The notes under the pieces: model-generated
The model's database searches: none
What the model saw: only the letters and a program-made list of their open reading frames with translations
What the model was told of the DNA's origin: nothing
Position numbers and translations under genes: made by a program
Source: Escherichia coli
GTDB lineage: Bacteria; Pseudomonadota; Gammaproteobacteria; Enterobacterales; Enterobacteriaceae
Reading direction: 5' to 3' (one strand)
Assembly: GCF_017348835.2 (NCBI RefSeq)
Contig: NZ_CP072315.1
Length of the DNA: 64,000 bases
Shown here: positions 1 through 64,000 of the stretch, piece after piece
Layout of the letters: every line of letters starts with the position of its first letter
Numbering within the stretch: position 1 is the stretch's first letter

Positions 1-60
1 TGGACTCACCGCGCATCGAGCCGGATGTGTCGATAACAAGGTAAACAGGCAGGCGGCGCA

Positions 61-702
61 TCACATGTAATTCCTCAGGTGCGAGACAAACGAATCTGAT
101 TCTGAAGGCTCACCAATTGCCCTGAGTTTCCAGCCTGTAGCCTCGCGTATCAGCTCGGCAAAAACCATGGAGCGCTGGCTGGCGAAGGCGGGTCCGCCAG
201 AAAGATCGAATCGTGCCATTTCAATATTACGGGCATCTACTGCCCGGATGAAGGCATTCTGAACTTTACCAAAGTGCTGCTGGAGCTTTTCACCATTGTA
301 GATCTGAACGATGAACACAATTTTCTCGTACTGAGCGTCAAGGGAATTCAGGCGCACAATAATTTGCTCATCGTCACCATCACCGGCTCCGGTTCGGTTA
401 TCGCCCGTCAGCCAGATATTTCCTGACTTATGGCGAAGGCTGTTGAAAAAGATGATATCGCCATTCACAAGCGTTGGTTTACCATTTTCCACATTGCCGA
501 GATCGGTCACCTTTCCGGCTGAATTACACAGGAAAGCGATCACATCAAGGTCGTATTCTTCTTCTTTTTTACCAAAGATCCCGCCGAGGAAACCTTTCTT
601 TTCCTCATTAATATCCCAACCCAGGCCGATAGTAACGGACGAGAGATCGTATTCATTTTTTTTCAGGCTTACGCCCTGGCCTTTGCTCAGACTGACAGAC
701 AT
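61..702 (-). CDS. terX: TerD-family stress protein (TerX-like)
   Basis: 213-aa ORF with TerD-domain hallmarks (MSVSLSKG N-terminus, GDNRTGxGDGDDE motif) shared with the TerZ/TerD/TerE paralogs in this window; sits beside vWA TerY and TerW. Confidence 0.75.
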   Translation of the reverse strand: MSVSLSKGQGVSLKKNEYDLSSVTIGLGWDINEEKKGFLGGIFGKKEEEYDLDVIAFLCNSAGKVTDLGNVENGKPTLVNGDIIFFNSLRHKSGNIWLTGDNRTGAGDGDDEQIIVRLNSLDAQYEKIVFIVQIYNGEKLQQHFGKVQNAFIRAVDARNIEMARFDLSGGPAFASQRSMVFAELIREATGWKLRAIGEPSESDSFVSHLRNYM

Positions 703-724
703 GACATCCCCTTAATTAATAAAA

Positions 725-1444
725 TTATAAGACCACGTTTACTTCTGGCGGCGGCGGTGGCAGGTCTTCAAGACCGATCACTTCTTTTTTGCTGGACTCC
801 ACTTTCTGACTGCCTACCGAAATGCTCGCACTGACCCATTTAAAGAAAGCTTTAATCGTCGAACTGTCAGCTGTATCGAGCTGAACCACGATTTCAGTGA
901 TTTCTTTGAGGACGCTGGTATCGGCATCATGCCCGGCTGCACATGCCACAACAACGCCGGTTCTGGCCGCTTTAAAGTCATTCAGGCCTTTACGCCAGTC
1001 ATCATTCGGACTTCCATCCGTCATCAGGAATACAAGGGGACGCCAGTCACCTTTAGTGTCAGCCGTCGTTTTCTGTACTTCTTTGGCAATGGAGCTGGCC
1101 GTCAGGGTAAGCGCTTCGCCAAGAGAGGTGGTGCCGCTGGCTGTTAGTGCTGGCATCTGGAAACTCAGGAGGTCTGTCAGGGGGACTGCCTGTCGGGCTG
1201 AAGAATCAAAGGTGATCACTGACACGTAAGCCGTTTCGAGTGCATACGGATCCTGTTTCAGCGTGGTAAGCAGCGTCTGAACGCCATTCTTAACCGCTTC
1301 GATAGGCTCTCCGTGCATAGAGCCGGACGTGTCGAGTAGCAGATATACGGGTAAGCGTCTCAAATGTAATTCCTTCTTAAGAGATCGGAAGAGGAGAGTA
1401 GTTTCAGGAAGAGGCCAGAGTTTGTAGATTTGATAAAACGGCAC
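725..1444 (-). CDS. terY: von Willebrand factor A domain protein (TerY-like)
   Basis: 239-aa ORF with a MIDAS-like motif (LLLDTSGSM ... MTDG); the true start may be a downstream alternative codon. Confidence 0.75.
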   Translation of the reverse strand: MPFYQIYKLWPLPETTLLFRSLKKELHLRRLPVYLLLDTSGSMHGEPIEAVKNGVQTLLTTLKQDPYALETAYVSVITFDSSARQAVPLTDLLSFQMPALTASGTTSLGEALTLTASSIAKEVQKTTADTKGDWRPLVFLMTDGSPNDDWRKGLNDFKAARTGVVVACAAGHDADTSVLKEITEIVVQLDTADSSTIKAFFKWVSASISVGSQKVESSKKEVIGLEDLPPPPPEVNVVL

Positions 1445-1789
1445 GACATCTGTCGGGTGGAGATTAAATACTCAGAAGCGGCATTAAAGAAATAAGTTAA
1501 CCACCATTGAATTACCGACATGTGAATGGCCTCTTATCAGAGAAAAAAATTCAGACCGTACTGGAATATAAATTTCTGAAAAAAACTCCGGCAAAAATAA
1601 ACTTTCTTATGTATGAAAATCATCATACATCACAGATCTGCATGAATGGAGTGTAAATCGCCCAAAGATTGATGTGTAGCACAAGAGGATGTCAAGACAC
1701 CAGGTTTTGTAGGCAGAAAGGCGCTGCTGACATTGCGGGAGGAGAATAGATCAAAACTCCGTCACGCAGATACAGAGGTGAAATATGAC

Positions 1790-1814
1790 AAAACCGGGGT
1801 TTTCACCCCGGTCT
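1790..1814 (-). terminator. Putative intrinsic terminator downstream of terW
   Basis: Hairpin ACCGGGG/CCCCGGT followed by a short T-tract on the minus strand, immediately 3' of the terW stop. Confidence 0.4.
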
Positions 1815-1825
1815 GAGATTTAGCG

Positions 1826-2293
1826 TCAGGACTTTTTAGCGCTGTATTCTTTTATCAGTTCATCAACGGAGTGCAGAGCCAGCTTCTCTACCGCTTCACT
1901 TCGGGTCGAGCCACTCAGCGCAGCCAGACGGTCAATTTTTCTTAAAATCCGCATGCGTAGCGATAATGACACGGCTGTTTTTTTATCCTTATCGAGTACG
2001 ACCTTCCCTGTGGACTCACCGGTTTTCAGTTCAGCATTCTGTGCGAGCGCTTCATTCATCCGGCGAAGGGTCTTTTTATCCAGCTGGCCCGGATTAACGA
2101 GATGGTAGGAATGACCTGCCTTGCTGTATTTGATCTCCGCAGAATATGACTCGCGTAGCTCTTTGAGTGCCCGGGTTAATGTCGGCTCTGAGCATTCCAG
2201 ACTGGTTATAATGTCGGCAGCGGAAACGGGCTTGCCGGTGCCCAGTAAGTTGGCAAGCTTAAAAATCCGGGCCTGTCTGGTATTTAATTGCAT
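1826..2293 (-). CDS. terW: TerW-like regulatory protein
   Basis: 155-aa ORF; size and position between terY and the Ter-linked module match terW of ter islands. Confidence 0.65.
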   Translation of the reverse strand: MQLNTRQARIFKLANLLGTGKPVSAADIITSLECSEPTLTRALKELRESYSAEIKYSKAGHSYHLVNPGQLDKKTLRRMNEALAQNAELKTGESTGKVVLDKDKKTAVSLSLRMRILRKIDRLAALSGSTRSEAVEKLALHSVDELIKEYSAKKS

Positions 2294-2310
2294 CGTAAGA
2301 TTTAGCCTGC

Positions 2311-3519
2311 TTAAAGGGTTAGTGGTTCAATAGGCTGAAAAATGAAGGTACTGCTCATCTTTCGAATAACCGGGTGATCGCCTAACGCTTCAACCGGATC
2401 AATGTGTTCTAAGCCTGCAAAATTTACTGACGACATCTGGCTGCGACTGCATTTGCAGGACAGGATATACTCATCCTCCAGATAGCCGGTCCGCTTACTG
2501 ACCCGTTGCGTAAAGCCTGACACAATCACGTTGTCGAACGGTAGCGTATGTAAAACGATACCGACCAGGCGGAACAAGCAGCCATGGACGTGGCGGGCAT
2601 AGTTTTCGCGTACGGCTTTTTGCGTCATGGCTTTTTCCGTCAGCTCCGTGCCCCGGGCATTAACGCCGTAAATCTTATCAGGGAAATCTTCAATCTCAGC
2701 TAAATCAACATCCAGCAGGACTGCTGATAGCTCCGGCTTTACTTCAAATGCAACAAGCGTTTCACGCGGCCATTCAGTTTCTGCCAGCACACCCGCCAGG
2801 TATGATTCGAAAAACGCGGCGTCTGTCCGGAACTGCTGCCGGGCATCTGCCTGAGCCGTGGCGAGCCGTTTTTCATGTTCTTCAGCCTCAAACTTCCAGT
2901 TTGCATACTGTTCGGCCCAGGCCGTCCGTTGTTGCTGGTACCGGTGCTGTCGAAGGGTATTCTCACGCTCCACATCAATCAGCTCCTGCTGCCACCGGCG
3001 AAGATTTTCGGCGTGGCGCTCAGCTTTAGCTGATTCCGATTCAAACCATTTACCCAGAAAACTAATGCCTTCGCTCTCGGCAGGCTTTTCCGGCAATGCA
3101 AGATAGTCTGGCTTTTCTGGACGCACCGGTGCCGGAACCTGAAAAGGCGACGTTCTGTTATGCAGGTATACTGCTTCCAGCTCTGCCCAGCTGATGCCTG
3201 TTTTAGGATCCGGCGTCAGCTCGTGAATATTACGGATTGCGGTCACCGCTGACATGAGATCAGCGGCTTCCTCCTCAAGCGCCTGTCTGAGCCCCGGGTC
3301 GGTAGCCGTCCGGTTCCCACCTCCGGAACGCGCGGCCCGATCAAGCCGGGTACGGTAACTCAGCCCGGTACCGGGCAAGCCCAGATTGGCATAGGTCCCC
3401 CGGCTTCCAAAAGAAACGGAAGCACCTCTCGGCCCGACACTCAGGCTCGGTGCACCGTTACTCAGGTTGAGGCGAACACCAGGAATAATGTTGATCGACT
3501 TTCTGAATCTGAACCCCAT
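2311..3519 (-). CDS. Ter-associated protein with DUF4236-like N-terminus, function unknown
   Basis: 402-aa ORF co-directional and tightly packed with the module; glycine-rich N-terminal segment (GPRGASVSFGSRGTYANLGLPGTGLSYR). Confidence 0.55.
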   Translation of the reverse strand: MGFRFRKSINIIPGVRLNLSNGAPSLSVGPRGASVSFGSRGTYANLGLPGTGLSYRTRLDRAARSGGGNRTATDPGLRQALEEEAADLMSAVTAIRNIHELTPDPKTGISWAELEAVYLHNRTSPFQVPAPVRPEKPDYLALPEKPAESEGISFLGKWFESESAKAERHAENLRRWQQELIDVERENTLRQHRYQQQRTAWAEQYANWKFEAEEHEKRLATAQADARQQFRTDAAFFESYLAGVLAETEWPRETLVAFEVKPELSAVLLDVDLAEIEDFPDKIYGVNARGTELTEKAMTQKAVRENYARHVHGCLFRLVGIVLHTLPFDNVIVSGFTQRVSKRTGYLEDEYILSCKCSRSQMSSVNFAGLEHIDPVEALGDHPVIRKMSSTFIFQPIEPLTL

Positions 3520-3529
3520 TATGATTTCC

Positions 3530-4489
3530 TTAATGATGCTGGGTCACGGTAAGTAATCTGATTCCATCAGCGCTTTGCTCGTTCTGTAACCCATAAAAAC
3601 GAGCTCTGTCCAGAATGCCAGCCGCCCAGCGGCGATGTGTGGCGGGTTCACACATTGCTCCCTGCGACTTAAACACGGCCTGGGTAGAGTTCAGGATCCG
3701 CAGAGCGTCAGAATGCTCACCCTGAGTGACCATCAGCGCGTTTTGAATGACCTCTATCTGACCCGGGTGAATGGCCGTTTTCCCAACAAGCCCATGTGCC
3801 ATATCAAGAGCCAGCTCTCTGGCCATTACGGCATGATCGTCAATATGCTCACATACGGGCGCGGTCAGGGCAAAATCACGCGGGCCGAAGACCGAAACGA
3901 GCATTTTGATGACGTAGCCCATCGGGCTGTCATACAGCGTCAGGTCCCGGGGACGGCGAAGCGACACAACGTTCATAAGATCGTTGCCGCCGATTCGAAG
4001 CGCAATAATGCGGTCGTGGCAGGGATGTTCCACCAGACGGGTGGCCAGCTCCCGCATCTGAACCACGTCAAAGACGTCTTCTGTTTCCAGCGTTGGCATC
4101 ATGCACAGGTGAGTCCCGCCCATGATATCCCACCATTCAGCTAACGAACTGAGGGTAAATTTCGGCAACACAAACCCGTCGACAGCGGAAAGATCATAAT
4201 GCGCTTTTAACCATCTGCCCATTTCGGCATGCCGGGGGCGAATGAACACCAGAGGCCAGTCATTTTTACCCAGGCTATGCATGCTGTTACTGAGCTCGTG
4301 CAGCAGGTGCTCCAGATTTTTGAGGGCGACGGGGATGTCTGCTTCACTGACAGCATCCTCCAGGCAAATCACCAGAGAGCGCAAACCCGGGATTTTCCCG
4401 TGCAGGACGGCATCAGCAATATCTTCCCGTGTTGCAGGCATGTATAGCGTGGCTCCCAGATTCCAGGGAGAAAGACGATTTTTCATCAA
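3530..4489 (-). CDS. HpcH/HpaI aldolase / citrate-lyase beta-like (TIM-barrel) enzyme
   Basis: 319-aa ORF; start overlaps the upstream gene's stop (ATGA at 4486-4489), indicating translational coupling; fold assignment is from sequence similarity by eye. Confidence 0.6.
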   Translation of the reverse strand: MMKNRLSPWNLGATLYMPATREDIADAVLHGKIPGLRSLVICLEDAVSEADIPVALKNLEHLLHELSNSMHSLGKNDWPLVFIRPRHAEMGRWLKAHYDLSAVDGFVLPKFTLSSLAEWWDIMGGTHLCMMPTLETEDVFDVVQMRELATRLVEHPCHDRIIALRIGGNDLMNVVSLRRPRDLTLYDSPMGYVIKMLVSVFGPRDFALTAPVCEHIDDHAVMARELALDMAHGLVGKTAIHPGQIEVIQNALMVTQGEHSDALRILNSTQAVFKSQGAMCEPATHRRWAAGILDRARFYGLQNEQSADGIRLLTVTQHH

Positions 4490-5565
4490 AGTACCTTCTT
4501 GATAATGGTTACAGCCCGATACTGGCCGAGGGTTCCCCCCATTTCTGTAACAACTATTCCCTTTTCACGAGCAAGCCCTACAAGCAAGGCAACGTCCGAG
4601 TCGTCAATAGAACGCACAAATACATGGTCCGGTACCCGACGTAATACAGCCCGGGTTGCTTCAGCAATACCGGGTTTTATACGATTGACGCTGTCCACTT
4701 TAAATTCATCGGCCAGGAACGCGATAACGTCGCGACTTGTCTGCCATAAGACCCGGGCTGACTCCGTATTCCAGCTCAGGGGAGCGAGGGATGACGGGGT
4801 TAACTTCTTACGGAAATGAGCGACGGTATCGACAAGCATCCGGCTGCATTCGAATTCACTGAGATGCTCGCAAACCATGCACCCGTGTAATCCTTCAGAG
4901 GACCACACTGACCGGGAGATCAGGCCTGACACCGGCGCACCCATGATGCCAAAAGGAATGAGCCAGTCATCATCACTGGCTGCAAGCCAGGAGCAGCCAC
5001 AGGGATCGGCCAGGACAACCAGTCGCGGCTGCTCAGGATAGCCCGGGCGATCTTTCAGTGCGCGTACAAGCTCTCCGGTAATTGCGCCTTTACCTGTCCA
5101 TCCGTCAACAAAGACAATACCGCTGGTACCATGCCGCTCTTCAATGACGTCGAGGGCTGCACCGTCAATTCCACGATCCCGGATAATGCTGATACCGTAA
5201 TGCCATGAGGTTTTCCCCATGTCACGCAGGGCCTGGTGCAGCATAACGCCGAGCGGCACGCCAGCCCTGACAAGACTGGCCAGTACAATGGGCTCATCAC
5301 CAAAGCGTTTGGCCAGAGCAATAGCGAGCTGTGTGACTTCTTTTGCAAGTCTCTCTGCGCCCCGATCCAGCGCCCGGTGAAACAAATCAAGATGCCATTG
5401 TGTTGGCGCTGGCTCCTGACTGAGCATGTCCGAATAATGTTTCTTCCCTGACTGAATCAGCTCTTCTTTTTGCTCAACCGGCGTCATCTCAATGACAACC
5501 GGCTTTAGCAGAAATTCCACGTCACCGGGCTGGTATGAGCCGGTAAATGTGTCATGTGGCTGCAT
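4486..5565 (-). CDS. Phosphoribosyltransferase-like protein (divergent)
   Basis: ATG at 5565 preceded by a GGAGAA ribosome-binding site and placed 1 nt after the HAD stop; degenerate PRTase-like motif IVFVDGWTGKGAITG. Confidence 0.55.
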   Translation of the reverse strand: MQPHDTFTGSYQPGDVEFLLKPVVIEMTPVEQKEELIQSGKKHYSDMLSQEPAPTQWHLDLFHRALDRGAERLAKEVTQLAIALAKRFGDEPIVLASLVRAGVPLGVMLHQALRDMGKTSWHYGISIIRDRGIDGAALDVIEERHGTSGIVFVDGWTGKGAITGELVRALKDRPGYPEQPRLVVLADPCGCSWLAASDDDWLIPFGIMGAPVSGLISRSVWSSEGLHGCMVCEHLSEFECSRMLVDTVAHFRKKLTPSSLAPLSWNTESARVLWQTSRDVIAFLADEFKVDSVNRIKPGIAEATRAVLRRVPDHVFVRSIDDSDVALLVGLAREKGIVVTEMGGTLGQYRAVTIIKKVL

Positions 5566-5566
5566 T

Positions 5567-6340
5567 TTAATTTTCTCCAAAAATTCGCTGTGAAATGGCA
5601 TCTGCAAACTGACTCTGACGCGGGATGCCAAACCAGCTGCACAGTTTCATAAAACGATGATCGCTCAGGCTGTCGCCCAGGCCAATTACGGGGAAGACTC
5701 CGCGTTCAGCCCGAAGTTTTTCAAGCAGCCATCTGACTGCCAGCCCTTTCTCAACCGGGGTGGGAAGCCAGGCCACGTTATTACTGTTGCGGTGGATGTA
5801 GAAGCCCTCGGTCGGAAACACCGTTTCTATCTCATCTGCAATGGCATTAAGCTCGTCAAGGCGGGTGCTGTCGCGGTGCTTCATCACCATATAAACCGCC
5901 GTTTCACCGTATTCGAAGTTCAGCCTTGCCCAGGCATTGATCCCTTTTGCGTCCATCATTTCAGTGATCAGACGCTGCATCGATGTCAGCTTTTCCTGGT
6001 AGGGAGCCAGCTGGCCAAGCATATGGGCCTTCCACTCCTCGTCGGGTTTGCCTTCAGGCGTGAGAATGACGGCCCCGTGCGTGGTGATTGCCCAGGAGTG
6101 GAAAGGGATCCGGACGCGGCTGATTTCTTCAGTTCCCCGGGCGGTAACAGGTATGAGTTCAGCCTGCTCCAGGAGCCAGTCCACCAACATGGACTGTTCT
6201 TCCGTCATAAAGCTTCGTGGATTCAGGGTGCGATCAACGGCACCGGTACGGAATGGCTCCAGGGCCAGCTCGTCCACCATTTTACGACGGGTCTGAAAGA
6301 GCGTGTCGTCAAGGTCGCTCAGAACAACGGGTTTATTCAT
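5567..6340 (-). CDS. HAD-superfamily hydrolase
   Basis: Starts MNKPVVLSDLDDTLF (HAD motif I DxDxT); ATG at 6340 overlaps the PRTase gene's stop by 8 nt; the longer track ORF 5567..6676 is an upstream extension. Confidence 0.7.
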   Translation of the reverse strand: MNKPVVLSDLDDTLFQTRRKMVDELALEPFRTGAVDRTLNPRSFMTEEQSMLVDWLLEQAELIPVTARGTEEISRVRIPFHSWAITTHGAVILTPEGKPDEEWKAHMLGQLAPYQEKLTSMQRLITEMMDAKGINAWARLNFEYGETAVYMVMKHRDSTRLDELNAIADEIETVFPTEGFYIHRNSNNVAWLPTPVEKGLAVRWLLEKLRAERGVFPVIGLGDSLSDHRFMKLCSWFGIPRQSQFADAISQRIFGEN

Positions 6341-7481
6341 AGGTAACAATCTCCACGACGGGCGCAACCTCAGCCAGGGCTTTAAGAAGCTGCGTGTCAA
6401 TACTTTCTGCGGGTGTCTCAGTACACACAAGAATACGGTCAAACTGCTGGTGGGCGACGTTATAGACAAAATTGGGGATGCCCAGCCCGTAGTTATCCGT
6501 AAAGGAAATGGCGGACTCAATGGCATAACCAACGGCGATAGGGGAGCGGGTGGTCGAACCATAAAGTGCCTGTGCTCCGGCAGCTTCGAGCCGTTCAGCA
6601 AGCAGGAACGGCTCCCAGACGAATTCCCCGGTCCCGAGAACCAGAATACGTTCCCCCTTGCGGACGGAGACCTCATGGCCGAGATCGGCCGCAGGTGCGA
6701 GCATCCCCAGTCGACCCCAGGACTGTTTTCCCAGGATGTCCCATTCTCCGCGTGAAGTTACGTTGACTTTCGGCATGTCCGGGACAGGTGCATCAGGTAA
6801 TGGGGTCCATCCCCACTGACCGCTTACAAGCGAAACCGAAGTGACGGGCAAGGATGTGCGCTCCGACAGGGCGTTGCTACTCCAGTCGGTAAGCGTAACG
6901 GCGATAACCTGTTCAATATGTTGAAGCTTGCCGGTATTACGCAGGGCAGAAAGCAGGTTAATAAAGGTATTACCGGTGGTTGCCTCGTCATCAATCAAAA
7001 CCAGCGTTCGTGCGTTGGTAACACGACGTCTTTTCTCTTCATCATCTGGCAGATAGATCAGATGATCGGTGGCGTGGCTGTGTTCTTCCTTGAACTCGCA
7101 AAGTAACGTGCCATCAACCGGGTGACGGGTAGAGGTCAGATAGACAGATTCACGATGCTGGTGGCGCACTTCATCAAACACACCGGCCCCTAGCCCAACG
7201 GCGGTTTCAGCCATACCGATAAAAAGTACGGGCCCTGTCAGCGTTGCGGGGAACTGGCTGGCAAGCTGTCTGTAGGCCTGCCGCATGACTGAGGGTGGCA
7301 CGGGAATGTGCCTGCCGAGTACTTTGCTGACAAACAGAAAGGCGCGTTTCGGGTTACGTCTTTCAGCGATATCAAACAGGTCATCGAGCGAAACATCACC
7401 CTGGTCGCGGGTTACCTGTATCGTACCGCATGAGAGGGTACGGCGATAAATCATATCTTCGAGGGTATCAGACATAAACAC
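6333..7481 (-). CDS. Phosphoribosyltransferase-domain protein
   Basis: 382-aa ORF with PRTase signature VLIDDEATTGNT; GTG start at 7481 or ATG at 7475. Confidence 0.7.
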   Translation of the reverse strand: MFMSDTLEDMIYRRTLSCGTIQVTRDQGDVSLDDLFDIAERRNPKRAFLFVSKVLGRHIPVPPSVMRQAYRQLASQFPATLTGPVLFIGMAETAVGLGAGVFDEVRHQHRESVYLTSTRHPVDGTLLCEFKEEHSHATDHLIYLPDDEEKRRRVTNARTLVLIDDEATTGNTFINLLSALRNTGKLQHIEQVIAVTLTDWSSNALSERTSLPVTSVSLVSGQWGWTPLPDAPVPDMPKVNVTSRGEWDILGKQSWGRLGMLAPAADLGHEVSVRKGERILVLGTGEFVWEPFLLAERLEAAGAQALYGSTTRSPIAVGYAIESAISFTDNYGLGIPNFVYNVAHQQFDRILVCTETPAESIDTQLLKALAEVAPVVEIVTYE

Positions 7482-7484
7482 GCC

Positions 7485-8543
7485 TTAATTCAGATGGTTA
7501 GAGAGTGATTCCGGGTAAACGATGACATCTGTGATGGATCTCACTGCAACCGGAGAAAAGGTATTTCTGGCGCTCTGGATCACCGCATCTTCAGACATCA
7601 GACCGAGCTTAAAGGCAGCAAACAACCCGGGAAGGTTCACCCCGCTGTGAAGGGTATAACCCACCCCGCCTGACGGACGCATGTTGGTTTCAAGCAGCAC
7701 CGGGTTGCCATTCACATCGTTTCGCGTCTGAACATTCACCAGCCCGTCGGCCTTCATAACCCGGGCGCAGTCACAAGCCAGTTCCCAGGCGCTTCCTTCG
7801 TTTACCAGATACTGGATAGCCCCTTCCTTACGGCGTCCCACGGCTGCGAGTATTTCGCCCTTATCCGCGAGGATATCGACGGAAAATTCCGGGCCTGGCA
7901 GGTACGGCATCAAAACAAGGGGTTTAAACGACTCAGAAGCCGATGCTGCTGCAATATACTGTTGCGGACTGACCAGACGATGTTCGGGATGATTAAAGAC
8001 GGCCATGGGCGAAGCACTGTCATCAAAGCGCCAGAATCCCATGCCATAGATACCCGTCACCGGCTTCACGCATACCGGGCTGTCCGAGAACGGCGGGGCC
8101 GCGAGGTGCGTCTTTAATTCTGCCAGCGTATTCACCCGCCAGGACGGTACGACCGGGAGCCCGTTTTGCTCCATAAACTGAGCAAAAGTAACTTTTTCGT
8201 CAGCCAGAGTTAACCAGTCGACGCCTGTTGCACCGGTAGTAAGGGTGGCTCCGGTCGATTCAATGGCTGAACGGTGTTCTTCAAACCACTGGCTGTTACG
8301 GCCAGTATGAATATGGTGGATGCCGTAGGTCTGAATGGTTTCCTGAATAAACTGAAGACGTTTTTGAGGATCTTCAGGTTCAGTCAAAGAATAATCGGCA
8401 ACGGAAAGAATTTCATGTCTTTCGTTACGGTGGGAGGCAAATACGGTAATAGCAAAATTATTTTTTTGTGCAAATGATTTTACCCCCTGAATAATATCTC
8501 GCTGGGAGGACAAACCTTCCATAAACCAAATTTTCTTGTTCAT
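7485..8543 (-). CDS. ATP-grasp family enzyme
   Basis: 352-aa ORF, first gene of the minus-strand module; ATP-grasp-like fold judged from sequence. Confidence 0.65.
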   Translation of the reverse strand: MNKKIWFMEGLSSQRDIIQGVKSFAQKNNFAITVFASHRNERHEILSVADYSLTEPEDPQKRLQFIQETIQTYGIHHIHTGRNSQWFEEHRSAIESTGATLTTGATGVDWLTLADEKVTFAQFMEQNGLPVVPSWRVNTLAELKTHLAAPPFSDSPVCVKPVTGIYGMGFWRFDDSASPMAVFNHPEHRLVSPQQYIAAASASESFKPLVLMPYLPGPEFSVDILADKGEILAAVGRRKEGAIQYLVNEGSAWELACDCARVMKADGLVNVQTRNDVNGNPVLLETNMRPSGGVGYTLHSGVNLPGLFAAFKLGLMSEDAVIQSARNTFSPVAVRSITDVIVYPESLSNHLN

Positions 8544-8865
8544 TTTTTTTAATTATCCGGAACGCCATGCAAATTTATGATTGAGAAGTGAGTCTATGAG
8601 TGTCTACGCTACATGTCAATCATAATATGATTAATAACTTCAGTGGTTATGGAGTGCGTCAGTGTTTTTTTAGTGCCTTATAACGTATTGATATTTAAAT
8701 TAAAAATAGAAAAATGAACACCATGAAAAGGATTTATTTTTGTGTTTTTGAAGAAAACTACCAAAATTTCCCTTGTCAGAGAACTTCATCATGATATGAT
8801 TTTCTTCGTCAGTTACTAAATATACCTTTGATTGTCTCGGTCATTACCATTTTAAGGAATAAAAC
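8544..8865. promoter_or_regulatory. AT-rich divergent intergenic region between the Ter-linked module and terZ
   Basis: 322-bp AT-rich non-coding stretch separating divergently oriented operons; GGAA ribosome-binding site upstream of terZ. Confidence 0.5.
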
Positions 8866-9447
8866 ATGGTTTCATTAAGTAAGAACCAGACGGTATCACT
8901 CAGCAAAGAATCTTCAGCATTAAGCCAGCTTCAATTCGGTCTCGGTTGGGATCCGGTTAAGAAAAAAGGTCTTCTTGGAGGATTGTTTGGAGGCAACGAC
9001 TCAATCGATCTCGATGCTGGCTGCGTATTAATGGACAGCACCGGTAAAACAATTGACACCATCTGGTTCCGCAAACTGGAATCCACCTGCGGCGCTGTTG
9101 TGCACAGTGGCGATAACCTGACCGGTGAGGGTGACGGTGACGATGAGGTGATTAAGGTCAACCTCTCCCGACTGCCTGCAAACGTTGAATACCTGGCGTT
9201 TACGGTAAACAGCTTCCGTGGTCAGTCGTTCAATGACGTCGAAAACGCGTTCTGCCGCGTTGTCGATCAAACCGGCAAAGAGCTGGCTCGCTACAAGCTG
9301 ACTGAGCAGGGCTCACATACCGGGATCGTTATTTCTTCGCTGCGCCGTAATAACGGCAACTGGGACTTTACCGCCCTTGGCCATGCCTGTCGCGGCCGCA
9401 CAATTGACGATATGCACTCCGATATCGTTTCAGCGGTTATTCGCTAA
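8866..9447 (+). CDS. terZ: Tellurium resistance protein TerZ (TerD family)
   Basis: 193-aa ORF with TerD domain; first gene of a terZABCDE-order cluster. Confidence 0.85.
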   Translation: MVSLSKNQTVSLSKESSALSQLQFGLGWDPVKKKGLLGGLFGGNDSIDLDAGCVLMDSTGKTIDTIWFRKLESTCGAVVHSGDNLTGEGDGDDEVIKVNLSRLPANVEYLAFTVNSFRGQSFNDVENAFCRVVDQTGKELARYKLTEQGSHTGIVISSLRRNNGNWDFTALGHACRGRTIDDMHSDIVSAVIR

Positions 9448-10604
9448 TGAACCTGACGCCGGGGGGCAATGCCCCCGTTCCAGCCCAGGAGTTGCGGGTC
9501 CGGATCACCTCGGGCGGCCAGGTGGATGCTTCGGCGTTTCGCCTGTATGCCGACGGGAAGGTGCAGGGTGATGCGGACATGGTGTTTTATGGTCAGCCAC
9601 GTAACGATGATGGTACCGTCAGCCTGGTCAGTGAAGGCCAGTACTCAACCTTTACTGTCGCGCTCAACCGGCTGAAACCTGATGTCCAGAAAATTGCGTT
9701 CACCGTGACCTGTGACGGTGGGCAGACGGTGTCCGGTCTTCGTAATCTTTCCATCGACGTGGAGCAAGGGGCTACCGGCCTGGTTAGCGGCAGTGTCGAA
9801 CTGAGCGGCCGTCAGGAAGCAGCCTTAATTCTGGGTGAATTTTACCGTCGTAATAATGACTGGAAATTCCGCTTCGTTGCGCAGGGGTTCAACGGTGGAC
9901 TTAAACCGCTGGCAGAGCATTTCGGCGTAAATATTGCCGACGAACCGGCTCCCGCAGCCCCGACTCCTCCGGTTGTAACCCCTCCGCCAGTTGAGACAAA
10001 AATCAGCCTGAGCAAGGTATCGCTGACAAAAGAGAAGCCTGCAATCAGCCTGACCAAACGGGATAACTTCGGTGAAATCCGGATCAACCTGAACTGGCAC
10101 CGGGGCAGCGGCAAATCAGGCTTTGCAGGCATGTTCGGCTCCAAAGGAATCGACCTGGATCTGGGGGCCTTTGTTGAGCTTCAGGACGGGTATAAATCGG
10201 TCATTCAGGCGCTCGGTAATGCATTCGGTAATTATCGCGATGAACCGTATGTTCAGCTCAAGGGCGATGACCGGACGGGTGATGTATCAGACGGCGAGTG
10301 GCTGCATATCAATGGACGTGAATGGAAGCATATCCGCGAAGTGCTGATTTACGCCTTTATTTATGAAGGTGTTCCCAGCTGGGACAAGACTGATGGTGTG
10401 GTCACCATTCATGTGCCGGATCAACCGCCCATTGAGACCCGCCTGACCGAAGGTGAAAACCGTCGCACATTGTGCGCCATTGCCAGACTCGTAAACGAAA
10501 ACGGCGCAATTAAAGTCGAGCGAATTAACCAGTACTTCAAAGGCCAGGACGAAATGGACCGGGCATTTGGCTGGGGATTTCGCTGGAGCGCCGGTTCTAA
10601 ATAA
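9447..10604 (+). CDS. terA: Tellurium resistance protein TerA
   Basis: 385-aa ORF; TAATG stop/start overlap with terZ. Confidence 0.85.
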   Translation: MNLTPGGNAPVPAQELRVRITSGGQVDASAFRLYADGKVQGDADMVFYGQPRNDDGTVSLVSEGQYSTFTVALNRLKPDVQKIAFTVTCDGGQTVSGLRNLSIDVEQGATGLVSGSVELSGRQEAALILGEFYRRNNDWKFRFVAQGFNGGLKPLAEHFGVNIADEPAPAAPTPPVVTPPPVETKISLSKVSLTKEKPAISLTKRDNFGEIRINLNWHRGSGKSGFAGMFGSKGIDLDLGAFVELQDGYKSVIQALGNAFGNYRDEPYVQLKGDDRTGDVSDGEWLHINGREWKHIREVLIYAFIYEGVPSWDKTDGVVTIHVPDQPPIETRLTEGENRRTLCAIARLVNENGAIKVERINQYFKGQDEMDRAFGWGFRWSAGSK

Positions 10605-10626
10605 CACAGCAACAAAGGAAACAGGT

Positions 10627-11082
10627 ATGAGCTTTTTCGACAAGGTAAAAGGTGCCATTAACTCTGGCCGGGACGAACTGACCCGCCAGGTTGGTCGTTT
10701 CAAAAACAAAAAATTTATGCACGGCACCGTTGCTGTATGTGCCCGTATTGCCGTATCGAGTGACGGCGTGAGTTCGGAAGAAAAGCAGAAAATGATGGGC
10801 TTTCTTCGCTCTTCAGAAGAGCTGAAGGTCTTCGATACCAATGAGGTGATCGAGTTCTTCAATAAACTGGTTTCAAGCTTCGATTTCGATGTTGAAATCG
10901 GCAAGGGCGAAACCATGAAATACATCCTGGCGCTGAAAGATCAGCCTGAGGCCGCTCAGCTGGCCTTACGTGTTGGTATTGCCGTTGCGAAAAGTGACGG
11001 TAACTTCGATCAGGACGAGAAACTGGCCTCCCGCGAGATCGCTATCGCGTTGGGCTTCGACCCGGCTGAATTTGGCCTCTGA
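10627..11082 (+). CDS. terB: Tellurium resistance protein TerB
   Basis: ATG at 10627 with AAGGAAACAGG ribosome-binding site gives 151 aa (MSFFDKVKG...); the track ORF from 10567 is an upstream extension. Confidence 0.85.
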   Translation: MSFFDKVKGAINSGRDELTRQVGRFKNKKFMHGTVAVCARIAVSSDGVSSEEKQKMMGFLRSSEELKVFDTNEVIEFFNKLVSSFDFDVEIGKGETMKYILALKDQPEAAQLALRVGIAVAKSDGNFDQDEKLASREIAIALGFDPAEFGL

Positions 11083-11104
11083 TCCACATCCCTAAGGGTA
11101 AAAT

Positions 11105-12145
11105 ATGGTTTCCACACACATCGGCTTCCCGACTGAAACGGTCATTGTTTTCATTGCGCTTTCAGTCGGTGCCATCTTTATTGACCTGTTTATGCACCGT
11201 GATGACAAGCCCATTTCCCTGAAGAGTGCGGCGCTCTGGTCCGTATTCTGGGTTGTGGTTGCGATGGCATTTGCCGGTTTCCTCTACATCCACCACGGTG
11301 CTGAGGTTGCCAGCCTGTTTGTAACGGGTTATGCGCTGGAGAAAGTGCTGTCGGTCGACAACCTGTTTGTCATGATGGCCATCTTCTCCTGGTTCGCCGT
11401 TCCTGATCGTTACCGCCACCGTGTTCTCTACTGGGGGATCATTGGTGCCATCGTCTTCAGGGGCATCTTTGTCGCCATCGGTACGAGCCTGCTGAGTCTG
11501 GGGCCGTATGTTGAAGTTGTCTTCGCTATCATCGTCGCCTGGACGGCGGTCATGATGCTTAAAAGCGGTGATGACGATGATGAAATTGAGGATTATTCCC
11601 AGCATCTGGCTTACCGCATGGTTAAACGCTTCTTCCCTATCTGGCCGAAGCTCAGAGGTCATGCTTTCCTGCTTAACCAGAAGGAAGTGGATGCCGAACT
11701 GGCGAAACCAGAAAACAGCGATGTCACCATTGGCCGTGGTAAAAAGGCGGCGCTGTATGCGACCCCTCTGTTCCTGTGTGTGGCCGTGGTTGAACTCTCG
11801 GATGTTATGTTTGCGTTTGACTCGGTACCGGCAATCATTGCCGTCAGTCGTGAACCGCTTATCGTCTATAGTGCCATGATGTTTGCTATCCTGGGCCTGC
11901 GTACTCTGTACTTTGTCCTTGAAGCACTGAAACAGTACCTGGTTCATCTGGAGAAGGCCGTTATCGTGCTGCTGTTCTTCATCGCGGCAAAACTGGGCCT
12001 GAATGCGACCGATCACATTTGGCATCATGGTTACAGCATCGCGGCGACAACCAGCCTGTATGTTGTACTGGGTGTTTTGGCGCTGGGCATTCTCGCAAGC
12101 GTCATATTCCCGGGCAAACCTGAATCTGAGGAAAAGGGGAGCTGA
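11105..12145 (+). CDS. terC: Integral membrane protein TerC
   Basis: 346-aa ORF with multiple hydrophobic helices. Confidence 0.85.
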   Translation: MVSTHIGFPTETVIVFIALSVGAIFIDLFMHRDDKPISLKSAALWSVFWVVVAMAFAGFLYIHHGAEVASLFVTGYALEKVLSVDNLFVMMAIFSWFAVPDRYRHRVLYWGIIGAIVFRGIFVAIGTSLLSLGPYVEVVFAIIVAWTAVMMLKSGDDDDEIEDYSQHLAYRMVKRFFPIWPKLRGHAFLLNQKEVDAELAKPENSDVTIGRGKKAALYATPLFLCVAVVELSDVMFAFDSVPAIIAVSREPLIVYSAMMFAILGLRTLYFVLEALKQYLVHLEKAVIVLLFFIAAKLGLNATDHIWHHGYSIAATTSLYVVLGVLALGILASVIFPGKPESEEKGS

Positions 12146-12193
12146 TCCCCTGAAGTGTTAACCTGAACAATTACTAATCGAAGAGGTTATTTT

Positions 12194-12772
12194 ATGAGTG
12201 TTTCTCTTTCCAAAGGCGGGAACGTCTCCCTGAGTAAAGCAGCTCCGTCAATGAAAAACGTCCTGGTGGGCCTTGGCTGGGATGCGCGTTCAACAGACGG
12301 TCAGGACTTTGACCTGGATGCTTCAGCATTCCTGCTGGCCGCAAATGGCAAAGTGCGCGGCGATTCAGATTTCATCTTCTATAACAACCTGACGTCATCT
12401 GACGGTTCCGTAACCCATACCGGTGATAACCGTACCGGTGAAGGTGATGGTGATGATGAATCGCTGAAAATTAAACTGGACGCCGTCCCGTCTGATGTTG
12501 ACAAGATCATCTTCGTTGTCACTATCCATGATGCTCAGGCTCGTCGCCAGAGCTTTGGTCAGGTATCCGGTGCGTTTATTCGCCTGGTCAATGACGATAA
12601 CCAGACTGAAGTCGCTCGCTACGATCTGACCGAAGATGCGTCCACTGAGACTGCCATGCTGTTCGGCGAGCTGTATCGCCACAATGGTGAGTGGAAATTC
12701 CGCGCAGTGGGCCAGGGTTATGCTGGTGGTCTGGCATCTGTATGTGCTCAGTACGGCATTAACGCGTCCTGA
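12194..12772 (+). CDS. terD: Tellurium resistance protein TerD
   Basis: 192-aa [16 protein letters not shown] motif. Confidence 0.9.
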
Positions 12773-12839
12773 TCGAAAAGTAACTTTTCACCCGGGGCTG
12801 TTAATGCAGCCCTCATTCAACTGTTTGCAGGAGCTAAAA

Positions 12840-13415
12840 ATGGCAGTTTCTCTCGTAAAAGGCGGCAACGTATCTCTGACCAAAGAAGCACCAACCATGA
12901 ATATCGCTATGGTTGGCCTCGGCTGGGATGCCCGTGTAACTGACGGTCAGGCTTTTGACCTGGACGCTTCCGTGTTCGCAGTAGGCGAAGACGGTAAAGT
13001 GCTGTCAGATGCGCATTTCATTTTCTTCAATAACAAAACCAGCCCTGATGGCGCGGTAGAGCACCAGGGCGACAACCGTACCGGTGAAGGCGACGGTGAC
13101 GATGAGCAGGTCAAAATCGATCTGACCAAAGTCTCAGCAGATATCAAAAAACTGGTGTTTGCCGTTACCATCTATGATGCAGAAGCGCGTAAACAAAACT
13201 TCGGCATGGTGAGCAACAGCTTCATGCGCGTTTACAACAACGACAACGGCACGGAAATTGCCCGTTTCGATCTGTCTGAAGATGCCTCAACCGAAACCGC
13301 TATGGTCTTCGGTGAACTGTATCGTCATGGCGCTGAGTGGAAGTTTAAAGCTGTCGGTCAGGGCTTTGCCGGTGGCCTGGCGGCTCTTGCCTCCCAGCAC
13401 GGCGTTAACATCTAA
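12840..13415 (+). CDS. terE: Tellurium resistance protein TerE
   Basis: ATG at 12840 after a GGAG ribosome-binding site gives 191 aa (MAVSLVKGG...), a close paralog of TerD. Confidence 0.85.
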
Positions 13416-13432
13416 AACAACGCTGAATCATA

Positions 13433-13457
13433 CCCCGGCAATGCCGGGGTTTTTTTT
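13433..13457 (+). terminator. Rho-independent terminator after terE
   Basis: Hairpin CCCCGGC-AAT-GCCGGGG followed by eight T residues. Confidence 0.75.
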
Positions 13458-13843
13458 GGTTGCGATCCGCTTTCAGGAGGGAGTAGTAGAAAGGGGACTG
13501 GAAATTTCAGAAAGCAGGTCATGTTAATTCAGACCTGAGCCTTTTAAAGGCAGGAAACGGATTTATCTCTGGTTGCTGGTTAAAGCCGGTATTCCGTGCC
13601 TTTTATCAACAGAATGCCCCTCTGATATATGTTACTTTTGCGGTTTATGAAGGAACGGGATCTGGAACATAAGATACCCGGTCAATCAAAATTCCAGTTC
13701 AACAGGTATAGAAACTTCAGCGTGATGAAATATGGTGTCACACCATATATACGCCTCACCAGAAATCCAGCGTCCTGAACTAAGCCTGGGGAACATATAT
13801 AAGCGCTGCGCTTTAAAAATAATCAAAAATCAGGAGAGTTAAT

Positions 13844-15085
13844 GTGAATCTACAATCCGGACAAAACATACCGCTTCAGCAATCTGCGATCAGGCTGAAT
13901 CTTCAGTACCCTGCCAAATCCGGCTTTAAAGGCGAACCCGATACCTGCCTCTTCCTGCTTAATGCTCAGGGAAAGGTAACCGGCGATTCTGACTTTATCT
14001 TTTATAATAATCTGTCTTCTCCTGAAGGGGCAGTAAAGCTCGTTACCGGTTCTCAGCAGTCCAGCATTGAGATAGCACTGGATCGTGTTCCGGCGAACGT
14101 CAGTAAGATTGCGATCACCGTTGTCATTGATGGTGAAGATACTATCAGTGGGCTCAGTTTATTGAGCATTCAGGCTCCTGGTATCGCTGATTTTCAGGCT
14201 GAGACTCAGGGCCGCAGTGAGAAAGCAATCATCCTGGGTGAAGTATATCGGCACAATGGCGCCTGGAAGCTTCGTGCGCTCGGGCAGGGTTTCAACGGTG
14301 GTCTTGAGCCTCTGGCCATTAGCTTTGGCGTTGATGTCGCACAGCCAGCTCCGCAGCCAGCAAAGCCTGCTCGTATCAGTCTGGAAAAGAAACTTGAAAC
14401 CAGATCTCCGCGCCTCGTAAGCCTCGCTAAAAAAGCCTCGGTCAGTCTCACTAAAAATAAACTGGACACCCTTGAGGCAGCGGTTGCATTTGTACTTGAC
14501 GCATCCGGCTCAATGAGTGGCCAGTTCAGTAAGGGCAACGTTCAGTCTGTGCTGGACCGCATCGCCGTTCTTGCCGCCCAGTTCGACGACGACGGTGAAA
14601 TGGATGTCTGGGGATTTGGAGAGAAGCACAAGAAGTATCCAAACGTCACACTGGACAACCTGGACACATATATTCAGTCCATTCGCGGGTCTGGAAAGCG
14701 TTCAGCCTGGGAGAACCTGCCGGGACTTGGTGGGACAAACAATGAGCCCCCTGTGATGGAAGAAATTGTCGACTACTTTAAGGACTCGAAAATCCCGGTA
14801 TATGTTGTATTTATTACCGATGGCGGGATCAGCAAGACCCGGGCGATTAAAGATGCAATCCGGCGTTCTGCCAACTACCCCATCTTCTGGAAGTTTGTCG
14901 GCCTGGGTGGTTCAAGCTACGGTATCCTCAAAAATCTGGATGACTTTACTGACCGCCGGGTTGATAACACCCACTTCTTTGCCATGGATGATTTCGGTTC
15001 GATCAGCGATGAAAAGTTATATGATAATTTACTGGAAGAATTCAGACCGTGGATCGATGAAACAAAAAGGTTAGGCATCCTGTAA
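13844..15085 (+). CDS. terF: TerF-like protein (TerD domain fused to vWA domain)
   Basis: 413-aa ORF with GTG start after a CAGGAGAG ribosome-binding site; TerD-like N-half and vWA-like C-half (VLDASGSM). Confidence 0.75.
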
Positions 15086-15647
15086 TACGCACAGTTTTCG
15101 CATGGTTAAAGGAGCTCTACAGCAGCTTAATACTGTAGAGCCTTTGTTCACTGGAAATCGTACAGGGAGGAGCATATGGACCGCATCAAGTACCTGAAAT
15201 GGATAGCTGAAGAATCACCAACTGATGATGAAATCGACAACTACGATAGTATCATTAGTCGGGGCGCAGAAAGGGCCGAGAAGGTTCAGTTGTCTTTAAG
15301 ACGTTAATATACGGGAGTTTAAATGTTCGCAGAAATCAAAGATAATTATTCGTTAGGTGGATAAAGAAAGGTTGCCATTACCAGCTTTCGACGAGTCGAA
15401 AATAAAAACCTTATTTATAGTGACAGGGAGTATGAGCTGACGCTTGCCAATGGAACAATAATTAAAAATGTACTTAGAAAAGAAGAGTGGGAACTGTTAG
15501 AAAGCAATTCAATTAAGGTTATATTATAACGAAAATATATTTACAGTTTTGGATAGGTTTCAAACGAGTCCGGACATTTGTACCTGAAGTATCTGACATT
15601 ACAGTTAAGTGACGATTATGCCAGCACGTCTGTTGCTGGCAGCTTAG

Positions 15648-15929
15648 CTATCGGTCTAAAAGCTGATCCATTAATAATTCTTCGTAAAGCCCAGAGGTAT
15701 CGGGCTTTATTACAATATCCGTTATTTCGAAGCGTTCAAGTACAAATTGCAGATATTCCGGAGTAACGTAGTAGGGATCAGGTTCAGCCAGATTAGTATA
15801 GAGTGGGTCTTCTGCTGCATTAATGTCATAATCAATGCACATATGAAACCACTGCAAAGGTGGATCCCAGCCTAACATCACCTGAACAATTCCCTGATTG
15901 CTTTTCACCTCATACCAGTGCTGGCTCAT
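15648..15929 (-). CDS. Hypothetical protein
   Basis: 93-aa ORF, no recognisable motif. Confidence 0.4.
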   Translation of the reverse strand: MSQHWYEVKSNQGIVQVMLGWDPPLQWFHMCIDYDINAAEDPLYTNLAEPDPYYVTPEYLQFVLERFEITDIVIKPDTSGLYEELLMDQLLDR

Positions 15930-15978
15930 ACTTAGTCCTTAAGAAAATTTGTCATCGGAAAATAACACGAAGCCTGCA

Positions 15979-16170
15979 TCATCGAGGCGCATAACCTTCT
16001 TCCCTTAACGCCTGTTGTAATTTATCAACTGCGCTTTTCATTACCCAGGCTTCTTCGTCACTCACAGCACAACCACGTAGATCGCTCCAGCTCAGACGTT
16101 TAACAAATTGAGCAAGGGCCATAGTTTCGTTCTCATCAAGCCGCAAACTCAGTGTCTCAATACCTTCCAC
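15979..16170 (-). CDS. Hypothetical small protein
   Basis: 63-aa ORF. Confidence 0.35.
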   Translation of the reverse strand: MEGIETLSLRLDENETMALAQFVKRLSWSDLRGCAVSDEEAWVMKSAVDKLQQALREEGYAPR

Positions 16171-16261
16171 AATCTAACCTCCCTTATAATGAAAAATGGC
16201 GCTTTACTTCTGACCAGATGCCGAAGCCTTGAATGCAGCCGGAACTGTCGTTGTTTCTACT

Positions 16262-16633
16262 TTACAGAAATGGAATTAAAAAGTGGTGATGCTGGGCACG
16301 TTTCTTTTCCAGCCGGGGTTTAAGCCAGAGCTGAAACTCATTCAACTTCTCAGCAGCCAAAACCGCTTCAACGGGGAAAACTTTATATTTACCCTGTTGC
16401 TGAGGTTCACCCAGCCATCGCCTGATGGCTCCGTCAGTCCATAAACGAGTCTCTTTTAGCCTAGTTACAGTGACCCATTTTCTGGACCATTCATCAAATT
16501 GTCGCTGGCGATCCCGATAACGTTGTTCTTCCTGCTGCCGAAGCCACTCGCGATCAACAGCAAATTTTCGGTATCCAACAAAGAGCCCTTGTACTTTGGC
16601 CATGTCATATTCCGGTTGCTTAGAGTTACTCAT
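16262..16633 (-). CDS. Hypothetical protein (Arg/Gln-rich)
   Basis: 123-aa ORF. Confidence 0.4.
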   Translation of the reverse strand: MSNSKQPEYDMAKVQGLFVGYRKFAVDREWLRQQEEQRYRDRQRQFDEWSRKWVTVTRLKETRLWTDGAIRRWLGEPQQQGKYKVFPVEAVLAAEKLNEFQLWLKPRLEKKRAQHHHFLIPFL

Positions 16634-16936
16634 TCAACCAAAACCTAAACGTCGATACAAACTCTGTTTCATAACCAGGGTTTTATCCTTACCGCGACAG
16701 TAAGTAACAGGGGCTGCATAAACCGGTCATTTAGTCCGTTATGCAAAAATTATTGAGGATCCGGGCTGTTAAACTGTTCTTCCTCTTTCGCTTCCGGTGA
16801 AAAGGGGAGGTGTCACCCTGCGAGCCCGTGTAGTGAAAGGGATTCGTCGTAATACAGGCCAAAGGCTAACATGACCGCAAAGGACGCCCGGGCGACCGGA
16901 TACCTGCCGGGTTGTGCGATGTAAAATCCGGAAGCA

Positions 16937-17368
16937 GTGATAACACAAACAGGCCCCTACAGCGTAAGGATTGTGATGGACGATAAAGAGCAGTTTACGA
17001 ATCTTGTGGCAAAGCATGCCTCCGGACTCACCGAAGAGCAGCTGGCCGGGTACGATGCCTGTTCCCTGGATGGTGAATGCGTCACGCCTTCATACGAGGT
17101 TTTCCGGGGGTATCGTACCCGCCACACACTGGATGAATTTCTGGAGATGGCCATATCGCTGAATGCCATCCACCCGGATGAATATTTAACGGATATGCTG
17201 CTGAAGCCTCATGAGGTGATCGGCGCTCTGGCCGATGAAGGCGACCAGCTGAACAACGCCACCCCGGTTTATTTCTTTCCGGATACCGGCGTCTATGCAG
17301 CGGCCGTTAGTGAAACCCGGGTGCTCGATGCCTGGCTTTGCTGGCCATGCTACCCGGCGAACTGGTAA
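16937..17368 (+). CDS. Hypothetical protein
   Basis: 143-aa ORF. Confidence 0.4.
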   Translation: MITQTGPYSVRIVMDDKEQFTNLVAKHASGLTEEQLAGYDACSLDGECVTPSYEVFRGYRTRHTLDEFLEMAISLNAIHPDEYLTDMLLKPHEVIGALADEGDQLNNATPVYFFPDTGVYAAAVSETRVLDAWLCWPCYPANW

Positions 17369-17439
17369 CGCGGCCGTTGGAATTGCACCGGCCGGATACG
17401 AATTTAACCGATCCCGTGGCGGGAAGGCTATCAGAGTTG

Positions 17440-17685
17440 CATGTCCTCATCCCTCAAGCCCCCTGCCAGGCCCCAACGTGCTGTCAGGCTTCGCCTGATT
17501 CCCGATCTGCGCCGATACTTCAGCCGATAACTTTTTGTTTTCTTTTTATTTTCTTCCCATTTCCTCAAAAATCGCGGGCGGCGTGGACAGGGCACCATTG
17601 CCGCATGTGGGGTCTTAATAAGGGCAGGGTGGTCAGTTTTGCTCGATGCCATGGGTAGGCCCTCCCCTTCATGGGATGAGGACAT
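17440..17685. repeat. Pair of perfect 15-bp inverted repeats flanking a non-coding segment
   Basis: GCATGTCCTCATCCC at 17440-17454 and its reverse complement GGGATGAGGACATGC at 17671-17685. Confidence 0.6.
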
Positions 17686-17840
17686 GCAAGTAAGCTAACT
17701 ATCTGAAATGACGAAGGTTCATTTGGTGAATGTCGCTTCATATTAATGTTGTGTCACTTATGATCGTATGTAGCTGGTTGCAAAGAGGAGCGATGAGACA
17801 ATAAAGTTGTATCGCTAACAAGATTTATGCTGCCACATAG

Positions 17841-17940
17841 TAACAGCCTAAAAGTTGTACGCCCTATTTAACAGCTTTTAGGCTGTTAATTTGATATTAC
17901 AGCTTTTAGGGTGTATGTTTAGGAAACAGCCTGCAAGGTG
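17841..17940 (+). promoter_or_regulatory. Four iterated operator-like motifs upstream of hipB
   Basis: ACAGC(C/T)TNNAAG-like motif at about 17842, 17871, 17899 and 17926, partly palindromic. Confidence 0.45.
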
Positions 17941-17968
17941 TATCAGAGGAAACTACTGAGGCCAGCTT

Positions 17969-18265
17969 ATGATCAATAATGATTACCCGTTAAACACGCT
18001 CAACCAGCTGCGTCCCTTGCTCATTGGTTTTCGCAAGGCGAATGGCCTGACGCAAAAAGACCTGTCCGAAAGGTTAGGCGTCACTCAACAGACATACTCA
18101 CGTCTGGAAGCCAACCCTGCCAGTGCGAGCATTGAACGGCTATTCAAGGTGTTTTCCATCCTGGGCGTAAAAATCAGCTTCTCCTCGGCAACCACCTCTT
18201 CAGAGAGGAAGCAGACGGAAGAAATGCTTAAATCAAACTCACCTGCACGACAGGAGGATTGGTAA
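17969..18265 (+). CDS. hipB: HipB-like HTH (XRE-family) antitoxin
   Basis: 98-aa ORF with HTH segment (LTQKDLSERLGVTQQTYSRLE) directly upstream of the hipA-like gene. Confidence 0.75.
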   Translation: MINNDYPLNTLNQLRPLLIGFRKANGLTQKDLSERLGVTQQTYSRLEANPASASIERLFKVFSILGVKISFSSATTSSERKQTEEMLKSNSPARQEDW

Positions 18266-18269
18266 CGAT

Positions 18270-19595
18270 ATGAGCCGGAAACAGCAACGTCTGGTAATTT
18301 GGATGAACGGCATCAAAGTCGGGTACTGGGAAAAAAGCAAAGGGGTAGACAGCTTAGAATACCTTCCTGAATGGGTTGCTGACGAACAGGGAAGGCCGCT
18401 GTCATTGTCCCTTCCTTTTACTCCCGGGAACCAGGTCTGGCGTGGAAATGTGGTACGTGACTATTTTGATAATTTACTGCCGGACAGCGAAGGCATACGC
18501 AGACGTCTGGCAATGCGTTACAAGGCCGATAGCCTGGAGCCTTTTGATCTGCTGACGGAGCTGGGAAAAGACTGCGTGGGCGCGATACAGCTGCTTCATG
18601 ACGGAGATGAACCCACTGATTTATATTCCGTGAAGTATCACCCGCTTACTGAATCAGAAATTGCGGCAACTTTGCGTAATACCACGGAGACATTGCTACC
18701 GGGCAGGCCAGAAGATAACGACGACTTACGTTTATCTATTGCCGGTGCTCAGGAGAAAACAGCCCTACTGTGGCATGAAGATCGGTGGTGTATGCCGGAG
18801 GGTAATACACCAACGACGCATATATTCAAGCTACCGCTCGGACTTGTGGGGAACATGAAAGCCGACATGAGCTCGTCGGTTGAAAATGAATGGCTCTGCT
18901 CGGTACTTCTCGGCCAGTACGGGCTCCCCGTGGCAAGAACGCAGATTGCTCACTTTGAAGATCAGAAAGCGCTGGTGGTAGAACGTTTTGACCGAAAATG
19001 GTCAGGAGACGGACAATGGATCATTCGTTTACCCCAGGAGGATATGTGTCAGGCCCTGGGCGTTTCGCCATTACGAAAATATCAGGCGGACGGCGGGCCA
19101 GGTATATCGGAAATTATGGAGGTTCTGAGTAATTCAGACCGTGCTGAGCGTGACAAAGCGCAGTTTTTTATGACGCAGATAATTTTCTGGATGATGGCCG
19201 CAACAGATGGCCACGCTAAAAATTTCAGTATTTCTATTGGGCCACAGGGACGTTATCACCTTACACCAAACTATGATGTGTTGTCGGCATGGCCGGTGAT
19301 CGGTCATGGGAACAATCAGATATCCTGGCAGAAGTGCAAACTGGCGATGGCCGTACGTGGCAGTAGCAACTATTACCAGATATATCGAATACAACGACGC
19401 CACTGGATCAGGCATGGTGAGATAACCGGCCTGAGTAAACAGCAGACAGAGGCGATGATAGAGGAAATCATCGCCAGAACCCCGGGTGTCATTGAACGTG
19501 TTAGCGGGCTTCTTCCGGACCAGTTCCCCCAGCAGCTTGCGGAAAGTATTTTTGATGGAATGAGGCAGCAATGCAGGCGCCTGGCTGAGAAATGA
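18270..19595 (+). CDS. hipA: HipA-like Ser/Thr kinase toxin
   Basis: 441-aa ORF, 4 nt after the hipB stop; N-terminal HipA-like coupling region and kinase-like core. Confidence 0.75.
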   Translation: MSRKQQRLVIWMNGIKVGYWEKSKGVDSLEYLPEWVADEQGRPLSLSLPFTPGNQVWRGNVVRDYFDNLLPDSEGIRRRLAMRYKADSLEPFDLLTELGKDCVGAIQLLHDGDEPTDLYSVKYHPLTESEIAATLRNTTETLLPGRPEDNDDLRLSIAGAQEKTALLWHEDRWCMPEGNTPTTHIFKLPLGLVGNMKADMSSSVENEWLCSVLLGQYGLPVARTQIAHFEDQKALVVERFDRKWSGDGQWIIRLPQEDMCQALGVSPLRKYQADGGPGISEIMEVLSNSDRAERDKAQFFMTQIIFWMMAATDGHAKNFSISIGPQGRYHLTPNYDVLSAWPVIGHGNNQISWQKCKLAMAVRGSSNYYQIYRIQRRHWIRHGEITGLSKQQTEAMIEEIIARTPGVIERVSGLLPDQFPQQLAESIFDGMRQQCRRLAEK

Positions 19596-19655
19596 CAGCC
19601 GCAATTTATAGTGTGCATGTTTTCAGAATAGCTGATGTAAGCGTGAGGATTCAGT

Positions 19656-19862
19656 ATGACTGAAGAACAAAAAAGAATAGAGCGGGCTATTGAGTTGGCT
19701 TGTCGTTACGGCGGAACCGATGAAATGCATCATCTGCAATGGGTCGTGGATCAGATGGTAAGAGAACTTGCTGGAGAACGTTATGCACAGATTGTAGCTG
19801 ATGCCACCAGCGGAGAAGATGGGCCTGATACTTACAAATGGAGTGTTGGGATCGCGCCTTAA
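19656..19862 (+). CDS. Hypothetical small protein
   Basis: 68-aa ORF. Confidence 0.35.
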   Translation: MTEEQKRIERAIELACRYGGTDEMHHLQWVVDQMVRELAGERYAQIVADATSGEDGPDTYKWSVGIAP

Positions 19863-19963
19863 CAGCTGTCGGTCTGGGGGTGAAAACGTATTCTTCATTC
19901 AGCGAATTCCCAGGCTTCACATTAAGACTAAAGCGGCGGCCGCAGTAACGTAAGAGAAAATAA

Positions 19964-20374
19964 ATGGCTATTTTAGCAATCATTGCAGTTATCGCCCTGG
20001 GTGGGTACGCCTACGGATTTATTAAAACCCGTGAGCTGAGCGCTTTGCGTAAAGAAATGAAACTATACGTGGATCGCATGGAAGCGGCGGAGCTGGACTT
20101 ACACGCAATCAGAAGTGTAGCGGAGCACCGGTTGCACGGTGCAGGTAAACAGTTTGCCGACCTTTACAGCCGTATCGACGGTGCAACTGTGACGCTGACA
20201 CCCGAAGATCAGCTGTTACTGGCAACGATGCCATTTAATATTCAGGATGTAGAAGACATCGTAAACGAGCGCGGTCCAAAGACAATTAGCGGCCGTCCAT
20301 TCTGGGAAGTTGAGCCAGGCCCGCATGATTATGAATATGGCCCGCAATATCCGTATTTCCCAGACCAGCGCTAG
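19964..20374 (+). CDS. Hypothetical membrane-anchored protein
   Basis: 136-aa ORF with N-terminal hydrophobic helix; ends 12 nt before the HNH gene. Confidence 0.45.
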   Translation: MAILAIIAVIALGGYAYGFIKTRELSALRKEMKLYVDRMEAAELDLHAIRSVAEHRLHGAGKQFADLYSRIDGATVTLTPEDQLLLATMPFNIQDVEDIVNERGPKTISGRPFWEVEPGPHDYEYGPQYPYFPDQR

Positions 20375-20386
20375 GAAGAGATCAAG

Positions 20387-21202
20387 ATGAGAGAGCCAAG
20401 ACCACGCCATACCTTGCAGGTCATTCGTGTACCTTCTCTGGAGGTTCAGGACCTGGGGCTGACCAGCTTTGATAGCTGGCTTGACGAGCACGGGTATGAC
20501 AAAACGAATGCCAGAAATAACCGTACCATCTGGGCGAGAGAAGGCGGATGGCATCTGAAACGTTGCAGAAATCTTGAAACTGGCACGGACGATTTCTGGT
20601 TTATCGCTTTCGATGGTAAAGGCGGGAAGATTTACCCGCTGAAAACCCAAAGAGACTACCGGGCTGCATATCGTAAGCTGGAAGCAGAAGGTTATGCGCC
20701 TGCGGTCATCGAGCAAATGACCACAGGCGCAGCATATAACCTGGCCTATCCACGTTCCATCCTAAAACAAGCTGAGACGGCCACCAGCGAGCCAATTCGG
20801 AAACCTGACGTAGATATCCAGGGTGAGCACTGCGAGCGCGTAGTGACGCAACGTAGTGGCGTGGCACAGGGTAAATTCAAAGCTCTGCTCATCGAGAATT
20901 TCGCAGGCCGTTGTGCGGTAACCGGTTGGGTTAATGGAGGTGTCCTGGATGCGGCACACATTGAACATGGAACCCGGTACAATCCGTCTAATGGCATCCT
21001 GATGACTCCAACAATGCATGCGCTGTTTGATGCCGATCTTATGGGCATAGATCCGGCCACCCTGACCGTTCATTTTAAGCCAGGCATTGAGGTGGGCGAG
21101 CTGTTTGAAGGCCGTAAAATCACACCGCTGGTGTACGATCTGGACTTAGAGCGGCTGGCCGTACGCTGGGCAGAATACCAGGGCCTTGCTCAGGACCAAT
21201 GA
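20387..21202 (+). CDS. HNH-family endonuclease
   Basis: 271-aa ORF with HNH-like C-terminal motif (CAVTGW ... LDAAHI ... NGILMTPTMHALFD). Confidence 0.65.
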   Translation: MREPRPRHTLQVIRVPSLEVQDLGLTSFDSWLDEHGYDKTNARNNRTIWAREGGWHLKRCRNLETGTDDFWFIAFDGKGGKIYPLKTQRDYRAAYRKLEAEGYAPAVIEQMTTGAAYNLAYPRSILKQAETATSEPIRKPDVDIQGEHCERVVTQRSGVAQGKFKALLIENFAGRCAVTGWVNGGVLDAAHIEHGTRYNPSNGILMTPTMHALFDADLMGIDPATLTVHFKPGIEVGELFEGRKITPLVYDLDLERLAVRWAEYQGLAQDQ

Positions 21203-21485
21203 AGGGTGACAGCCAGGTTGTGCCTAAACCTGGCAGTAAAACCTGCATGCCACAAACCTTTAAATTCTGACTCAAGAGCCTGGCACAAGATAAAAGCGAA
21301 ATGAAAAGGTTAAAACCGGTGCACCAGACCTCTTAGGTTTAATACCTGAGCCAGTATACTGGCAGTCTCAGGTAAGTGGGTATCATACACTTCAGAAATA
21401 TCCACACCGAGATAACCGCAACAGTTAAAGGGTGATGCTGCCAACTTACTGATTTAGTGTATGATGGTGTTTTTGAGGTGCTCCA

Positions 21486-21761
21486 GTGGCTTCTGTTTCT
21501 ATCAGCTGTCCCTCCTGTTCAGCTACTGACGGGGTGGTGCGTAACGGCAAAAGCACCGCCGGACATCAGCGCTATCTCTGCTCTCACTGCCGTAAAACAT
21601 GGCAACTGCAGTTCACTTACACCGCTTCTCAACCCGGTACGCACCAGAAAATCATTGATATGGCCATGAATGGCGTTGGATGCCGGGCAACCGCCCGCAT
21701 TATGGGCGTTGGCCTCAACACGATTTTCCGCCATTTAAAAAACTCAGGCCGCAGTCGGTAA
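21486..21761 (+). CDS. insA: IS1 InsA
   Basis: 91-aa [40 protein letters not shown]... Confidence 0.9.
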
Positions 21762-22183
21762 CCTCGCGCATACAGCCGGGCAGTGACGTCATCGTCTGCG
21801 CGGAAATGGACGAACAGTGGGGATACGTCGGGGCTAAATCGCGCCAGCGCTGGCTGTTTTACGCGTATGACAGGCTCCGGAAGACGGTTGTTGCGCACGT
21901 ATTCGGTGAACGCACTATGGCGACGCTGGGGCGTCTTATGAGCCTGCTGTCACCCTTTGACGTGGTGATATGGATGACGGATGGCTGGCCGCTGTATGAA
22001 TCCCGCCTGAAGGGAAAGCTGCACGTAATCAGCAAGCGATATACGCAGCGAATTGAGCGGCATAACCTGAATCTGAGGCAGCACCTGGCACGGCTGGGAC
22101 GGAAGTCGCTGTCGTTCTCAAAATCGGTGGAGCTGCATGACAAAGTCATCGGGCATTATCTGAACATAAAACACTATCAATAA
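21680..22183 (+). CDS. insB: IS1 InsB (expressed as an InsAB' frameshift fusion)
   Basis: 167-aa ORF overlapping insA in the -1 frame. Confidence 0.85.
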
Positions 22184-22226
22184 GTTGGAGTCATTACCGG
22201 AGAATTGTATCATTAACAGTCTAGTT

Positions 22227-22892
22227 CTAACGACTACCACTTTTAAGTATGTATTGAGCCAGTTTTATATTCAGGCACACCATATTGCACTCTAGCTCTT
22301 TCATCATTCTTGAAGAACTCTTAATTAAGTATTCTTCAAGTGGGCCAGCATATGCCCCTGATGTCACGATCGTTAGTTGCGTAAGAGGATGAGTCAAACT
22401 CTCAATGCCCTTCAGGATGTCATTCTGGACAGCAGCAATATAAACAGGCGAAGCCGCAATCAAATATTCATCATTCGGGCTGGACTGCATTAACTGGCTT
22501 ATAGTTGCGCAACGGTTATGCTTACCTAGTGATTTTGTGATGGCTTTCCACCAGAGATCATGCCTGAATGGTACTTGATGAAATGTCGCCTCGTAAGAGG
22601 GCACCCGATCTCGACTATTTAAAAACCCCATCCCGGCAGAGATTATCCACAACTCCAGATTTCTGGTTGAGTTTAAAATTTCCTTTGCCGTAGACCAGTG
22701 ATTACCTGAATACAAGGACAATGCCGGTACCGCCTGATTACTTCTGGCGTCGTCTACAATGTTACTCCAGGCATATGCTGCGTCGTCCGGGGTTTGTTTT
22801 GGATCTATGTCCAATGTCGGCCAGACGTGGCCCTGATGATTCTTGCCCTTTGTACAGGAAGTGATTAAGTGTACTGAGCGTTCAGAGAACAT
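22227..22892 (-). CDS. Hypothetical protein
   Basis: 221-aa ORF, second gene of a two-gene minus-strand unit. Confidence 0.45.
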   Translation of the reverse strand: MFSERSVHLITSCTKGKNHQGHVWPTLDIDPKQTPDDAAYAWSNIVDDARSNQAVPALSLYSGNHWSTAKEILNSTRNLELWIISAGMGFLNSRDRVPSYEATFHQVPFRHDLWWKAITKSLGKHNRCATISQLMQSSPNDEYLIAASPVYIAAVQNDILKGIESLTHPLTQLTIVTSGAYAGPLEEYLIKSSSRMMKELECNMVCLNIKLAQYILKSGSR

Positions 22893-22949
22893 TATCTTCC
22901 TTACATACCCATAGAACAGCTTTCTAAGAACGGTGGGCTCGCCTGAAAA

Positions 22950-23330
22950 TTACAAATCAGCCCCTTTCACGGCATCATTTTGATTCTTCGCGTCTGCCCC
23001 CAGTAAGATGACCGGTTTTCTGCATGACAGTGTTATTCCTAACAAACGCAACACAAAACCACGCCAGCCAGAGCAAATTTTTTCATTTGCTGCGTAAAGC
23101 CTATTGTTTTCTCTTTTAAGCTTCGCCCACTCGTTACAGAGGGTAACATCATCAAGCGCTGTTATATGCTTCGCCTCACCTTCGACGATAACGGTATGGA
23201 TACCGTATGCTGTAAATCTCATACTATTTTCCAGAACCCAGTTGCGGTATTCGTCGAGTCCACCTTCGGAACCGGTAGCTCTGCGCCACATTTCAATTTG
23301 CTTGTGTGATGGGTCAAGTGTACTTGTCAT
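22950..23330 (-). CDS. Hypothetical protein
   Basis: 126-aa ORF, first gene of the unit, downstream of a palindrome-rich leader. Confidence 0.45.
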   Translation of the reverse strand: MTSTLDPSHKQIEMWRRATGSEGGLDEYRNWVLENSMRFTAYGIHTVIVEGEAKHITALDDVTLCNEWAKLKRENNRLYAANEKICSGWRGFVLRLLGITLSCRKPVILLGADAKNQNDAVKGADL

Positions 23331-23972
23331 TGAAGCCTCGTCTCAGCGATAACGCTTGAAATAGCCCGCTTTGGTCATCATGAAATTAGCCATCTGACTG
23401 GCGATTTGATTGTATCTTACTCATAGTGCCCTACCTATAGGTTAAAAAGGGGCATTTTCGCTTTATAGCGTGTTCAGCAGCATCAATCCTCCCAAGAAAG
23501 GCTGGCTTATTAAGCCGGTCCATCATTTTCTGTATATCTCTCATCAATTTTTATATCCGCCCTGGAGTGCACCGTTCAAGCACACCGATTAGGCAGATAG
23601 TCACTAGTTAACTCTTTACTAGTGACTAAATTCCATTGATATACGTGACAACGTCACGTCATGAAAGCTTATAAATGCCTATTTTTCATACAATGGGATT
23701 TAATTAGGAGTAAATCCCATAGGCTTACATAAGGATGACAATTAAAAGCGTTAAATATCAACCAGATAGAATGATTACCCCCAATTAATGGGCTCATCAC
23801 ATTATTTCACTGGCTGGGGTTATTGCTGGCATATCTGAAAGTGCTAATATGTTAGTCATTAGTAATTAGTAAAGCCTTTACTAAACGCGTTTCTACGTAA
23901 ATTCTATAGGTTTTATAGTGTCCTACCTTTGCTCAAATCAAAATGTTCTGACATACCAAAATGGAGTGTAAA

Positions 23973-24791
23973 ATGACTCAAAACCAGGGTTCTGAGCCAG
24001 TACCGGCGAGCCGGACAGGGCAGCTCATCAGCGCCCGGGATATGGCCATGCAGAAATTCGAAGAAGGGATGCGGTTAATCTCGGAAGCGTCGGAACTGTG
24101 CGGTCTCTCTCTCTTCACCAGCAGAATTATGCAGCCCAACGCATTTGGTCTTCCGTCGTCACTGGATCGCACCATCGAGGAGGGGCGTAAGGAAATTGAC
24201 CGTAAAACGTGGAAAAGGCTCTTTGAAGAAACAGGTATGGACCGGTACTGGAACCATAAGCAAAAAGAAGCCTTTAACGAATCCCTTCGTACGGATCCGC
24301 CCGTCGCTTCCCTGGAGATTGTTAAGGGAACATTACAGCATGCACTGGCTAACAGACGAGACACCCTTGCAGAAGGTTTCGTTGATGTTCTCAACAAGCT
24401 TGACCGAAGTTTCAAAAGCAATGCCAGGCAATATACAATGCCAAAAAAGCTTGTTCTTCGGGGGATTTTTCCTGGTGTGAACGTGCTGAGGTACAACGGT
24501 TTCTCGCAGGACAATCACTTTTGTTTACGCGACTTTGAGAATATTGTATGCATCTGTTCTGATACTCCAACACCTGCAACCGGCGGTGGGCTGAGTATGG
24601 TCGACAGGCTGACGGCCATGAGAAATACAGAATTCACAGGCGAGGTCAGTGATGAGAATGGCTGGCGGTGTCGCCTGTTTGAGAATGGAAACGTTCATAT
24701 TTGCATCGACAGTATCTCGCTTCTGAATGCTCTGAACGATCTTATCAGCATATATTTTGCAAACCAGCTTCCGGCCGCAGGAAAAAAATGA
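23973..24791 (+). CDS. Hypothetical protein
   Basis: ATG at 23973 has a GGAGTG ribosome-binding site (track ORF starts at 23961); stop overlaps the next gene's start (ATGA at 24788-24791). Confidence 0.5.
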   Translation: MTQNQGSEPVPASRTGQLISARDMAMQKFEEGMRLISEASELCGLSLFTSRIMQPNAFGLPSSLDRTIEEGRKEIDRKTWKRLFEETGMDRYWNHKQKEAFNESLRTDPPVASLEIVKGTLQHALANRRDTLAEGFVDVLNKLDRSFKSNARQYTMPKKLVLRGIFPGVNVLRYNGFSQDNHFCLRDFENIVCICSDTPTPATGGGLSMVDRLTAMRNTEFTGEVSDENGWRCRLFENGNVHICIDSISLLNALNDLISIYFANQLPAAGKK

Positions 24792-25993
24792 TGATTGAAA
24801 ATGATAAAGAAAAAAGCCTGAACGATGCTACCCCGCCAGAGGTGCAGAATGACATCCGCAGCGAATCCACTGAAAAATCAAAGGAAATGGGTCGTTCAAG
24901 GTACTCATCTATCGCGATGATCGATTACTTCAATGCAATCGAACGTCTGTGCAAAGAGAAAGAAATTAACCCGGAAAATATCGATCTGAGCTTCAAAGTT
25001 CACTGGCTCAGAAACGCTGTTGGCGGCTCGTTTGCAAGGTCACAGGAGATGTTCGCGGAGTACCAGAAGTATGTTAAAGAGGTTCCTGAAGAGGCCCGTT
25101 ACCTGGATATACCCGATGAGGTAAAGGTTGCACTCGGCGATATTATCTCGTACATCACCTGGCACTACCGTAGAAGCTATACCGCAATACAGAATGATAG
25201 TGTTAAAAAAGCTGAAGCACGTAGCATGCAGCTGGAGGAGGAGGTAACGCAGCTGTTACAGCGGCTTGAGCAAAGCGCTACCGATATGGATGAGCTGAAA
25301 CTTGAGAATCAGGCACTACAGGGTCGATTAGAGATCCGGGACAGTACCGTCAAGGAGTTAGAAACAAGGCTGAATGTTGCCGAAGCAGAACTCGAAACCT
25401 GCCATCACCAGTTAGATAGCACACGGCATGAATTGAGCCTCGCACAGCAGTCAAATGACTCACTCTCCCAGCAACTGGCTGAACGTAAAACAGAGATCGC
25501 TGGTCACCTTGAATATCAAAAAAAGCTGAACGAAGAGATCAACACGCAGCGTTCTGATAACGCCGGTCTTTCCAGACAATGCGACCAGTTAAGTCAGACT
25601 GTGTCAGATACAAAGGCAGAGAGGGACAGGTTTGAACAGGAATTGATTGCTGCACAGAACCTTTGTACTGAGCTGAAAAGTGCACTGTCCGGGAAAGAGG
25701 GTGACCTGGTGGCGGTGAATGCCGAGCTTACTGAACTCCATAAACTAAACGAGTCGCTGAGCGCCGACCTGAATAAAGTAACTTTGGTCAGCCAGGGCTA
25801 TGAAGCGGAAGTGGCTGAACAAAGCAATGAACTCAAAACGCTCCAGGCCAAAGTAATGAAGCTGGAAGCTACCCTGGAGGCGGAGAAAACAATCTCAGAA
25901 TCCCTAAAAGGCACCATTGATACATTAACTGGTGCAATGGCAGGGGGAGGTACTGGAAAGTCAAAACAGCCGCGTAGCAGAAAAACATCATGA
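24788..25993 (+). CDS. Coiled-coil protein (KfrA-like architecture suspected)
   Basis: About 401 aa from ATG 24788; about 150-aa N-terminal domain then a long heptad-rich Glu/Leu/Gln/Lys helical region. Confidence 0.5.
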   Translation: MMIENDKEKSLNDATPPEVQNDIRSESTEKSKEMGRSRYSSIAMIDYFNAIERLCKEKEINPENIDLSFKVHWLRNAVGGSFARSQEMFAEYQKYVKEVPEEARYLDIPDEVKVALGDIISYITWHYRRSYTAIQNDSVKKAEARSMQLEEEVTQLLQRLEQSATDMDELKLENQALQGRLEIRDSTVKELETRLNVAEAELETCHHQLDSTRHELSLAQQSNDSLSQQLAERKTEIAGHLEYQKKLNEEINTQRSDNAGLSRQCDQLSQTVSDTKAERDRFEQELIAAQNLCTELKSALSGKEGDLVAVNAELTELHKLNESLSADLNKVTLVSQGYEAEVAEQSNELKTLQAKVMKLEATLEAEKTISESLKGTIDTLTGAMAGGGTGKSKQPRSRKTS

Positions 25994-26056
25994 TAAATGA
26001 AGCCAGGTTGATACACTTCTCTGCATCCCCTGGCACATAAGAACTTCTGCGGACAT

Positions 26057-26260
26057 TCAGCCCGTCCGCAGGAGTTTTCGTCCTTCAGTCAACAAATGCA
26101 CTACCTTTTTTGAGTCTCCACTTTCCAGAGCAGAAAACACGTTACCGATTCTACCAACAGCTTGTATCTGAGTGATAACCCCAGTCTTGTAATCATCTAG
26201 GATCCCTGACAGGAAAGCGTTCAGTTTTGTCTGTTCGCTTAGCGAAAGCATGTAGGACAT
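26057..26260 (-). CDS. Hypothetical small protein
   Basis: 67-aa ORF immediately downstream of the 439-aa gene. Confidence 0.35.
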   Translation of the reverse strand: MSYMLSLSEQTKLNAFLSGILDDYKTGVITQIQAVGRIGNVFSALESGDSKKVVHLLTEGRKLLRTG

Positions 26261-26272
26261 TTTTTCTCCATT

Positions 26273-27592
26273 TTAAGCAGGTGTGTCAGTTGAAAGAGGT
26301 TTGCGTGATTCTGGAAAATGAGGCAGCACCATAGTTTCAGATGCTGTGGTCGCATCCCAGTGCCACCATCCATAAGGCCCATATTCACGGTTGTAATAAT
26401 CTTTTTTGAGTTGCTTTCGGGCCAGATAAGCAGGAGTGGCCATACCAAATACTTCCATCGGGAACGGCTTATCGCTTTTTGTGTCGAGCAGGTAGAAGTC
26501 AGGGAACACCTCACTAATACTCGCATCATAACGCATGGGCTTAACGTACTGCCGGTGCTCTGCATCCAGCTTTTCTGCAACAACCGCCTCATAGGAGGAG
26601 TCCAGAGGTATCCAGTTCTCGCTAACGTGCATCAGCACAATTTGATGAGCTCTTACAGAAGGGCCTCTGCCGGTTACCACAGCTGGTGACGTCAACGCAA
26701 AGACAACTATTTTCGCCCCGGATTTCCATGCTGCGTACTCCGATGAAAATCGTTTCTTTACGCTATCCCAATGGACTTCTGAATTGAAAAAAATCAGCGG
26801 TAGCCCCCCAAAATTCCGCAGGGGTAAAAATTTAAGTGGCTTCTCATGCTTTTCAGCATCGTAGCGAGGTAAAACTGACAGGAGCATGAGACGTTTATCA
26901 CTCATCGCCTGTGATGAAAGACGCTGAATTTGCGACTGAGCGACAGGTTGTTTCGGGTCAGGTACACCAATGAATAAATGGTCACCTATGCAGGCTCTGC
27001 CGGTACGAATTTGTTTAGCGGTTTCAAGCAGACGATACCGTACCAGTGAATCGTTACGTTTCCCTGCCATTTTCGGGTACCAGACATTCAGACCAGACTC
27101 TGTCCACAAAAGACTAAGCAAGCCCAGGAGGGTCATTGAGGCCTGACCTCCTTCTGGTCGCTGAACATGGGGCAGGGGAGGCACTTCTGATTTTTCAGGA
27201 GGATCTTTCTCTGTCATACCGATACCGAGCCTTACAGCCATATCACCTTCGGTTGTAATCCGGACCACACCACTCGCATATCCTTTCAGGCCGGTATGCC
27301 GGGCATCAAGGGAGAAGAATACACAGGAAGGATCATGCTCAATGCCCGTGTTAGCGGCTTTGACGAGAATAAAGGCATCACCGTTCGGTAAAGCACGAAC
27401 ATAAAGTCGCTTTTCTCCTTTTCCACGACATCCGCAGGTGATGACTGATTTTTGACCTGAGGTGTGGTGTGCCTTTTTAAGAGCCGACTGCCACCCTTTA
27501 GCAAACTCATCCTGCGTTTGAAAGTCAGGTGAATACCTTTTGACGTTTGGATCGTCGTCGTAAGCAATCATCACTGCGAATTTTTGGCTCAT
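26273..27592 (-). CDS. Hypothetical 439-aa protein with Cys/His-rich N-terminal region
   Basis: Long ORF co-oriented with and downstream of the C5-methyltransferase gene; CGCRGKG and HDPSC motifs; no recognised catalytic signature. Confidence 0.55.
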   Translation of the reverse strand: MSQKFAVMIAYDDDPNVKRYSPDFQTQDEFAKGWQSALKKAHHTSGQKSVITCGCRGKGEKRLYVRALPNGDAFILVKAANTGIEHDPSCVFFSLDARHTGLKGYASGVVRITTEGDMAVRLGIGMTEKDPPEKSEVPPLPHVQRPEGGQASMTLLGLLSLLWTESGLNVWYPKMAGKRNDSLVRYRLLETAKQIRTGRACIGDHLFIGVPDPKQPVAQSQIQRLSSQAMSDKRLMLLSVLPRYDAEKHEKPLKFLPLRNFGGLPLIFFNSEVHWDSVKKRFSSEYAAWKSGAKIVVFALTSPAVVTGRGPSVRAHQIVLMHVSENWIPLDSSYEAVVAEKLDAEHRQYVKPMRYDASISEVFPDFYLLDTKSDKPFPMEVFGMATPAYLARKQLKKDYYNREYGPYGWWHWDATTASETMVLPHFPESRKPLSTDTPA

Positions 27593-27616
27593 AGTAGTCT
27601 CCTAAACAGGAAGTTT

Positions 27617-27784
27617 AATATCCCAACCAGAGCAACACTTCCTGAGCGTCATACTGTTCCTTTACGCCCATGTCGCTAAAGAATTCTTCGAAATCTGTTT
27701 CGGGAACGCAATGCCTGGACAGTTCTTGTAATGCTCGTTCTTTAGATACCGTCTCACCTTCAGCTGATTCGAAATACGTCATGG
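27617..27784 (-). CDS. Hypothetical 55-aa acidic protein
   Basis: ATG at 27784; MTYFESAEGETVSKERALQELSRHCVPETDFEEFFSDMGVKEQYDAQEVLLWLGY; lies between the methyltransferase and the 439-aa gene; not in the ORF track (below 60 aa). Confidence 0.3.
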
Positions 27785-27842
27785 TTGACCTCTGACATTA
27801 TTACAACAATCTTAAGCATTTAAATTGATGAAGGAGCTCAGG

Positions 27843-29270
27843 TCAGCTGACTTCGTCGTAAAACTGCCGCAAGCGCTGGGAGGCTGCAAATTCAATTCGT
27901 GACTTCAGCAGTTTGGCGACGGCCGCAAAGACATCAACGACCACGGAGTTCCCAAACTGTCTGTAAGCCTGTGTATTGGACACAGGGATACGGAAAACAC
28001 TTTCCCCGGGTTTATCGAAGCCCATTAGCCTGCTGCATTCACGTGGCGTTAGCATGCGTGGCCGACGGTCCATGTTGTATGTGTTATGGAAATCAGTTTC
28101 TCCCAGTTCATGAGACCAGCCCCGATCAATAAGAATTTCAGATCCGTCTTTCATATAGCGGCTTGAGAGGGTTCTGGTGACACTATTAACATTGGAAGGA
28201 TCTACTAGTCCAAAACCAAAACCATTGCCTTTTGCCGCATGTTTCTTTGCATAGTTGTATAAGTACTCCCAGAGTTTAGGGGAGAGGATGTATTTACTAT
28301 CTACGCTCGGATCCAGTAAATCTGAGAGAGAAGGGCGCTTGTCCGGATAAAAGTCTTTAATGTCTCTCAGAGTAAAACCGTCTTTCAGACGTAGGTCGCG
28401 GCGAAAACCAATAAGGACGATACGTTCACGGTGCTGGGGTCGGAAATGACGGCCATCGATGACTTTAGGATCATCCGCGCCCGTGCTTTCGCTGTTTGCG
28501 ACGTCGTAGCCAAGCTCATCGAGCGTTTTCATGATGATGTTAAAGGTATTACCCTTATCGTGACTCTTCAGATTTTTTACGTTTTCCAGAACAAAAATTG
28601 CAGGTTGTTTTGCCCGGATGATCCTGGCCACATCAAAGAAGAGCGTACCCTGAGTGTCGCACTCGAAACCGTGTTTGCGACCCATAGAGTTCTTTTTACT
28701 GACACCGGCGATGCTGAATGGCTGGCATGGAAATCCCGCAAGAAGAACATCATGATCCGGGATAGAGGCATCGATAAATTTGTATGCCTCGTCATCAGTA
28801 ACCTCGGGCCGGTTGCTAAGAGTGATGTCACGGATGTCTGAATTGAAGCGGTGCTCGTTCTCATCGCAATACCAGTTCGCCCGGTAAGTACGGCTGGAAT
28901 AAGTATTCCATTCGCTCGTGAAAAGACATTTACCACCGATGGCATCAAATCCGCTTCGCAGTCCACCTATCCCTGCAAACAGATCGATAAAGCTAAAGTG
29001 CCTGTCCTCATAATCAGCAGGTCGTGAAGGTATTAAAGTCTGTAGATAGCGTCCATCTGCGATACTCAGCTCACAATGCTCAGGTATGCATGTAACCTGA
29101 CGTTTAAGGGATGCACGGGACCAATTACTGCCATTTTCATCATTTAATACCTGAGCCAGATATTTCAGGTCATAAATGGTCGAAGCTGTTAACAAAGTTT
29201 TGTGGATCAGAGATGGTGTTTTATCCACATCATTCAGGTCTGTCTCAAGATCATGAGTGTAACGTTTCAT
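27843..29270 (-). CDS. DNA (cytosine-5)-methyltransferase, Dcm-like
   Basis: C5-MTase motifs I ([10 protein letters not shown]), IV (GFPCQPFS), VI (ENV) and X (QFGNSV); likely ATG at 29270 (about 475 aa), alternative GTG at 29312. Confidence 0.85.
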
Positions 29271-29481
29271 CCAAACTCTCTCAGGAATAATATCTTTGAG
29301 ATAGATTAACACGCTTAATTTGGATTATTTTTTGGTTCAGGTTCTAAATTTATTGTGATTATTCTGCCTTTAAGTTGCAAAAAGATTGGTTTTAAGCCCG
29401 CCCATGAAATAATGACTTGTTAAAATACTGCCTGTAAATAGGCTTGTGGATACATGTCTGTACTCAACAAATCAAGGTGAA

Positions 29482-30000
29482 ATGATGTTTTTTTTAACAA
29501 AGTTACTTTTGCCCATCATGATTGTTGTATTCCCAGTGGCGTCCTGGGGGAACTCAACAACTTTTGAGGCAAAGGTGGTTAAGATTGTTGACGGTGACAC
29601 CATAACTGCGTTGGATGCTCAAAACACAACCATCAAAATACGGATGTATGGTATAGACGCTCCTGAATCTAAACAGGCTTTTGGCCAAAAAGCAAAACAG
29701 GCCTTAACCACAGCTATAGCAACTAAAATCGTTACCGTGATAGACCATGGTACGGATATCTATGGCCGTATGTTAGGTACCATCTGGTTAGATGGATATG
29801 ATATCAATGCCTCTATGGTGGACAGTGGATATGCGTGGGTTTATCGGTTCGAAGATAACGCCATTGTCCCTGGCTATATCAAATATGAATCCGCAGCACA
29901 AAAGGAGGCAAAAGGGTTATGGGCAGACACCAACCCTGTCCCACCATGGCAGTGGAGACAGGCAAACGAAAAGCCCAGAAAGGTGAAAGAGAAGAAATAA
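29482..30000 (+). CDS. Secreted thermonuclease (staphylococcal nuclease-like) protein
   Basis: ATG at 29482 after an AAGGTGA ribosome-binding site; N-terminal signal-like helix; SNase-like motifs (GDTIT, IRMYGIDAPE, DxYGR, GLW). Confidence 0.7.
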   Translation: MMFFLTKLLLPIMIVVFPVASWGNSTTFEAKVVKIVDGDTITALDAQNTTIKIRMYGIDAPESKQAFGQKAKQALTTAIATKIVTVIDHGTDIYGRMLGTIWLDGYDINASMVDSGYAWVYRFEDNAIVPGYIKYESAAQKEAKGLWADTNPVPPWQWRQANEKPRKVKEKK

Positions 30001-30002
30001 CC

Positions 30003-30899
30003 ATGATGAAAGAGCCTCATCCGTTACTTCAGTTGGTACTAAACGATTCCGGTCGTCTAACCATGCCTGTTTATTATAGAGATCAACAGTATTGCCCGAC
30101 TTGCCTTACAAAGGTGTTGAAGAGTGAGGATGGAAGTTTGGCGCACCTCGGGGAAATAAATCAAAATACATGTAGACCTTCTATTTCAGTAGTTGTGACA
30201 AAAGCAATTATTGAAATGTTATGTGACGGGGAAAAAATATATGTAAATCCAATACGACACCGAGGCCGGGTGCTGGCACCCTCAGTAATTTTTTCTCCCG
30301 ACACTCACACTTTCAAACCGTTTATAAATACAGACTATCAGCCTGTGGGAGCAAACTGGAAAAGTGAAAAGGGATATAAACTCGGTCTGTTTTATCTCAA
30401 AGATCGAGCCAACTCTATCAATAAAGAGGAATTTGATTTCATTGCCGTTATAGACCCTGAGGCAATGCAGAAAGAATTTATTTCGGCCTGGTCTGAGGTT
30501 GATGAAAAAAATCCATTGGAAACGCTGAAGCAGATCTTACGATCTAAAAACAACTCTTCTTTATGGGTAAAATGGCCTGGCAAAATTGAGCATGCGCAAA
30601 AAGGAAATTACAACGAAAATTACTGGTTCGATTATCAATCTGATAATCAGGAAGTGAACTGTACGGTCTCTGTTGTAGGTATCGAAGGTAACAGTTCCGG
30701 TGAGACAATTTATAGATTGCAAACTTTGCTAAAGCGTAAGCTCAATGAATATCAACTGGTTCGGTCTTTAGGGACTATTATGCTTCTTGATAATACCGGG
30801 AATATGATTCCATCAAACCATCCTTATTTTGAAGTCATCTCAAAAGCATGTATAAATGGAGTGCGTGACTTTGTTCGTCAAAACCCGTGGGTAGTCTGA
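30003..30899 (+). CDS. Hypothetical protein
   Basis: ATG 3 nt after the nuclease stop gives 298 aa; the track ORF from 29919 is an upstream extension overlapping the nuclease. Confidence 0.5.
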   Translation: MMKEPHPLLQLVLNDSGRLTMPVYYRDQQYCPTCLTKVLKSEDGSLAHLGEINQNTCRPSISVVVTKAIIEMLCDGEKIYVNPIRHRGRVLAPSVIFSPDTHTFKPFINTDYQPVGANWKSEKGYKLGLFYLKDRANSINKEEFDFIAVIDPEAMQKEFISAWSEVDEKNPLETLKQILRSKNNSSLWVKWPGKIEHAQKGNYNENYWFDYQSDNQEVNCTVSVVGIEGNSSGETIYRLQTLLKRKLNEYQLVRSLGTIMLLDNTGNMIPSNHPYFEVISKACINGVRDFVRQNPWVV

Positions 30900-30946
30900 C
30901 GGTCAACTATAAAGCATAATATAATTAGTAATAACAAGGAACAGAC

Positions 30947-31354
30947 ATGAATGAAAACTCAGTAATCTTAATAAGTTTATTTTGGTTTTTTTTGGGATCG
31001 AGTGTTGTAGCTGGTTTTATGGATGCATCATTATATTGCTGGATTTTTGCAGCCATAAGCGCATTGTTTCTTCTTTCGGTGATACAAACACCAAAGGAGT
31101 TAACGGTATCTATTAGTCATATGACAAGCAAAACGCTGATCTCAAAGACAGATGATGGATACACATTTAGCATTTCACCTTACGGAGACGGGTACCGCTT
31201 ATCAGTCTCGCCTGAAAATCGTCACAATGGTACCCAAAGCTTTGACGGCTGGTTCCCACGTTTTTTTTCCGAACCACAGTATGCCAAATCATCTTTAACT
31301 AAATTTCTCGGTGAGTCCTTAGTATGGGAAGAAGATTCAAGTAATGCTCTATGA
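30947..31354 (+). CDS. Hypothetical small membrane protein
   Basis: 135-aa ORF with two N-terminal hydrophobic helices; AT-rich context. Confidence 0.45.
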   Translation: MNENSVILISLFWFFLGSSVVAGFMDASLYCWIFAAISALFLLSVIQTPKELTVSISHMTSKTLISKTDDGYTFSISPYGDGYRLSVSPENRHNGTQSFDGWFPRFFSEPQYAKSSLTKFLGESLVWEEDSSNAL

Positions 31355-31399
31355 GATTACTTATTATAAATTTTTCTATTAATCTCCATGGAGTGATAT

Positions 31400-31654
31400 A
31401 TGAATTTGGCCTATTTTTTATTTTTGTCTATAACTGTTATGCTTACGAGCTTTATTATTAAATCACTTGTCGTATTGGTAAAGTTCAAATTACTTCGTGA
31501 TGAACGTCTCGAATATACCAGCAATAAAAATATTGATGAGATGTACGATTTAATGAATGCGAAGGAAGAAATCCTCATAAGGCATCATAAGCAGATGTTG
31601 GCATTGCATCTTTCACTATTAATATTCGTTCTATTTATTGCTTACATTTACTAA
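31400..31654 (+). CDS. Hypothetical small membrane protein
   Basis: 84-aa ORF with hydrophobic N- and C-terminal helices. Confidence 0.4.
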   Translation: MNLAYFLFLSITVMLTSFIIKSLVVLVKFKLLRDERLEYTSNKNIDEMYDLMNAKEEILIRHHKQMLALHLSLLIFVLFIAYIY

Positions 31655-31691
31655 AAATAATTTTATTCAACATTTCAACAAAGGGTTTTCA

Positions 31692-31979
31692 ATGGAAAGC
31701 TTCGAAACTGAACAAATGATTCAATATGCTTTCTACATAAATATCGTAATAACGACTGGTTTGGCATGGTTTTGCTTGCGGTCAGGATTGCATTACAATT
31801 TTTTCAGAAAAGCAGAGAGTGCCAGAACAAAAGGGCTGAGTAGTACCTCTACTGAACACGGTCCAGCAATAGTGAGACTAAAGAAGCTACAAGCATTAGT
31901 AGATTTTATTAGTAACTGTGCTTTTCTAATCCTTTCAATTGGCACAGCTTATATTTTGTATGTTTGGAGCCACAGTTAA
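31692..31979 (+). CDS. Hypothetical small membrane protein
   Basis: ATG at 31692 gives 95 aa (MESFETEQ...); the track start at 31638 overlaps the previous gene. Confidence 0.4.
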   Translation: MESFETEQMIQYAFYINIVITTGLAWFCLRSGLHYNFFRKAESARTKGLSSTSTEHGPAIVRLKKLQALVDFISNCAFLILSIGTAYILYVWSHS

Positions 31980-32015
31980 CTCATACGAGGTAACTTCGGC
32001 AGGTAACAACTTCTA

Positions 32016-32246
32016 ATGCAGGACTTTAATAACTCTAAGGGATTCTACATGAAAAAAGACGATCTAATTACGCGTTGTAAATTACTTAAAGGCGAACGCG
32101 ATGAGTCTATCTTTACCATATTAATTGGGATAGTAGTAAAGCTGGGGCTGGTAGGCCTGGCATTCTATCTGTTGCTTGGTTCCACGATTGATTGGTCAAG
32201 CTGGAAAACTTATGCCGCCATGTTGATCTTGGGAGCATTTCTCTAA
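32016..32246 (+). CDS. Hypothetical small membrane protein
   Basis: 76-aa ORF (alternative start at 32049) with a hydrophobic helix. Confidence 0.4.
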   Translation: MQDFNNSKGFYMKKDDLITRCKLLKGERDESIFTILIGIVVKLGLVGLAFYLLLGSTIDWSSWKTYAAMLILGAFL

Positions 32247-32582
32247 AATCTTGAACCTTTTTTCACTCATTACAAGCCATGACCTAGTGCGTAGATCATA
32301 CGATCTTTAAACCTTATGTCATTGATTTATAAGTACATATAACAAAGATTATGTTAAATACTGTATGTATGTACAGCATCAACAGTTGCCCCCCTCATAT
32401 TGAGGTAATTGCTACATTCATACCACTATTCTTCTTATAGTATCGACATCCTGAATTATTGCACCCTACTGCTTTGTCTTTAGCTGTTCCGAATTAAAAT
32501 TCATTGCTCAATTTGGATCACATGACGATCAGCGTATTCCTTTGCTTTATCAAAGTTAAGTTTTTAAAACATAAGATATGTA

Positions 32583-33044
32583 ATGACAAATTCTCAATCT
32601 GATTTTCCTTTGAACGATCAAAATTTTCAGGCAGATTTGCTGAAAATCAAAAAGGTTTTCGCCGACCTTATAACGCAGGCATCAGATGGTAAGATACCCA
32701 TAAGGTCTTCTCATGTACACGGCTTACACCATTTCGAGGAGCTCTACATCCGGGCAAGAGCAGGCATGTGTTCGGTCCTGGGATATCCGGTCATGGTTGT
32801 TTCAACTATCTCAGTTAAAGAGCCCGGCACAGGCATTTTTAGAGCGCTTCTTGCAGAATTGAAATGTATTGCAGATGAACAAAATTACATTTTGAAAATT
32901 GAAAATGTACTGCCTCCCCTATTCCGCAAATACCTTATTCAAGAAGGTTTTGTTTTCCCAGGTGAACCTTGGATGTGTGGTTCCGGCTATTGGTTTAAGA
33001 ACCCACAAGTACTTCATGAAAATATTGAGTTATTATCTGTTTAA
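32583..33044 (+). CDS. Hypothetical protein, possibly GNAT-like
   Basis: 153-aa ORF; core resembling acetyl-CoA-binding motif A (KEPGTGIFRALLAEL) — weak inference. Confidence 0.4.
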   Translation: MTNSQSDFPLNDQNFQADLLKIKKVFADLITQASDGKIPIRSSHVHGLHHFEELYIRARAGMCSVLGYPVMVVSTISVKEPGTGIFRALLAELKCIADEQNYILKIENVLPPLFRKYLIQEGFVFPGEPWMCGSGYWFKNPQVLHENIELLSV

Positions 33045-33073
33045 GTCGATCTAACAATTTCACTGGAGCTAAC

Positions 33074-33481
33074 ATGTCCCCGGAATTGGTATCAGACATT
33101 GCAAGAGTGGCGCATGAAAAGCTACTTTCAATTTTAACGGAGTGCGGCATAGAGAAGACGGCAGGCACTTGCCTTTTTGCAAGCTATCTTGTGTGTTATT
33201 TAGCAAAAACTAAAGGTCTAGATGCTGTTGTCCGTGGGGGTAACGGTGCAGATGATGGCGGTATATTTATAGAGTGTGGTGGCTTTGGCCATTATTGGTG
33301 TGAGTTGAATTTCGAAGAAGTGCAATATTATATTGACATCACTTCCGAACAGTTTGGGTTTCATCCATACATAGTGAAACTCGCCAACGATATAACAGGA
33401 TGGCCTCGATATATTCCTGGTGATCAGGAAACGGTCGATAGTCATTTAGAACAATTATTACGCGACGGCTATACAGAATAG
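33074..33481 (+). CDS. Hypothetical protein with Cys-His-Asp triad-like spacing (possible papain/transglutaminase-like fold)
   Basis: 135-aa ORF with ordered conserved-looking C (GTCLF), H (GHYWC) and D (YYIDIT); 29 nt after the previous gene. Confidence 0.4.
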   Translation: MSPELVSDIARVAHEKLLSILTECGIEKTAGTCLFASYLVCYLAKTKGLDAVVRGGNGADDGGIFIECGGFGHYWCELNFEEVQYYIDITSEQFGFHPYIVKLANDITGWPRYIPGDQETVDSHLEQLLRDGYTE

Positions 33482-33531
33482 GCTGCGTATACCCTATCGC
33501 AGCCTTTCAGGCTCTTAACCCTTGTGACCTG

Positions 33532-34059
33532 TTAACGGAACCACTCAGGATGACGCTGCCGATCAACTTTGATAACCTGCGAATTAAATTCAACGACATC
33601 CGCTGGAGTAAGCATTAATTCATCAGGATTTACAATAAATGGTCTTAAAACCACTTCGCCACCGTCTTCTTTTGCACCGTAGATATTAATAAGAAAGTGC
33701 AGTCGTTGATTTCCTTCAGCATTGCGTTGCCATTCTCTAAAAGTCAAAGTTTGTTTAATATAGTTTGTTAAAAGAAATGCGAATTCAGATTCTTCCGTTT
33801 GTGAGATACCGATTTTGTTAGACATTTTTTTTAGTATCTTTCCGAGCATGGACACACAGGCATCTAGACTTAACGATGTTGAAATTTTGGTCGTATTAAA
33901 ATCCTCCTGCGAAAGTGAAATCATCCATGTATTATCTTTATGATAGTCGGTAATATAAATAAAATGAGATGTAAAAGGCGTTGAGTGATTGAACTCTCCT
34001 AAGTTCCATCCATACTGACTCACTGTATTTGAGCTAAGTTCTTTGTCGGTAATGTTCAT
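33532..34059 (-). CDS. Hypothetical protein
   Basis: 175-aa ORF. Confidence 0.4.
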   Translation of the reverse strand: MNITDKELSSNTVSQYGWNLGEFNHSTPFTSHFIYITDYHKDNTWMISLSQEDFNTTKISTSLSLDACVSMLGKILKKMSNKIGISQTEESEFAFLLTNYIKQTLTFREWQRNAEGNQRLHFLINIYGAKEDGGEVVLRPFIVNPDELMLTPADVVEFNSQVIKVDRQRHPEWFR

Positions 34060-34225
34060 AATTCATACCTTTCGATAAAGTCTGTAATGATAATTAGCTA
34101 TCTCAAAGGACCAGAACAACTCTTGAAATAACCACACTCGAAGAATTTATCATATTGAACACCCCTACCTAATAACCTTGCCGACTTAATAAATCACAAT
34201 AGCCCTCCCCTGACATTTTAAAATG

Positions 34226-34612
34226 CTACTTGAATTTTTGATAGCTTATGGTTGTTTTATGTTCTTTGTGATACGCATATGTCATCTTCTCTTTCCAGTA
34301 CCAATCTTGTAGATCCTGCAAGTCTAGCCCATTTTTCTCACGTATGCTTTCGTGTAATTCGCTAAGCGCGAGTTTATCATTAGGTTTATAAATGGCTAAT
34401 TTTTCTTCAAATAAATCCAGCCAACGTTTCCCCATCTTACGACGCAAAACAAACACCATCGTGATAAATGTAATGAAATGCACAGCAATTAGTTCCAACT
34501 TATGCGATTGCTGACCAGATAAAATTACTATTGTAACAACAGGGATGGCCGTATATAAAGCAATCAAAGCGACCATAAGTTGGTATGGTTTTTCCCGTAT
34601 TACCATGTTCAT
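34226..34612 (-). CDS. Hypothetical membrane protein
   Basis: 128-aa ORF with two hydrophobic helices; ends 41 bp from the Tn1721 inverted repeat. Confidence 0.45.
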   Translation of the reverse strand: MNMVIREKPYQLMVALIALYTAIPVVTIVILSGQQSHKLELIAVHFITFITMVFVLRRKMGKRWLDLFEEKLAIYKPNDKLALSELHESIREKNGLDLQDLQDWYWKEKMTYAYHKEHKTTISYQKFK

Positions 34613-34652
34613 GGGTAAACCAGAGGACGCTACTGCTTGCCAAAATCTTAAA

Positions 34653-34690
34653 GGGGAGCCCGCAGAATTCGGAAAAAATCGTACGCTAAG
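34653..34690 (+). repeat. Tn1721-type 38-bp terminal inverted repeat (IRR-like)
   Basis: GGGGAGCCCGCAGAATTCGGAAAAAATCGTACGCTAAG. Confidence 0.85.
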
Positions 34691-35360
34691 GTTTTCCGGG
34701 CATCCGTAAGGGCCGAAACTTCCCGTCTTCCAGTCTGCGGCTCTGCCGCCAGACGTAATCGCCGGTTAGGTTGATGTGCTCCCAGCCCAGCGGCGACAGG
34801 AATTGCAGCAGCTCGCCGTCCACCGGCTTGCCGGCCTCGACCAACCCCTGGGTGGCGCGTTCCAGGTACACCGTGTTCCACAGCACGATAGCCGCCGTCA
34901 CCAGGTTGAGGCCGCTGGCCCGGTAGCGCTGCTGCTCGAAGCTCCGATCCCTGATTTCCCCAAGGCGGTTGAAGAACACCGCCCTGGCCAGCGAGTTGCG
35001 CGCCTCACCTTTGTTCAGGCCGGCATGCACGCGGCGGCGCAGTTCAACACTTTGCAGCCAGTCCAGGATGAACAGCGTGCGCTCGATCCGGCCCAGCTCG
35101 CGCAGGGCCACGGCCAGTCCGTTCTGGCGCGGGTAGCTGCCGAGCTTGCGCAGCATCAGCGAGGCGGTGACGGTGCCCTGCTTGATCGAGCTGGCCAGGC
35201 GCAGGATGTCGTCCCAGTGGGCACGCACGTGCTTGATGTTCAGGGTGCCGCCGATCAGCGGGCGCAACGTCGGGTAGGCTTGCACGCCCTGCGGCACGTA
35301 CAGCTTGGTTTCGCCGAGGTCGCGGATGCGCGGCGCGAAGCGGAAGCCTAGCAGGTGCAT
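34686..35360 (-). pseudogene. tnpA: 3' fragment of a Tn21-subgroup (Tn1721-type) transposase gene
   Basis: 224-aa ORF ending inside the 38-bp inverted repeat with Tn3-family transposase C-terminal character; fragment continues to the Tn3 repeat junction near 35400. Confidence 0.7.
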
Positions 35361-35402
35361 CAGGGCAAAGACGTGATCGGTGAAGCCGGCCGTGTCGGTG
35401 TA

Positions 35403-35440
35403 GGGGTCTGACGCTCAGTGGAACGAAAACTCACGTTAAG
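35403..35440 (+). repeat. Tn3 38-bp terminal inverted repeat
   Basis: GGGGTCTGACGCTCAGTGGAACGAAAACTCACGTTAAG. Confidence 0.9.
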
Positions 35441-36738
35441 CAACGTTTTCTGCCTCTGACGCCTCTTTTAATGGTCTCAGATGTCCTTTGGTCACCAGTT
35501 CTGCCAGCGTGAAGGAATAATGGCCGAGCATATTGATATGTCCGTGGCAAAGCGGGGAGAGGCGTGCGATATCTTCATCATTCAGTGTTTCACCCTGCGC
35601 CCGGAGATGATCCAGGGCTGCCTGCATATAAATAGTGTTCCATAACACGACGGCGTTAGTGACCAGCCCCAGTGTGCCCAGTTGATCTTCCTGACCGTCG
35701 GTATATCGTTTTCTTATCTCACCTTTTTGACCGTGACAGATGGCTCTGGCAACGGCATGGCGACTTTCTCCCCGATTAAGCTGGGTCAGAATGCGCCGGC
35801 GGTAATCTTCATCATCAATATAATTAAGCAGATACAGCGTTTTGTTGATGCGCCCCACTTCAATGATTGCCTGAGTCAGTCCGGAAGGACGTTCACTTTT
35901 CAGCAATGAACGGACCAGCACTGAAACCTGTACTTTGCCCAGCTTCAGGGAGCCAGCGGTCCGGATCATTTCGTCCCACTGAAGGACTATTTTTCGGGGA
36001 TCTGATTGCCCTCTGGCAATATCATTCAGCACGCCATAGTCGGCATCATGGTCCATTCGCCAGAAAACCGAAGCACCGGCATCAGCCAGGCGTGGAGAAA
36101 ACTGGTATCCCAGCAGCCAGAAAAGGCCAAAGACAAGTTCGCTGGCACCTGCTGTATCGGTCATAATTTCGGTTGGATTCAGCCCGGTCTCCTGTTCCAG
36201 AAGACCTTCCAGCACAAAGATAGAGTCCCTCAGCGTCCCCGGTATAACGATGCCATGAAAGCCGGAATACTGATCGGACACAAAGTTGTACCAGGTGATC
36301 CCTCTGTTATTACCAAAGTATTTGCGGTTCGGTCCGGCATTGATTGTTCTGACTGGCGTAACAAAGCGCATTCCATCTGCAGATGCCACTTCTCCTCCAC
36401 CCCATATCTGTGCCAGTGGCAGCGTTGCCTGAAAATCAACCAGTCTGGCATTAGCGCTGGTGATAGTTTCAGCCCGCAGATAGTTCGCTTTTGTCCAGTT
36501 CAGCCGGTGTCGGGTCAGTGCAGGAACATTTGATCTGATCAGTGGTTCCAGACCGATATTGCAGGCTTCAGCCATCAGCACGGCGCTGATGCTGACGGGC
36601 AGATCATCAACTCTGGCACTGGCTTCACTAGCATGGAAAAACTCATCAGCAAATCCGGTATGGGCGTTAATTTCGAGCAGCAACTCCGTTAAATCCACCG
36701 GAGGGAGTAGATCACTGATCATTTTGCTCAGTCGTTTC
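35436..36738 (-). pseudogene. tnpA: Tn3 transposase gene, 3' portion, truncated by IS26
   Basis: About 430 C-terminal residues of Tn3-type TnpA (…RLSKMISDLLPPVDLTELLLEINAHTGF… to …HLRPLKEASEAENVA); the track ORF's start codon lies inside IS26. Confidence 0.85.
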
Positions 36739-37557
36739 GGCACTGTTGCAAATAGTCGGTGGTGATAAACTTATCATCCCCTTTTGCTGATGGAGCTGCA
36801 CATGAACCCATTCAAAGGCCGGCATTTTCAGCGTGACATCATTCTGTGGGCCGTACGCTGGTACTGCAAATACGGCATCAGTTACCGTGAGCTGCAGGAG
36901 ATGCTGGCTGAACGCGGAGTGAATGTCGATCACTCCACGATTTACCGCTGGGTTCAGCGTTATGCGCCTGAAATGGAAAAACGGCTGCGCTGGTACTGGC
37001 GTAACCCTTCCGATCTTTGCCCGTGGCACATGGATGAAACCTACGTGAAGGTCAATGGCCGCTGGGCGTATCTGTACCGGGCCGTCGACAGCCGGGGCCG
37101 CACTGTCGATTTTTATCTCTCCTCCCGTCGTAACAGCAAAGCTGCATACCGGTTTCTGGGTAAAATCCTCAACAACGTGAAGAAGTGGCAGATCCCACGA
37201 TCCTCAACACGGATAAAGCGCCCGCCTATGGTCGCGCGCTTGCTCTGCTCAAACGCGAAGGCCGGTGCCCGTCTGACGTTGAACACCGACAGATTAAGTA
37301 CCGGAACAACGTGATTGAATGCGATCATGGCAAACTGAAACGGATAATCAACGCCACGCTGGGATTTAAATCCATGAAGACGGCTTACGCCACCATCAAA
37401 GGTATTGAGGTGATGCGTGCACTACGCAAAGGCCAGGCCTCAGCATTTTATTATGGTGATCCCCTGGGCGAAATGCGCCTGGTAAGCAGAGTTTTTGAAA
37501 TGTAAGGCCTTTGAATAAGACAAAAGGCTGCCTCATCGCTAACTTTGCAACAGTGCC
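36739..37557 (+). mobile_element. IS26 copy 1 (819 bp, transposase frameshifted)
   Basis: 14-bp ends GGCACTGTTGCAAA / TTTGCAACAGTGCC; 1 bp shorter than the other copies from a change near 37198 (CCCACGATCCTCAACACGG versus CCCACGATTCATCAACACGG in other copies); no 8-bp target duplication. Confidence 0.9.
36802..37505 (+). pseudogene. tnp26: IS26 transposase gene, frameshifted
   Basis: Reading frame splits into track ORFs 36784..37314 and 37185..37505; protein diverges after KKWQIPR. Confidence 0.85.
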
Positions 37558-37680
37558 GCCCCAGCAGCATCTCCAGCTGTGAACGCTGTTCGGCTGACGG
37601 TATCAGTGCCAGTTTGTTCCACAGGCGCAACGTCGCCTTTTCCCTTACCTCTGAAATCAACCGGGTCAGCGTAGTGGCTC
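37558..37680 (-). pseudogene. tnpA: Internal fragment of Tn3 transposase gene
   Basis: Encodes …ISEVREKATLRLWNKLALIPSAEQRSQLEMLLG, an internal TnpA segment not contiguous with the 3' fragment on the other side of IS26; right boundary approximate. Confidence 0.6.
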
Positions 37681-37707
37681 CGGGGAGAATAATAGTCTAT
37701 CCCGGCA

Positions 37708-38085
37708 TTGCCAGTCGGGGATATTAAAAAGAGTATAGGTTTTTATTGCGATAAACTAGGTTTCACTTTGGTTCACCATGAAGATGGATTCGCAGTTCTA
37801 ATGTGTAATGAGGTTCGGATTCATCTATGGGAGGCAAGTGATGAAGGCTGGCGCTCTCGTAGTAATGATTCACCGGTTTGTACAGGTGCGGAGTCGTTTA
37901 TTGCTGGTACTGCTAGTTGCCGCATTGAAGTAGAGGGAATTGATGAATTATATCAACATATTAAGCCTTTGGGCATTTTGCACCCCAATACATCATTAAA
38001 AGATCAGTGGTGGGATGAACGAGACTTTGCAGTAATTGATCCCGACAACAATTTGATTAGCTTTTTTCAACAAATAAAAAGCTAA
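37708..38085 (+). CDS. bleO: Bleomycin-binding protein, Gram-positive (pUB110-type) BleO-like
   Basis: 125 aa from TTG at 37708; sequence PVGDIKKSIGFYCDKLGFTLVHHEDGFAVLMCNEVRIHLWEASDEGW… matches the pUB110 bleomycin-resistance protein as I recall it; an in-frame stop upstream suggests the native N-terminus is missing. Confidence 0.7.
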   Translation: MPVGDIKKSIGFYCDKLGFTLVHHEDGFAVLMCNEVRIHLWEASDEGWRSRSNDSPVCTGAESFIAGTASCRIEVEGIDELYQHIKPLGILHPNTSLKDQWWDERDFAVIDPDNNLISFFQQIKS

Positions 38086-38404
38086 AATCTATTATTAATC
38101 TGTTCAGCAATCGGGCGCGATTGCTGAATAAAAGATACGAGAGACCTCTCTTGTATCTTTTTTATTTTGAGTGGTTTTGTCCGTTACACTAGAAAACCGA
38201 AAGACAATAAAAATTTTATTCTTGCTGAGTCTGGCTTTCGGTAAGCTAGACAAAACGGACAAAATAAAAATCTAAATATGCTTGAACAACTTGTAACTTA
38301 AATTCATAACTGTATTTTGCCATAAAAAATGACCTCCCATAAGTTAGATTTTTGGTCTAACTTATGGGGGTCAGTTCATTCTACACTTGGGCTGCATGTT
38401 TTGA

Positions 38405-38797
38405 TTAATTATCTAATATCTCCGGATCTCCTGTAAAGGAATATAAAACTGCCTGCATGTTTTTCAAATAAAATACGGTGAATTTCCCATCATCAGCGCT
38501 ATACCAATCTCTCAAATGCGGATTTGCTTCAAGCATTGCTTCCCTTGCTTCCACGGTATCATCAATTACGGCTTCGCCGGTGAGCCGAATCCATTTTCCT
38601 TTTGCCATACCTGAGACTTCCACCTTTGAATTTGCCAATAACTGCTGATAAACTTTTTTCTGATTGGTTGTACCAAGATAGACCTTGCCATTCCTCTCCA
38701 TGGCTGCATTAAACGGTCTGACCCTTGGCTGGTCTCCTTCAACGGTTGCAAAATAAAAAGTTTTTGCTTCATTTAAAAAATCAACAACTTGACTCAT
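38405..38797 (-). CDS. Pyridoxamine 5'-phosphate oxidase-like (flavin-binding split-barrel) protein
   Basis: 130-aa ORF in an AT-rich, Gram-positive-like segment; fold assignment tentative. Confidence 0.5.
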   Translation of the reverse strand: MSQVVDFLNEAKTFYFATVEGDQPRVRPFNAAMERNGKVYLGTTNQKKVYQQLLANSKVEVSGMAKGKWIRLTGEAVIDDTVEAREAMLEANPHLRDWYSADDGKFTVFYLKNMQAVLYSFTGDPEILDN

Positions 38798-39079
38798 CCT
38801 TTTTTACCTCCATAAATAAATTTTTCTTTACTTTTCTTTGACCTAAATTCCACGTGCATTTTTTATTAGCTTAAAAGAACACTATTTCACGAAGAATTTA
38901 AACTGATACTCCCACATTGTAACATTATTTACCACCACCTTTCAATCTTTTTCAATAAATTATTGATTGCAACTTTTGAGTAAAGATACTTATTAAACCC
39001 TGCAAGTTATCCACAGAGCAACACTCGATTTTCAAGATGATATCTTTATTACACCAGACATTTTTCATACACTTCCTTG

Positions 39080-39899
39080 GGCACTGTTGCAAAGTTAGCG
39101 ATGAGGCAGCCTTTTGTCTTATTCAAAGGCCTTACATTTCAAAAACTCTGCTTACCAGGCGCATTTCGCCCAGGGGATCACCATAATAAAATGCTGAGGC
39201 CTGGCCTTTGCGTAGTGCACGCATCACCTCAATACCTTTGATGGTGGCGTAAGCCGTCTTCATGGATTTAAATCCCAGCGTGGCGTTGATTATCCGTTTC
39301 AGTTTGCCATGATCGCATTCAATCACGTTGTTCCGGTACTTAATCTGTCGGTGTTCAACGTCAGACGGGCACCGGCCTTCGCGTTTGAGCAGAGCAAGCG
39401 CGCGACCATAGGCGGGCGCTTTATCCGTGTTGATGAATCGTGGGATCTGCCACTTCTTCACGTTGTTGAGGATTTTACCCAGAAACCGGTATGCAGCTTT
39501 GCTGTTACGACGGGAGGAGAGATAAAAATCGACAGTGCGGCCCCGGCTGTCGACGGCCCGGTACAGATACGCCCAGCGGCCATTGACCTTCACGTAGGTT
39601 TCATCCATGTGCCACGGGCAAAGATCGGAAGGGTTACGCCAGTACCAGCGCAGCCGTTTTTCCATTTCAGGCGCATAACGCTGAACCCAGCGGTAAATCG
39701 TGGAGTGATCGACATTCACTCCGCGTTCAGCCAGCATCTCCTGCAGCTCACGGTAACTGATGCCGTATTTGCAGTACCAGCGTACGGCCCACAGAATGAT
39801 GTCACGCTGAAAATGCCGGCCTTTGAATGGGTTCATGTGCAGCTCCATCAGCAAAAGGGGATGATAAGTTTATCACCACCGACTATTTGCAACAGTGCC
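39080..39899 (-). mobile_element. IS26 copy 2 (820 bp)
   Basis: Both 14-bp ends present; abuts a 5'-truncated IS26 in the opposite orientation at 39900. Confidence 0.9.
39132..39836 (-). CDS. tnp26: IS26 transposase Tnp26 (Asn at position 184)
   Basis: 234 aa from [12 protein letters not shown]; contains KRIINATLG. Confidence 0.9.
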   Translation of the reverse strand: MNPFKGRHFQRDIILWAVRWYCKYGISYRELQEMLAERGVNVDHSTIYRWVQRYAPEMEKRLRWYWRNPSDLCPWHMDETYVKVNGRWAYLYRAVDSRGRTVDFYLSSRRNSKAAYRFLGKILNNVKKWQIPRFINTDKAPAYGRALALLKREGRCPSDVEHRQIKYRNNVIECDHGKLKRIINATLGFKSMKTAYATIKGIEVMRALRKGQASAFYYGDPLGEMRLVSRVFEM

Positions 39900-40207
39900 C
39901 AAACGCGAAGGCCGGTGCCCGTCTGACGTTGAACACCGACAGATTAAGTACCGGAACAACGTGATTGAATGCGATCATGGCAAACTGAAACGGATAATCG
40001 GCGCCACGCTGGGATTTAAATCCATGAAGACGGCTTACGCCACCATCAAAGGTATTGAGGTGATGCGTGCACTACGCAAAGGCCAGGCCTCAGCATTTTA
40101 TTATGGTGATCCCCTGGGCGAAATGCGCCTGGTAAGCAGAGTTTTTGAAATGTAAGGCCTTTGAATAAGACAAAAGGCTGCCTCATCGCTAACTTTGCAA
40201 CAGTGCC
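39900..40207 (+). mobile_element. Partial IS26 (3' terminal 308 bp)
   Basis: Encodes the C-terminal about 80 aa of Tnp26 with Gly at position 184 (KRIIGATLG); ends with TTTGCAACAGTGCC. Confidence 0.85.
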
Positions 40208-40416
40208 GGCTGAAGGCCGAGCAAGCCTGACAGGCCCGAAAAGCCCGGCACGGGCGTCGGCGGCGATGACGGCGGCGGCATTATCCAGGGTTGATGATGG
40301 AAGTGGAGGATATCGACAACCTCTCGCGCAACCAAGACATCGCGGTCGGACTGCAAGTGATCTTGAAGCCACGGGCCCGTCCCACCCCGACATGGACCTC
40401 GATGCCCGAACGGACG

Positions 40417-40917
40417 TTAGATTTCGAGTTCTAGGCGTTCTGCGATGAAGGTTGGATCCCAGCCGGGATTGAAAGTGTCGACGTGGGTGAATCCGAGCCG
40501 CTCGTATAGGCCACGCAGGTTCGGGTGGCAGTCGAGCCGCAGCTTGGCGCACCCCTGCGTTCGCGCGGCATGGCGGCAAGCCTCGATCAGCGCGGAGCTG
40601 ACACCCCGGCCCGCATGTGTCCGTCGCACCGCGAGCTTGTGCAGATATGCGGCCTCCCCCTTGAGGGCGTCGGGCCAGAACTCGGGATCCTCGGCCGACA
40701 AGGTGCAACAGCCGACGATGCCGTCGCTGCAACTCGCGACTAGGAGCTCGGATCTCAGGACGAAGGTCTCCGCGAATGTCCGGTCGATCCGCGCGACGTC
40801 CCAGGCGGGCGTTCCCTTGGCGGACATCCACGCCGCAGCGTCGTGCATCAGCCGCACAACCTCGTCGATATCACCCGAGCAGGCGACCCGAACGTTCGGA
40901 GGCTCCTCGCTGTCCAT
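40417..40917 (-). CDS. orf5: GNAT acetyltransferase (orf5 of the 3'-conserved segment)
   Basis: 166-aa ORF MDSEEPPNVRVACSGDIDEVVRLMHDAAAWM…. Confidence 0.85.
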   Translation of the reverse strand: MDSEEPPNVRVACSGDIDEVVRLMHDAAAWMSAKGTPAWDVARIDRTFAETFVLRSELLVASCSDGIVGCCTLSAEDPEFWPDALKGEAAYLHKLAVRRTHAGRGVSSALIEACRHAARTQGCAKLRLDCHPNLRGLYERLGFTHVDTFNPGWDPTFIAERLELEI

Positions 40918-41044
40918 TCGCTCCCCTGGCGCGGTATGAACCGCCGCCTCATAGTGCAGTTTGATCCTGACGAGCCCAGCATGTCTGCGCCCACCTTCGC
41001 GGAACCTGACCAGGGTCCGCTAGCGGGCGGCCGGAAGGTGAATG

Positions 41045-41884
41045 CTAGGCATGATCTAACCCTCGGTCTCTGGCGTCGCGACTGCGAAATTTCGCGAGGG
41101 TTTCCGAGAAGGTGATTGCGCTTCGCAGATCTCCAGGCGCGTGGGTGCGGACGTAGTCAGCGCCATTGCCGATCGCGTGAAGTTCCGCCGCAAGGCTCGC
41201 TGGACCCAGATCCTTTACAGGAAGGCCAACGGTGGCGCCCAAGAAGGATTTCCGCGACACCGAGACCAATAGCGGAAGCCCCAACGCCGACTTCAGCTTT
41301 TGAAGGTTCGACAGCACGTGCAGCGATGTTTCCGGTGCGGGGCTCAAGAAAAATCCCATCCCCGGATCGAGGATGAGCCGGTCGGCAGCGACCCCGCTCC
41401 GTCGCAAGGCGGAAACCCGCGCCTCGAAGAACCGCACAATCTCGTCGAGCGCGTCTTCGGGTCGAAGGTGACCGGTGCGGGTGGCGATGCCATCCCGCTG
41501 CGCTGAGTGCATAACCACCAGCCTGCAGTCCGCCTCAGCAATATCGGGATAGAGCGCAGGGTCAGGAAATCCTTGGATATCGTTCAGGTAGCCCACGCCG
41601 CGCTTGAGCGCATAGCGCTGGGTTTCCGGTTGGAAGCTGTCGATTGAAACACGGTGCATCTGATCGGACAGGGCGTCTAAGAGCGGCGCAATACGTCTGA
41701 TCTCATCGGCCGGCGATACAGGCCTCGCGTCCGGATGGCTGGCGGCCGGTCCGACATCCACGACGTCTGATCCGACTCGCAGCATTTCGATCGCCGCGGT
41801 GACAGCGCCGGCGGGGTCTAGCCGCCGGCTCTCATCGAAGAAGGAGTCCTCGGTGAGATTCAGAATGCCGAACACCGTCACCAT
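41045..41884 (-). CDS. sul1: Sulfonamide-resistant dihydropteroate synthase Sul1
   Basis: 279 aa from [23 protein letters not shown]. Confidence 0.95.
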
Positions 41885-42225
41885 GGCGTCGGCCTCCGCA
41901 GCGACTTCCACGATGGGGATCGGGCGAGCAAAAAGGCAGCAATTATGAGCCCCATACCTACAAAGCCCCACGCATCAAGCTTTTGCCCATGAAGCAACCA
42001 GGCAATGGCTGTAATTATGACGACGCCGAGTCCCGACCAGACTGCATAAGCAACACCGACAGGGATGGATTTCAGAACCAGAGAAAGAAAATAAAATGCG
42101 ATGCCATAACCGATTATGACAACGGCGGAAGGGGCAAGCTTAGTAAAGCCCTCGCTAGATTTTAATGCGGATGTTGCGATTACTTCGCCAACTATTGCGA
42201 TAACAAGAAAAAGCCAGCCTTTCAT
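41878..42225 (-). CDS. qacEdelta1: Truncated SMR efflux protein QacEdelta1
   Basis: 115 aa [27 protein letters not shown]…. Confidence 0.95.
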
Positions 42226-42335
42226 GATATATCTCCCAATTTGTGTAGGGCTTATTATGCACGCTTAAAAATAATAAAAGCAGACTTGACCTGATAGTTT
42301 GGCTGTGAGCAATTATGTGCTTAGTGCATCTAACG
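42223..42335 (-). repeat. About 110-bp direct repeat, copy A (start of 3'-conserved segment upstream of qacEdelta1)
   Basis: CCCAATTTGTGTAGGGCTTATTATGCACGCTTAAAAATAATAAAAGCAGACTTGACCTGATAGTTTGGCTGTGAGCAATTATGTGCTTAGTGCATCTAACG. Confidence 0.9.
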
Positions 42336-42341
42336 CCTGAA

Positions 42342-43187
42342 TTAAGCTGCGCCGCGAAGCGGCGTCGGCTTGAATGAACTGTTAGACATCATTGGCGTGG
42401 AGCCGAGCAGACTGGCGGCTTCGTGCTTCACAAAGTAAATGAACGCAGTCAACTGATCAGCGCGTGAGGCCAAGCAATCCATCCCTTGTCCAAGGTAAGC
42501 CTGCTGGGCTTCAAGCAGCACGGGCTGATGTTGGACGGGCAGGCGTTCCATTACCCAGTTGGCAGCTACATCCTTCGGCGCGATCTTGCCGGTTGCTGCG
42601 CTGTACCAAATGCGAGACAAAGTAAGCACTACATTCCGCTCGTCGCCTGCCCAATCCGGTTGTGAGTTCCATAGTTTCAAGGTGTCGGCCAGTGCTTTGA
42701 ATAGATCGCTTTCCGGGACTGAGTTGAAGAAATCTTCCGCGGCCGAACCTGCCAAGGCAAGGCTGTGTTGCCTTGCTTTAGTTAGCAGAATAGCCAGATC
42801 AACATCGGTTGTCGCGGGCTCGAAGATGCCCGCAAGAATGTCCTTGCGCTGCCACTCCCCGAATTGCAGTTCCCGTCTGGCTGGATAACGCCAAGGAACA
42901 ACATCGCCGTACACGACGATGGTAACTTCCAAGGCACGGAGAGCTTCACTTTGGCCGGGAGAAGCGGAAACTTCCAGGAAATCTACGAACAGAGCCTGCC
43001 GCACAGTCTCATCGAGCTGTGCAGTCACAGTAACCAGCAAATCAATATCACTGCATGGCTTCAGGCCACCGTCGAGTGCAGAGCCGTACAAATGCACGGC
43101 CAGCAACGTCGATCCCAGATGATGCTCGATGACGTTGAGTGCCTGTGATAGCTGTACCGAAATCTCGGCGGGCACTGCGTTGCTCAT
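42342..43187 (-). CDS. aadA16: Aminoglycoside (3'')(9) adenylyltransferase, aadA16-type
   Basis: 281 aa from MSNAVPAEISVQ; C-terminus …MSNSSFKPTPLRGAA reads into the attC region; allele assignment is from the array context and my recollection of the gene length. Confidence 0.8.
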   Translation of the reverse strand: MSNAVPAEISVQLSQALNVIEHHLGSTLLAVHLYGSALDGGLKPCSDIDLLVTVTAQLDETVRQALFVDFLEVSASPGQSEALRALEVTIVVYGDVVPWRYPARRELQFGEWQRKDILAGIFEPATTDVDLAILLTKARQHSLALAGSAAEDFFNSVPESDLFKALADTLKLWNSQPDWAGDERNVVLTLSRIWYSAATGKIAPKDVAANWVMERLPVQHQPVLLEAQQAYLGQGMDCLASRADQLTAFIYFVKHEAASLLGSTPMMSNSSFKPTPLRGAA

Positions 43188-43299
43188 GATGTCTAACTCC
43201 CAATTTGTGTAGGGCTTATTATGCACGCTTAAAAATAATAAAAGCAGACTTGACCTGATAGTTTGGCTGTGAGCAATTATGTGCTTAGTGCATCTAACG
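43186..43299 (-). repeat. About 110-bp direct repeat, copy B (5' region of the aadA16 cassette)
   Basis: Near-identical to copy A; supplies the MSNA start of aadA16. Confidence 0.9.
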
Positions 43300-43367
43300 C
43301 CGCTAAGCAGCGGCACATTTTGCGTTTTGAGCGCAGCGAAGCAAAATGTGTCCGATGGCTTGGATGG

Positions 43368-43841
43368 TTAACCCCTTTGCCAGATTTGATAGCGATAATT
43401 TATATTTGAATGAAATTCCTGCTCGAACACCACATTGAACTCTTTGGGGATTTCCGGAAAGAAAACATTGCCCTCTGGCTCGGAATCTATTGTCGAGATA
43501 TGTAGCGTGTCGGCATGGGCGATCAGACTCTTGTAGATCTCTCCACCACCAGAAACAACAACATGGTTCGTAAGAGTCTTTAGCTCCCTCATTGCTGCTT
43601 CTATAGATGGAAACACAACCACATCATCGTTAGTAGCTACCGATCCTGAGCGGCTGACAACTGCATACTTTCTATTTGGGAGAGCCCCCATTGCCTCAAA
43701 TGTTTTACGGCCGACTAAGAGCCATTGATTGTAAGTTATTGCTTTAAAAAGCAGCTGCTCACCTTTAGCGTTCCACGGGATATCCGAGCCGCAGCCAATA
43801 ACCCCATTTCTTGCTTTTGCAGCCATTAGTGATATTTTCAC
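43368..43841 (-). CDS. dfrA27: Trimethoprim-resistant dihydrofolate reductase, dfrA27-type
   Basis: 157 aa from a GTG start (V)[22 protein letters not shown]…; 474 bp. Confidence 0.8.
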
Positions 43842-43973
43842 GATACTCCTTTGGGTTAACGCCGCCATAAACGGCGACAGGGTGGCGCGCCTATTGCGCA
43901 TAAAATGGCGAAGCCATGCGCAACAGGCGCGGAATCTCTGGCGTCCGGTTTGATGGCTTTGTTATGCAAAGGA

Positions 43974-44426
43974 CTAGTCTTCAATGACGTGTAAACCACG
44001 GCGCTTTAAGTCCTCCAACGAATCCAACATTCCCCTTATTAATTCAACAGGATGCCCCTCCCAGTCTTCAACAACGCCAACAATTCTCAAGGGTTCGCAG
44101 GTTCTATAGGACTGTGTTGGATTACCGGGAAATCTTTTGTTCGTAAGATTCGGATCGTCTTCGAACGGTCCTGTTGGCTCAACTATGTATATGTAGCCGC
44201 GACCCTCGAGGCCAGACAGTGACATAGCAAGTTCAGCTCCCCAAACTGCTGGCTCCATCAAGGCTGAAAAGTAGATGTGCTTAAGAATACGACCGTCCTC
44301 GAAATGAGAGATGAACCCTGTGGTTAGCAAGTCACCAATCGCCAAATTGGCTTTGGTTCCATGATAGAACGGTCCTTGCACCTGCTTGTAATTATCATGA
44401 GAGATGGGAATCCAATCTTTTACCAT
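43974..44426 (-). CDS. arr-3: Rifampin ADP-ribosyltransferase Arr-3
   Basis: 150 aa MVKDWIPISHDNYKQVQGPFYHGTKANL…. Confidence 0.9.
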   Translation of the reverse strand: MVKDWIPISHDNYKQVQGPFYHGTKANLAIGDLLTTGFISHFEDGRILKHIYFSALMEPAVWGAELAMSLSGLEGRGYIYIVEPTGPFEDDPNLTNKRFPGNPTQSYRTCEPLRIVGVVEDWEGHPVELIRGMLDSLEDLKRRGLHVIED

Positions 44427-44522
44427 TTTAAGACCCTTAATTGTTGGGATTTGGCTGCATAACGTTTGACATGAGGGGCGGCCAAGGGCGCCAGCCCTTG
44501 GACGTCCCCCTCGATGGAAGGG

Positions 44523-45122
44523 TTAGGCATCACTGCGTGTTCGCTCGAATGCCTGGCGTGTTTGAACCATGTACACGGCTGGACCATATGGGGTGGTTAC
44601 GGTACCTTGCCTCTCAAACCCCGCTTTCTCGTAGCATCGGATCGCTCGCAAGTTGCTCGGCGACGGGTCCGTTTGGATCTTGGTGACCTCGGGATCATTG
44701 AACAGCAACTCAACCAGAGCTCGAACCAGCTTGGTTCCCAAGCCTTTGCCCAGTTGTGATGCATTCGCCAGTAACTGGTCTATTCCGCGTACTCCTGGAT
44801 CGGTTTCTTCTTCCCACCGTCCGTCCCCGCTTCCAAGAGCAACGTACGACTGGGCATACCCAATCGGCTCTCCATTCAGCATTGCAATGTATGGAGTGAC
44901 GGACTCTTGCGCTAAAACGCTTGGCAAGTACTGTTCCTGTACGTCAGCAAGTGTCGGGCGTGCTTCTTCTCCGCCCCACCACTCGACGATATGAGATCGA
45001 TTTAGCCACTCATAGAGCATCGCAAGGTCATGCTCAGTCATGAGGCGCAGTGTGACGGAATCGTTGCTGTTGGTCACGATGCTGTACTTTGTGATGCCTA
45101 ACTTTGTTTTTGCGTTGCTCAT
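44523..45122 (-). CDS. aac(6')-Ib-cr: Aminoglycoside/fluoroquinolone acetyltransferase AAC(6')-Ib-cr
   Basis: 199 aa from MSNAKTKLG; carries both -cr signature substitutions (Trp102Arg in GDGRWEEE and Asp179Tyr in TTPYGPAVY, numbering per the usual convention). Confidence 0.9.
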
Positions 45123-45233
45123 GATGTCTAACTCCCAATTTGTGTAGGGCTTATTATGCACGCTTAAAAATAATAAAAGCAGACTTGACCTGATAGTTTG
45201 GCTGTGAGCAATTATGTGCTTAGTGCATCTAAC
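45119..45233 (-). repeat. About 110-bp direct repeat, copy C (5' region of the aac(6')-Ib-cr cassette, next to attI1)
   Basis: Near-identical to copies A and B. Confidence 0.9.
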
Positions 45234-45295
45234 TTTGTTTTAGGGCGACTGCCCTGCTGCGTAACATCGTTGCTGCTCCATAACATCAAACATCG
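45230..45295 (-). other. attI1 recombination site
   Basis: 5'-conserved-segment end sequence …GATGTTATGGAGCAGCAACGATGTTACGCAGCAGGGCAGTCGCCCTAAAACAAAGTT read on the minus strand. Confidence 0.8.
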
Positions 45296-45368
45296 ACCCA
45301 CGGCGTAACGCGCTTGCTGCTTGGATGCCCGAGGCATAGACTGTACAAAAAAACAGTCATAACAAGCC

Positions 45369-46382
45369 ATGAAAACCGCCACTGCGCCGTTACCACCGCT
45401 GCGTTCGGTCAAGGTTCTGGACCAGTTGCGTGAGCGCATACGCTACTTGCATTACAGCTTACGAACCGAACAGGCTTATGTCCACTGGGTTCGTGCCTTC
45501 ATCCGTTTCCACGGTGTGCGTCACCCGGCAACCTTGGGCAGCAGCGAAGTCGAGGCATTTCTGTCCTGGCTGGCGAACGAGCGCAAGGTTTCGGTCTCCA
45601 CGCATCGTCAGGCATTGGCGGCCTTGCTGTTCTTCTACGGCAAGGTGCTGTGCACGGATCTGCCCTGGCTTCAGGAGATCGGAAGACCTCGGCCGTCGCG
45701 GCGCTTGCCGGTGGTGCTGACCCCGGATGAAGTGGTTCGCATCCTCGGTTTTCTGGAAGGCGAGCATCGTTTGTTCGCCCAGCTTCTGTATGGAACGGGC
45801 ATGCGGATCAGTGAGGGTTTGCAACTGCGGGTCAAGGATCTGGATTTCGATCACGGCACGATCATCGTGCGGGAGGGCAAGGGCTCCAAGGATCGGGCCT
45901 TGATGTTACCCGAGAGCTTGGCACCCAGCCTGCGCGAGCAGCTGTCGCGTGCACGGGCATGGTGGCTGAAGGACCAGGCCGAGGGCCGCAGCGGCGTTGC
46001 GCTTCCCGACGCCCTTGAGCGGAAGTATCCGCGCGCCGGGCATTCCTGGCCGTGGTTCTGGGTTTTTGCGCAGCACACGCATTCGACCGATCCACGGAGC
46101 GGTGTCGTGCGTCGCCATCACATGTATGACCAGACCTTTCAGCGCGCCTTCAAACGTGCCGTAGAACAAGCAGGCATCACGAAGCCCGCCACACCGCACA
46201 CCCTCCGCCACTCGTTTGCGACGGCCTTGCTCCGCAGCGGTTACGACATTCGAACCGTGCAGGATCTGCTCGGCCATTCCGACGTCTCTACGACGATGAT
46301 TTACACGCATGTGCTGAAAGTTGGCGGTGCCGGAGTGCGCTCACCGCTTGATGCGCTGCCGCCCCTCACTAGTGAGAGGTAG
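45369..46382 (+). CDS. intI1: Class 1 integron integrase IntI1
   Basis: 337 aa [40 protein letters not shown]…. Confidence 0.95.
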
Positions 46383-46559
46383 GGCAGCGCAAGTCAATCC
46401 TGGCGGATTCACTACCCCTGCGCGAAGGCCATCGGTGCCGCATCGAACGGCCGGTTGCGGAAAGTCCTCCCTGCGTCCGCTGATGGCCGGCAGCAGCCCG
46501 TCGTTGCCTGATGGATCCAACCCCTCCGCTGCTATAGTGCAGTCGGCTTCTGACGTTCA

Positions 46560-46584
46560 GTGCAGCCGTCTTCTGAAAACGACA
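46560..46584 (+). repeat. Class 1 integron 25-bp inverted repeat IRi
   Basis: GTGCAGCCGTCTTCTGAAAACGACA (reverse complement of TGTCGTTTTCAGAAGACGGCTGCAC). Confidence 0.9.
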
Positions 46585-46800
46585 AACAGCCAGAAAGGCT
46601 GTTACAGGCGATTTGATCTGCAACCTATTGGTTAAATTAATGTATCAAAAACGATGGTTTTTGTGACAGTCTTGAAAAGTCCTGACTTCTCCCGAAAAAT
46701 GACTCCCCTCATGTAACAAAACTCGTTACTGTATCAACATAACAATAACCCCATAACTAATTAGCGAGAAAAGAATGAAAATCGGCTATGCACGTAAATC

Positions 46801-47620
46801 GGCACTGTTGCAAATAGTCGGTGGTGATAAACTTATCATCCCCTTTTGCTGATGGAGCTGCACATGAACCCATTCAAAGGCCGGCATTTTCAGCGTGACA
46901 TCATTCTGTGGGCCGTACGCTGGTACTGCAAATACGGCATCAGTTACCGTGAGCTGCAGGAGATGCTGGCTGAACGCGGAGTGAATGTCGATCACTCCAC
47001 GATTTACCGCTGGGTTCAGCGTTATGCGCCTGAAATGGAAAAACGGCTGCGCTGGTACTGGCGTAACCCTTCCGATCTTTGCCCGTGGCACATGGATGAA
47101 ACCTACGTGAAGGTCAATGGCCGCTGGGCGTATCTGTACCGGGCCGTCGACAGCCGGGGCCGCACTGTCGATTTTTATCTCTCCTCCCGTCGTAACAGCA
47201 AAGCTGCATACCGGTTTCTGGGTAAAATCCTCAACAACGTGAAGAAGTGGCAGATCCCACGATTCATCAACACGGATAAAGCGCCCGCCTATGGTCGCGC
47301 GCTTGCTCTGCTCAAACGCGAAGGCCGGTGCCCGTCTGACGTTGAACACCGACAGATTAAGTACCGGAACAACGTGATTGAATGCGATCATGGCAAACTG
47401 AAACGGATAATCAACGCCACGCTGGGATTTAAATCCATGAAGACGGCTTACGCCACCATCAAAGGTATTGAGGTGATGCGTGCACTACGCAAAGGCCAGG
47501 CCTCAGCATTTTATTATGGTGATCCCCTGGGCGAAATGCGCCTGGTAAGCAGAGTTTTTGAAATGTAAGGCCTTTGAATAAGACAAAAGGCTGCCTCATC
47601 GCTAACTTTGCAACAGTGCC
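46801..47620 (+). mobile_element. IS26 copy 3 (820 bp)
   Basis: Both 14-bp ends; no target duplication. Confidence 0.95.
46864..47568 (+). CDS. tnp26: IS26 transposase Tnp26 (Asn at position 184)
   Basis: 234 aa; KRIINATLG. Confidence 0.9.
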   Translation: MNPFKGRHFQRDIILWAVRWYCKYGISYRELQEMLAERGVNVDHSTIYRWVQRYAPEMEKRLRWYWRNPSDLCPWHMDETYVKVNGRWAYLYRAVDSRGRTVDFYLSSRRNSKAAYRFLGKILNNVKKWQIPRFINTDKAPAYGRALALLKREGRCPSDVEHRQIKYRNNVIECDHGKLKRIINATLGFKSMKTAYATIKGIEVMRALRKGQASAFYYGDPLGEMRLVSRVFEM

Positions 47621-48213
47621 TTTGCACACATATGGAATCTGTAAATCATTTTGGACAAACCCGAAAAGAAATCCGTGAGTATGTAGATCTTAATAAGATT
47701 ACTGACCAGGTTAGTATCCCTGAAGATGGTGAAGTCGTTAATCTTTAATTATACATCCCCACAACTTTAATCAGGCAGTTACTCATTATGGTTTTACTGG
47801 TGACTGCCGGCCCTCTTAGCATTCGAAATTTTTTATGTCACCCGATTTAGTTCCGCGCACTTTTTGAGATTTCCGGGGTTTCAGCCATCAGCCGGAAATT
47901 ACAGAGGGCAATGGCTGAAGAAGGTTTTTCCCCGCGATAGCGCAAGTTTCCACAAAAGGGCATCGAATTTTTTGAATGCCCTTTTCTTACCCCATCCCCT
48001 CATAACTTTATGTTTTTATTAACTTCGCGTTTTCGACGCCAGCGTTGGCCAGCTGCTGCCGGCGACGTGGCCACACAACCGATTATTCAAGTTCGCTGAA
48101 TGAGTTTTTACGGGCTGTATGCAACACAAATGCTACGATAATGCCCCCGGACAATACCGGCTCCCAATAATCCGGGGTGGGTTTGTTCTGCCGGTTTAGT
48201 CCGGGGAGCAAGG

Positions 48214-48501
48214 TCACTTTGAGGGGAGATCTTCAGCAAGTAATTTTCCATGCGCGATAAGCCACCTGCGGCGTTTTGCCATCCACTGCTGAAATTCAGA
48301 GGTGCTCTCAACCTTCAGCACATCCTTCCGCTTCCAGGCCATTATGGGGCCAGCTTTTTGTGGTTGGTCGAGAAAGTCAGATATGGCTTTATCAGTCCAG
48401 TACCGCGCTTTCAATCCACTTTTACTTATCCAGTTATCGTGCCATTCAGCGCTTGCTTTAGCGCGTGAATCGGCGGCGTTGTAATAAAGCCTTACCGTCA
48501 T
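48214..48501 (-). CDS. Hypothetical protein
   Basis: 95-aa ORF downstream of the helicase fragment. Confidence 0.35.
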   Translation of the reverse strand: MTVRLYYNAADSRAKASAEWHDNWISKSGLKARYWTDKAISDFLDQPQKAGPIMAWKRKDVLKVESTSEFQQWMAKRRRWLIAHGKLLAEDLPSK

Positions 48502-48510
48502 TACTCGCTC

Positions 48511-48965
48511 CTATAATCTCAAGGCTCTGTCATCGTTATTTTTTTCATGGCCTTTATCTTTAGGCCGGGCATTACCTTTATCCTGCGTCGGCTCGGCTTT
48601 GTCTCGGCCTTTTTCGCGGGTATCATGCTGCTGCTCTTTGGCATAGCGTTTGAGTTGTTCCAGCTCAAGCGCGGCGGTTTTGAACCCTTCCCGGCTGGCC
48701 GCTTTATCCAGCTTCTTCTCATCGTCGGTGTAAATGACGGCTTCGTGTTTAGCGCGGGTGACAGCCACGTAATAAACATCTTTGGCCGTTGTGAGTGATC
48801 GGGTATCCATATTGATAAAAACCTTGTCGCAGGTCAGCCCCTGAGCACTATGAACGGTCGAAGCGTAAGCCAGCCCTAAGTACATAGGTTTGTTGGCATC
48901 AATTTTTACCAGCCGCCCTTTCTCGTTCTCCAGCAGTACCTCACCACTCTGGACGCTTTTTACCT
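48511..48965 (-). pseudogene. 3' fragment of a RecD/TraI-type helicase (relaxase-like) gene, interrupted by Tn1721
   Basis: C-terminal helicase motifs (YASTVHSAQGLTCDKVFI, YVAVTRAKHEAVIYTDD); the reading frame continues up to the inverted repeat at 48972 with no start. Confidence 0.6.
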
Positions 48966-48971
48966 TAAAAC

Positions 48972-49009
48972 GGGGGAACCGCAGAATTCGGAAAAAATCG
49001 TACGCTAAG
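48972..49009 (+). repeat. Tn1721-type 38-bp terminal inverted repeat (IRL-like)
   Basis: GGGGGAACCGCAGAATTCGGAAAAAATCGTACGCTAAG. Confidence 0.85.
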
Positions 49010-49160
49010 CTAACGGTGTTCTCGTGACAGCTCTTTGACTAGGCTTTCTAAGGCCATTCTGATAGCCCTGACTTCCTGAAAAGCCATGGCTAAAATTTGT
49101 GCGGCTAAAAGGGATAACCGATGGTAAAGTAAGTTATCCCTGTCGAGATACTGAAAAGCG

Positions 49161-50738
49161 TTATCCTCGTTTTTCCCAAAACTGTTTTGCCAGTTCGCTC
49201 AGAGCGCTAGTTAACTGAGCGACAGATTTCGCACTTTGCAAATTATTCTGCCCGGTCTGTACATTGGTATCAGCAGCATCGCGTATATTGATAATACTGC
49301 GGTTTATGTCTTCACTTACTGCTCCCTGCTGCTCGACCGCAGTCGCTATTTGCGCGTTCATGTCGGTAATTTCGTTAACGCGTTGGCCAATTCCATCAAG
49401 AGCTGTAGCTGCTTCCTCTGCGTGAGCTACACTCGTGTGCGCTTGCCGACTACTTTGCTCCATGACTGTAACAGCGGATTGCGCTCGCTCTTGTAGAGCG
49501 CTGATCATGCTTTGAATATCCGTTGTCGATTGCTGTGTGCGAGCAGCAAGACTGCGAACCTCATCGGCGACAACAGCAAAACCACGCCCCTGCTCACCAG
49601 CACGCGCGGCCTCAATTGCTGCGTTGAGTGCCAACAAATTCGTTTGCTCGGCGATCCCTCGTATAACGTCAAGAACTTTTGATATCTCGTTACTTTGACC
49701 TTCAAGCTCATGAATAACCTGAGTGGCTTGCCTAATTTCACCTTCAAGGGCAGTGATTGACTGGCTTGTGTGGGCTACCAGACGCTGGCCAGATGCCGTC
49801 TCAGTGTCTGCTCTTCCGGCCGCATCTGCAGCATGCTGTGCATTGCTCGCAACCTCTTGAATGCTTGCCACCATTTGGTTTACTGCCGTTGCTATTTGAT
49901 CTGTCTCTGCCTGCTGCTCAACTGTAAGTACATTGCTTGACTCAATATCCTTTAGTAGGCCTCGGGTGTGTTCGCTAAGCCGATTTGATGCATCACCTAT
50001 GCGACCTACTATGGCGCCTGTTTCAGCTTGCATCATTCGTAAAGCAAACTCTATTTGGCCAAACTCATCGGTGCGCCCAGTGTAGAGGGATTGACTTAAT
50101 GGGTTATTGGAAATATTCCTGGCTCTTTCAACCAGTCTTCCAAGAGGAGAGAGAATAGCCAAAACACTAACAGAGCTTAAGCTTCCTGACATTAAAGTGG
50201 CTAACAATAAGCTGCTTATTGATGTATCAGTAAGCATGCCGGCAGCCATTGCGCTTGATATAATACTACCCCATATGAGCAAGAGTATTTTCACGGAAAA
50301 GCTAGCAGCCAATTTCGGCCTCGCGGCCTTCCCGCTTCTCAATTGAGCATATAATTTTTCCGCAGCCAAAACCTGCTCAGGTTCAGGCTTGGTCCTTACA
50401 GACTGGTATTCAACAATCGAACCATTCTTAGCTATTGGCGTTACATAAGCACTTACCCAATAGTGGTCGCCATTTTTACAGCGATTTTTTACTAGCCCCA
50501 TCCATGAGCGGCCAGATTTTAATGTACTCCACATATGCTCAAATGCAGCAGGCGGCATATCTGGGTGTCTTACGATGTTGTGAGGCTGGCCTAATAGTTC
50601 TTCCTCAGTGAAACCACTGATTTTAATGAAGTCAGGATTAACGTACGTGATATGGCTTTGAGGGGAGGTAGTCGAAAGAATATTGGCATCTTTTGGGAGT
50701 TCTAAGTTTCGACCCGTCACTGGTAAATTCTGGCGCAT
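49161..50738 (-). CDS. Methyl-accepting chemotaxis-like protein (Tn1721 orfI-type) with N-terminal PAS-like region
   Basis: 525 aa from [20 protein letters not shown] signalling-domain character; the 730-aa track ORF is a fusion with antisense IS26 sequence. Confidence 0.8.
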
Positions 50739-50762
50739 AAGAACCTCAAGGGTTGGCTGTTT

Positions 50763-51582
50763 GGCACTGTTGCAAATAGTCGGTGGTGATAAACTTATCA
50801 TCCCCTTTTGCTGATGGAGCTGCACATGAACCCATTCAAAGGCCGGCATTTTCAGCGTGACATCATTCTGTGGGCCGTACGCTGGTACTGCAAATACGGC
50901 ATCAGTTACCGTGAGCTGCAGGAGATGCTGGCTGAACGCGGAGTGAATGTCGATCACTCCACGATTTACCGCTGGGTTCAGCGTTATGCGCCTGAAATGG
51001 AAAAACGGCTGCGCTGGTACTGGCGTAACCCTTCCGATCTTTGCCCGTGGCACATGGATGAAACCTACGTGAAGGTCAATGGCCGCTGGGCGTATCTGTA
51101 CCGGGCCGTCGACAGCCGGGGCCGCACTGTCGATTTTTATCTCTCCTCCCGTCGTAACAGCAAAGCTGCATACCGGTTTCTGGGTAAAATCCTCAACAAC
51201 GTGAAGAAGTGGCAGATCCCGCGATTCATCAACACGGATAAAGCGCCCGCCTATGGTCGCGCGCTTGCTCTGCTCAAACGCGAAGGCCGGTGCCCGTCTG
51301 ACGTTGAACACCGACAGATTAAGTACCGGAACAACGTGATTGAATGCGATCATGGCAAACTGAAACGGATAATCGGCGCCACGCTGGGATTTAAATCCAT
51401 GAAGACGGCTTACGCCACCATCAAAGGTATTGAGGTGATGCGTGCACTACGCAAAGGCCAGGCCTCAGCATTTTATTATGGTGATCCCCTGGGCGAAATG
51501 CGCCTGGTAAGCAGAGTTTTTGAAATGTAAGGCCTTTGAATAAGACAAAAGGCTGCCTCATCGCTAACTTTGCAACAGTGCC
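50763..51582 (+). mobile_element. IS26 copy 4 (820 bp)
   Basis: Both 14-bp ends; lies 24 bp upstream of the mcp start codon. Confidence 0.95.
50826..51530 (+). CDS. tnp26: IS26 transposase Tnp26 (Gly at position 184)
   Basis: 234 aa; KRIIGATLG. Confidence 0.9.
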
Positions 51583-51778
51583 GCGCGACGAGCAGCAGCA
51601 CCAGGAGCAGAAGCACGTCGAGAAAAAGCAACAGCAGATCGAGCAGCGCCCACGGCGGGCCGCTCGCATCGGATAAGTCGAAAAATCCGGCTAAAGTGGC
51701 CGAGCTGCACATCAGGCCGCGCGGTTTTCCTCCCTGATCGCCGGCGCGGTTTCTTCCTCCCTGAACCGCATGCAGACT

Positions 51779-51812
51779 TGCCGCCTCGGACACCCCGAGG
51801 CGGTTTTTTTTC
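51779..51812 (+). terminator. Rho-independent terminator
   Basis: Hairpin CCGCCTCGG-ACACC-CCGAGGCGG followed by eight T residues. Confidence 0.7.
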
Positions 51813-51823
51813 GCCTCGCTCGA

Positions 51824-52037
51824 GCATCGCCGCATCCGACGATGCCGAGACGACCAGGCCGCGCACGTCGAGCTGCAGCATCGCCATTGCCGACGATGGC
51901 ACCAGGTCGCCGGCGGTGGCCACCGACCTCGAGCTCGCATCGCCACATCCGACGATGCGCGCCGGCGTCGACCATCGCCAGGTCTGACGATGGCGGCCGC
52001 CCTGCCCTGGATCTCGCATCGCCATTTCTGGCGATGA
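51824..52037 (+). repeat. Five iterated about 22-bp partly palindromic sites (GCATCG-N10-CGATGC type)
   Basis: Copies at 51824, 51877, 51937, 51972 and 52016, upstream of the serine recombinase gene. Confidence 0.7.
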
Positions 52038-52161
52038 GATCCACGGAGCGGCCATTTAGACCCGCCAATAACGACCCGGCCAAGATAAATCGCATGACGG
52101 CCTTTTTGGCCGGGGGTAGCATGACCGGACACTTTGCGTATGCCCAAAGGAGCCCGCAAGT

Positions 52162-52899
52162 ATGCGCAGGACGAAGCCAGTAGCCGCGCCGATGGTGGCG
52201 CGGGTCTATCTGCGCGTCAGCACCGACGCGCAGGACTTGGAACGCCAAGAGGCGATCACTACGGCCGCGAAGGCCGCCGGCTACTACGTCGCCGGCATCT
52301 ACCGTGAGAAGGCATCCGGCGCACGCGCCGACCGGCCTGAGCTGCTGCGCATGATCGGCGACCTACAGCCCGGCGAGGTGGTCATTGCCGAGAAGATCGA
52401 CCGCATCAGCCGCCTACCTTTGCCCGAGGCCGAGCGCCTGGTGGCCTCGATACAGGCCAAAGGCGCAAGCCTGGCCGTCCCTGGCGTGGTCGATCTATCC
52501 GACCTGGCGGCCGAGGCCCAGGGCGTCGCCAAGATCGTGCTGGAAGCCGTGCAGATCATGCTTTTTCGCCTGGCCTTGCAGATGGCCCGCGACGACTACG
52601 AGGACAGGCGCGAACGCCAGCGCCAAGGCATTGAGTTGGCCCGCCAGGCCGGGCGGTACAAGGGCCGCCGTGCTGATCCGAAGCGCCGCGCCCAAGTTGT
52701 CGCGCTGCGCAAGTCCGGCTACAGCATCAACAAGACCGCCGAGCTGGCCGGGTACAGTGCGGCCCAGGTGAAACGGATATGGGCCGAGGTCAGCCAGGCC
52801 GAAGCGAAGCAGCACGGCGCGTTCGTGGAGGACGCATTGACGGAAGCCGATGCCCTGGCCGCTGTCGGCCAGGATGAGCGCCAGGAGGAAAGGGCATGA
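52162..52899 (+). CDS. Serine recombinase (resolvase/invertase family)
   Basis: 245-aa ORF with N-terminal catalytic-domain character (YLRVSTDAQDLERQ) and a C-terminal HTH; alternative start near 52192. Confidence 0.7.
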   Translation: MRRTKPVAAPMVARVYLRVSTDAQDLERQEAITTAAKAAGYYVAGIYREKASGARADRPELLRMIGDLQPGEVVIAEKIDRISRLPLPEAERLVASIQAKGASLAVPGVVDLSDLAAEAQGVAKIVLEAVQIMLFRLALQMARDDYEDRRERQRQGIELARQAGRYKGRRADPKRRAQVVALRKSGYSINKTAELAGYSAAQVKRIWAEVSQAEAKQHGAFVEDALTEADALAAVGQDERQEERA

Positions 52900-53120
52900 A
52901 GAAGCCGAACCAAGACGACGAGCCGTTTTTCATCACCGAGGAGATTGCGGCCGAAATGATCGCCGGCGGCTATGAGTTCGAGCTGCCGCCCATTCCTTGC
53001 ACCATCCGCCTACGCGACGTGCTGGAGCGCATGACCGATGCTGAGCTAGCATTGCAGCCGGGCGAGATCGCCGACCAGGAGCGTGAACGCTGCCGGCGCA
53101 AGCCGTGTTCAACCTCATGA
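52896..53120 (+). CDS. Hypothetical small protein
   Basis: 74-aa ORF overlapping the recombinase stop (ATGA). Confidence 0.3.
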   Translation: MKKPNQDDEPFFITEEIAAEMIAGGYEFELPPIPCTIRLRDVLERMTDAELALQPGEIADQERERCRRKPCSTS

Positions 53121-53213
53121 TCTGGTCATGGTATTTTTCATGGCACTGAGCCTGATAGTTCTTGCAAATTGTTGTCACTAAAGGGTTTTGTGTGCTTGTT
53201 TACAATCGAGTGG

Positions 53214-54850
53214 GAGTGACGGGCACTGGCTGGCAATGTCTAGCAACGGCAGGCATTTCGGCTGAGGGTAAAAGAACTTTCCGCTAAGCGATAGACTGTA
53301 TGTAAACACAGTATTGCAAGGACGCGGAACATGCCTCATGTGGCGGCCAGGACGGCCAGCCGGGATCGGGATACTGGTCGTTACCAGAGCCACCGACCCG
53401 AGCAAACCCTTCTCTATCAGATCGTTGACGAGTATTACCCGGCATTCGCTGCGCTTATGGCAGAGCAGGGAAAGGAATTGCCGGGCTATGTGCAACGGGA
53501 ATTTGAAGAATTTCTCCAATGCGGGCGGCTGGAGCATGGCTTTCTACGGGTTCGCTGCGAGTCTTGCCACGCCGAGCACCTGGTCGCTTTCAGCTGTAAG
53601 CGTCGCGGTTTCTGCCCGAGCTGTGGGGCGCGGCGGATGGCCGAAAGTGCCGCCTTGCTGGTTGATGAAGTACTGCCTGAACAACCCATGCGTCAGTGGG
53701 TGTTGAGCTTCCCGTTTCAGCTGCGTTTCCTGTTTGCCAGCCGGCCCGAGATCATGGGGTGGGTGCTGGGCATCGTTTACCGCGTCATTGCCACGCACCT
53801 GGTCAAGAAAGCGGGCCATACCCACCAAGTGGCCAAGACGGGCGCGGTCACCCTGATCCAGCGTTTTGGATCGGCGCTCAATCTGAATGTTCACTTCCAC
53901 ATGCTGTTTCTCGACGGTGTGTATGTCGAGCAATCCCACGGCTCAGCGCGTTTCCGCTGGGTCAAGGCGCCGACCAGCCCAGAGCTCACCCAGCTGACGC
54001 ACACCATCGCCCACCGGGTGGGTCGCTATCTGGAACGGCAAGGCCTGCTGGAACGGGATGTCGAAAACAGCTATCTGGCCTCGGATGCGGTGGATGACGA
54101 CCCGATGACACCCCTGCTGGGGCACTCGATCACTTACCGTATCGCTGTCGGTTCACAGGCGGGGCGAAAGGTGTTCACTTTGCAAACTCTGCCGACCAGT
54201 GGTGATCCGTTCGGTGACGGGATTGGCAAGGTAGCCGGGTCCAGCCTGCACGCCGGCGTGGCGGCCAGGGCCGATGAACGCAAGAAGCTCGAACGGCTGT
54301 GCCGGTACATCAGCCGCCCGGCGGTATCCGAGAAGCGGCTGTCGTTAACACGAGGCGGCAACGTGCGCTACCAGCTCAAGACGCCGTACCGGGACGGCAC
54401 CACGCACGTCATTTTCGAACCATTGGATTTCATTGCAAGGCTGGCCGCCCTGGTACCGAAGCCCAGAGTCAACCTAACCCGCTTCCACGGGGTGTTCGCA
54501 CCCAACAGTCGGCACCGGGCGTTGGTCACGCCGGCAAAACGGGGCAGGGGCAACAAGGTCAGGGTGGCTGATGAACCGGCAACACCAGCACAACGGCGAG
54601 CGTCGATGACATGGGCGCAACGGCTCAAGCGTGTTTTCAATATCGACATCGAGACCTGCAGCGGCTGCGGCGGCGCCATGAAAGTCATCGCCTGCATTGA
54701 AGACCCTATAGTGATCAAGCAGATCCTTGATCACCTGAAGCACAAAGCCGAAACCAGCGGGACCAGGGCGTTACCCGAAAGCCGGGCGCCACCGGCTGAG
54801 CTGCTCCTGGGTCTGTTTGACTGACGAGCCTGAAGGCCAACGATACCAAT
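53214..54850 (+). mobile_element. ISCR2 (IS91-like rolling-circle element); 3' boundary approximate
   Basis: Contains the ISCR2-type transposase gene; its first 305 bp are duplicated at 57498-57802. Confidence 0.75.
53331..54824 (+). CDS. ISCR2 transposase (IS91 family)
   Basis: 497-aa ORF MPHVAARTASRDRDTGRYQSHRPEQTLLYQ…. Confidence 0.85.
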   Translation: MPHVAARTASRDRDTGRYQSHRPEQTLLYQIVDEYYPAFAALMAEQGKELPGYVQREFEEFLQCGRLEHGFLRVRCESCHAEHLVAFSCKRRGFCPSCGARRMAESAALLVDEVLPEQPMRQWVLSFPFQLRFLFASRPEIMGWVLGIVYRVIATHLVKKAGHTHQVAKTGAVTLIQRFGSALNLNVHFHMLFLDGVYVEQSHGSARFRWVKAPTSPELTQLTHTIAHRVGRYLERQGLLERDVENSYLASDAVDDDPMTPLLGHSITYRIAVGSQAGRKVFTLQTLPTSGDPFGDGIGKVAGSSLHAGVAARADERKKLERLCRYISRPAVSEKRLSLTRGGNVRYQLKTPYRDGTTHVIFEPLDFIARLAALVPKPRVNLTRFHGVFAPNSRHRALVTPAKRGRGNKVRVADEPATPAQRRASMTWAQRLKRVFNIDIETCSGCGGAMKVIACIEDPIVIKQILDHLKHKAETSGTRALPESRAPPAELLLGLFD

Positions 54851-54854
54851 CAAA

Positions 54855-55739
54855 ATGCTGCGTTCACAGCGCCGCGGCAGGGATCCGCCGTGCTGGTTGT
54901 CGGAAAAGGAGCCGCTAGTGGGAAAGAGGAGGGTAAATTTTCAGCGTTGCTGGCTCCCCGTCAGCCGGATTGGGTTGCATCGCAGGGGTGTCGAAAGAGT
55001 CAACTGCGGTCCAAAGCTGTTGGACTTGGGTGAAAAGGGCGTTTATTCTTCCTATACGTGCCGCGTTCCAGGCGGCGACTATGAGGGCTATGTCGATGCC
55101 CATGTGCGCCGGCTGGAGGCGCTACGCCGGGCCGGTATCGTCGAGCGGATCGACGCCGACCAATGGCGCATCCCCAATGATCTGGTCAGCCGTGCCGCCG
55201 CCCATGACGCCGGCCGAGACAGTCAGGCCAGCGTTCGCGTCCTTTCCCCGGTCGATCTGAACAAACAGATCGGATCGGACGGCGCGACCTGGCTGGACCG
55301 GCGGCTGATCCACGGCGAGACGGCCGACCTTGCGCCAACCGGCTTCGGGCAACAAGTCCGCGAAGCCATGGACCAGCGCCGCGAGCACCATATCGAACAG
55401 GGCGACGCCACCCGCAGCCGGGACAGCCGCGTCTTCTACCGGCGCAACCTTCTCGCCATCCTGCGGGAGCGCGAGGTAGCCGGCGTCGGATCGGATATGG
55501 CTTTGAGTAAGGGCCTGCCGTTCCGCGCCGCCACGGACGGCGAGAGCGTCAGCGGCAAGTTTACCGGAACCGTGCATCTATCGAGCGGCAAGTTCGCCGT
55601 GGTCGAGAAATCCCATGAGTTCACCCTTGTCCCGTGGCGGCCGATCATCGACCGCCAACTCGGCCGCGAGGTTATGGGCATCGTGCAGGGCGGGTCGGTG
55701 TCGTGGCAGTTAGGGCGGCAGAGGGGGCTGGAACGCTGA
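54855..55739 (+). pseudogene. Truncated VirD2-like relaxase fragment of the floR module
   Basis: 294-aa ORF between ISCR2 and floR; assignment from the familiar ISCR2-virD2-fragment-floR-lysR context. Confidence 0.55.
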
Positions 55740-55955
55740 GTGCGCCCATGCCGCATTGCGAAGCAAAAGATAATCGGATAAAATGTAGCAATTCATATTC
55801 GTAAGCGTGGAGTAATCAGATGGGAAATTCCAAGTCAGCAGACAAGTAAGCCGCAACAACCAGTATTGTTGTTGCGGCGCTCTGTAAGGCTAGTCTCATC
55901 TGATTGCTGACGAGCAGACGTCGCCCGGTATTCCTTAATCGAGGGTTGATTCGTC

Positions 55956-57170
55956 ATGACCACCACACGCCCCGCGTGGGCCTATACGCTGCCGGCAGCA
56001 CTGCTGCTGATGGCTCCTTTCGACATCCTCGCTTCACTGGCGATGGATATTTATCTCCCTGTCGTTCCAGCGATGCCCGGCATCCTGAACACGACGCCCG
56101 CTATGATCCAACTCACGTTGAGCCTCTATATGGTGATGCTCGGCGTGGGCCAGGTGATTTTTGGTCCGCTCTCAGACAGAATCGGGCGACGGCCAATTCT
56201 ACTTGCGGGCGCAACGGCTTTCGTCATTGCGTCTCTGGGAGCAGCTTGGTCTTCAACTGCACCGGCCTTTGTCGCTTTCCGTCTACTTCAAGCAGTGGGC
56301 GCGTCGGCCATGCTGGTGGCGACGTTCGCGACGGTTCGCGACGTTTATGCCAACCGTCCTGAGGGTGTCGTCATCTACGGCCTTTTCAGTTCGATGCTGG
56401 CGTTCGTGCCTGCGCTCGGCCCTATCGCCGGAACATTGATCGGCGAGTTCTTGGGATGGCAGGCGATATTCATTACTTTGGCTATACTGGCGATGCTCGC
56501 ACTCCTAAATGCGGGTTTCAGGTGGCACGAAACCCGCCCTCTGGATCAAGTCAAGACGCGCCGATCTGTCTTGCCGATCTTCGCGAGTCCGGCTTTTTGG
56601 GTTTACACTGTCGGCTTTAGCGCCGGTATGGGCACCTACTTCGTCTTCTTCTCGACGGCTCCCCGTGTGCTCATAGGCCAAGCGGAATATTCCGAGATCG
56701 GATTCAGCTTTGCCTTCGCCACTGTCGCGCTTGTAATGATCGTGACAACCCGTTTCGCGAAGTCCTTTGTCGCCAGATGGGGCATCGCAGGATGCGTGGC
56801 GCGTGGGATGGCGTTGCTTGTTTGCGGAGCGGTCCTGTTGGGGATCGGCGAACTTTACGGCTCGCCGTCATTCCTCACCTTCATCCTACCGATGTGGGTT
56901 GTCGCGGTCGGTATTGTCTTCACGGTGTCCGTTACCGCGAACGGCGCTTTGGCAGAGTTCGACGACATCGCGGGATCAGCGGTCGCGTTCTACTTCTGCG
57001 TTCAAAGCCTGATAGTCAGCATTGTCGGGACATTGGCGGTGGCACTTTTAAACGGTGACACAGCGTGGCCCGTGATCTGTTACGCCACGGCGATGGCGGT
57101 ACTGGTTTCGTTGGGGCTGGTGCTCCTTCGGCTCCGTGGGGCTGCCACCGAGAAGTCGCCAGTCGTCTAA
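55956..57170 (+). CDS. floR: Florfenicol/chloramphenicol MFS exporter FloR
   Basis: 404 aa MTTTRPAWAYTLPAALLLMAPFDILASLAMDIYLPVV…. Confidence 0.95.
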   Translation: MTTTRPAWAYTLPAALLLMAPFDILASLAMDIYLPVVPAMPGILNTTPAMIQLTLSLYMVMLGVGQVIFGPLSDRIGRRPILLAGATAFVIASLGAAWSSTAPAFVAFRLLQAVGASAMLVATFATVRDVYANRPEGVVIYGLFSSMLAFVPALGPIAGTLIGEFLGWQAIFITLAILAMLALLNAGFRWHETRPLDQVKTRRSVLPIFASPAFWVYTVGFSAGMGTYFVFFSTAPRVLIGQAEYSEIGFSFAFATVALVMIVTTRFAKSFVARWGIAGCVARGMALLVCGAVLLGIGELYGSPSFLTFILPMWVVAVGIVFTVSVTANGALAEFDDIAGSAVAFYFCVQSLIVSIVGTLAVALLNGDTAWPVICYATAMAVLVSLGLVLLRLRGAATEKSPVV

Positions 57171-57197
57171 CCGACGACTGGTAGCAGGCCCGCTCCG

Positions 57198-57503
57198 ATG
57201 CGGCGCACTAACCATCGAAACCTCGTGAATGTCGGTATCCTGTCTGGCAGGATACCGCTCATTTCCCTTGTTCAGTTCATCGCCGTCGCCGAGCATCTGA
57301 ATTTTCGGCATGCGGCCAAGGCACTTGGTATCAGCCAGTCGAGCGTCAGCGCGCGTGTGAAAGCGCTGGAGGATAACCTTGGTGTCCTGCTATTTGAGCG
57401 CCATGCGCGGGGCGTTCGGCTAACAGACGCAGGCAGGCACTTCATGGAGCGTGTCACGGCGGGTGTCGATCAACTCGATCACGCAGTGAAGACCGCGGAG
57501 TGA
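57198..57503 (+). pseudogene. lysR: Truncated LysR-family regulator
   Basis: 101 aa with LysR HTH only; cut off by the ISCR2 5' fragment. Confidence 0.75.
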
Positions 57504-57802
57504 CGGGCACTGGCTGGCAATGTCTAGCAACGGCAGGCATTTCGGCTGAGGGTAAAAGAACTTTCCGCTAAGCGATAGACTGTATGTAAACACAGTATTG
57601 CAAGGACGCGGAACATGCCTCATGTGGCGGCCAGGACGGCCAGCCGGGATCGGGATACTGGTCGTTACCAGAGCCACCGACCCGAGCAAACCCTTCTCTA
57701 TCAGATCGTTGACGAGTATTACCCGGCATTCGCTGCGCTTATGGCAGAGCAGGGAAAGGAATTGCCGGGCTATGTGCAACGGGAATTTGAAGAATTTCTC
57801 CA
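57498..57802 (+). mobile_element. ISCR2 5' fragment (305-bp direct repeat of 53214-53518)
   Basis: Identical by eye to the start of the complete ISCR2, including the first 63 codons of its transposase. Confidence 0.85.
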
Positions 57803-58969
57803 AAGCCCGCGACGCAGCGCCGGCAGGCAGAGCAAGTAGAGGGCAGCGCCTGCAATCCATGCCCACCCGTTCCACGTTGTTATAGAAGCCGCATAGATCG
57901 CCGTGAAGAGGAGGGGTCCGACGATCGAGGTCAGGCTGGTGAGCGCCGCCAGTGAGCCTTGCAGCTGCCCCTGACGTTCCTCATCCACCTGCCTGGACAA
58001 CATTGCTTGCAGCGCCGGCATTCCGATGCCACCCGAAGCAAGCAGGACCATGATCGGGAACGCCATCCATCCCCGTGTCGCGAAGGCAAGCAGGATGTAG
58101 CCTGTGCCGTCGGCAATCATTCCGAGCATGAGTGCCCGCCTTTCGCCGAGCCGGGCGGCTACAGGGCCGGTGATCATTGCCTGGGCGAGTGAATGCAGAA
58201 TGCCAAATGCGGCAAGCGAAATGCCGATCGTGGTCGCGTCCCAGTGAAAGCGATCCTCGCCGAAAATGACCCAAAGCGCGGCCGGCACCTGTCCGACAAG
58301 TTGCATGATGAAGAAGACCGCCATCAGGGCGGCGACGACGGTCATGCCCCGGGCCCACCGGAACGAAGCGAGCGGGTTGAGAGCCTCCCGGCGTAACGGC
58401 CGGCGTTCGCCTTTGTGCGACTCCGGCAAAAGGAAACAGCCCGTCAGGAAATTGAGGCCGTTCAAGGCTGCCGCGGCGAAGAACGGAGCGTGGGGGGAGA
58501 AACCGCCCATCAGCCCACCGAGCACAGGTCCCGCGACCATCCCGAACCCGAAACAGGCGCTCATGAAGCCGAAGTGCCGCGCGCGCTCATCGCCATCAGT
58601 GATATCGGCAATATAAGCGCCGGCTACCGCCCCAGTCGCCCCGGTGATGCCGGCCACGATCCGCCCGATATAGAGAACCCAAAGGAAAGGCGTCGTCGCC
58701 ATGATGGCGTAGTCGACAGCAGCGCCGGCCAGCGAGACGAGCAAGACCGGCCGCCGCCCGAAACGATCCGACAGCGCGCCCAGCACAGGTGCGCAGGCAA
58801 ATTGCATCAACGCATACAGCGCCAGCAGAATGCCATAGTGGGCGGTGACGTCGTTCGAGTGAACCAGATCGCGCAGGAGGCCCGGCAGCACCGGCATAAT
58901 CAGGCCGATGCCGACAGCGTCGAGCGCGACAGTGCTCAGAATTACGATCAGGGGTCTGTTGGGTTTCAC
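57770..58969 (-). CDS. tetA(A): Tetracycline efflux protein TetA(A), 3' end replaced by ISCR2-derived sequence
   Basis: 399 aa from a GTG start (V)KPNRPLIVILSTVALDAVG…; the last 33 nt lie inside the ISCR2 fragment, giving a …RRGLWRNSSNSRCT C-terminus. Confidence 0.9.
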   Translation of the reverse strand: MKPNRPLIVILSTVALDAVGIGLIMPVLPGLLRDLVHSNDVTAHYGILLALYALMQFACAPVLGALSDRFGRRPVLLVSLAGAAVDYAIMATTPFLWVLYIGRIVAGITGATGAVAGAYIADITDGDERARHFGFMSACFGFGMVAGPVLGGLMGGFSPHAPFFAAAALNGLNFLTGCFLLPESHKGERRPLRREALNPLASFRWARGMTVVAALMAVFFIMQLVGQVPAALWVIFGEDRFHWDATTIGISLAAFGILHSLAQAMITGPVAARLGERRALMLGMIADGTGYILLAFATRGWMAFPIMVLLASGGIGMPALQAMLSRQVDEERQGQLQGSLAALTSLTSIVGPLLFTAIYAASITTWNGWAWIAGAALYLLCLPALRRGLWRNSSNSRCT

Positions 58970-59017
58970 GTCTGGCCTCCGGACCAGCCTCCGCTGGTCC
59001 GATTGAACGCGCGGATT

Positions 59018-59066
59018 CTTTATCACTGATAAGTTGGTGGACATATTATGTTTATCAGTGATAAAG
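59018..59066. promoter_or_regulatory. tet operator region (two palindromic operators) between tetA and tetR
   Basis: TTTATCACTGATAA and TTTATCAGTGATAAA palindromes in the divergent intergenic region. Confidence 0.8.
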
Positions 59067-59074
59067 TGTCAAGC

Positions 59075-59725
59075 ATGACAAAGTTGCAGCCGAATACAGT
59101 GATCCGTGCCGCCCTGGACCTGTTGAACGAGGTCGGCGTAGACGGTCTGACGACACGCAAACTGGCGGAACGGTTGGGGGTTCAGCAGCCGGCGCTTTAC
59201 TGGCACTTCAGGAACAAGCGGGCGCTGCTCGACGCACTGGCCGAAGCCATGCTGGCGGAGAATCATACGCATTCGGTGCCGAGAGCCGACGACGACTGGC
59301 GCTCATTTCTGATCGGGAATGCCCGCAGCTTCAGGCAGGCGCTGCTCGCCTACCGCGATGGCGCGCGCATCCATGCCGGCACGCGACCGGGCGCACCGCA
59401 GATGGAAACGGCCGACGCGCAGCTTCGCTTCCTCTGCGAGGCGGGTTTTTCGGCCGGGGACGCCGTCAATGCGCTGATGACAATCAGCTACTTCACTGTT
59501 GGGGCCGTGCTTGAGGAGCAGGCCGGCGACAGCGATGCCGGCGAGCGCGGCGGCACCGTTGAACAGGCTCCGCTCTCGCCGCTGTTGCGGGCCGCGATAG
59601 ACGCCTTCGACGAAGCCGATCCGGACGCAGCGTTCGAGCAGGGACTCGCGGTGATTGTCGATGGATTGGCGAAAAGGAGGCTCGTTGTCAGGAACGTTGA
59701 AGGACCGAGAAAGGGTGACGATTGA
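59075..59725 (+). CDS. tetR(A): Tetracycline repressor TetR(A)
   Basis: 216 aa from MTKLQPNTVIRAALDLLNEVGVDGLTTRKLAERLGVQQPALYWHF. Confidence 0.95.
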   Translation: MTKLQPNTVIRAALDLLNEVGVDGLTTRKLAERLGVQQPALYWHFRNKRALLDALAEAMLAENHTHSVPRADDDWRSFLIGNARSFRQALLAYRDGARIHAGTRPGAPQMETADAQLRFLCEAGFSAGDAVNALMTISYFTVGAVLEEQAGDSDAGERGGTVEQAPLSPLLRAAIDAFDEADPDAAFEQGLAVIVDGLAKRRLVVRNVEGPRKGDD

Positions 59726-60198
59726 TCAGGACCGCTGCCGGAGCGCAACCCACTCACTACAGCAGAGCCATGTAGACAACATCCCCTCCCCCTTTCCACC
59801 GCGTCAGACGCCCGTAGCAGCCCGCTACGGGCTTTTTCATGCCCTGCCCTAGCGTCCAAGCCTCACGGCCGCGCTCGGCCTCTCTGGCGGCCTTCTGGCG
59901 CTCCTGCTGCGGCGTCCGCTCGTGGGCCGTGGCGCGGGTCCGCGCGCCGGCCTCGTGCGCCTGGCGCTCGCGGGCGAGGTCCAGGGCGGCCGTCTTCACG
60001 TTCTGCCTTGCGCAGATGAGATAGATCTAGCGTGGACTCAAGGCTCTCGCGAATGGCTCGCGTTGGAAACTTTCATTGACACTTGAGGGGCACCGCAGGG
60101 AAATTCTCGTCCTTGCGAGAACCGGCTATGTCGTGCTGCGCATCGAGCCTGCGCCCTTGGCTTGTCTCGCCCCTCTCCGCGTCGCTACGGGGCTTCCA

Positions 60199-60236
60199 GG
60201 GGTCGTTTGCGGGAAGGGGCGGAATCCTACGCTAAG
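60199..60236 (+). repeat. Tn3-family 38-bp inverted repeat, Tn5393-like, downstream of strB
   Basis: GGGGTCGTTTGCGGGAAGGGGCGGAATCCTACGCTAAG, 68 bp from the strB stop. Confidence 0.7.
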
Positions 60237-60304
60237 GCTTTGGCCAGCGATATTCTCCGGTGAGATTGATGTGTTCCCAGGGGATAGGAGAAGTCGCTTG
60301 ATAT

Positions 60305-61141
60305 CTAGTATGACGTCTGTCGCACCTGCTTGATCGCGGCCGCGATAGCTAGATCGCGTTGCTCCTCTTCTCCATCCGCGTTCCAAGCTGCGGAAAGGCA
60401 CCCATAAGCGTACGCCTGGTCGAGCAGGCGACGCGGATCGACGTCCAGCGCACGAGAGAATGCGTCCGCCATCTGTGCAATGCGTCTAGGATCGAGACAA
60501 AGGTCGTCTCTGTCAGCCGGATCGTAGAACATATTGGCGGCGCCAAAGCCCACTTCACCGACCAGACCGACGGGATCTATCACCAGCCAGCCGCGACTGG
60601 AGAACATGATGTTTTCATGATGCAGATCGCCATGTAGCCCACGCAGTTCCGAGGCATTGCTCATCATTTGATCGGCTATAATCGCCGCGTGGACGTAGTC
60701 AGTTTGACAACCTGCGTTTTGATCATCGCGCGCCCGCTGAAACAAAGCTGCAAAGCGATCCCGGATCGGGAGAAGGGCAGAAGGCAGGGGTTCCTCAGAT
60801 GCGGCATACAGCTTCGCCATTAGTTCCGCTGCAATTTCGGTCGCCTGGTAGTCGCCGTGCTCGGCAACGATGTGAGAGAGCATTCGCTCCCCGGCATATT
60901 CGAGCAACATCAGATTGTTCTCACGACCGAGCAACCGGACTGCTCCCCTCCCATTGCGCCATACCAGATAGTCGGCCCCGCGCAGTTCATCAGCAATGTC
61001 TTCTATAGGTTTCAATCCCTTGACGATTGCAGGAGTCCCGTCTGGCAATGAAACTTTCCAAACGAGGCTGGAAAAGGTGTCCGCAATGAGAACAGGTTGC
61101 GAAACGTGCCAATGAGCAGGAAAAACAGGCGGCATGAACAT
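60305..61141 (-). CDS. strB: Aminoglycoside 6-phosphotransferase APH(6)-Id (StrB)
   Basis: 278 aa from MFMPPVFPAHWHVSQPVLIADTFSSLVWKV. Confidence 0.95.
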   Translation of the reverse strand: MFMPPVFPAHWHVSQPVLIADTFSSLVWKVSLPDGTPAIVKGLKPIEDIADELRGADYLVWRNGRGAVRLLGRENNLMLLEYAGERMLSHIVAEHGDYQATEIAAELMAKLYAASEEPLPSALLPIRDRFAALFQRARDDQNAGCQTDYVHAAIIADQMMSNASELRGLHGDLHHENIMFSSRGWLVIDPVGLVGEVGFGAANMFYDPADRDDLCLDPRRIAQMADAFSRALDVDPRRLLDQAYAYGCLSAAWNADGEEEQRDLAIAAAIKQVRQTSY

Positions 61142-61944
61142 CAACCCCAAGTCAGAGGGTCCAATCGCAGATAGAAGGCAAGGCGTTCGCGGTCGGGGGC
61201 TTCGATCCCCAATACATTGAATAGGACAGCGAAGGCGCGCTCTGCTTCATCTGGCGCTGCCCAGTTCTCTTCGGCGTTAGCAATCATGAGTGCCAAATCG
61301 GCATAGCGATCTGCTGTTCCGAGCCGCCCAAGGTCGATCAGACCCGTGCATTGAAGAGTTTTAGGGTCCACCATGAAGTTCGGCATGCAGGGATCACCAT
61401 GGCAAACAACCATATCGGTGCGCTCTTGGTCGAGCCGCACCGGTAGCTCTCGTTCGACACGAGCCAAAAGATCGAGCTGCGGCGTACTCTTGTCCTCGTC
61501 CGGTAAGAAGTCGGGATTGACGGCATTGCGGGACACCACATCAACGGCGCGTCCGAACATTCGCGACAGCCTGCGCTCAAACGGACATTGATCAACCGAT
61601 AGGCTGTGAACAGCGCCAAGTTGCTGCCCCATTGACGGCCACGCTTTGAGCAAATCCGCTCCAGACAGATCAGCCGCCGGTACTCCCGGAATTGCCGTTA
61701 TCACCAAGCATGCACCCTCCTGTTCCTCCTGCCAGTTGATGACCTCGGGGCAAGCCACACCTCGACCTTTGAGCCAAATGAGGCGGTCACGCTCTCCAGC
61801 GAGCTCACCGCGGCGGGAAGCAGGTGCGATTTTCGCGAAGGCATGCCCGTCACCACGTCGAAAAACAAAATCACCAGATTCTCCGCCTCTGACAGGCAAC
61901 CAGTCAGAATGCGATTCACCAAAAAAAATATTAGTTCGATTCAA
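61141..61944 (-). CDS. strA: Aminoglycoside 3''-phosphotransferase APH(3'')-Ib (StrA)
   Basis: 267 aa MNRTNIFFGESHSDWLPVRGGESGDFVFRRGDGHAFAKIAPASRRGELAGERDRL. Confidence 0.95.
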   Translation of the reverse strand: MNRTNIFFGESHSDWLPVRGGESGDFVFRRGDGHAFAKIAPASRRGELAGERDRLIWLKGRGVACPEVINWQEEQEGACLVITAIPGVPAADLSGADLLKAWPSMGQQLGAVHSLSVDQCPFERRLSRMFGRAVDVVSRNAVNPDFLPDEDKSTPQLDLLARVERELPVRLDQERTDMVVCHGDPCMPNFMVDPKTLQCTGLIDLGRLGTADRYADLALMIANAEENWAAPDEAERAFAVLFNVLGIEAPDRERLAFYLRLDPLTWG

Positions 61945-62004
61945 TGGAGGTTCCTTCAGTTTTCTGATGAAGCGCGAATATAGAGAAATATCCCGAATGT
62001 GCAG

Positions 62005-62820
62005 TTAACGAATTCTTGCGGTTTCTTTTAGCGCCGCCAATACCGCCAGCCCGTCGCGCAAGGGGCGCGGCTCGTGTGTGCGGATGAAGTCAGCTCCACC
62101 TGCGGCGGCGGCAAGCTCTGCAGCGAGTGTCGCGGCCCCGACATCCCCCGGACCACGGCCTGTGAGCGCGCGCAGAAAGGATTTGCGCGAAACAGACAGA
62201 AGCACCGGCAAATCGAAGCGCAGCCGCAATTCATCGAACCGCGCCAGCACCGAGAGCGAGGTTTCGGGAGCAGCCCCCAGAAAAAACCCCATGCCGGGAT
62301 CAAGGACAAGGCGGTTGCGTTTGATACCGGCACCCGTCAGCGCCGCGATGCGCGCGTCAAAGAACGCCGCAATGTGATCCATGATGTCGCCAGCGGGTGC
62401 CTCGCGCCGATCTGCCTGCCCGTCTTGCACCGAATGCATAACGACGAGTTTGGCAGATGATTTCGCCAATTGCGGATAGAACGCAGCGTCTGGAAAACCG
62501 CGAATATCATTGAGATAGGCCACACCACGCGACAAGGCATAGGCTTGCGTCGCGGGTTGATAACTGTCGAGCGAGACGGGAATGCCATCTGCCTTGAGCG
62601 CGTCCAGCACCGGCGCGATACGCTCGATTTCTGTGTCGGACGAAACAGGCGCGGCGTCGGGGTTGCTGGATGCCGGACCGAGGTCGATCACATCTGCCCC
62701 CTCGGCCATCAACTTACGCGCCTGCGCAATGGCTGCGTCTGGCGCCAGATACCGGCCTCCATCGGAGAAACTGTCCGAGGTTATGTTGACGATGCCGAAA
62801 ATGATGAGCGATTTATTCAT
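62005..62820 (-). CDS. sul2: Sulfonamide-resistant dihydropteroate synthase Sul2
   Basis: 271 aa MNKSLIIFGIVNITSDSFSDGGRYLAPDAAIAQARKLMAEGADVIDLGPASSNPDA. Confidence 0.95.
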   Translation of the reverse strand: MNKSLIIFGIVNITSDSFSDGGRYLAPDAAIAQARKLMAEGADVIDLGPASSNPDAAPVSSDTEIERIAPVLDALKADGIPVSLDSYQPATQAYALSRGVAYLNDIRGFPDAAFYPQLAKSSAKLVVMHSVQDGQADRREAPAGDIMDHIAAFFDARIAALTGAGIKRNRLVLDPGMGFFLGAAPETSLSVLARFDELRLRFDLPVLLSVSRKSFLRALTGRGPGDVGAATLAAELAAAAGGADFIRTHEPRPLRDGLAVLAALKETARIR

Positions 62821-63127
62821 GGGGGCTTCTATAATAATAATAATCGAGCATGAGTCTCATACGGATGCTCGGGTCGAAAGGGAATCCCCAGGCGAGTAAC
62901 CTGTTTGCGGTGATCCATTAGCTGCAGGAGCAGAATAGCATACATCTGGAAGCAAAGCCAGGAAAGCGGCCTATGGAGCTGTGCGGCAGCGCTCAGTAGG
63001 CAATTTTTCAAAATATTGTTAAGCCTTTTCTGAGCATGGTATTTTTCATGGTATTACCAATTAGCAGGAAAATAAGCCATTGAATATAAAAGATAAAAAT
63101 GTCTTGTTTACAATAGAGTGGGGGGGG

Positions 63128-63979
63128 TCAGCCTGCCGCCTTGGGCCGGGTGATGTCGTACTTGCCCGCCGCGAACTCGGTTACCGTCCAGCCCAGCGCG
63201 ACCAGCTCCGGCAACGCCTCGCGCACCCGCTGGCGGCGCTTGCGCATGGTCGAACCACTGGCCTCTGACGGCCAGACATAGCCGCACAAGGTATCTATGG
63301 AAGCCTTGCCGGTTTTGCCGGGGTCGATCCAGCCACACAGCCGCTGGTGCAGCAGGCGGGCGGTTTCGCTGTCCAGCGCCCGCACCTCGTCCATGCTGAT
63401 GCGCACATGCTGGCCGCCACCCATGACGGCCTGCGCGATCAAGGGGTTCAGGGCCACGTACAGGCGCCCGTCCGCCTCGTCGCTGGCGTACTCCGACAGC
63501 AGCCGAAACCCCTGCCGCTTGCGGCCATTCTGGGCGATGATGGATACCTTCCAAAGGCGCTCGATGCAGTCCTGTATGTGCTTGAGCGCCCCACCACTAT
63601 CGACCTCTGCCCCGATTTCCTTTGCCAGCGCCCGATAGCTACCTTTGACCACCATGGCATCAGCGGTGACGGCCTCCCACTTGGGTTCCAGGAACAGCCG
63701 GAGCTGCCGTCCGCCTTCGGTCTTGGGTTCCGGGCCAAGCACTAGGCCATTAGGCCCAGCCATGGCCACCAGCCCTTGCAGGATGCGCAGATCATCAGCG
63801 CCCAGCGGCTCCGGGCCGCTGAACTCGATCCGCTTGCCGTCGCCGTAGTCATACGTCACGTCCAGCTTGCTGCGCTTGCGCTCGCCCCGCTTGAGGGCAC
63901 GGAACAGGCCGGGGGCCAGACAGTGCGCCGGGTCGTGCCGGACGTGGCTGAGGCTGTGCTTGTTCTTAGGCTTCACCAC
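63128..63979 (-). CDS. repC: RSF1010-type (IncQ) replication protein RepC
   Basis: 283 aa MVKPKNKHSLSHVRHDPAHCLAPGLFRALKRGERKRSKLDVTYDYGDGKRIEF…. Confidence 0.9.
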   Translation of the reverse strand: MVKPKNKHSLSHVRHDPAHCLAPGLFRALKRGERKRSKLDVTYDYGDGKRIEFSGPEPLGADDLRILQGLVAMAGPNGLVLGPEPKTEGGRQLRLFLEPKWEAVTADAMVVKGSYRALAKEIGAEVDSGGALKHIQDCIERLWKVSIIAQNGRKRQGFRLLSEYASDEADGRLYVALNPLIAQAVMGGGQHVRISMDEVRALDSETARLLHQRLCGWIDPGKTGKASIDTLCGYVWPSEASGSTMRKRRQRVREALPELVALGWTVTEFAAGKYDITRPKAAG

Positions 63980-64000
63980 GGGGCACCCCCTTGCTCTTGC
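63976..64000 (-). pseudogene. repA: 3' end of RSF1010-type repA (runs off the window edge)
   Basis: Reading frame overlapping the repC start, as in the RSF1010 repA-repC arrangement; only about 8 codons visible. Confidence 0.5.

What the first reader, a model, noticed from the sequence alone, without database searches (positions are those of the whole stretch)
17841..17940. Four iterated partly palindromic motifs upstream of hipB
ACAGCCTAAAAG, ACAGCTTTTAGGCTGT, ACAGCTTTTAGGG and ACAGCCTGCAAGG occur within 100 bp 5' of hipB. This resembles the multi-operator autoregulation known for E. coli hipBA, but with a different motif, suggesting a distinct HipB specificity.
Basis: partly seen in the sequence, partly recalled or inferred. 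Interest (0 to 1): 0.35.

Follow-up and report, generated by a model that had tools for sequence, protein, structure and literature searches.

The report
HipB operator array on IncHI2 plasmid
Four evenly spaced palindromic DNA sites sit on the promoter of a plasmid toxin–antitoxin operon (hipBA) and are almost certainly where the antitoxin HipB binds to shut off its own operon; this is an ordinary kind of control, but the recognition sequence has not been described and is shared by a whole clade of HipB proteins.

Summary
Four 16-bp sites ACAGC-N6-GNTGT lie at 17843-17858, 17871-17886, 17899-17914 and 17926-17941, spaced 28/28/27 bp. They are the only matches in 64 kb (0.48 expected). They sit directly upstream of hipB (17969-18265) and hipA (18270-19595), on the backbone of IncHI2 conjugative resistance plasmids.

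In 78 other hipBA loci (HipA 59-81% identical, Enterobacterales to Betaproteobacteria), the same core (T)ACAG-N8-CTGT(A) recurs 2-6 times upstream of hipB. It is about 1000-fold enriched over the flanks and has a 27-bp period in 146 of 168 intervals.

The HipB recognition helix TQQ(T/S)Y is invariant in this clade; E. coli K-12 has KQATI and binds TATCC-N8-GGATA. One helix residue covaries with half-site position 5.

The sites overlap a sigma70-like promoter. O3 fills the -35/-10 spacer and O4 covers the predicted start.

Most likely mechanism: HipB dimers, probably with HipA, bind cooperatively and repress hipBA. The system has the same half-site geometry as K-12 (5-N8-5) with different half-site bases.

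Verdict: a new member of a known kind, of modest interest.

The parts
17843..17858 (+). Operator O1, ACAGCCTAAAAGTTGT (distal; one arm mismatch to ACAG-N8-CTGT)
   Evidence: equivalent site at about -127 from the hipB start in most Enterobacterales loci
17871..17886 (+). Operator O2, ACAGCTTTTAGGCTGT (perfect ACAGC/GCTGT palindrome), immediately upstream of the -35
   Evidence: equivalent site at about -100 in relatives
17891..17896 (+). Predicted -35 hexamer TTGATA, in the O2-O3 linker
   Evidence: TTGATA-17-TATGTT, 9/12; relatives have TTGCAT / TTGCAA / GTGCAT at the same linker position
17899..17914 (+). Operator O3, ACAGCTTTTAGGGTGT, filling the promoter spacer
17914..17919 (+). Predicted -10 hexamer TATGTT, starting at the last T of O3
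   Evidence: TATTGT / TATTAT / TAAAAT at the same place in relatives
17926..17941 (+). Operator O4, ACAGCCTGCAAGGTGT, over the predicted transcription start
   Evidence: proximal site at about -46 in relatives
17958..17961 (+). Shine-Dalgarno GAGG, 7 nt before the hipB ATG
   Evidence: read from the sequence
17969..18265 (+). hipB: 98-aa Xre/Cro-type HTH antitoxin-repressor; recognition helix T39-Q-Q-T-Y-S-R45; C-terminal Trp
18270..19595 (+). hipA: 441-aa Ser/Thr kinase toxin; equivalents of K-12 S150, K181, D309 and D332 conserved

Best explanation
The four sites are the operators of the IncHI2 plasmid hipBA operon. A dimer of the HTH antitoxin HipB binds each palindrome (T)ACAG-N8-CTGT(A), one recognition helix (TQQTYSR) per half-site. 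O2, O3 and O4 bracket the -35, fill the -35/-10 spacer and cover the transcription start. Occupancy therefore excludes RNA polymerase and the operon represses itself. The rigid 27-28 bp period implies that neighbouring bound complexes touch. This would give cooperative binding, probably with HipA bound to HipB as in the E. coli K-12 HipA-HipB-operator assemblies, so the toxin is held inactive on the DNA. If HipB is lost, by proteolysis or after plasmid loss, the promoter opens and HipA is freed.

Shown here: the sites, their statistics, their overlap with a promoter-like element, their co-inheritance with hipB, the invariance of the recognition helix and the conserved kinase residues.

Inferred: binding by HipB, repression, cooperativity, HipA participation and plasmid addiction.
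For: - The sites are unique in the window: 5 matches against 0.48 expected.
- hipB and hipA identities rest on Pfam domains and PDB matches: HipA matches K-12 HipA at E = 1e-100, HipB matches K-12 HipB at E = 1e-6.
- The promoter TTGATA-17-TATGTT has O3 in its spacer.
- In 78 further loci, exact ACAG-N8-CTGT occurs at 8.8/kb in the 200 bp upstream of hipB and 0.008/kb in 492 kb of flanks. The period is 27 bp in 146 of 168 intervals and 28 bp in 12. Loci carry 2-4 sites, one carries 6.
- ACA and TGT are invariant in 239 sites.
- Site positions relative to the hipB start and to -35/-10-like hexamers are conserved.
- The helix L-G-[VI]-T-Q-Q-[TS]-Y is invariant in 78 HipBs, against K-Q-A-T-I in K-12.
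- Residue 45 (R/Q/Y) covaries with half-site position 5: C 85%, degenerate, A 52%.
- Between two IncHI2 sub-lineages, homology starts 23 bp upstream of O1, and substitutions inside sites fall only in the central 6 bp.
- K-12 operators measured here are spaced 28/39/28 bp.
- The K-12 model is from the literature: cooperative HipB binding to TATCC-N8-GGATA (PMC3376134); HipA dimerisation within HipA/HipB/operator complexes (PMC7029023).
- All clade HipBs end in Trp, as K-12 HipB does (PMC3376134).
Against: - There is no binding, footprint, reporter or transcription-start data for this or any clade member in the searchable literature.
- The promoter call is a 9/12 consensus match, and the scan found 5 sites against 3.2 expected in the region.
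- The residue-45/position-5 covariation is confounded with phylogeny (R = Enterobacterales, Q = Burkholderiaceae, Y = Rhodocyclales/Gallionella).
- In Shewanella oneidensis, adjacent HipB operators bind without cooperativity (PMC4150777), so cooperativity cannot be assumed for every HipB.
- A 27-bp period puts neighbours about 206 degrees apart on straight B-DNA, so contact would require the DNA bending known for K-12 HipB.
Confidence: 0.88

Rival explanations
1. The sites are HipB operators, but each is bound independently (no cooperativity, no HipA-HipA contacts), as reported for Shewanella oneidensis HipB. The multiplicity only increases occupancy of the promoter.
For: ITC on single and double Shewanella operators showed no cooperativity (PMC4150777). 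Nothing here measures binding.
Against: The period is 27 bp in 146 of 168 intervals across loci whose linkers and site centres have diverged. Independent sites have no reason to keep a fixed spacing. The spacing matches the 28 bp of K-12 O1-O2 and O3-O4, where binding is cooperative (PMC3376134). HipA here is far closer to K-12 HipA (E = 1e-100) than to Shewanella HipA (E = 3e-21).
Confidence: 0.08
2. The repeats bind a different protein (a host or plasmid regulator, or IHF-like factor), and HipB regulates elsewhere or not at all.
For: No binding data exist. An IHF site is reported upstream of K-12 hip (PMC3376134). The sites are AT-rich in the centre.
Against: The array accompanies hipB in chromosomes and plasmids from Enterobacterales to Burkholderiales, with unrelated neighbouring genes. 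The only protein constant across these contexts with a DNA-binding domain is HipB, whose recognition helix is invariant. Orphan hipB genes without hipA keep two sites.
Confidence: 0.02
3. The repeats are plasmid maintenance DNA (iterons or a partition centromere) that happens to lie next to hipBA.
For: Iterated 16-bp units with a regular period on a large low-copy plasmid resemble iterons or parS arrays.
Against: The same arrays occur at chromosomal hipBA loci. They occur nowhere else in the window. They sit at a fixed distance from the hipB start and overlap its promoter.
Confidence: 0.01
4. The palindromes act as RNA or DNA hairpins (for example O2 as an intrinsic terminator insulating hipBA from upstream transcription) rather than as protein-binding sites.
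For: The terminator scan flags 17868-17889 (9-bp stem including O2, then TTTGATATTA).
Against: The stem has only 3 G-C pairs, and 2 terminator-like sites were found against 2.2 expected. Conservation shows invariant outer ACA/TGT with a free centre and no compensatory pattern, typical of protein recognition. Only O4 would be transcribed from the predicted promoter. There is no Rfam match.
Confidence: 0.01

Closest known systems
E. coli K-12 hipBA operators O1-O4 (TATCC-N8-GGATA x4) with HipB/HipA autoregulation
   Same: Gene order is hipB-hipA. There are four palindromic sites on the promoter. Half-site geometry is 5-N8-5 when the flanking T/A is counted. Neighbour spacing is 27-28 bp, as for K-12 O1-O2 and O3-O4 (measured). 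HipB is an Xre HTH protein with a C-terminal Trp. HipA kinase residues and the G22/D291 positions are conserved.
   Different: Half-site bases are TACAG, not TATCC. The recognition helix is TQQTYSR, not KQATISN. HipB is only 26% and HipA 41% identical to K-12. The period is uniform (28/28/27 here, 27 in the clade) rather than 28/39/28. The locus is on a conjugative plasmid.
Shewanella oneidensis MR-1 hipBA operators (GTGTA-N6-TACAC x4; PMC4150777)
   Same: Four iterated palindromes with equal spacing upstream of hipBA.
   Different: The Shewanella sites are separated by 34 bp and the fourth lies inside hipB. Binding is non-cooperative, and the HipA-HipB-DNA assembly differs from that of E. coli. 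HipA here is only distantly related to Shewanella HipA (E = 3e-21 against 1e-100 for K-12). No GTGTA-N6-TACAC site is present.
Caulobacter crescentus hipBA1/hipBA2 promoter inverted repeats (PMC7029023)
   Same: A series of inverted repeats noted by sequence inspection, at intervals said to fit the E. coli higher-order complex. Binding is also untested.
   Different: It is a different HipBA clade and motif. There the interest was cross-regulation between two chromosomal paralogues.
Plasmid-borne hipBA of Klebsiella michiganensis pPSKoxy4_2 (IncA/C; PMC11487325)
   Same: A hipBA on a large resistance plasmid, shown experimentally to be toxic, neutralised by hipB expressed from its native promoter, and to stabilise the plasmid. 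This supports the addiction role inferred here.
   Different: It is on a different plasmid family. Its operators were not analysed, and I could not obtain the sequence, so I do not know whether it belongs to the ACAG-operator clade.

Membership tests
HipBA type II toxin-antitoxin module | Toxin with HipA kinase domains (HipA_C plus the N-terminal Couple_hipA domain) | tested here: met
   PF07804 E = 3.6e-51 and PF13657 E = 3.7e-21; matches K-12 HipA structures at E = 1e-100
HipBA type II toxin-antitoxin module | Kinase catalytic and autophosphorylation residues (K-12 S150, K181, D309, D332) | tested here: met
   Equivalents S156, K187, D313 and D336 are present
HipBA type II toxin-antitoxin module | Upstream, co-oriented, closely linked Xre/Cro HTH antitoxin gene | tested here: met
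   hipB is an HTH_3 protein (E = 4.5e-15); 4 bp separate the hipB stop from the hipA start; best PDB match is K-12 HipB
HipBA type II toxin-antitoxin module | HipB C-terminal tail ending in Trp | tested here: met
   HipB ends ...RQEDW; all 78 clade HipBs end in W; W88 is described as universally conserved in PMC3376134
HipBA type II toxin-antitoxin module | HipA toxicity neutralised by HipB | not testable with these tools
   Needs expression experiments; shown for another plasmid hipBA in PMC11487325
HipB multi-operator autoregulation (E. coli K-12 type) | Several palindromic sites with fixed half-site spacing upstream of hipB | tested here: met
   Four sites (T)ACAG-N8-CTGT(A); K-12 has four TATCC-N8-GGATA sites
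HipB multi-operator autoregulation (E. coli K-12 type) | Sites overlap the core promoter | tested here: inconclusive
   Overlap with a predicted sigma70 promoter is conserved across relatives, but no transcription start has been mapped
HipB multi-operator autoregulation (E. coli K-12 type) | Operator sequence TATCC-N8-GGATA | tested here: not met
   There is no such site in the promoter region; this system has its own half-site, so it is a parallel member and not the same regulon
HipB multi-operator autoregulation (E. coli K-12 type) | HipB (and HipA-HipB) binds the sites and represses transcription, cooperatively | not testable with these tools
   Indirect support only: co-inheritance, invariant recognition helix and a rigid 27-bp period

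The most novel reading that the evidence does not exclude
The uniform 27-bp array of up to six sites supports a continuous HipA-HipB nucleoprotein assembly, in contrast to the paired 28/39/28 layout of K-12. In such an assembly toxin sequestration would scale with the number of occupied operators. In addition, the orphan hipB genes on IncHI1-type plasmids have the same recognition helix, two sites and no hipA, and could act in trans on the IncHI2 promoter or on HipA as cross-regulators or anti-addiction factors between co-resident H-group plasmids.
Probability: 0.15. Interest if true: 0.55.

Novelty: new member of a known kind. Interest (0 to 1): 0.3.

Why it matters
IncHI2 plasmids are major carriers of mcr-1, mcr-9, blaCTX-M and blaNDM. 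This hipBA lies on their backbone in about 1,200 sequenced plasmids and is routinely cited as a stability factor, yet it has never been dissected. Defining its operators gives a testable map for promoter, operator and addiction experiments. It also gives a recognition code, the helix TQQ(T/S)Y paired with the half-site TACAG, for a HipB clade spanning Enterobacterales and Betaproteobacteria. Finally, it predicts that the plasmid system is insulated from the chromosomal K-12-type hipBA of its E. coli hosts.

Tried and rejected
- I could not read the primary E. coli papers (Schumacher 2009 and 2015; Black 1994); none is held. HipB-DNA contact residues and HipA dimer-interface residues therefore come only from secondary accounts, or from memory where marked.
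- I could not place the K. michiganensis IncA/C hipBA in or out of the clade, because CP104451.1 is not in the collection.
- Rfam search of 17200-18300 found nothing at E <= 1, so a known RNA element is rejected.
- The relaxed core ACAG-N8-CTGT with one mismatch is not enriched window-wide (24 matches against 19 expected). The signal is the local cluster, not a dispersed regulon on this stretch of the plasmid.
The 16-mer is the right frame.
- The 253-bp inverted-repeat segment upstream is not a multicopy MITE: one copy per plasmid, IncHI2 only.
- The 68-aa ORF after hipA is not a third module component; it is absent from all 80 genomic loci.
- I did not use structure prediction or the large protein searches. 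They could not model protein-DNA specificity, and the genome-locus scan already gave the needed relatives.

Full report
**What is in the sequence**

Window 17843-17941 holds four 16-bp near-palindromes:
- O1, 17843-17858: ACAGCCTAAAAGTTGT
- O2, 17871-17886: ACAGCTTTTAGGCTGT
- O3, 17899-17914: ACAGCTTTTAGGGTGT
- O4, 17926-17941: ACAGCCTGCAAGGTGT

Written as ACAGC-N6-GNTGT, these are the only matches in the 64-kb window. That is 5 strand-matches against 0.48 expected, and none of 100 shuffles reached 5. Start-to-start spacing is 28, 28 and 27 bp. The centre is asymmetric (TTTTAG or its complement), so O1 and O4 read in the opposite orientation to O2 and O3.

Downstream features:
- A GAGG sits 7 nt before the ATG at 17969.
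- hipB (17969-18265) encodes a 98-aa HTH_3 protein.
- Four bases later, hipA (18270-19595) encodes a 441-aa protein with Couple_hipA and HipA_C domains.

The best solved-structure matches are E. coli K-12 HipB (E = 1e-6) and HipA (E = 1e-100). Global identity to K-12 is 26% for HipB and 41% for HipA. The equivalents of K-12 S150, K181, D309 and D332 are conserved, as are G22, P86, D88 and D291.

**Where it comes from**

The 2.1-kb segment is 100% identical to IncHI2/IncHI2A conjugative plasmids of E. coli and Salmonella, for example pSTM6-275, where it lies next to the ter tellurite-resistance operon. It occurs in 1,194 PLSDB plasmids and in 290 of 5,426 complete E. coli genomes, almost always on the plasmid.

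A 97.9%-identical variant occurs on Enterobacter and Klebsiella IncHI2 plasmids in a different upstream context. Homology begins at window 17820, 23 bp before O1. The few substitutions inside sites fall only in the central six bases. So the array belongs to the hipBA module, not to the plasmid sequence upstream of it.

**Comparative test**

A scan of one genome per species returned 80 loci with HipA relatives, 59-81% identical apart from L074, an identical partial (IncHI2-type) copy in Citrobacter. They include Citrobacter, Serratia, Brenneria, Rahnella, Yersinia, Burkholderia, Paraburkholderia, Caballeronia, Gallionella and Rhodocyclales. All but that partial copy were analysed, which makes 78 loci besides the window. 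Every one has a HipB homologue (39-70% identical) directly upstream.

- All but three of these loci carry 2-4 sites matching ACAG-N8-CTGT (one carries six) in the 200 bp before hipB. Typical positions are -127, -100, -73 and -46 from the start codon.
- The exact core occurs 134 times in 15,260 bp of upstream sequence (8.8/kb). It occurs 4 times in 492,472 bp of flanks (0.008/kb).
- The interval between neighbouring sites is 27 bp in 146 of 168 cases and 28 bp in 12.
- Over 239 sites, A1, C2, A3 and T14, G15, T16 never vary. G4/C13 are about 80-90% conserved, the flanks favour T (5') and A (3'), and the centre favours TATA. The clade consensus is T-ACAG-nnTATAnn-CTGT-A. Enterobacterales add an invariant C5.

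The site-picking rule allowed one mismatch in the eight core positions. The invariance of six of them is therefore an observation, not an artefact of that rule.

**The protein side**

Across the 78 HipBs the turn and recognition helix read L-G-[VI]-T-Q-Q-[TS]-Y-A-x-[LF]-E-A-N-P, with Q40, Q41 and E47 strictly invariant and Y43 in 77 of 78. K-12 HipB has I-G-I-K-Q-A-T-I-S-N-F-E-N-N-P.

Window residue 45 is the one variable position in the helix, and it tracks half-site position 5:

| Residue 45 | Loci | Half-site position 5 |
|---|---|---|
| Arg | 19 | C 85% |
| Gln | 30 | no preference |
| Tyr | 17 | A 52%, with a weaker G4 |

This fits direct readout, but it is confounded with phylogeny.

K-12-type (TATCC-N8-GGATA) and Shewanella-type (GTGTA-N6-TACAC) sites are absent from the window promoter. 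ACAG-type sites are absent from the K-12 hip promoter. By sequence, the plasmid and chromosomal systems are orthogonal.

**Relation to the promoter**

The consensus scan finds TTGATA (17891-17896), a 17-nt spacer, and TATGTT (17914-17919).
- O2 ends 4 bp before the -35.
- O3 occupies the spacer, and its last T is the first base of the -10.
- O4 starts 7 nt after the -10, where transcription should begin.

The same layout recurs in relatives. Enterobacterales have TTGCAT-17-TATTGT around the penultimate site. Burkholderia-type loci have GTGCAT ... TAAAAT, with the proximal site abutting the Shine-Dalgarno sequence. The promoter call itself is weak evidence: a 9/12 match, with 5 hits against 3.2 expected in the region. 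Its conserved register with the sites strengthens it.

**Mechanism proposed**

HipB dimers bind each palindrome and occlude RNA polymerase, giving negative autoregulation of hipBA. Established knowledge for K-12 is as follows:
- HipB binds four TATCC-N8-GGATA operators cooperatively. The HipA2HipB2 complex also binds and bends the DNA. The HipB C-terminal tail is a Lon degradation tag that ends in a conserved Trp (PMC3376134).
- HipA dimerises within HipA/HipB/operator complexes, and the hipA7 G22S change is thought to disturb this dimerisation (PMC7029023, PMC6581861).

I measured the K-12 operators at 28/39/28 bp start-to-start. The 27-28 bp period here equals the K-12 O1-O2 and O3-O4 spacing. 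With the flanking T/A the site is 5-N8-5, as in K-12.

A period held this rigidly, while linkers and site centres drift, argues for contacts between neighbouring complexes. This is an inference. By contrast, the Shewanella operators are separated by 34 bp and bind without cooperativity (PMC4150777).

The plasmid-addiction role is also an inference. It is supported by analogy with the K. michiganensis IncA/C hipBA, which stabilises its plasmid (PMC11487325).

**Rivals**

- Independent, non-cooperative HipB sites: about 0.08.
- Another protein binds the sites: about 0.02.
- Iterons or a partition centromere: about 0.01.
- Hairpin or terminator function: about 0.01.

The chromosomal occurrence of the array, its fixed register with hipB, the invariant helix and the pattern of conservation (outer triplets fixed, centre free, no compensatory changes) argue against the last three.

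**Novelty**

Multi-operator HipB autoregulation is textbook for K-12 and is described for Shewanella. Inverted repeats have also been noted in Caulobacter. I found no description of the ACAG-type operator, or of regulation of the IncHI2 hipBA, in the searchable literature. IncHI2 papers mention hipBA only as an annotated stability gene, and an Acidovorax study showed only a whole-promoter EMSA. The searchable library does not cover most subscription journals.

I class this as a new member of a known kind. It has its own recognition sequence and a more uniform array, and it is of modest interest.

Noticed in passing
L084 1540-2100 (pLEC-7c0d, typed IncHI1B/IncP), L085 1540-2103 (pZ1323SSL0010-2, typed IncHI1A), L086 1540-2100 (p4695_blaTEM-1B, MOBH plasmid typed IncFIA): Orphan hipB genes, 58-66% identical to the window HipB, with the same recognition helix (TQQTYARLEANP) and a C-terminal Trp. 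Each has only two ACAG-N8-CTGT-like sites, at about -87/-60. No hipA remnant was detected within 1.8 kb downstream by tblastn. They could cross-talk with the IncHI2 system or act as anti-addiction genes.
   Followed up: partly
L087 1-2094 (E. coli O6:H16 plasmid unnamed4): An IS5 transposase gene lies directly upstream of a hipB homologue. The operator/promoter region is gone, and the annotated hipB is N-terminally shortened.
   Followed up: no
L088 1680-3404 (Cronobacter sakazakii pCrono684-1, IncFIB): A complete hipBA relative (HipA 69%, HipB 55% identical) has four sites spaced 28/27/28 bp. The module and its array therefore also occur on F-type plasmids.
   Followed up: partly
window 17969-17974: RefSeq/PGAP annotates hipB as starting at ATC (17972), the codon right after an in-frame ATG (17969) that has a GAGG 7 nt upstream. 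The ATG is the more plausible start. The same annotation appears in both IncHI2 sub-lineages.
   Followed up: partly
window 17437-17689: A perfect 17-bp inverted repeat (TTGCATGTCCTCATCCC / GGGATGAGGACATGCAA) bounds a 253-bp segment in the unusually long (600 bp) intergenic region upstream of hipB. It is single-copy, found only on IncHI2 plasmids, unannotated and without an Rfam match. Its function is unknown.
   Followed up: partly
window 17690-17820: This is a breakpoint between IncHI2 sub-lineages. In Enterobacter-type IncHI2 plasmids, homology to the window starts at 17820. A piece matching 17600-17690 appears at a separate position in an Enterobacter asburiae plasmid (H35), and many records report a second matching place, which may be the same piece.
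   Followed up: no
window 19656-19862: A 68-aa ORF (WP_000134171.1, no Pfam domain) lies 60 bp after hipA in both IncHI2 sub-lineages. It is absent from the genomic hipBA loci apart from L074 (a Citrobacter contig with an identical IncHI2-type copy), so it is plasmid backbone and not a third module component.
   Followed up: yes
L020 2800-3000 (Yersinia thracica): This is the only locus with six consecutive sites at a strict 27-bp period (-190 to -55). It would be the best natural substrate for testing a continuous higher-order assembly.
   Followed up: no

Follow-up and report, generated by a model that had tools for sequence, protein, structure and literature searches.

The best-described relative of the gene pair that we analyze here is the chromosomal hipBA operon of Escherichia coli K-12 (b1507/b1508; PDB 2WIU, 3DNV, 3HZI, 4YG7). 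Its HipA consists of an N-terminal subdomain and a kinase core, and its HipB is a helix-turn-helix (HTH) protein. The C-terminal tail of K-12 HipB, which ends in a tryptophan, binds a pocket on HipA. The operon has four palindromic operators with half-sites of the form TATCC-N8-GGATA.

Among plasmid-borne hipBA modules, the one on pPSKoxy4_2 (Klebsiella michiganensis, IncA/C) is the sole case we found with experimental proof of toxicity, neutralization and stabilization. The HipA of this module shows strong toxicity, which the cognate HipB neutralizes (PMC11487325). The module cuts the loss of a test plasmid from ~1-10% to <0.0001% in K. oxytoca, with a weaker effect in E. coli, and in 2024 its authors described this as the first evidence for a role of plasmid HipBA in stability (PMC11487325).

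More distant systems share parts of this design. HipBST (HipT/HipS) and HipH/YjjJ have the same HipA_C kinase core and the same motifs (PMC8262856). In HipAD (DS-6) a HipA-related kinase needs its catalytic residue to function (PMC13092281).

The pair studied here lies in a stretch of 64,000 nucleotides of E. coli contig NZ_CP072315.1, which we call the window. The original prediction described it as a 98-aa HTH reading frame followed, after a gap of 4 nt, by a 441-aa reading frame, and this layout is confirmed to the exact coordinate:

17969..18265, plus strand: hipB-like antitoxin/repressor gene, starting with ATG and encoding 98 aa with an Xre/Cro-type HTH (Pfam HTH_3) and the C-terminus ...PARQEDW

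18270..19595, plus strand: hipA toxin gene, starting with ATG and encoding a 441-aa Ser/Thr kinase with an N-terminal subdomain and a kinase core (Pfam Couple_hipA, HipA_C)

The two genes are co-oriented in the same order as in K-12, hipB then hipA. The intergenic gap (cgat) follows the TAA stop codon of hipB; in K-12, by contrast, the two frames share one base. The hipB ATG is preceded at a distance of 7 nt by a GAGG, and an AGGAGG within the 3' end of hipB lies 12 nt 5' of the hipA ATG. Both reading frames are genuine genes and not chance ORFs. The pair stands alone in the window: a tblastn search of all 64 kb found no second copy of hipB or hipA.

The 441-aa protein matches Pfam HipA_C with an E-value of 3.6e-51 (174 bits against a cut-off of 30.5 bits), Couple_hipA at residues 9-108 (3.7e-21, 75.9 bits), and NCBIfam TIGR03071 with 93.5 bits against a cut-off of 27.8 bits. 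In a PDB search, eight distinct E. coli HipA sequences align to residues 7-431 with E-values of about 1e-100. This full-length match to solved HipA structures settles the fold and family of the protein.

The original prediction named as its check an alignment of the catalytic and loop residues with those of E. coli HipA, and in this alignment every residue that we examined is conserved. K-12 residues S150, K157, K181, D309, H311, N314 and D332 correspond to S156, K163, K187, D313, H315, N318 and D336. The catalytic motif D-x-H-x-x-N is present as D313-G-H315-A-K-N318, and D336 is the Mg-binding aspartate. The Gly-rich loop, LS156IAGAQEK163T, has the same pattern as IS150VAGAQEK157T in K-12. 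It thus carries S156, the equivalent of the autophosphorylation serine, while K187, the counterpart of K181, provides the ATP-binding lysine. By sequence, the product of hipA is a full-length Ser/Thr kinase of the HipA family whose active site is intact, and it shares with K-12 HipA the two-part domain structure and the catalytic, Mg-binding, Gly-rich-loop and autophosphorylation residues.

Two related kinase types can be set aside. HipH/YjjJ does not fit, with 25.3 bits for NCBIfam NF007297 against a cut-off of 401 bits and an N-terminus that is a Couple_hipA domain and not an HTH. HipBST has a separate HipS, whereas here the antitoxin is a HipB, and N-terminal subdomain and kinase form one 441-aa protein. 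Because of this fusion the protein is a HipA and not a split HipT.

The 98-aa protein contains an HTH_3 domain (Pfam, E-value 4.5e-15), and among solved structures in the PDB it is most similar to HipB chains of E. coli (1.4e-6). However, its identity to K-12 HipB is just 24%, and it scores 41.5 bits with the model of the K-12 HipB equivalog (NCBIfam NF007271), below the cut-off of 79 bits. We therefore classify it by sequence as a divergent HipB homologue and not as the K-12 orthologue. The score below the cut-off also explains why RefSeq gives the protein only the generic name "helix-turn-helix transcriptional regulator", next to "type II toxin-antitoxin system HipA family toxin" for its neighbor.

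Like K-12 HipB, the protein ends in an acidic residue and a tryptophan, although its tail has 10 additional residues. When the protein is aligned with K-12 HipB and homologues (four to six family members), the terminal W98 does not vary, and a PARxExW tail is common to this HipB subfamily. The tail corresponds to the part of K-12 HipB that binds HipA.

Identity to the K-12 proteins is low for both partners. HipA is 41% identical to K-12 HipA in a global alignment (K-12 sequence from NC_000913.3). Together with the low identity of HipB, the different operator code, the longer HipB tail and the gap between the genes, this places the IncHI2 pair in a subfamily distinct from the K-12 pair.

The plasmid relatives differ as well. 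The pPSKoxy4_2 module likewise consists of hipB and hipA and is located on a large conjugative plasmid of enterobacteria, and its HipA is ~44% identical to K-12 HipA. It belongs, however, to a different HipA cluster, and its HipB shares 38.6% identity with K-12 HipB, well above the value for the IncHI2 protein. The Klebsiella plasmid HipAs that we found, which may include that of pPSKoxy4_2, are 44.6% identical to IncHI2 HipA. The closest diverged relative we found is the hipBA of Cronobacter IncFIB plasmids (e.g. pCsaCS09c), with 70% identity for HipA and 56% for HipB. It shares the PARxExW tail but sits on another plasmid family and has a HipB of 93 aa.

The region 5' of hipB contains a predicted promoter and four operator-like sites. 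We compared it with the corresponding region of pC45-VIM4, which represents a second IncHI2 lineage:

17820..17842, plus strand: left edge of the conserved module; homology with pC45-VIM4 starts at ~17820, and the sequence to the left of it is unrelated

17843..17858, no strand assigned: operator-like site 1 (ACAGCCTAAAAGTTGT), which fits ACAGC-N6-GNTGT; in pC45-VIM4 the half-sites are the same and a single spacer base is changed

17871..17886, no strand assigned: operator-like site 2 (ACAGCTTTTAGGCTGT), a perfect palindrome that fits the pattern on both strands and abuts the -35 element; identical in pC45-VIM4

17891..17919, plus strand: predicted sigma-70-like promoter, TTGATA-17 nt-TATGTT, from a consensus scan (9/12 positions)

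17899..17914, no strand assigned: operator-like site 3 (ACAGCTTTTAGGGTGT), within the promoter spacer, in the position relative to -35 and -10 that O2 has in K-12 hipBA

17926..17941, no strand assigned: operator-like site 4 (ACAGCCTGCAAGGTGT), 3' of the -10 element; in pC45-VIM4 the half-sites are kept and two spacer bases are changed

The sites start at 17843, 17871, 17899 and 17926, giving a spacing of 28/28/27 bp. The pattern ACAGC-N6-GNTGT has five matches in the 64-kb window against 0.48 expected, and all five fall inside the same 100 bp; they represent the four sites, one of them counted on both strands. The pattern scan finds the motif nowhere else in the window, hence no other target of a regulon is visible there. 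A terminator-like match at 17868-17889 turned out to be operator-like site 2 itself.

The four sites are maintained while the sequence around them changes. We compared the two IncHI2 lineages codon by codon for each gene and with a MAFFT alignment for the leader, which has a 1-nt indel. All eight half-sites are unchanged in the pC45-VIM4 leader, and the substitutions lie in the N6 spacers and between the sites. Upstream of the Cronobacter homologue there are again four sites of the same motif, 27-28 bp apart, with unrelated spacers and including an equivalent of operator-like site 2; the background for sites with at most one mismatch is 0.03 per 220 nt. Both the conserved half-sites in pC45-VIM4 and the recurrence of the motif in Cronobacter speak for genuine binding of a protein at these sites. 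We infer that the four palindromes over the promoter are putative HipB operators, at which HipB would bind and repress transcription.

K-12 hipBA also has four palindromic operators with a spacing of ~28 bp (28/39/28 in full), one of them inside the promoter spacer. The two operons thus share their architecture but not the half-site or the spacer length. HipB and its operators both differ strongly from their K-12 counterparts, and for this reason there is probably no cross-talk between the plasmid module and the hipBA on the chromosome of its host.

In contrast to the K-12 operon, the module is plasmid-borne. From position 1 to ~39,900 the window is identical to the Salmonella plasmid p2016062-242 (NZ_CP090540.1, IncHI2A). 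The pair has the tellurite-resistance (ter) cluster on its left, lies between ter and backbone genes, and is followed downstream by small hypothetical genes, an HNH endonuclease and an IS1. A scan for a terminator 3' of hipA found none.

The module is widespread on such plasmids. The 2-kb hipBA region occurs in 1,186 PLSDB plasmids, and those we inspected are typed as IncHI2A. Carriers come from six or more genera (Escherichia 387, Salmonella 350, Enterobacter 302, Klebsiella 75, and others), and 985 of the 1,186 plasmids are conjugative. At least 80% of the region is held by 1,153 PLSDB plasmids, the kind of backbone retention looked for in an addiction module. Among complete E. coli genomes, 285 of 5,426 contain the region, and 286 of its 290 places are on plasmids. 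These carriers bear out the plasmid location that had been proposed. Retention is not absolute, as HipBA is missing from one of seven IncHI2 plasmids in one study (PMC6657070). The module is therefore not indispensable.

Sequence change within the module points to constraint. The region of pC45-VIM4 is 97.9% identical. Between the two IncHI2 alleles hipA differs by 23 substitutions (dN/dS ~0.34) and hipB by 8 (dN/dS ~0.51), values that suggest purifying selection but rest on these small counts. The four amino-acid changes in HipB all fall in residues 74-97, outside the HTH, and the terminal tryptophan is retained. The hipA of pENT-8a4 has lost 11 bp and is out of frame beyond about codon 340, next to an intact hipB. 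Inactivation of the toxin gene only, as in pENT-8a4, is what a toxic hipA would be expected to produce. Another plasmid of our spread sample (H87) also combines a frameshifted hipA with an intact hipB.

Taken together, the module has each defining feature of a canonical HipBA with a long HipA that can be tested in the sequence, and the claim of a plasmid-borne, hipBA-type kinase toxin-antitoxin module has held in all of these tests. Our main reading is that the two genes form a type II toxin-antitoxin operon of the canonical hipBA kind, which is part of the IncHI2 plasmid backbone and serves mainly in plasmid maintenance. We give this reading a probability of roughly 0.75.

Following the K-12 paradigm, HipB dimers, alone or as HipA2B2, would occupy the four sites and repress their own operon, and HipB would keep HipA inactive. 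When HipB is degraded and not replenished, for example, after plasmid loss, free HipA would become active. It would then phosphorylate an aminoacyl-tRNA synthetase. The most likely target is GltX, an extrapolation from K-12 HipA at 41% identity; other HipA-family kinases target TrpS or LysS (PMC8262856). Uncharged tRNA would build up, induce the stringent response and stop growth. For a plasmid of ~200-300 kb the net effect would be the arrest or killing of plasmid-free segregants, and thus plasmid maintenance.

Of the functions put forward in the original prediction, post-segregational killing is the best supported and the most likely. The support comes from the analogy with the plasmid hipBA that was tested experimentally (PMC11487325). 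Papers on IncHI2 plasmids list hipA/hipB, by annotation or PCR, as a backbone "maintenance" or "post-segregational killing" module (PMC6617520, PMC4855149, PMC6306219, PMC6657070). In a transcriptome study, hipA/B of an IncHI2 plasmid were among the plasmid genes with differential expression (PMC13183382). Our literature search returned mentions at the level of annotation and found no experiment on the toxicity, the target or the stabilizing effect of IncHI2 hipBA.

Alternatively, the main selected role of the module could be antibiotic tolerance. In this case stochastic activation of HipA would produce persisters among carriers, to the advantage of the host and hence of the plasmid under drug exposure, in place of the killing of segregants. 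The hipA7 gain-of-function positions, G25 and D295, are wild type in IncHI2 HipA, and wild-type hipBA of K-12 yields little persistence. Nevertheless, chromosomal hipBA of K-12 is the classic persistence locus (PMC8262856), and the IncHI2 module is carried on multidrug-resistance plasmids of drug-exposed hosts. An IncHI2 plasmid has been reported to raise ciprofloxacin tolerance, but the effect was not ascribed to hipAB (PMC6617520). We found no experimental link between the module and tolerance in the literature, and both the backbone location and the experimental precedent favor maintenance. We hence consider tolerance unlikely as the main role. It is possible as a side effect of plasmid maintenance, a by-product that would enlarge the fraction of drug-tolerant persisters among carriers.

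A more ambitious reading goes beyond maintenance. It takes the IncHI2 proteins to be part of a HipB subfamily with a DNA code of its own (ACAGC-N6-GCTGT) that is insulated from chromosomal hipBA. Solo HipBs on other plasmids would neutralize IncHI2 HipA as anti-addiction genes, through which large resistance plasmids would compete with each other, or the module would double as an abortive infection system. We regard this reading as speculative and its chance of being correct as slim.

Abortive infection as the role of the module is improbable and, at present, unsupported. The shut-off of transcription by a phage would deplete HipB, and HipA would then halt translation before the phage cycle is completed. 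Many type II toxin-antitoxin systems act against phage, and the neighborhood has a flavor of defense, with the HNH endonuclease, a DpdC-like fragment and a cytosine methyltransferase. The phage-inhibition phenotype of IncHI2 plasmids, however, is ascribed to the ter cluster. The HipA-family kinase system HipAD is validated in defense (PMC13092281), but its partner (DUF3037/DUF1829) has no similarity to HipB, whereas the partner here is a HipB-type HTH protein. The literature that we retrieved contains no phage data for canonical HipBA.

Matches to PADLOC-DB v2 are weak. HipA matches the candidate model PDC-M03A over part of the kinase core (21.2 bits, E-value 4e-5), and HipB matches generic HTH models. 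We also scanned ten neighboring genes. Neither scan gave a convincing match for the pair, and on present evidence hipBA is unlikely to be a known defense system.

That the locus is a decaying or domesticated remnant, with a nontoxic HipA or with a HipB that chiefly regulates the transcription of other genes on the plasmid, is barely credible: the frameshifted hipA genes beside intact hipB and the solo hipB-like genes on other plasmids would fit such a remnant, but the catalytic residues are all intact, dN/dS is below 1, hipA is annotated in 32 of the 34 IncHI2-type rows of the spread sample (H54-H87), and the operator motif is confined to the hipBA leader within the window.

As a feature of the backbone, IncHI2 hipBA is already known and ordinary, since it is annotated in RefSeq and named hipAB in the IncHI2 literature. 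Two points are mildly new: the operator motif, which is unlike that of K-12, and the presence, on other large plasmids, of solo HipB homologues that have this motif and tail in common with the IncHI2 module. The conservation of the operators and the audit of the catalytic residues are further small additions.

The module matters because of the plasmids that carry it. In Salmonella, E. coli and Enterobacter, IncHI2 plasmids rank among the main vehicles of mcr-1/mcr-9, oqxAB, blaCTX-M and carbapenemase genes, and the persistence of these resistance genes is partly due to the stable inheritance of the plasmids. Only a few addiction-type modules are found on IncHI2 plasmids, and hipBA is one of them. 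Its practical value is that of a well-defined candidate target, for example, for plasmid-curing strategies.

The solo hipB-like genes noted above are located on IncHI1B plasmids, with the proteins WP_017384073.1 and WP_001097216.1, and on IncF plasmids; they keep the PARxExW tail and the same operator as IncHI2 hipBA.

Genes for HipB-like proteins also occur as solo genes on other large plasmids, of the IncHI1B, IncHI1B/IncFIB and IncF types:

L008 3001-3297, plasmid NZ_CP141538.1: solo hipB-like gene
L010 3004-3303, plasmid NZ_CP022495.1: solo hipB-like gene
L011 3004-3300, plasmid CP044386.1: solo hipB-like gene
L012 3004-3300, plasmid CP110572.1: solo hipB-like gene

Their products share 54-66% amino acid identity with the IncHI2 HipB and retain the PARxExW C-terminal tail. 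One or two copies of an ACAGC-N6-GCTGT site lie 60-95 bp upstream of the genes. A tblastn search of L008 found no hipA, and no hipA is among the annotated genes downstream of the solo gene in L010-L012. Such solo genes could be remnants or anti-addiction genes.

On pENT-8a4 (NZ_CP008899.1, locus L006) an 11-bp deletion at about 2968-2978 shifts the hipA frame after about codon 340, and hipB is intact. Another sampled IncHI2-type plasmid (H87, NZ_CP133352.1) is also without an annotated hipA.

RefSeq (WP_024136327.1) places the start of the IncHI2 hipB at 17972, an ATC codon. An in-frame ATG lies at 17969, with GAGG 7 nt upstream. Since HipB homologues begin with MNN, MNT or MDT, the IncHI2 gene appears to carry one additional codon after the ATG.

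The module is flanked by several small, conserved hypothetical genes and by the following features of the window:

1-15085: tellurite-resistance region, directly left of the hipBA neighbourhood
15979-16170 (-): DUF7706 protein, 63 aa, upstream of hipBA
20387-21202 (+): HNH_2 endonuclease-motif protein, 271 aa (Pfam, E 3e-7)
21486-22183: IS1, adjoining the next ORF
22227-22892 (-): DpdC-like ORF, 221 aa (PADLOC DpdC and Pfam DUF6884)

The tellurite-resistance region contains terW, terZABCDE-type TerD/TerB/TerC genes and VWA/TerF-like proteins, together with ATP-grasp, phosphoribosyltransferase and StiP protease genes. The HNH_2 gene, 0.8 kb downstream of hipA, also matches the PADLOC HNH profile (2.4e-8). 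The ORF beside IS1 matches PADLOC DpdC (PDLC02818; E 4e-59) over profile positions 3-233 of 319, as well as DUF6884. It looks like a truncated dpdC-like gene of a 7-deazaguanine DNA-modification system.

Further right, identity with the Salmonella plasmid NZ_CP090540.1 ends at about 39.9 kb, and the sequences diverge beyond. The divergence point (about 39100-39900 onward) is close to an IS26 annotated at about 39132-39836 in NZ_CP090540.1, which suggests that the source plasmid of the window carries a different IS26-bounded resistance region.

What the first reader, a model, noticed from the sequence alone, without database searches (positions are those of the whole stretch)
19964..21202. Membrane-anchored protein coupled to an HNH nuclease with an unknown N-terminal domain
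A 136-aa protein with an N-terminal hydrophobic helix ends 12 nt before a 271-aa HNH endonuclease whose first about 150 residues have no obvious homology. Small HNH proteins with novel sensor domains are frequent in defence islands. The gene is bounded downstream by IS1.
Basis: inference. Interest (0 to 1): 0.45.

Follow-up and report, generated by a model that had tools for sequence, protein, structure and literature searches.

The report
Plasmid HNH nuclease with unknown front domain
A DNA-cutting enzyme found on IncHI1 and IncHI2 drug-resistance plasmids joins a familiar restriction-type HNH nuclease to a small front domain that matches no known family or fold, while the membrane protein next to it is only an unrelated neighbour.

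Summary
The sequence features are real. A 136-aa membrane-anchored ORF (19964-20374) ends 12 nt before a 271-aa HNH_2 nuclease (20387-21202), and IS1 starts 228 nt downstream. The window is IncHI2 plasmid backbone, 100% identical to pAMSH1.

The proposed two-gene unit is not supported:
- HNH orthologues at 79-80% identity (IncHI1 plasmids) and 37-42% identity (integrative islands) never have the 136-aa gene nearby.
- Homologues of the 136-aa gene (44-85% identity) on F-like plasmids, a chromosome and a phage-like contig never have an HNH neighbour.
- About one in eight sampled plasmid hits are IncHI2 alleles with the nuclease cut at residue 143. In the one such plasmid examined, the 136-aa gene is intact.

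The nuclease has two domains:

Most likely this is a stand-alone sensor-plus-HNH nuclease with Type IV-like logic and an unknown trigger. Its recurrent neighbour, a second HNH_2 paralogue, was lost here in an IS1-associated deletion. Interest is modest.

The parts
19964..20374 (+). p136: a 136-aa protein with an N-terminal membrane anchor (aa 1-20), a helical or coiled-coil-like middle and a conserved Pro/aromatic-rich C-terminus (RGPKTIxGRPFWEVEP...YEYGPQYP). It belongs to a small enterobacterial mobile-element family of unknown function. It is a neighbour of the nuclease, not a conserved partner.
   Evidence: contexts; lineage restriction
20375..20386 (+). 12-nt spacer containing a purine-rich Shine-Dalgarno-like GAAGAG. 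No terminator-like site lies between the two genes, so co-transcription on IncHI2 is plausible.
20387..20761 (+). N-terminal domain (NTD) of the HNH protein, aa 1-125. The predicted order of elements is beta-beta-alpha-alpha-beta-beta-alpha-alpha-alpha. pI is 9.1, with 15 aromatic residues. Invariant residues include W31, Y37, D38, W49, W55, H56, W71 and Y91. No known family or fold matches. This is the proposed sensor or targeting domain.
   Evidence: (pLDDT 88.3, pTM 0.81)
20762..20851 (+). Inter-domain linker, aa 126-155. It is predicted disordered (pLDDT below 60), acidic, and less constrained than the domains (dN/dS 0.21).
20852..21202 (+). C-terminal HNH_2 nuclease domain, aa 156-271 plus the stop codon. 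It starts with the QxxF helix and carries H191, N202, H211 and D215. It is followed by a conserved C-terminal extension that is structurally equivalent to the TagI and VcaM4I catalytic domains.
21431..22198 (+). IS1 (IS1B-like), 768 bp, with no target-site duplication. Homology to IS1-free IncHI2 plasmids stops exactly at 21430, so IS1 marks a deletion of the downstream 141-aa, 102-aa and second HNH_2 genes.
17969..19862 (+). Upstream same-strand genes hipB, hipA and a 68-aa ORF. Together with p136 they form an IncHI2-specific block, which replaces different genes found upstream of the HNH orthologue on IncHI1.

Best explanation
The 271-aa protein is a stand-alone, two-domain DNA endonuclease that belongs to the backbone shared by IncHI1 and IncHI2 plasmids.

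Its C-terminal HNH_2 domain is the cutting module. It is of the same structural clade as the Type IV modification-dependent restriction enzymes TagI and VcaM4I, which dimerise through this domain.

Its N-terminal ~125-residue domain is a previously undescribed, basic, aromatic-rich alpha/beta domain. I infer that it recognises a feature of foreign DNA, most likely a non-host base modification or an unusual DNA structure, and licenses cleavage through a flexible linker. On this reading the plasmid-carrying cell attacks incoming phage or rival-element DNA.

Shown here: domain architecture, intact catalytic residues, structural kinship of the nuclease half, purifying selection, restriction to mobile elements, and dispensability.
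Inferred: DNA sensing by the N-domain, modification dependence, and a defence or competition role.

The adjacent 136-aa membrane-anchored protein is an independently mobile gene that happens to lie upstream on IncHI2. It is not part of the mechanism.
For: Nuclease half:
- HNH_2 match above Pfam's gathering score.
- An HNH-family profile hits VcaM4I (6yex) at E 1e-7, aligning H191, N202, H211 and D215 to VcaM4I H224, N241, D250 and D254. H224, D250 and D254 are the residues whose mutation cripples VcaM4I (PMC7897488).
- H191, N202, H211 and D215 are invariant in 15 homologues.

N-domain:
- It folds confidently on its own (pLDDT 88.3, pTM 0.81).
- It is as constrained as the nuclease (dN/dS 0.074 against 0.055).
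- It is basic (pI 9.1).
- Among 1.84 billion representative proteins, its convincing matches (8 at E<=1e-30, 19 at E<=1e-10) are short fragments or fusions to HNH_2.
- Close relatives of the nuclease half carry different, equally unannotated N-domains, which is the modular swapping typical of sensor-nuclease restriction enzymes (PMC6765204).

Context:
- All contexts seen are mobile elements: IncHI1 and IncHI2 backbone, and islands with integrases, Fic/Phd or hipBA.
- The gene is dispensable. About 5 of 40 evenly spaced plasmid hits are IncHI2 alleles cut at residue 143; in the one examined (L022) a Tn3-family/IS4321 insertion follows the break.
- No methyltransferase is adjacent.
Against: - No experiment exists for this protein or any N-domain relative. 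No paper in the searchable library mentions it.
- Some HNH_2 proteins lacking a reader domain are plain nicking enzymes, for example ScoA3III.
- The hosts are Dam+ Dcm+ enterobacteria and the plasmid carries its own C5-cytosine methyltransferase about 7 kb away. The commonest methyl marks are therefore unlikely targets.
- AFDB-scale fold libraries were unavailable, so a structural relative outside PDB and BFVD cannot be excluded.
Confidence: 0.5

Rival explanations
1. Modification-independent nuclease serving plasmid biology. On this reading the N-domain is a sequence- or structure-specific DNA-binding domain, or a protein-docking domain. The enzyme nicks or cuts particular DNA, such as rival plasmids, recombination intermediates or incoming unmethylated DNA, without reading base modifications.
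For: The N-domain has no similarity to any known modification reader. HNH_2 enzymes such as ScoA3III are nicking enzymes with 2-3 bp specificity and no reader domain. Longer N-domain-HNH relatives carry very basic N-terminal extensions and sit next to a NikA-like gene on an integrase-bearing element.
Against: The three closest solved relatives of the catalytic half are all modification-dependent enzymes with the same domain order. No cognate methyltransferase or immunity gene accompanies the nuclease. An unregulated, modification-independent nuclease would need another way to spare host DNA.
Confidence: 0.27
2. The nuclease normally works with the second HNH_2 paralogue (HNHb, 285 aa, with a different N-domain) encoded 0.6-1.6 kb downstream on IncHI1 and IS1-free IncHI2 plasmids. 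They could act as a heterodimer or as a two-specificity pair. On this reading the window holds only half of the system, because IS1 deleted the rest.
For: HNHb orthologues (53-55% identical between lineages) follow the HNH271 orthologue in IncHI2 (L001), IncHI1 (L021) and the related loci L007-L012. TagI/VcaM4I-type HNH domains dimerise through the nuclease domain. One relative, P0165, is a single chain of N-domain, HNH and a second HNH.
Against: The 42% and 37-38% identical relatives in islands L003-L006, L018 and L020 have no second HNH gene nearby. The window lineage (at least 260 plasmids covering >=80% of the 16-kb stretch) keeps HNH271 intact without HNHb. HNHb itself is often truncated: 604 of 1137 hits are full length. 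The second HNH of P0165 is not specifically HNHb-like. Both genes lie on shared IncHI backbone, so their adjacency may simply be inherited.
Confidence: 0.12
3. One reading: p136 and the HNH protein form a two-gene defence or abortive-infection unit. A membrane-anchored partner would sense infection or restrain the nuclease.
For: The genes are on the same strand with a 12-nt gap and no terminator-like site between them, so they are probably co-transcribed on IncHI2. The pair is found in roughly a thousand IncHI2-type plasmids.
Against: Each gene occurs without the other in every diverged relative examined. IncHI1 plasmids keep the nuclease without p136, so p136 is not a needed antitoxin. An IncHI2 plasmid with the nuclease cut at residue 143 still has p136 intact, and another plasmid shows the same pairing of hits (H76 and H115). 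The thousand co-occurrences are copies of one plasmid lineage at 95% identity or more, not independent events.
Confidence: 0.06
4. Selfish homing-type HNH endonuclease that spreads its own gene.
For: HNH nucleases include many homing enzymes. Distant relatives of the catalytic half occur in Salmonella, Vibrio and Pantoea phages.
Against: The domain is HNH_2 of the TagI/VcaM4I clade. No other Pfam domain, including any homing-endonuclease DNA-binding module, is detected. The gene is free-standing, in a fixed syntenic backbone position in both IncHI1 and IncHI2. It is not inside an intron, an intein or another gene.
Confidence: 0.05

Closest known systems
[quoted passage not shown]
   Different: TagI's N-domain is an SRA (PUA-superfamily) 5mC reader. 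The N-domain here shows no SRA similarity by sequence or fold. Sequence identity in the aligned part is only 16%.
VcaM4I (PDB 6yex), an EVE-HNH endonuclease of the TspA15I group
   Different: VcaM4I has an EVE domain with a flipped-base pocket and a helical linker. Here the N-domain is unrelated and the linker is predicted disordered. The third catalytic position is His here and Asp in VcaM4I.
EcoKMcrA (PDB 6ghc) and ScoMcrA-type HNH Type IV enzymes
   Different: The catalytic domain is more distant and the N-terminal domain is unrelated. A weak NCBIfam hit to the phosphorothioate-dependent restriction family (13.9 bits against a cut-off of 180) covers only the HNH core.
ScoA3III-like HNH_2 enzymes without a reader domain (PMC6765204)
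   Same: It is an HNH endonuclease with no recognisable modification reader. That it belongs to the HNH_2 family is my assumption; the paper does not state it.
   Different: ScoA3III is described as a frequent nicking enzyme. Whether the protein here is modification-independent is unknown, and it has a conserved, folded N-domain under strong constraint.

Membership tests
HNH_2 (PF13391) beta-beta-alpha-Me nucleases | Profile match above Pfam's gathering score | tested here: met
   30.5 bits against a cut-off of 21, residues 176-222
HNH_2 (PF13391) beta-beta-alpha-Me nucleases | Catalytic His, Asn, His (or Asp) plus Asp residues present | tested here: met
   H191, N202, H211 and D215 are invariant in 15 homologues. 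They align to VcaM4I H224, N241, D250 and D254.
HNH_2 (PF13391) beta-beta-alpha-Me nucleases | Beta-beta-alpha fold similar to solved members | tested here: met
Type IV modification-dependent restriction endonucleases (sensor-HNH fusions of the TagI, VcaM4I and McrA type) | N-terminal accessory domain joined by a linker to a C-terminal HNH in one polypeptide, with no cognate methyltransferase | tested here: met
   AF2 model: domain 8-120, low-confidence linker 124-155, HNH 158-265. No adjacent methyltransferase; the nearest is about 7 kb away.
Type IV modification-dependent restriction endonucleases (sensor-HNH fusions of the TagI, VcaM4I and McrA type) | Sensor domain belongs to a recognised modified-base reader class (SRA, EVE, YTH, PUA, the McrA N-domain, SBD, winged helix, DUF3427) | tested here: not met
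Type IV modification-dependent restriction endonucleases (sensor-HNH fusions of the TagI, VcaM4I and McrA type) | Cleavage or restriction depends on a DNA modification | not testable with these tools
   This needs phage plaquing assays and in vitro digests on modified against unmodified DNA.
Type IV modification-dependent restriction endonucleases (sensor-HNH fusions of the TagI, VcaM4I and McrA type) | Homodimer formed through the HNH domains | not tested
   No multimer prediction was available. The conserved C-terminal extension (P223, H229, E241, W261) is present.
Two-gene defence system (membrane partner plus nuclease effector) | Conserved co-occurrence of the two genes across diverged lineages | tested here: not met
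   No p136 homologue lies near HNH orthologues at 79-80%, 42% or 37-38% identity. No HNH lies near p136 homologues at 44-85% identity. PLSDB counts agree.
Known anti-phage systems in PADLOC-DB v2 | Full-length match to a system component model | tested here: not met
   The only hit is PDLC04132 'HNH' at E 2e-8, covering residues 127-223 (the catalytic core). p136 has no hit.
HNH homing endonucleases | A homing-type HNH with accessory DNA-binding modules, and a location in an intron, an intein or an intergenic phage site | tested here: not met
   Only HNH_2 was detected. The gene holds a fixed syntenic backbone position in IncHI1 and IncHI2.

The most novel reading that the evidence does not exclude
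The ~120-residue N-terminal domain is a new class of DNA-feature reader, for example for a hypermodified phage base. It is found only fused to HNH_2 nucleases on enterobacterial mobile elements. If so, the globally spread IncHI1 and IncHI2 multidrug-resistance plasmids would carry a previously unrecognised single-gene Type IV-like restriction system that shapes which phages or rival elements can enter their hosts. On plasmids that still have the second HNH_2 paralogue, the two nucleases might give a dual-specificity pair.
Probability: 0.3. Interest if true: 0.5.

Novelty: new variant of a known kind. Interest (0 to 1): 0.3.

Why it matters
IncHI1 and IncHI2 plasmids are major carriers of multidrug, colistin (mcr) and typhoid-associated resistance. 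If this backbone nuclease restricts phages or competing DNA, it would affect phage therapy and plasmid ecology in Enterobacteriaceae.

If the N-domain reads a DNA modification, it would add a new reader fold to the small set used as epigenetic tools. The finding is still incremental. Sensor-plus-HNH single-gene restriction enzymes are a well-established kind, many HNH_2 proteins carry unannotated N-domains, and the more unusual claim of a membrane-coupled two-gene system does not hold.

Tried and rejected
- Two-gene unit. Rejected after tblastn of p136 against 24 loci and PLSDB counts.
- Remote homology of the N-domain. All of these gave nothing significant:
  - Pfam on the protein and on 12 family members at E<=10; the best was BTRD1 at E 0.035.
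  - NCBIfam, PADLOC and PHROGs.
  - A PDB profile search; the best was eL43 at E 0.66.
  - Foldseek against BFVD; best E 0.06.
- AFDB50 was not installed, so that search could not be run.
- N-domain hits to giant Big_9/cadherin adhesins (E down to 6e-10, multiple stretches). I judged these to be repeat-amplified noise, not homology.
- p136. No family, PDB or defence-model hit.
- Paralogy between p136 and the small gene upstream of the second HNH. No similarity was found.
- Rfam scan of 15000-24000. No RNA family was found.
- Promoter and terminator scans were not above shuffled expectation.
- Literature. Nothing was found on this protein, its accessions, or HNH genes of IncHI plasmids. The END-nuclease and CMoRE papers describe unrelated sensor domains.
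- hipBA link. A hipBA cassette 86% identical in DNA lies next to a 37%-identical N-domain-HNH-HNH gene in a chromosomal island. Because the flanking 188-nt segment is also shared, I read this as common descent of a mosaic segment, not as independent evidence of functional coupling.

Full report
**What is there.**
The window is backbone of a large IncHI2/IncHI2A conjugative plasmid. The 1.7 kb around the finding is 100% identical to many E. coli plasmids of about 210-370 kb, and a match is found in 284 of 5426 complete E. coli genomes. A 16-kb stretch is 100% identical to pAMSH1 and other IncHI2A plasmids of E. coli and Salmonella.

IS1 lies at 21431-22198. RefSeq annotates them as 'hypothetical protein' and 'HNH endonuclease signature motif containing protein'.

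Both genes evolve under strong purifying selection:
- dN/dS is 0.078 for the HNH gene against its IncHI1 orthologue, with 0.074 for the N-domain, 0.055 for the nuclease and 0.21 for the linker.
- dN/dS is 0.11-0.16 for the 136-aa gene against three homologues.
- dS is near saturation, so the ratios are approximate.

**The 136-aa protein.**
It has a single very hydrophobic segment at residues 1-20, followed by a K/R-rich stretch. This predicts an N-out, C-in inner-membrane anchor with a cytoplasmic body. It belongs to a small family confined to enterobacterial mobile elements (35 clusters), with a conserved helical middle and a conserved Pro/aromatic C-terminus. No Pfam, NCBIfam, PADLOC, PHROG or PDB match exists.

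**The pairing is not conserved.**
I fetched loci encoding diverged relatives of each gene.
- HNH orthologues at 79-80% identity (L007-L012, and the IncHI1A plasmid p10068, L021), at 42% (L003-L006, beside an integrase) and at 37-38% (L018-L020, L023) have no p136 homologue within 5-7 kb (tblastn).
- p136 homologues sit in four different settings, none with an HNH neighbour:
  - 62% identical, next to SRAP on an IncFII-like plasmid.
  - 82% identical, next to a KAP NTPase on a 450-kb contig that is probably chromosomal.
  - 85% identical, after traI and scsC on an F-like plasmid.
  - 44% identical, on a phage-like contig.
- In PLSDB the HNH protein hits 1608 plasmids: 1085 at 95% identity or more and 211 at 60-90% (the sampled full-length ones are IncHI1). 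p136 hits 1141 plasmids, all at 90% or more.
- Five of 40 evenly spaced HNH hits are IncHI2 alleles that end at residue 143. In the one examined (L022) a Tn3-family/IS4321 insertion follows the break and p136 is intact. A second plasmid, NZ_OX442404.1, shows the same pairing of a cut HNH hit and a 99.2% p136 hit.

So the nuclease is tolerated without p136, and p136 is kept without the nuclease. That argues against a toxin-immunity or sensor-effector pair. On IncHI2 the block hipB-hipA-68-aa ORF-p136 replaces different genes that lie upstream of the HNH orthologue on IncHI1.

**What IS1 did.**
Homology between the window and the IS1-free IncHI2 plasmid pMCR1-PA stops exactly at 21430, and IS1 has no target-site duplication. 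In pMCR1-PA the nuclease is followed by a 141-aa protein with a hydrophobic N-terminus, a 102-aa CxxC protein and a second HNH_2 protein (HNHb, 285 aa). HNHb is 27% identical to the C-half of the first nuclease and has an unrelated N-half. HNHb orthologues (53-55% identical) also follow the nuclease on IncHI1 and in L007-L012. The recurrent neighbour is therefore a second HNH_2 paralogue, and the window lineage has lost it. HNHb is itself often truncated in IncHI2.

**The nuclease half.**
- Residues 176-222 match HNH_2.
- A family profile finds one PDB sequence, VcaM4I (6yex, E 1e-7). H191, N202, H211 and D215 align to VcaM4I H224, N241, D250 and D254. H224, D250 and D254 are the residues whose mutation most reduces VcaM4I activity.
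- These four residues are invariant across 15 homologues.
- The AlphaFold2 model (27-sequence alignment, mean pLDDT 82.6) shows two well-predicted domains joined by a low-confidence linker at 124-155.
- The three best matches are all single-chain Type IV modification-dependent restriction enzymes with an N-terminal reader and a C-terminal HNH.

**The N-terminal domain.**
An exhaustive HMMER scan of 1.84 billion representative proteins with residues 1-155 found only 27 hits at E<=1e-3. The convincing ones are short fragments or fusions to HNH_2: P0017 (285 aa), P0161-P0164 (464-540 aa, with long basic N-terminal extensions) and P0165 (N-domain plus two HNH_2 domains).

Twelve members share 23 invariant positions, rich in Trp, Tyr and Gly. 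The domain is basic, with pI 9.1.

**Most likely mechanism.**
By architecture and by the kinship of its catalytic half, the protein most likely works like the TagI and VcaM4I class. A sensor domain binds a distinguishing feature of foreign DNA, and an HNH dimer then cuts.
- Shown: architecture, intact active site, fold kinship, constraint on both domains, exclusive fusion of the N-domain to HNH_2, carriage on mobile elements, and dispensability.
- Inferred: that the N-domain binds DNA, that it reads a modification, and that the role is defence or competition.

Dam and Dcm marks, and the plasmid's own C5-methyltransferase sites, are unlikely targets, because the plasmid lives stably in such hosts (inference). 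Overall confidence is about 0.5.

The main rival (0.27) is a modification-independent, sequence- or structure-specific nuclease serving plasmid biology. Cooperation with HNHb (0.12), the membrane-coupled two-gene model (0.06) and homing (0.05) follow.

**Novelty and verdict.**
No paper in the searchable library describes this protein, its accessions, or any HNH gene of IncHI plasmids. The nuclease is a new variant of a known kind: a sensor-HNH single-gene nuclease with an undescribed N-terminal domain. It is notable mainly because it is shared backbone of the clinically important IncHI1 and IncHI2 plasmids. Many HNH_2 proteins carry unannotated N-domains, so a specialist would not be very surprised. 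The more unusual claim, membrane coupling, fails. Interest is 0.3.

Noticed in passing
L001 13832-19593 (pMCR1-PA); absent from the window to the right of 21430: IS1-free IncHI2 plasmids carry three genes downstream of the nuclease: a 141-aa protein with a hydrophobic N-terminus, a 102-aa CxxC protein and a second HNH_2 nuclease (285 aa, different N-domain). The second nuclease also follows the orthologue on IncHI1. The window lost all three in an IS1-associated deletion. The second nuclease is itself truncated in many IncHI2 plasmids (604 of 1137 hits are full length).
   Followed up: yes
window 22227-22892 (-): A solitary DpdC-like (DUF6884) gene lies immediately right of IS1 (PADLOC DpdC E 4e-59; Pfam DUF6884), with no other Dpd genes seen nearby. 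A DUF6884 gene is also on IncHI1 (L021), and another lies beside a p136 homologue on an IncFII-like plasmid (L013).
   Followed up: partly
window 17270-17457 and 17841-19601; L023 5924-6111 and 7938-9691: The hipBA cassette is 86% identical in DNA, and a 188-nt segment upstream is 81% identical, to a chromosomal island downstream of the cysJIH genes. There they flank a gene for an N-domain-HNH-HNH protein (P0165) that is only 37% identical to the window's nuclease, plus a lipoprotein. P0165's first 37 residues are a read-through of that 188-nt segment. It is unclear whether this reflects mosaic common descent or a recurrent hipBA-nuclease association.
   Followed up: partly
L022 4001-4429 (pKM42_1 and similar IncHI2 plasmids): About 5 of 40 evenly sampled plasmid hits are IncHI2 alleles of the nuclease that end at residue 143. 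In L022 the remaining N-domain fragment lies beside an IS4321 and Tn3-family transposon, and p136 is intact.
   Followed up: partly
window 20459-20635 (aa 25-83 of the nuclease); proteins P0172-P0176: The N-domain gave multi-stretch HMMER hits (E 6e-10 to 1e-5) to repeats of giant adhesin-like proteins; the one scanned against Pfam (P0172) is Big_9/cadherin-rich. This is probably repeat-amplified noise, but it was not resolved.
   Followed up: no
window about 23961-30000: This stretch holds a cluster of unexplained backbone genes: DUF4942, a 401-aa hypothetical protein, DUF1173, an orphan C5-cytosine methyltransferase (about 27843-29270, minus strand) and a thermonuclease-family gene. The orphan methyltransferase limits what a modification-dependent nuclease on the same plasmid could target.
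   Followed up: no
window 1-15100: This stretch holds the ter (tellurite resistance) cluster with its ATP-grasp, PRTase, StiP and vWA companions. On R478 this cluster has long been linked to phage inhibition and colicin resistance (a reference cited). It lies about 5 kb upstream of the finding.
   Followed up: no
L016 5001-5411; L013 5001-5405; L014 5001-5369: Homologues of the 136-aa membrane protein sit at the end of an F-like tra operon (after traI and scsC), near IncFII repA and traX, and on a phage-like contig. The protein therefore looks like an independently mobile small gene of unknown function.
   Followed up: partly

What the first reader, a model, noticed from the sequence alone, without database searches (positions are those of the whole stretch)
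22227..23960. Two-gene unit of unknown function behind a 630-bp palindrome-rich leader
The 126-aa and 221-aa minus-strand genes have no recognisable motifs. The upstream region 23331-23960 contains perfect palindromes (AGTCACTAGT-N9-ACTAGTGACT near 23597; ACGTGAC-AAC-GTCACGT near 23645) and direct repeats of ATAGTG(C/T)CCTACCT near 23412 and 23911, suggesting tight repressor control of divergent promoters.
Basis: seen in the sequence. Interest (0 to 1): 0.4.

Follow-up and report, generated by a model that had tools for sequence, protein, structure and literature searches.

The report
IncHI plasmid operator region with DpdC-like gene
This is accessory backbone of an IncHI2 resistance plasmid: a conserved, palindrome-rich control region between two divergent gene sets, one carrying an uncharacterised DpdC-like DNA enzyme found on about 4% of sequenced plasmids; it is an incremental finding, not a new kind of system.

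Summary
The window is IncHI2 plasmid backbone. Both ORFs and both palindromes exist as described, but "no recognisable motifs" is wrong for the 221-aa gene. That gene is a DUF6884 / DpdC-like protein with a YaaA-type fold and both family motifs intact. It is shorter than DpdC, and no dpdA or dpdB is annotated on a 257-kb reference plasmid identical over window 12000-36000.

The 126-aa gene has an ~80-aa core from an unnamed family found on about 3,400 plasmids. IncHI1 lacks it here, so the "two-gene unit" is not conserved. IS1 cuts the gene string 28 bp after the 221-aa stop. Other IncHI2 plasmids continue with three small ORFs and hns.

The leader holds five perfect inverted repeats against 0.57 expected (P about 0.001). 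Four blocks are 70-91% identical to IncHI1, against about 40% for the rest of the leader and 65-73% for the flanking genes. Two blocks are arrays of 7-bp TAGTNA repeats converging on a 5-bp spacer, each next to a candidate -10 element. Such arrays occur nowhere else on the 257-kb plasmid.

The best reading is a dedicated operator region for divergent promoters, with the binding protein unidentified. The ATAGTG(C/T)CCTACCT direct repeats are not conserved and are probably chance.

The parts
22227..22892 (-). orf221: a short plasmid-type DUF6884 / DpdC-like protein with a YaaA-like fold. Motifs: C13-x3-K17 and I84-S-A-G-M-G89.
22950..23330 (-). orf126: an IncHI2-specific N-terminal extension (about 36 aa) joined to an ~80-aa core (residues ~37-105) of an unnamed small-protein family from plasmids and phages.
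23343..23393 (-). Mini-ORF MANFMMTKAGYFKRYR*, in frame with orf126 and separated from it only by a TGA stop.
   Evidence: Read from the sequence. Variant P0043 reads through this point (…FKRYRWDEAS…), giving a fused, longer protein.
23500..23520 (.). GC-rich hairpin GGCTGGCTT-ATT-AAGCCGGTC with T-runs, terminator-like on both strands, in the IncHI2-specific part of the leader.
   Evidence: Terminator scan. A Tn3 insertion in another plasmid abuts 23508.
23597..23629 (.). Block A: heptad array [ATAGTCA][CTAGTTA]-ACTCT-[TTACTAG][TGACTAA].
   Evidence: The IncHI1 version is [CTAGTTA][TTAGTAA]-AGTCG-[TGACTAA], followed after 3 bp by TATAAT. Identity to IncHI1 is 22-23 of 33.
23643..23659 (.). Block B: palindrome ACGTGAC-AAC-GTCACGT. 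The GTGAC/GTCAC arms are invariant and the 3-bp spacer varies.
   Evidence: Identity to IncHI1 is 14-15 of 17. It is unique on the 257-kb plasmid.
23693..23720 (.). Block C: palindrome ATGGGATTTA-ATTAGGAG-TAAATCCCAT. The arms are kept across IncHI1 and IncHI2, apart from the outermost arm base in L009; the 8-bp centre differs (ATTCGGGG in IncHI1).
   Evidence: Identity to IncHI1 is 30-31 of 34 over 23689-23722. It is unique on the 257-kb plasmid.
23842..23850 (+). Candidate extended -10 element TGCTAATAT for the rightward DUF4942 operon.
   Evidence: It is the only TGnTAnnnT match in the leader on either strand. TGCTAA and the final T are invariant in all five IncHI1 and IncHI2 sequences. This is an inference; no transcript data exist.
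23852..23884 (.). Block D: heptad array [TTAGTCA][TTAGTAA][TTAGTAA]-AGCCT-[TTACTAA], immediately downstream of the candidate -10.
   Evidence: Identity to IncHI1 is 26-28 of 33-34.
23423..23436 (+). Direct-repeat copy 1, ATAGTGCCCTACCT. Probably a chance match.
   Evidence: It is mutated in L009 (23432 T>A) and absent from IncHI1.
23915..23928 (+). Direct-repeat copy 2, ATAGTGTCCTACCT. Probably a chance match.
   Evidence: It carries two changes in L009 (23916, 23919) and is not alignable in IncHI1.
23973..24791 (+). Divergent DUF4942 gene, first gene of the rightward operon. A 401-aa coiled-coil protein follows at 24788-25993.
   Evidence: Pfam DUF4942 at 2.8e-26. RefSeq coordinates. The divergent arrangement is conserved in IncHI1.
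21431..22198 (+). IS1 element ending 28 bp downstream of the orf221 stop codon. It marks where the backbone gene string is broken.
   Evidence: The terminal inverted repeats were read from the sequence. InsA/InsB ORFs. Annotation as IS1B. Homology to the ST1 backbone starts at 22193.

Best explanation
The region is accessory backbone of an IncHI2 plasmid with two components.

**1. A divergent control region (about 23590-23930) shared with IncHI1 plasmids.**
- It holds two arrays of 7-bp TAGTNA repeats, blocks A and D. In each, the repeats converge on a 5-bp spacer.
- It also holds two classical palindromes, blocks B and C.
- Block D begins 2 bp after a conserved extended -10 (TGCTAATAT). It would therefore cover the start site of the rightward DUF4942 / coiled-coil operon.
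- In IncHI1, block A overlaps the -35 and spacer of a TATAAT promoter reading towards the DUF6884 gene.
- Inferred mechanism: a dedicated, cooperative, sequence-specific DNA-binding protein occupies A and D and shuts both promoters. B and C would be sites for the same or further factors. H-NS/Hha silencing of this 34-36% GC stretch may act on top.
- The binding protein is unidentified. orf126 is unlikely to be it, because IncHI1 keeps the arrays without orf126 at this locus.

**2. The leftward genes.**
- orf126 is a cargo gene inserted into the 5' region of the DUF6884 gene in the IncHI2 lineage. In the four plasmid contexts examined, its family sits beside hns, hha or proQ/finO-type genes.
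- orf221 is a short plasmid clade of DpdC-like DUF6884 proteins. It is predicted to bind DNA in a YaaA-like cleft and to use the conserved Cys/Lys pair on a flipped base.
- It must act without DpdA or DpdB. Its substrate and biological role (DNA modification, repair, or defence/anti-defence) are not established.

**Shown:** sequence identity, conservation, architecture, fold and distribution.
**Inferred:** the promoters, protein binding, repression and enzyme chemistry.
For: **Context.** The region matches IncHI2 plasmids: 1178 records, 823 of them at >=99%.

**Control region.**
- Inverted repeats are enriched at P about 0.001.
- Blocks are 70-91% identical to IncHI1, against about 40% outside the blocks. 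73% of block columns are invariant, against 23% outside. Flanking coding DNA is 65-73% identical.
- In blocks B and C the arms are nearly invariant while the spacers change.
- The heptad arrays occur only at A and D in the 64-kb window and on the whole 257-kb pAMSH1. They occur in every IncHI1 and IncHI2 locus that retains this intergenic region, and in none of the other plasmid loci fetched by then.
- The convergent design with a 5-bp spacer is kept in IncHI1 even though individual heptads differ.
- The TGCTAAnnT element is invariant next to block D. TATAAT lies next to block A in all four IncHI1 sequences.

**orf221.** Supported, plus the DUF6884 description in PMC11701544. DpdC biochemistry is from PMC10164549. 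tblastn finds the family on 3023 plasmids. No dpdA or dpdB appears in any annotated neighbourhood or on pAMSH1.

**orf126.** Supported.
Against: - There are no transcript or binding data, and no regulator was found.
- The consensus sigma-70 scan found no promoter in 22100-24100, against 4.6 expected in shuffles. My PWM hits are weak.
- The IncHI1 TATAAT next to block A is not kept in IncHI2 (CCTAAT), so the leftward IncHI2 promoter is unresolved.
- Block A is only 7 of 11 self-complementary in IncHI1.
- The A-D distance varies (262, 275, 285 and 287 bp between spacer centres, worked out by hand from the positions). It is not helically phased, so a looping model has no support.
- The heptad reading was made after seeing the sequence.
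- The Pfam DUF6884 score (30.4) only just clears the cutoff (30).
- This region is often disrupted in nature. Tn3, ISKpn26, IS1 and other breakpoints show it is dispensable.
Confidence: 0.55

Rival explanations
1. Generic xenogeneic silencing only. The leader is simply an AT-rich intergenic region bound by H-NS/Hha, which IncHI plasmids themselves encode. The palindromes would have no specific binding protein.
For: GC content is 34-36% over 23600-23900, against 45-55% in the flanks. hns lies in the same gene string in other IncHI2 and IncHI1 plasmids. hha is on the plasmid. The consensus promoter scan found nothing.
Against: H-NS binding does not need exact palindromes and would not explain the conservation pattern. 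The blocks are 70-91% identical while the equally AT-rich DNA between them is about 40% identical and has a hypervariable patch. The 7-bp register and 5-bp spacer are kept across IncHI1 and IncHI2. The window's own lineage has lost hns yet keeps the blocks intact.
Confidence: 0.15
2. Block C is the core site of a tyrosine recombinase, for example a plasmid multimer-resolution site of the lox/dif/rfs type. It has 10-12-bp inverted arms around an asymmetric 8-bp centre.
For: The 10-8-10 architecture (12-8-12 in L002) has nearly invariant arms and a diverged centre. There is exactly one copy per plasmid, as expected for a resolution site. DUF6884 genes in other plasmids lie near small phage-integrase-type resolvase genes. 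The leader is a rearrangement hot spot.
Against: The only tyrosine recombinase annotated on the backbone is about 30 kb away, at record position 157029-158204 against 188755 for block C. By my own reading the arms do not resemble XerC/D sites. The observed breakpoints (23508, 23512, 23532, 23580, 23926) are not at block C. A recombination site does not explain blocks A, B and D.
Confidence: 0.1
3. The palindromes are hairpins in an RNA, either a structured 5' UTR or a small RNA, and not DNA operators.
For: The 316-nt stretch folds far better than shuffles (z = -5.3 on the + strand, -4.3 on the - strand), with four local hairpins. Block D would lie in the DUF4942 5' UTR if the extended -10 is real. 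The loop of block C contains AGGAG.
Against: There is no Rfam match of any weight. None of 36 pairs shows a compensatory change. Helix A loses 6 of 11 pairs in IncHI1 without compensation. Hairpin D has a 1-nt loop as written. The folding z-score follows automatically from having DNA palindromes.
Confidence: 0.07
4. A single-strand DNA element of the conjugative leading region (an Frpo-type ssDNA promoter or ssi site) that fires on entry into the recipient.
For: Strong ssDNA folding. The neighbouring genes (DUF4942, DUF1173, methyltransferases, nuclease) resemble the cargo I recall being typical of leading regions. That resemblance comes from memory and was not tested.
Against: The fold is four short independent hairpins, not one long imperfect hairpin that rebuilds -35 and -10 elements. 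On pAMSH1, mobI and the relaxase gene mobH lie at 32-37 kb and this locus at 188 kb of 257 kb, about 100 kb away by the shorter arc. The flanking genes diverge instead of sharing one orientation.
Confidence: 0.03
5. Chance. The palindromes and repeats are accidents of AT-rich sequence, and the two ORFs are decaying hypothetical genes.
For: The direct repeats do look like chance. My rough estimate is about 0.09 such pairs expected per 630 bp. The start of orf126 is unstable, with an in-frame TGA and a fused variant. The locus is frequently disrupted.
Against: Shuffles give P about 0.001 for the palindromes. The blocks are conserved across plasmid groups whose proteins are only about 59-63% identical. 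orf221 has 23 invariant columns across 56 homologues and a confident fold. The orf126 core has 40 homologues at E <= 1e-10.
Confidence: 0.05

Closest known systems
DpdC of the Dpd 7-deazaguanine DNA modification-restriction system (Salmonella Montevideo; PMC10164549)
   Same: orf221 matches a PADLOC DpdC profile at 4e-59. It shares the DUF6884 domain assigned to DpdC. UniRef names some homologues 'TgtA5 cluster protein 2'; I read this as the old name for DpdC, from memory. DpdC acts on DNA independently of DpdA/B once preQ0 is present.
   Different: orf221 covers only profile positions 3-233 of 319, so the C-terminal part is missing. No dpdA, dpdB, dpdD-K or preQ0-synthesis genes lie nearby or are annotated on the plasmid. 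The usual substrate, preQ0-DNA, therefore has no evident source. The activity has not been tested.
DUF6884 (PF21818) / YaaA (DUF328, PDB 5caj) 'cantaloupe' fold DNA-binding proteins, including B. subtilis YfjM
   Different: orf221 belongs to a distinct clade of 213-245 aa, confined to plasmids of Enterobacterales and found on 3023 PLSDB records. Sequence identity to YaaA is only 13%. No member of this plasmid clade has been studied in the papers searched.
Heptad-repeat operators of ribbon-helix-helix repressors, such as omega of pSM19035 or ParR/ParG-type sites (comparison from general knowledge, not tested here)
   Same: Contiguous 7-bp repeats in direct and inverted orientation overlap promoter elements at two divergent promoters.
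The hns (sfh) neighbourhood of IncHI1 plasmid R27
   Same: The synteny is the same: DUF4942 and a coiled-coil gene, then the control region, then DUF6884, small ORF(s) and hns. Blocks A-D are shared.
   Different: IncHI2 has orf126 plus about 260 bp inserted between the control region and the DUF6884 gene. The small ORFs before hns are unrelated between the two groups. In this window IS1 has removed the hns end.

Membership tests
DUF6884 (Pfam PF21818) | Match to the family HMM above the gathering score | tested here: met
   30.4 bits against a cutoff of 30, E = 5e-7, residues 50-175. The margin is narrow, but precomputed PF21818 hits on most homologues support it.
DUF6884 (Pfam PF21818) | Conserved CxxxK and LSAxxG motifs (PMC11701544) | tested here: met
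   C13-T-K-G-K17 and I84-S85-A86-G87-M-G89. C13, K17, S85 and A86 are invariant, and G87 and G89 are >=90% conserved in 56 sequences.
DUF6884 (Pfam PF21818) | YaaA-like alpha/beta 'cantaloupe' fold | tested here: met
DpdC (Dpd system) | Sequence match to DpdC profiles | tested here: met
   Seven PADLOC DpdC models match, the best being PDLC02818 at 4.1e-59.
DpdC (Dpd system) | Full-length architecture, with the profile covered end to end | tested here: not met
   Only positions 3-233 of 319 are covered. The protein ends at residue 221, and the whole plasmid clade is 213-245 aa.
DpdC (Dpd system) | Encoded together with dpdA (a TGT-like transglycosylase) and dpdB | tested here: not met
   Neither gene appears in the annotation of the whole 257-kb pAMSH1 or in nine other neighbourhoods. 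Caveat: the PLSDB gene tables are incomplete, and I ran no TGT profile search over the plasmid.
DpdC (Dpd system) | [quoted passage not shown] | not testable with these tools
   This needs the in vitro assay of PMC10164549.
Repressor-operator control of divergent promoters | Repeated or palindromic sites conserved above background and overlapping promoter elements | tested here: met
   Block identity is 70-91% against about 40% outside. Block D abuts a conserved extended -10. In IncHI1, block A abuts TATAAT.
Repressor-operator control of divergent promoters | An identified cognate DNA-binding protein | tested here: inconclusive
   No HTH or RHH domain was found in orf126, orf221, the DUF4942 protein or the small downstream ORFs. 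The orf126 fold search gave only noise. The sites are unique on the plasmid, so no regulon points to a regulator.
Repressor-operator control of divergent promoters | Mapped transcription starts and regulated expression | not testable with these tools
   The one transcriptome-related R27 paper opened contains no data on this locus.
Tyrosine-recombinase core site (block C) | Inverted arms of 10-13 bp around an asymmetric 6-8-bp centre | tested here: met
   10-8-10 in the window and 12-8-12 in L002.
Tyrosine-recombinase core site (block C) | Cognate recombinase gene adjacent to the site | tested here: not met
   The nearest annotated backbone tyrosine recombinase is about 30 kb away.
Structured RNA (Rfam family or new) | Covariance-model match, or compensatory base changes | tested here: not met
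   The best Rfam hit is 22 bits against a gathering score of 52, and it lies inside the DUF4942 coding sequence. None of 36 pairs shows a change on both sides.
Frpo/ssi-type ssDNA element of a leading region | A long imperfect hairpin that rebuilds a promoter, located next to oriT | tested here: not met
   The fold is four separate short hairpins. The relaxase gene mobH and mobI are about 100 kb away.

The most novel reading that the evidence does not exclude
The short plasmid-borne DpdC-like proteins, found on 3023 PLSDB plasmids including IncHI1, IncHI2, pOXA-48-type IncL/M and Klebsiella IncFIB/HI1B plasmids, could be free-standing DNA base-editing enzymes. They would work without DpdA or DpdB, for example by converting or removing 7-deazaguanine or other modified or damaged bases in incoming phage or plasmid DNA. 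That would make them a widespread defence, anti-defence or DNA-hygiene function of resistance plasmids. In IncHI plasmids the gene would be held under a dedicated heptad-operator switch.
Probability: 0.12. Interest if true: 0.75.

Novelty: new variant of a known kind. Interest (0 to 1): 0.4.

Why it matters
IncHI2 plasmids are major carriers of antibiotic resistance genes. The plasmids matched here carry CTX-M, qnr, floR and tet genes, and much of the backbone is still annotated 'hypothetical'.

This work gives three testable handles:
- **A family assignment.** One hypothetical gene is a DpdC-like, YaaA-fold protein with an intact Cys/Lys motif. Homologues sit on about 4% of sequenced plasmids, and none has been studied.
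- **A defined set of cis elements.** Two heptad arrays and two palindromes are conserved between IncHI1 and IncHI2. They can be mutated or used as bait to find the regulator.
- **A structural difference between lineages.** The window's IncHI2 lineage has lost the plasmid hns end of this gene string to IS1. This may matter for the fitness cost of these plasmids, given the known 'stealth' role of R27 Sfh.

None of this overturns current understanding. The value is incremental unless the DpdC-like enzyme proves to have an independent DNA-editing role.

Tried and rejected
- **Rfam.** A permissive scan of 22100-24100 gave only sub-threshold noise.
- **Promoters.** The built-in promoter scan found nothing. 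My own PWM scan gave only weak hits.
- **Plasmid-wide regulon.** I assembled the whole 257-kb pAMSH1 and searched it for blocks B and C and for heptad clusters. The only other cluster of three TAGTNA sites, at record position 39274, does not resemble the arrays.
- **DNA looping between A and D.** The distances between spacer centres are 262, 275, 285 and 287 bp, worked out by hand. They are not multiples of a helical turn, so I dropped the idea.
- **Direct repeats as functional sites.** Rejected, because they are not conserved.
- **Small ORFs between DUF6884 and hns as a conserved regulator.** Rejected, because they are unrelated between IncHI1 and IncHI2 and have no DNA-binding domain hits.
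- **Tracing the arrays through intermediate DUF4942 relatives.** Not possible. Identities jump from 63% in IncHI1 to under 26% elsewhere.
- **PDB sequence search with the DUF6884 profile.** No hit.
- **AlphaFold-database fold search.** The library was unavailable.
- **Literature.** I found no expression data for this locus. Nothing on plasmid DUF6884 or DUF4942 turned up beyond the Pfam note.
Full report
**Where the window comes from.** The 1.8-kb finding matches 1178 plasmid records, 823 of them at >=99% identity. Nearly all are large conjugative IncHI2 plasmids of Escherichia, Salmonella and Enterobacter. Window positions 12000-36000 are 100% identical to pAMSH1 (NZ_CP030940.1, 257 kb), which I used as the annotated reference. 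The neighbourhood runs as follows: ter operon, hipBA, an HNH endonuclease gene, IS1, orf221, orf126, the leader, then a DUF4942 gene and a 401-aa coiled-coil gene. After those come a DUF1173 gene, a cytosine methyltransferase gene and a thermonuclease gene.

**Checking the observation.** Both minus-strand ORFs exist as described, and each has a plausible ribosome-binding site (GAGG and AAGGAAG, read). The leader holds five perfect inverted repeats with arms of at least 7 and loops of at most 12. Dinucleotide shuffles average 0.57, so P is about 0.001. Only one other 642-bp stretch of the window is richer. The direct repeats are present at 23423 and 23915, matching at 13 of 14 positions. RefSeq starts the DUF4942 gene at 23973, which makes the leader 642 bp.

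**The 221-aa gene is not motif-less.**
- It matches Pfam DUF6884 at 30.4 bits against a cutoff of 30. It matches a PADLOC DpdC model at 4e-59 over profile positions 3-233 of 319.
- Pfam's description of DUF6884 names two signature motifs, CxxxK and LSAxxG, and a YaaA-like 'cantaloupe' fold with a DNA-binding cleft. orf221 has C13-TKG-K17 and I84-SAGMG. These residues are invariant or nearly so in 56 homologues.
- DpdC is the enzyme that converts preQ0 in DNA to the amide ADG, and it acts independently of DpdA and DpdB.
- orf221 fails two defining features of DpdC. It lacks the C-terminal quarter of the profile. It also has no dpdA or dpdB nearby or annotated anywhere on pAMSH1, or in nine other contexts.
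- I therefore file it as a DUF6884 member and a DpdC-like variant, not as DpdC.
- The clade is 213-245 aa and plasmid-borne. tblastn finds it on 3023 of 72,556 plasmid records, including IncHI1, IncHI1B, IncL/M pOXA-48-type and Klebsiella IncFIB/HI1B plasmids.
- Its recurrent neighbours are an SNase-type nuclease gene, umuDC, hns and a small resolvase gene.

**The 126-aa gene.**
- A word-based search found only IncHI2 copies.
- An exhaustive HMMER search found 78 relatives. Most are proteins of about 80 aa that align from query residue 37-42.
- The family consensus is GINTVxIxGEVKHITELDxxTLCxEWxKLxxENxxLYxxNxxANxGWRGxxLRLxGVxLP. It has no Pfam or PHROG family.
- The core occurs on 3398 plasmids. 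In the four plasmid contexts examined it lies beside hns, an Hha-domain gene or a ProQ/FinO gene.
- The N-terminus is unstable. A 16-codon mini-ORF (23343-23393) is in frame and separated only by a TGA, and one variant reads through it.

**It is not a conserved two-gene unit.**
- In ST1-type IncHI2 plasmids the string continues orf126, orf221, orf151, orf101, orf97, hns.
- In the window, IS1 (21431-22198) ends 28 bp after the orf221 stop. Homology to that backbone begins only at 22193, and the hns segment is nowhere in the 64 kb. No H-NS-family gene is annotated on pAMSH1 at all.
- In IncHI1 (R27-type) plasmids the DUF6884 gene lies directly opposite the DUF4942 gene across 492 bp. There is no orf126, and the gene is followed by an unrelated small ORF and hns.
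- So orf126 and about 260 bp of leader (23331-23590) are an IncHI2-specific insertion into the upstream region of the DUF6884 gene.

**The leader.**
- Between the two IncHI2 lineages the leader differs at 54 of 642 positions. orf126 differs at 1 of 381 and orf221 at about 7 of 666. One patch is hypervariable, with 20 of 44 positions changed at 23772-23815.
- Aligned to three IncHI1 sequences, four blocks stand out:

| Block | Coordinates | Identity to IncHI1 |
|---|---|---|
| A | 23597-23629 | 22-23 of 33 |
| B | 23643-23659 | 14-15 of 17 |
| C | 23689-23722 | 30-31 of 34 |
| D | 23852-23884 | 26-28 of 33-34 |

- A 10-bp element at 23841-23850 is also conserved, at 7-9 of 10 positions.
- Outside these blocks identity is about 40%. 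The flanking coding DNA is 65-73% identical.
- In B and C the arms are nearly invariant while the central bases differ.
- A and D share one design: contiguous 7-bp TAGTNA units converging on a 5-bp spacer.
  - A in the window is [ATAGTCA][CTAGTTA]-ACTCT-[TTACTAG][TGACTAA].
  - D in the window is [TTAGTCA][TTAGTAA][TTAGTAA]-AGCCT-[TTACTAA].
  - A in IncHI1 is [CTAGTTA][TTAGTAA]-AGTCG-[TGACTAA].
- Clusters of at least 3 TAGTNA sites within 40 bp occur only at A and D in the window. On the whole 257-kb plasmid there is one unrelated triple elsewhere.
- Both clusters are found in every IncHI1 and IncHI2 locus that retains this intergenic region, and in none of the other plasmid loci fetched by then. 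Blocks B and C are also unique on the plasmid.

**Promoters (inferred).**
- TGCTAATAT at 23842-23850 is the only extended -10 match in the leader. Its TGCTAA and final T are invariant across all five sequences.
- Block D begins 2 bp downstream of it and would cover the transcription start of the DUF4942 operon. That leaves a 5' UTR of about 115 nt.
- In all four IncHI1 sequences a perfect TATAAT follows block A by 3 bp in the direction of the DUF6884 gene. Block A therefore overlaps the -35 and spacer of that promoter.
- That hexamer is CCTAAT in IncHI2. A TAGGTA-17-TACAAT candidate lies about 80 bp before orf126. The leftward IncHI2 promoter remains unresolved.
- The generic scan found no consensus promoter.

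**Rivals considered.**
- *RNA or ssDNA hairpins.* The stretch folds well (z = -5.3 and -4.3) but as four separate short hairpins. Rfam finds nothing. None of 36 pairs shows a compensatory change, and helix A degrades in IncHI1.
- *Leading-region ssDNA promoter.* The relaxase and mobI genes are about 100 kb away.
- *Recombinase core site.* Block C has the right look (10-8-10, or 12-8-12 in L002) and is single-copy. However, the nearest backbone tyrosine recombinase is about 30 kb away.
- *H-NS/Hha silencing.* This probably acts here, given 34-36% GC, but it does not explain block-wise conservation.
- *A-D looping.* Distances of 262 to 287 bp are not phased (derived).

**Dispensability.** The locus is a frequent target of insertions:
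- Tn3 at 23508.
- Breakpoints at 23512, 23532, 23580 and 23926 in many records.
- ISKpn26 in the 3' end of orf221 in ST1 plasmids.
- The IS1 event seen in the window itself.

**Verdict.** The main correction is the identity of orf221 and the lack of a conserved two-gene unit. The locus is a new variant of known kinds (a DpdA/B-independent short DpdC-like clade and a heptad-type operator region) and is of moderate interest.

Noticed in passing
window 21431-22198 and flanks; L009/L024; pAMSH1 (L022, L025-L029): IS1 replaces the downstream part of the gene string (three small ORFs plus the plasmid hns gene) that ST1-type IncHI2 plasmids carry. No H-NS-family gene is annotated anywhere on the 257-kb reference plasmid, which is identical to the window over 12000-36000, although hha is. 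This lineage may therefore lack the plasmid's 'stealth' H-NS.
   Followed up: partly
window 23500-23930: The leader is an insertion and rearrangement hot spot across plasmids: Tn3 abuts 23508, and other records break at 23512, 23532, 23580 and 23924-23926. In many ST1 plasmids ISKpn26 sits in the 3' end of the DUF6884 gene.
   Followed up: partly
window 23772-23815: This patch is hypervariable between the two IncHI2 lineages, with 20 of 44 positions differing. The genes on either side are 99-100% identical. That suggests local replacement or relaxed constraint between the conserved blocks.
   Followed up: no
window 23343-23393 (-): A 16-codon mini-ORF is in frame with orf126 and separated from it only by a TGA. 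A database variant (P0043) has TGG at that position and encodes a fused, longer protein.
   Followed up: partly
The same IncHI2 plasmid carries a second, 563-aa DUF4942 protein. Their function is unknown.
   Followed up: no
window 26273-30000: A DUF1173 gene lies next to a cytosine methyltransferase gene and a thermonuclease gene. DUF1173 is discussed in a paper on new PD-(D/E)XK nuclease homologues (PMC3045609), which I did not open. SNase-type nuclease genes recur beside DUF6884 genes on unrelated plasmids.
   Followed up: no
window 23986-24050 (-): A weak Hammerhead_HH9 covariance-model hit (22 bits against a gathering score of 52, E = 0.019) lies inside the DUF4942 coding sequence. It is almost certainly chance.
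   Followed up: no
window 51751-52392: This is the only 642-bp stretch of the window with more perfect inverted repeats (six, all GC-rich) than the leader. It lies in the resistance-gene part of the window.
   Followed up: no
window 17972-19595: A hipBA-type toxin-antitoxin pair (an HTH regulator plus a 441-aa HipA) lies just upstream of the HNH endonuclease gene and IS1.
   Followed up: no
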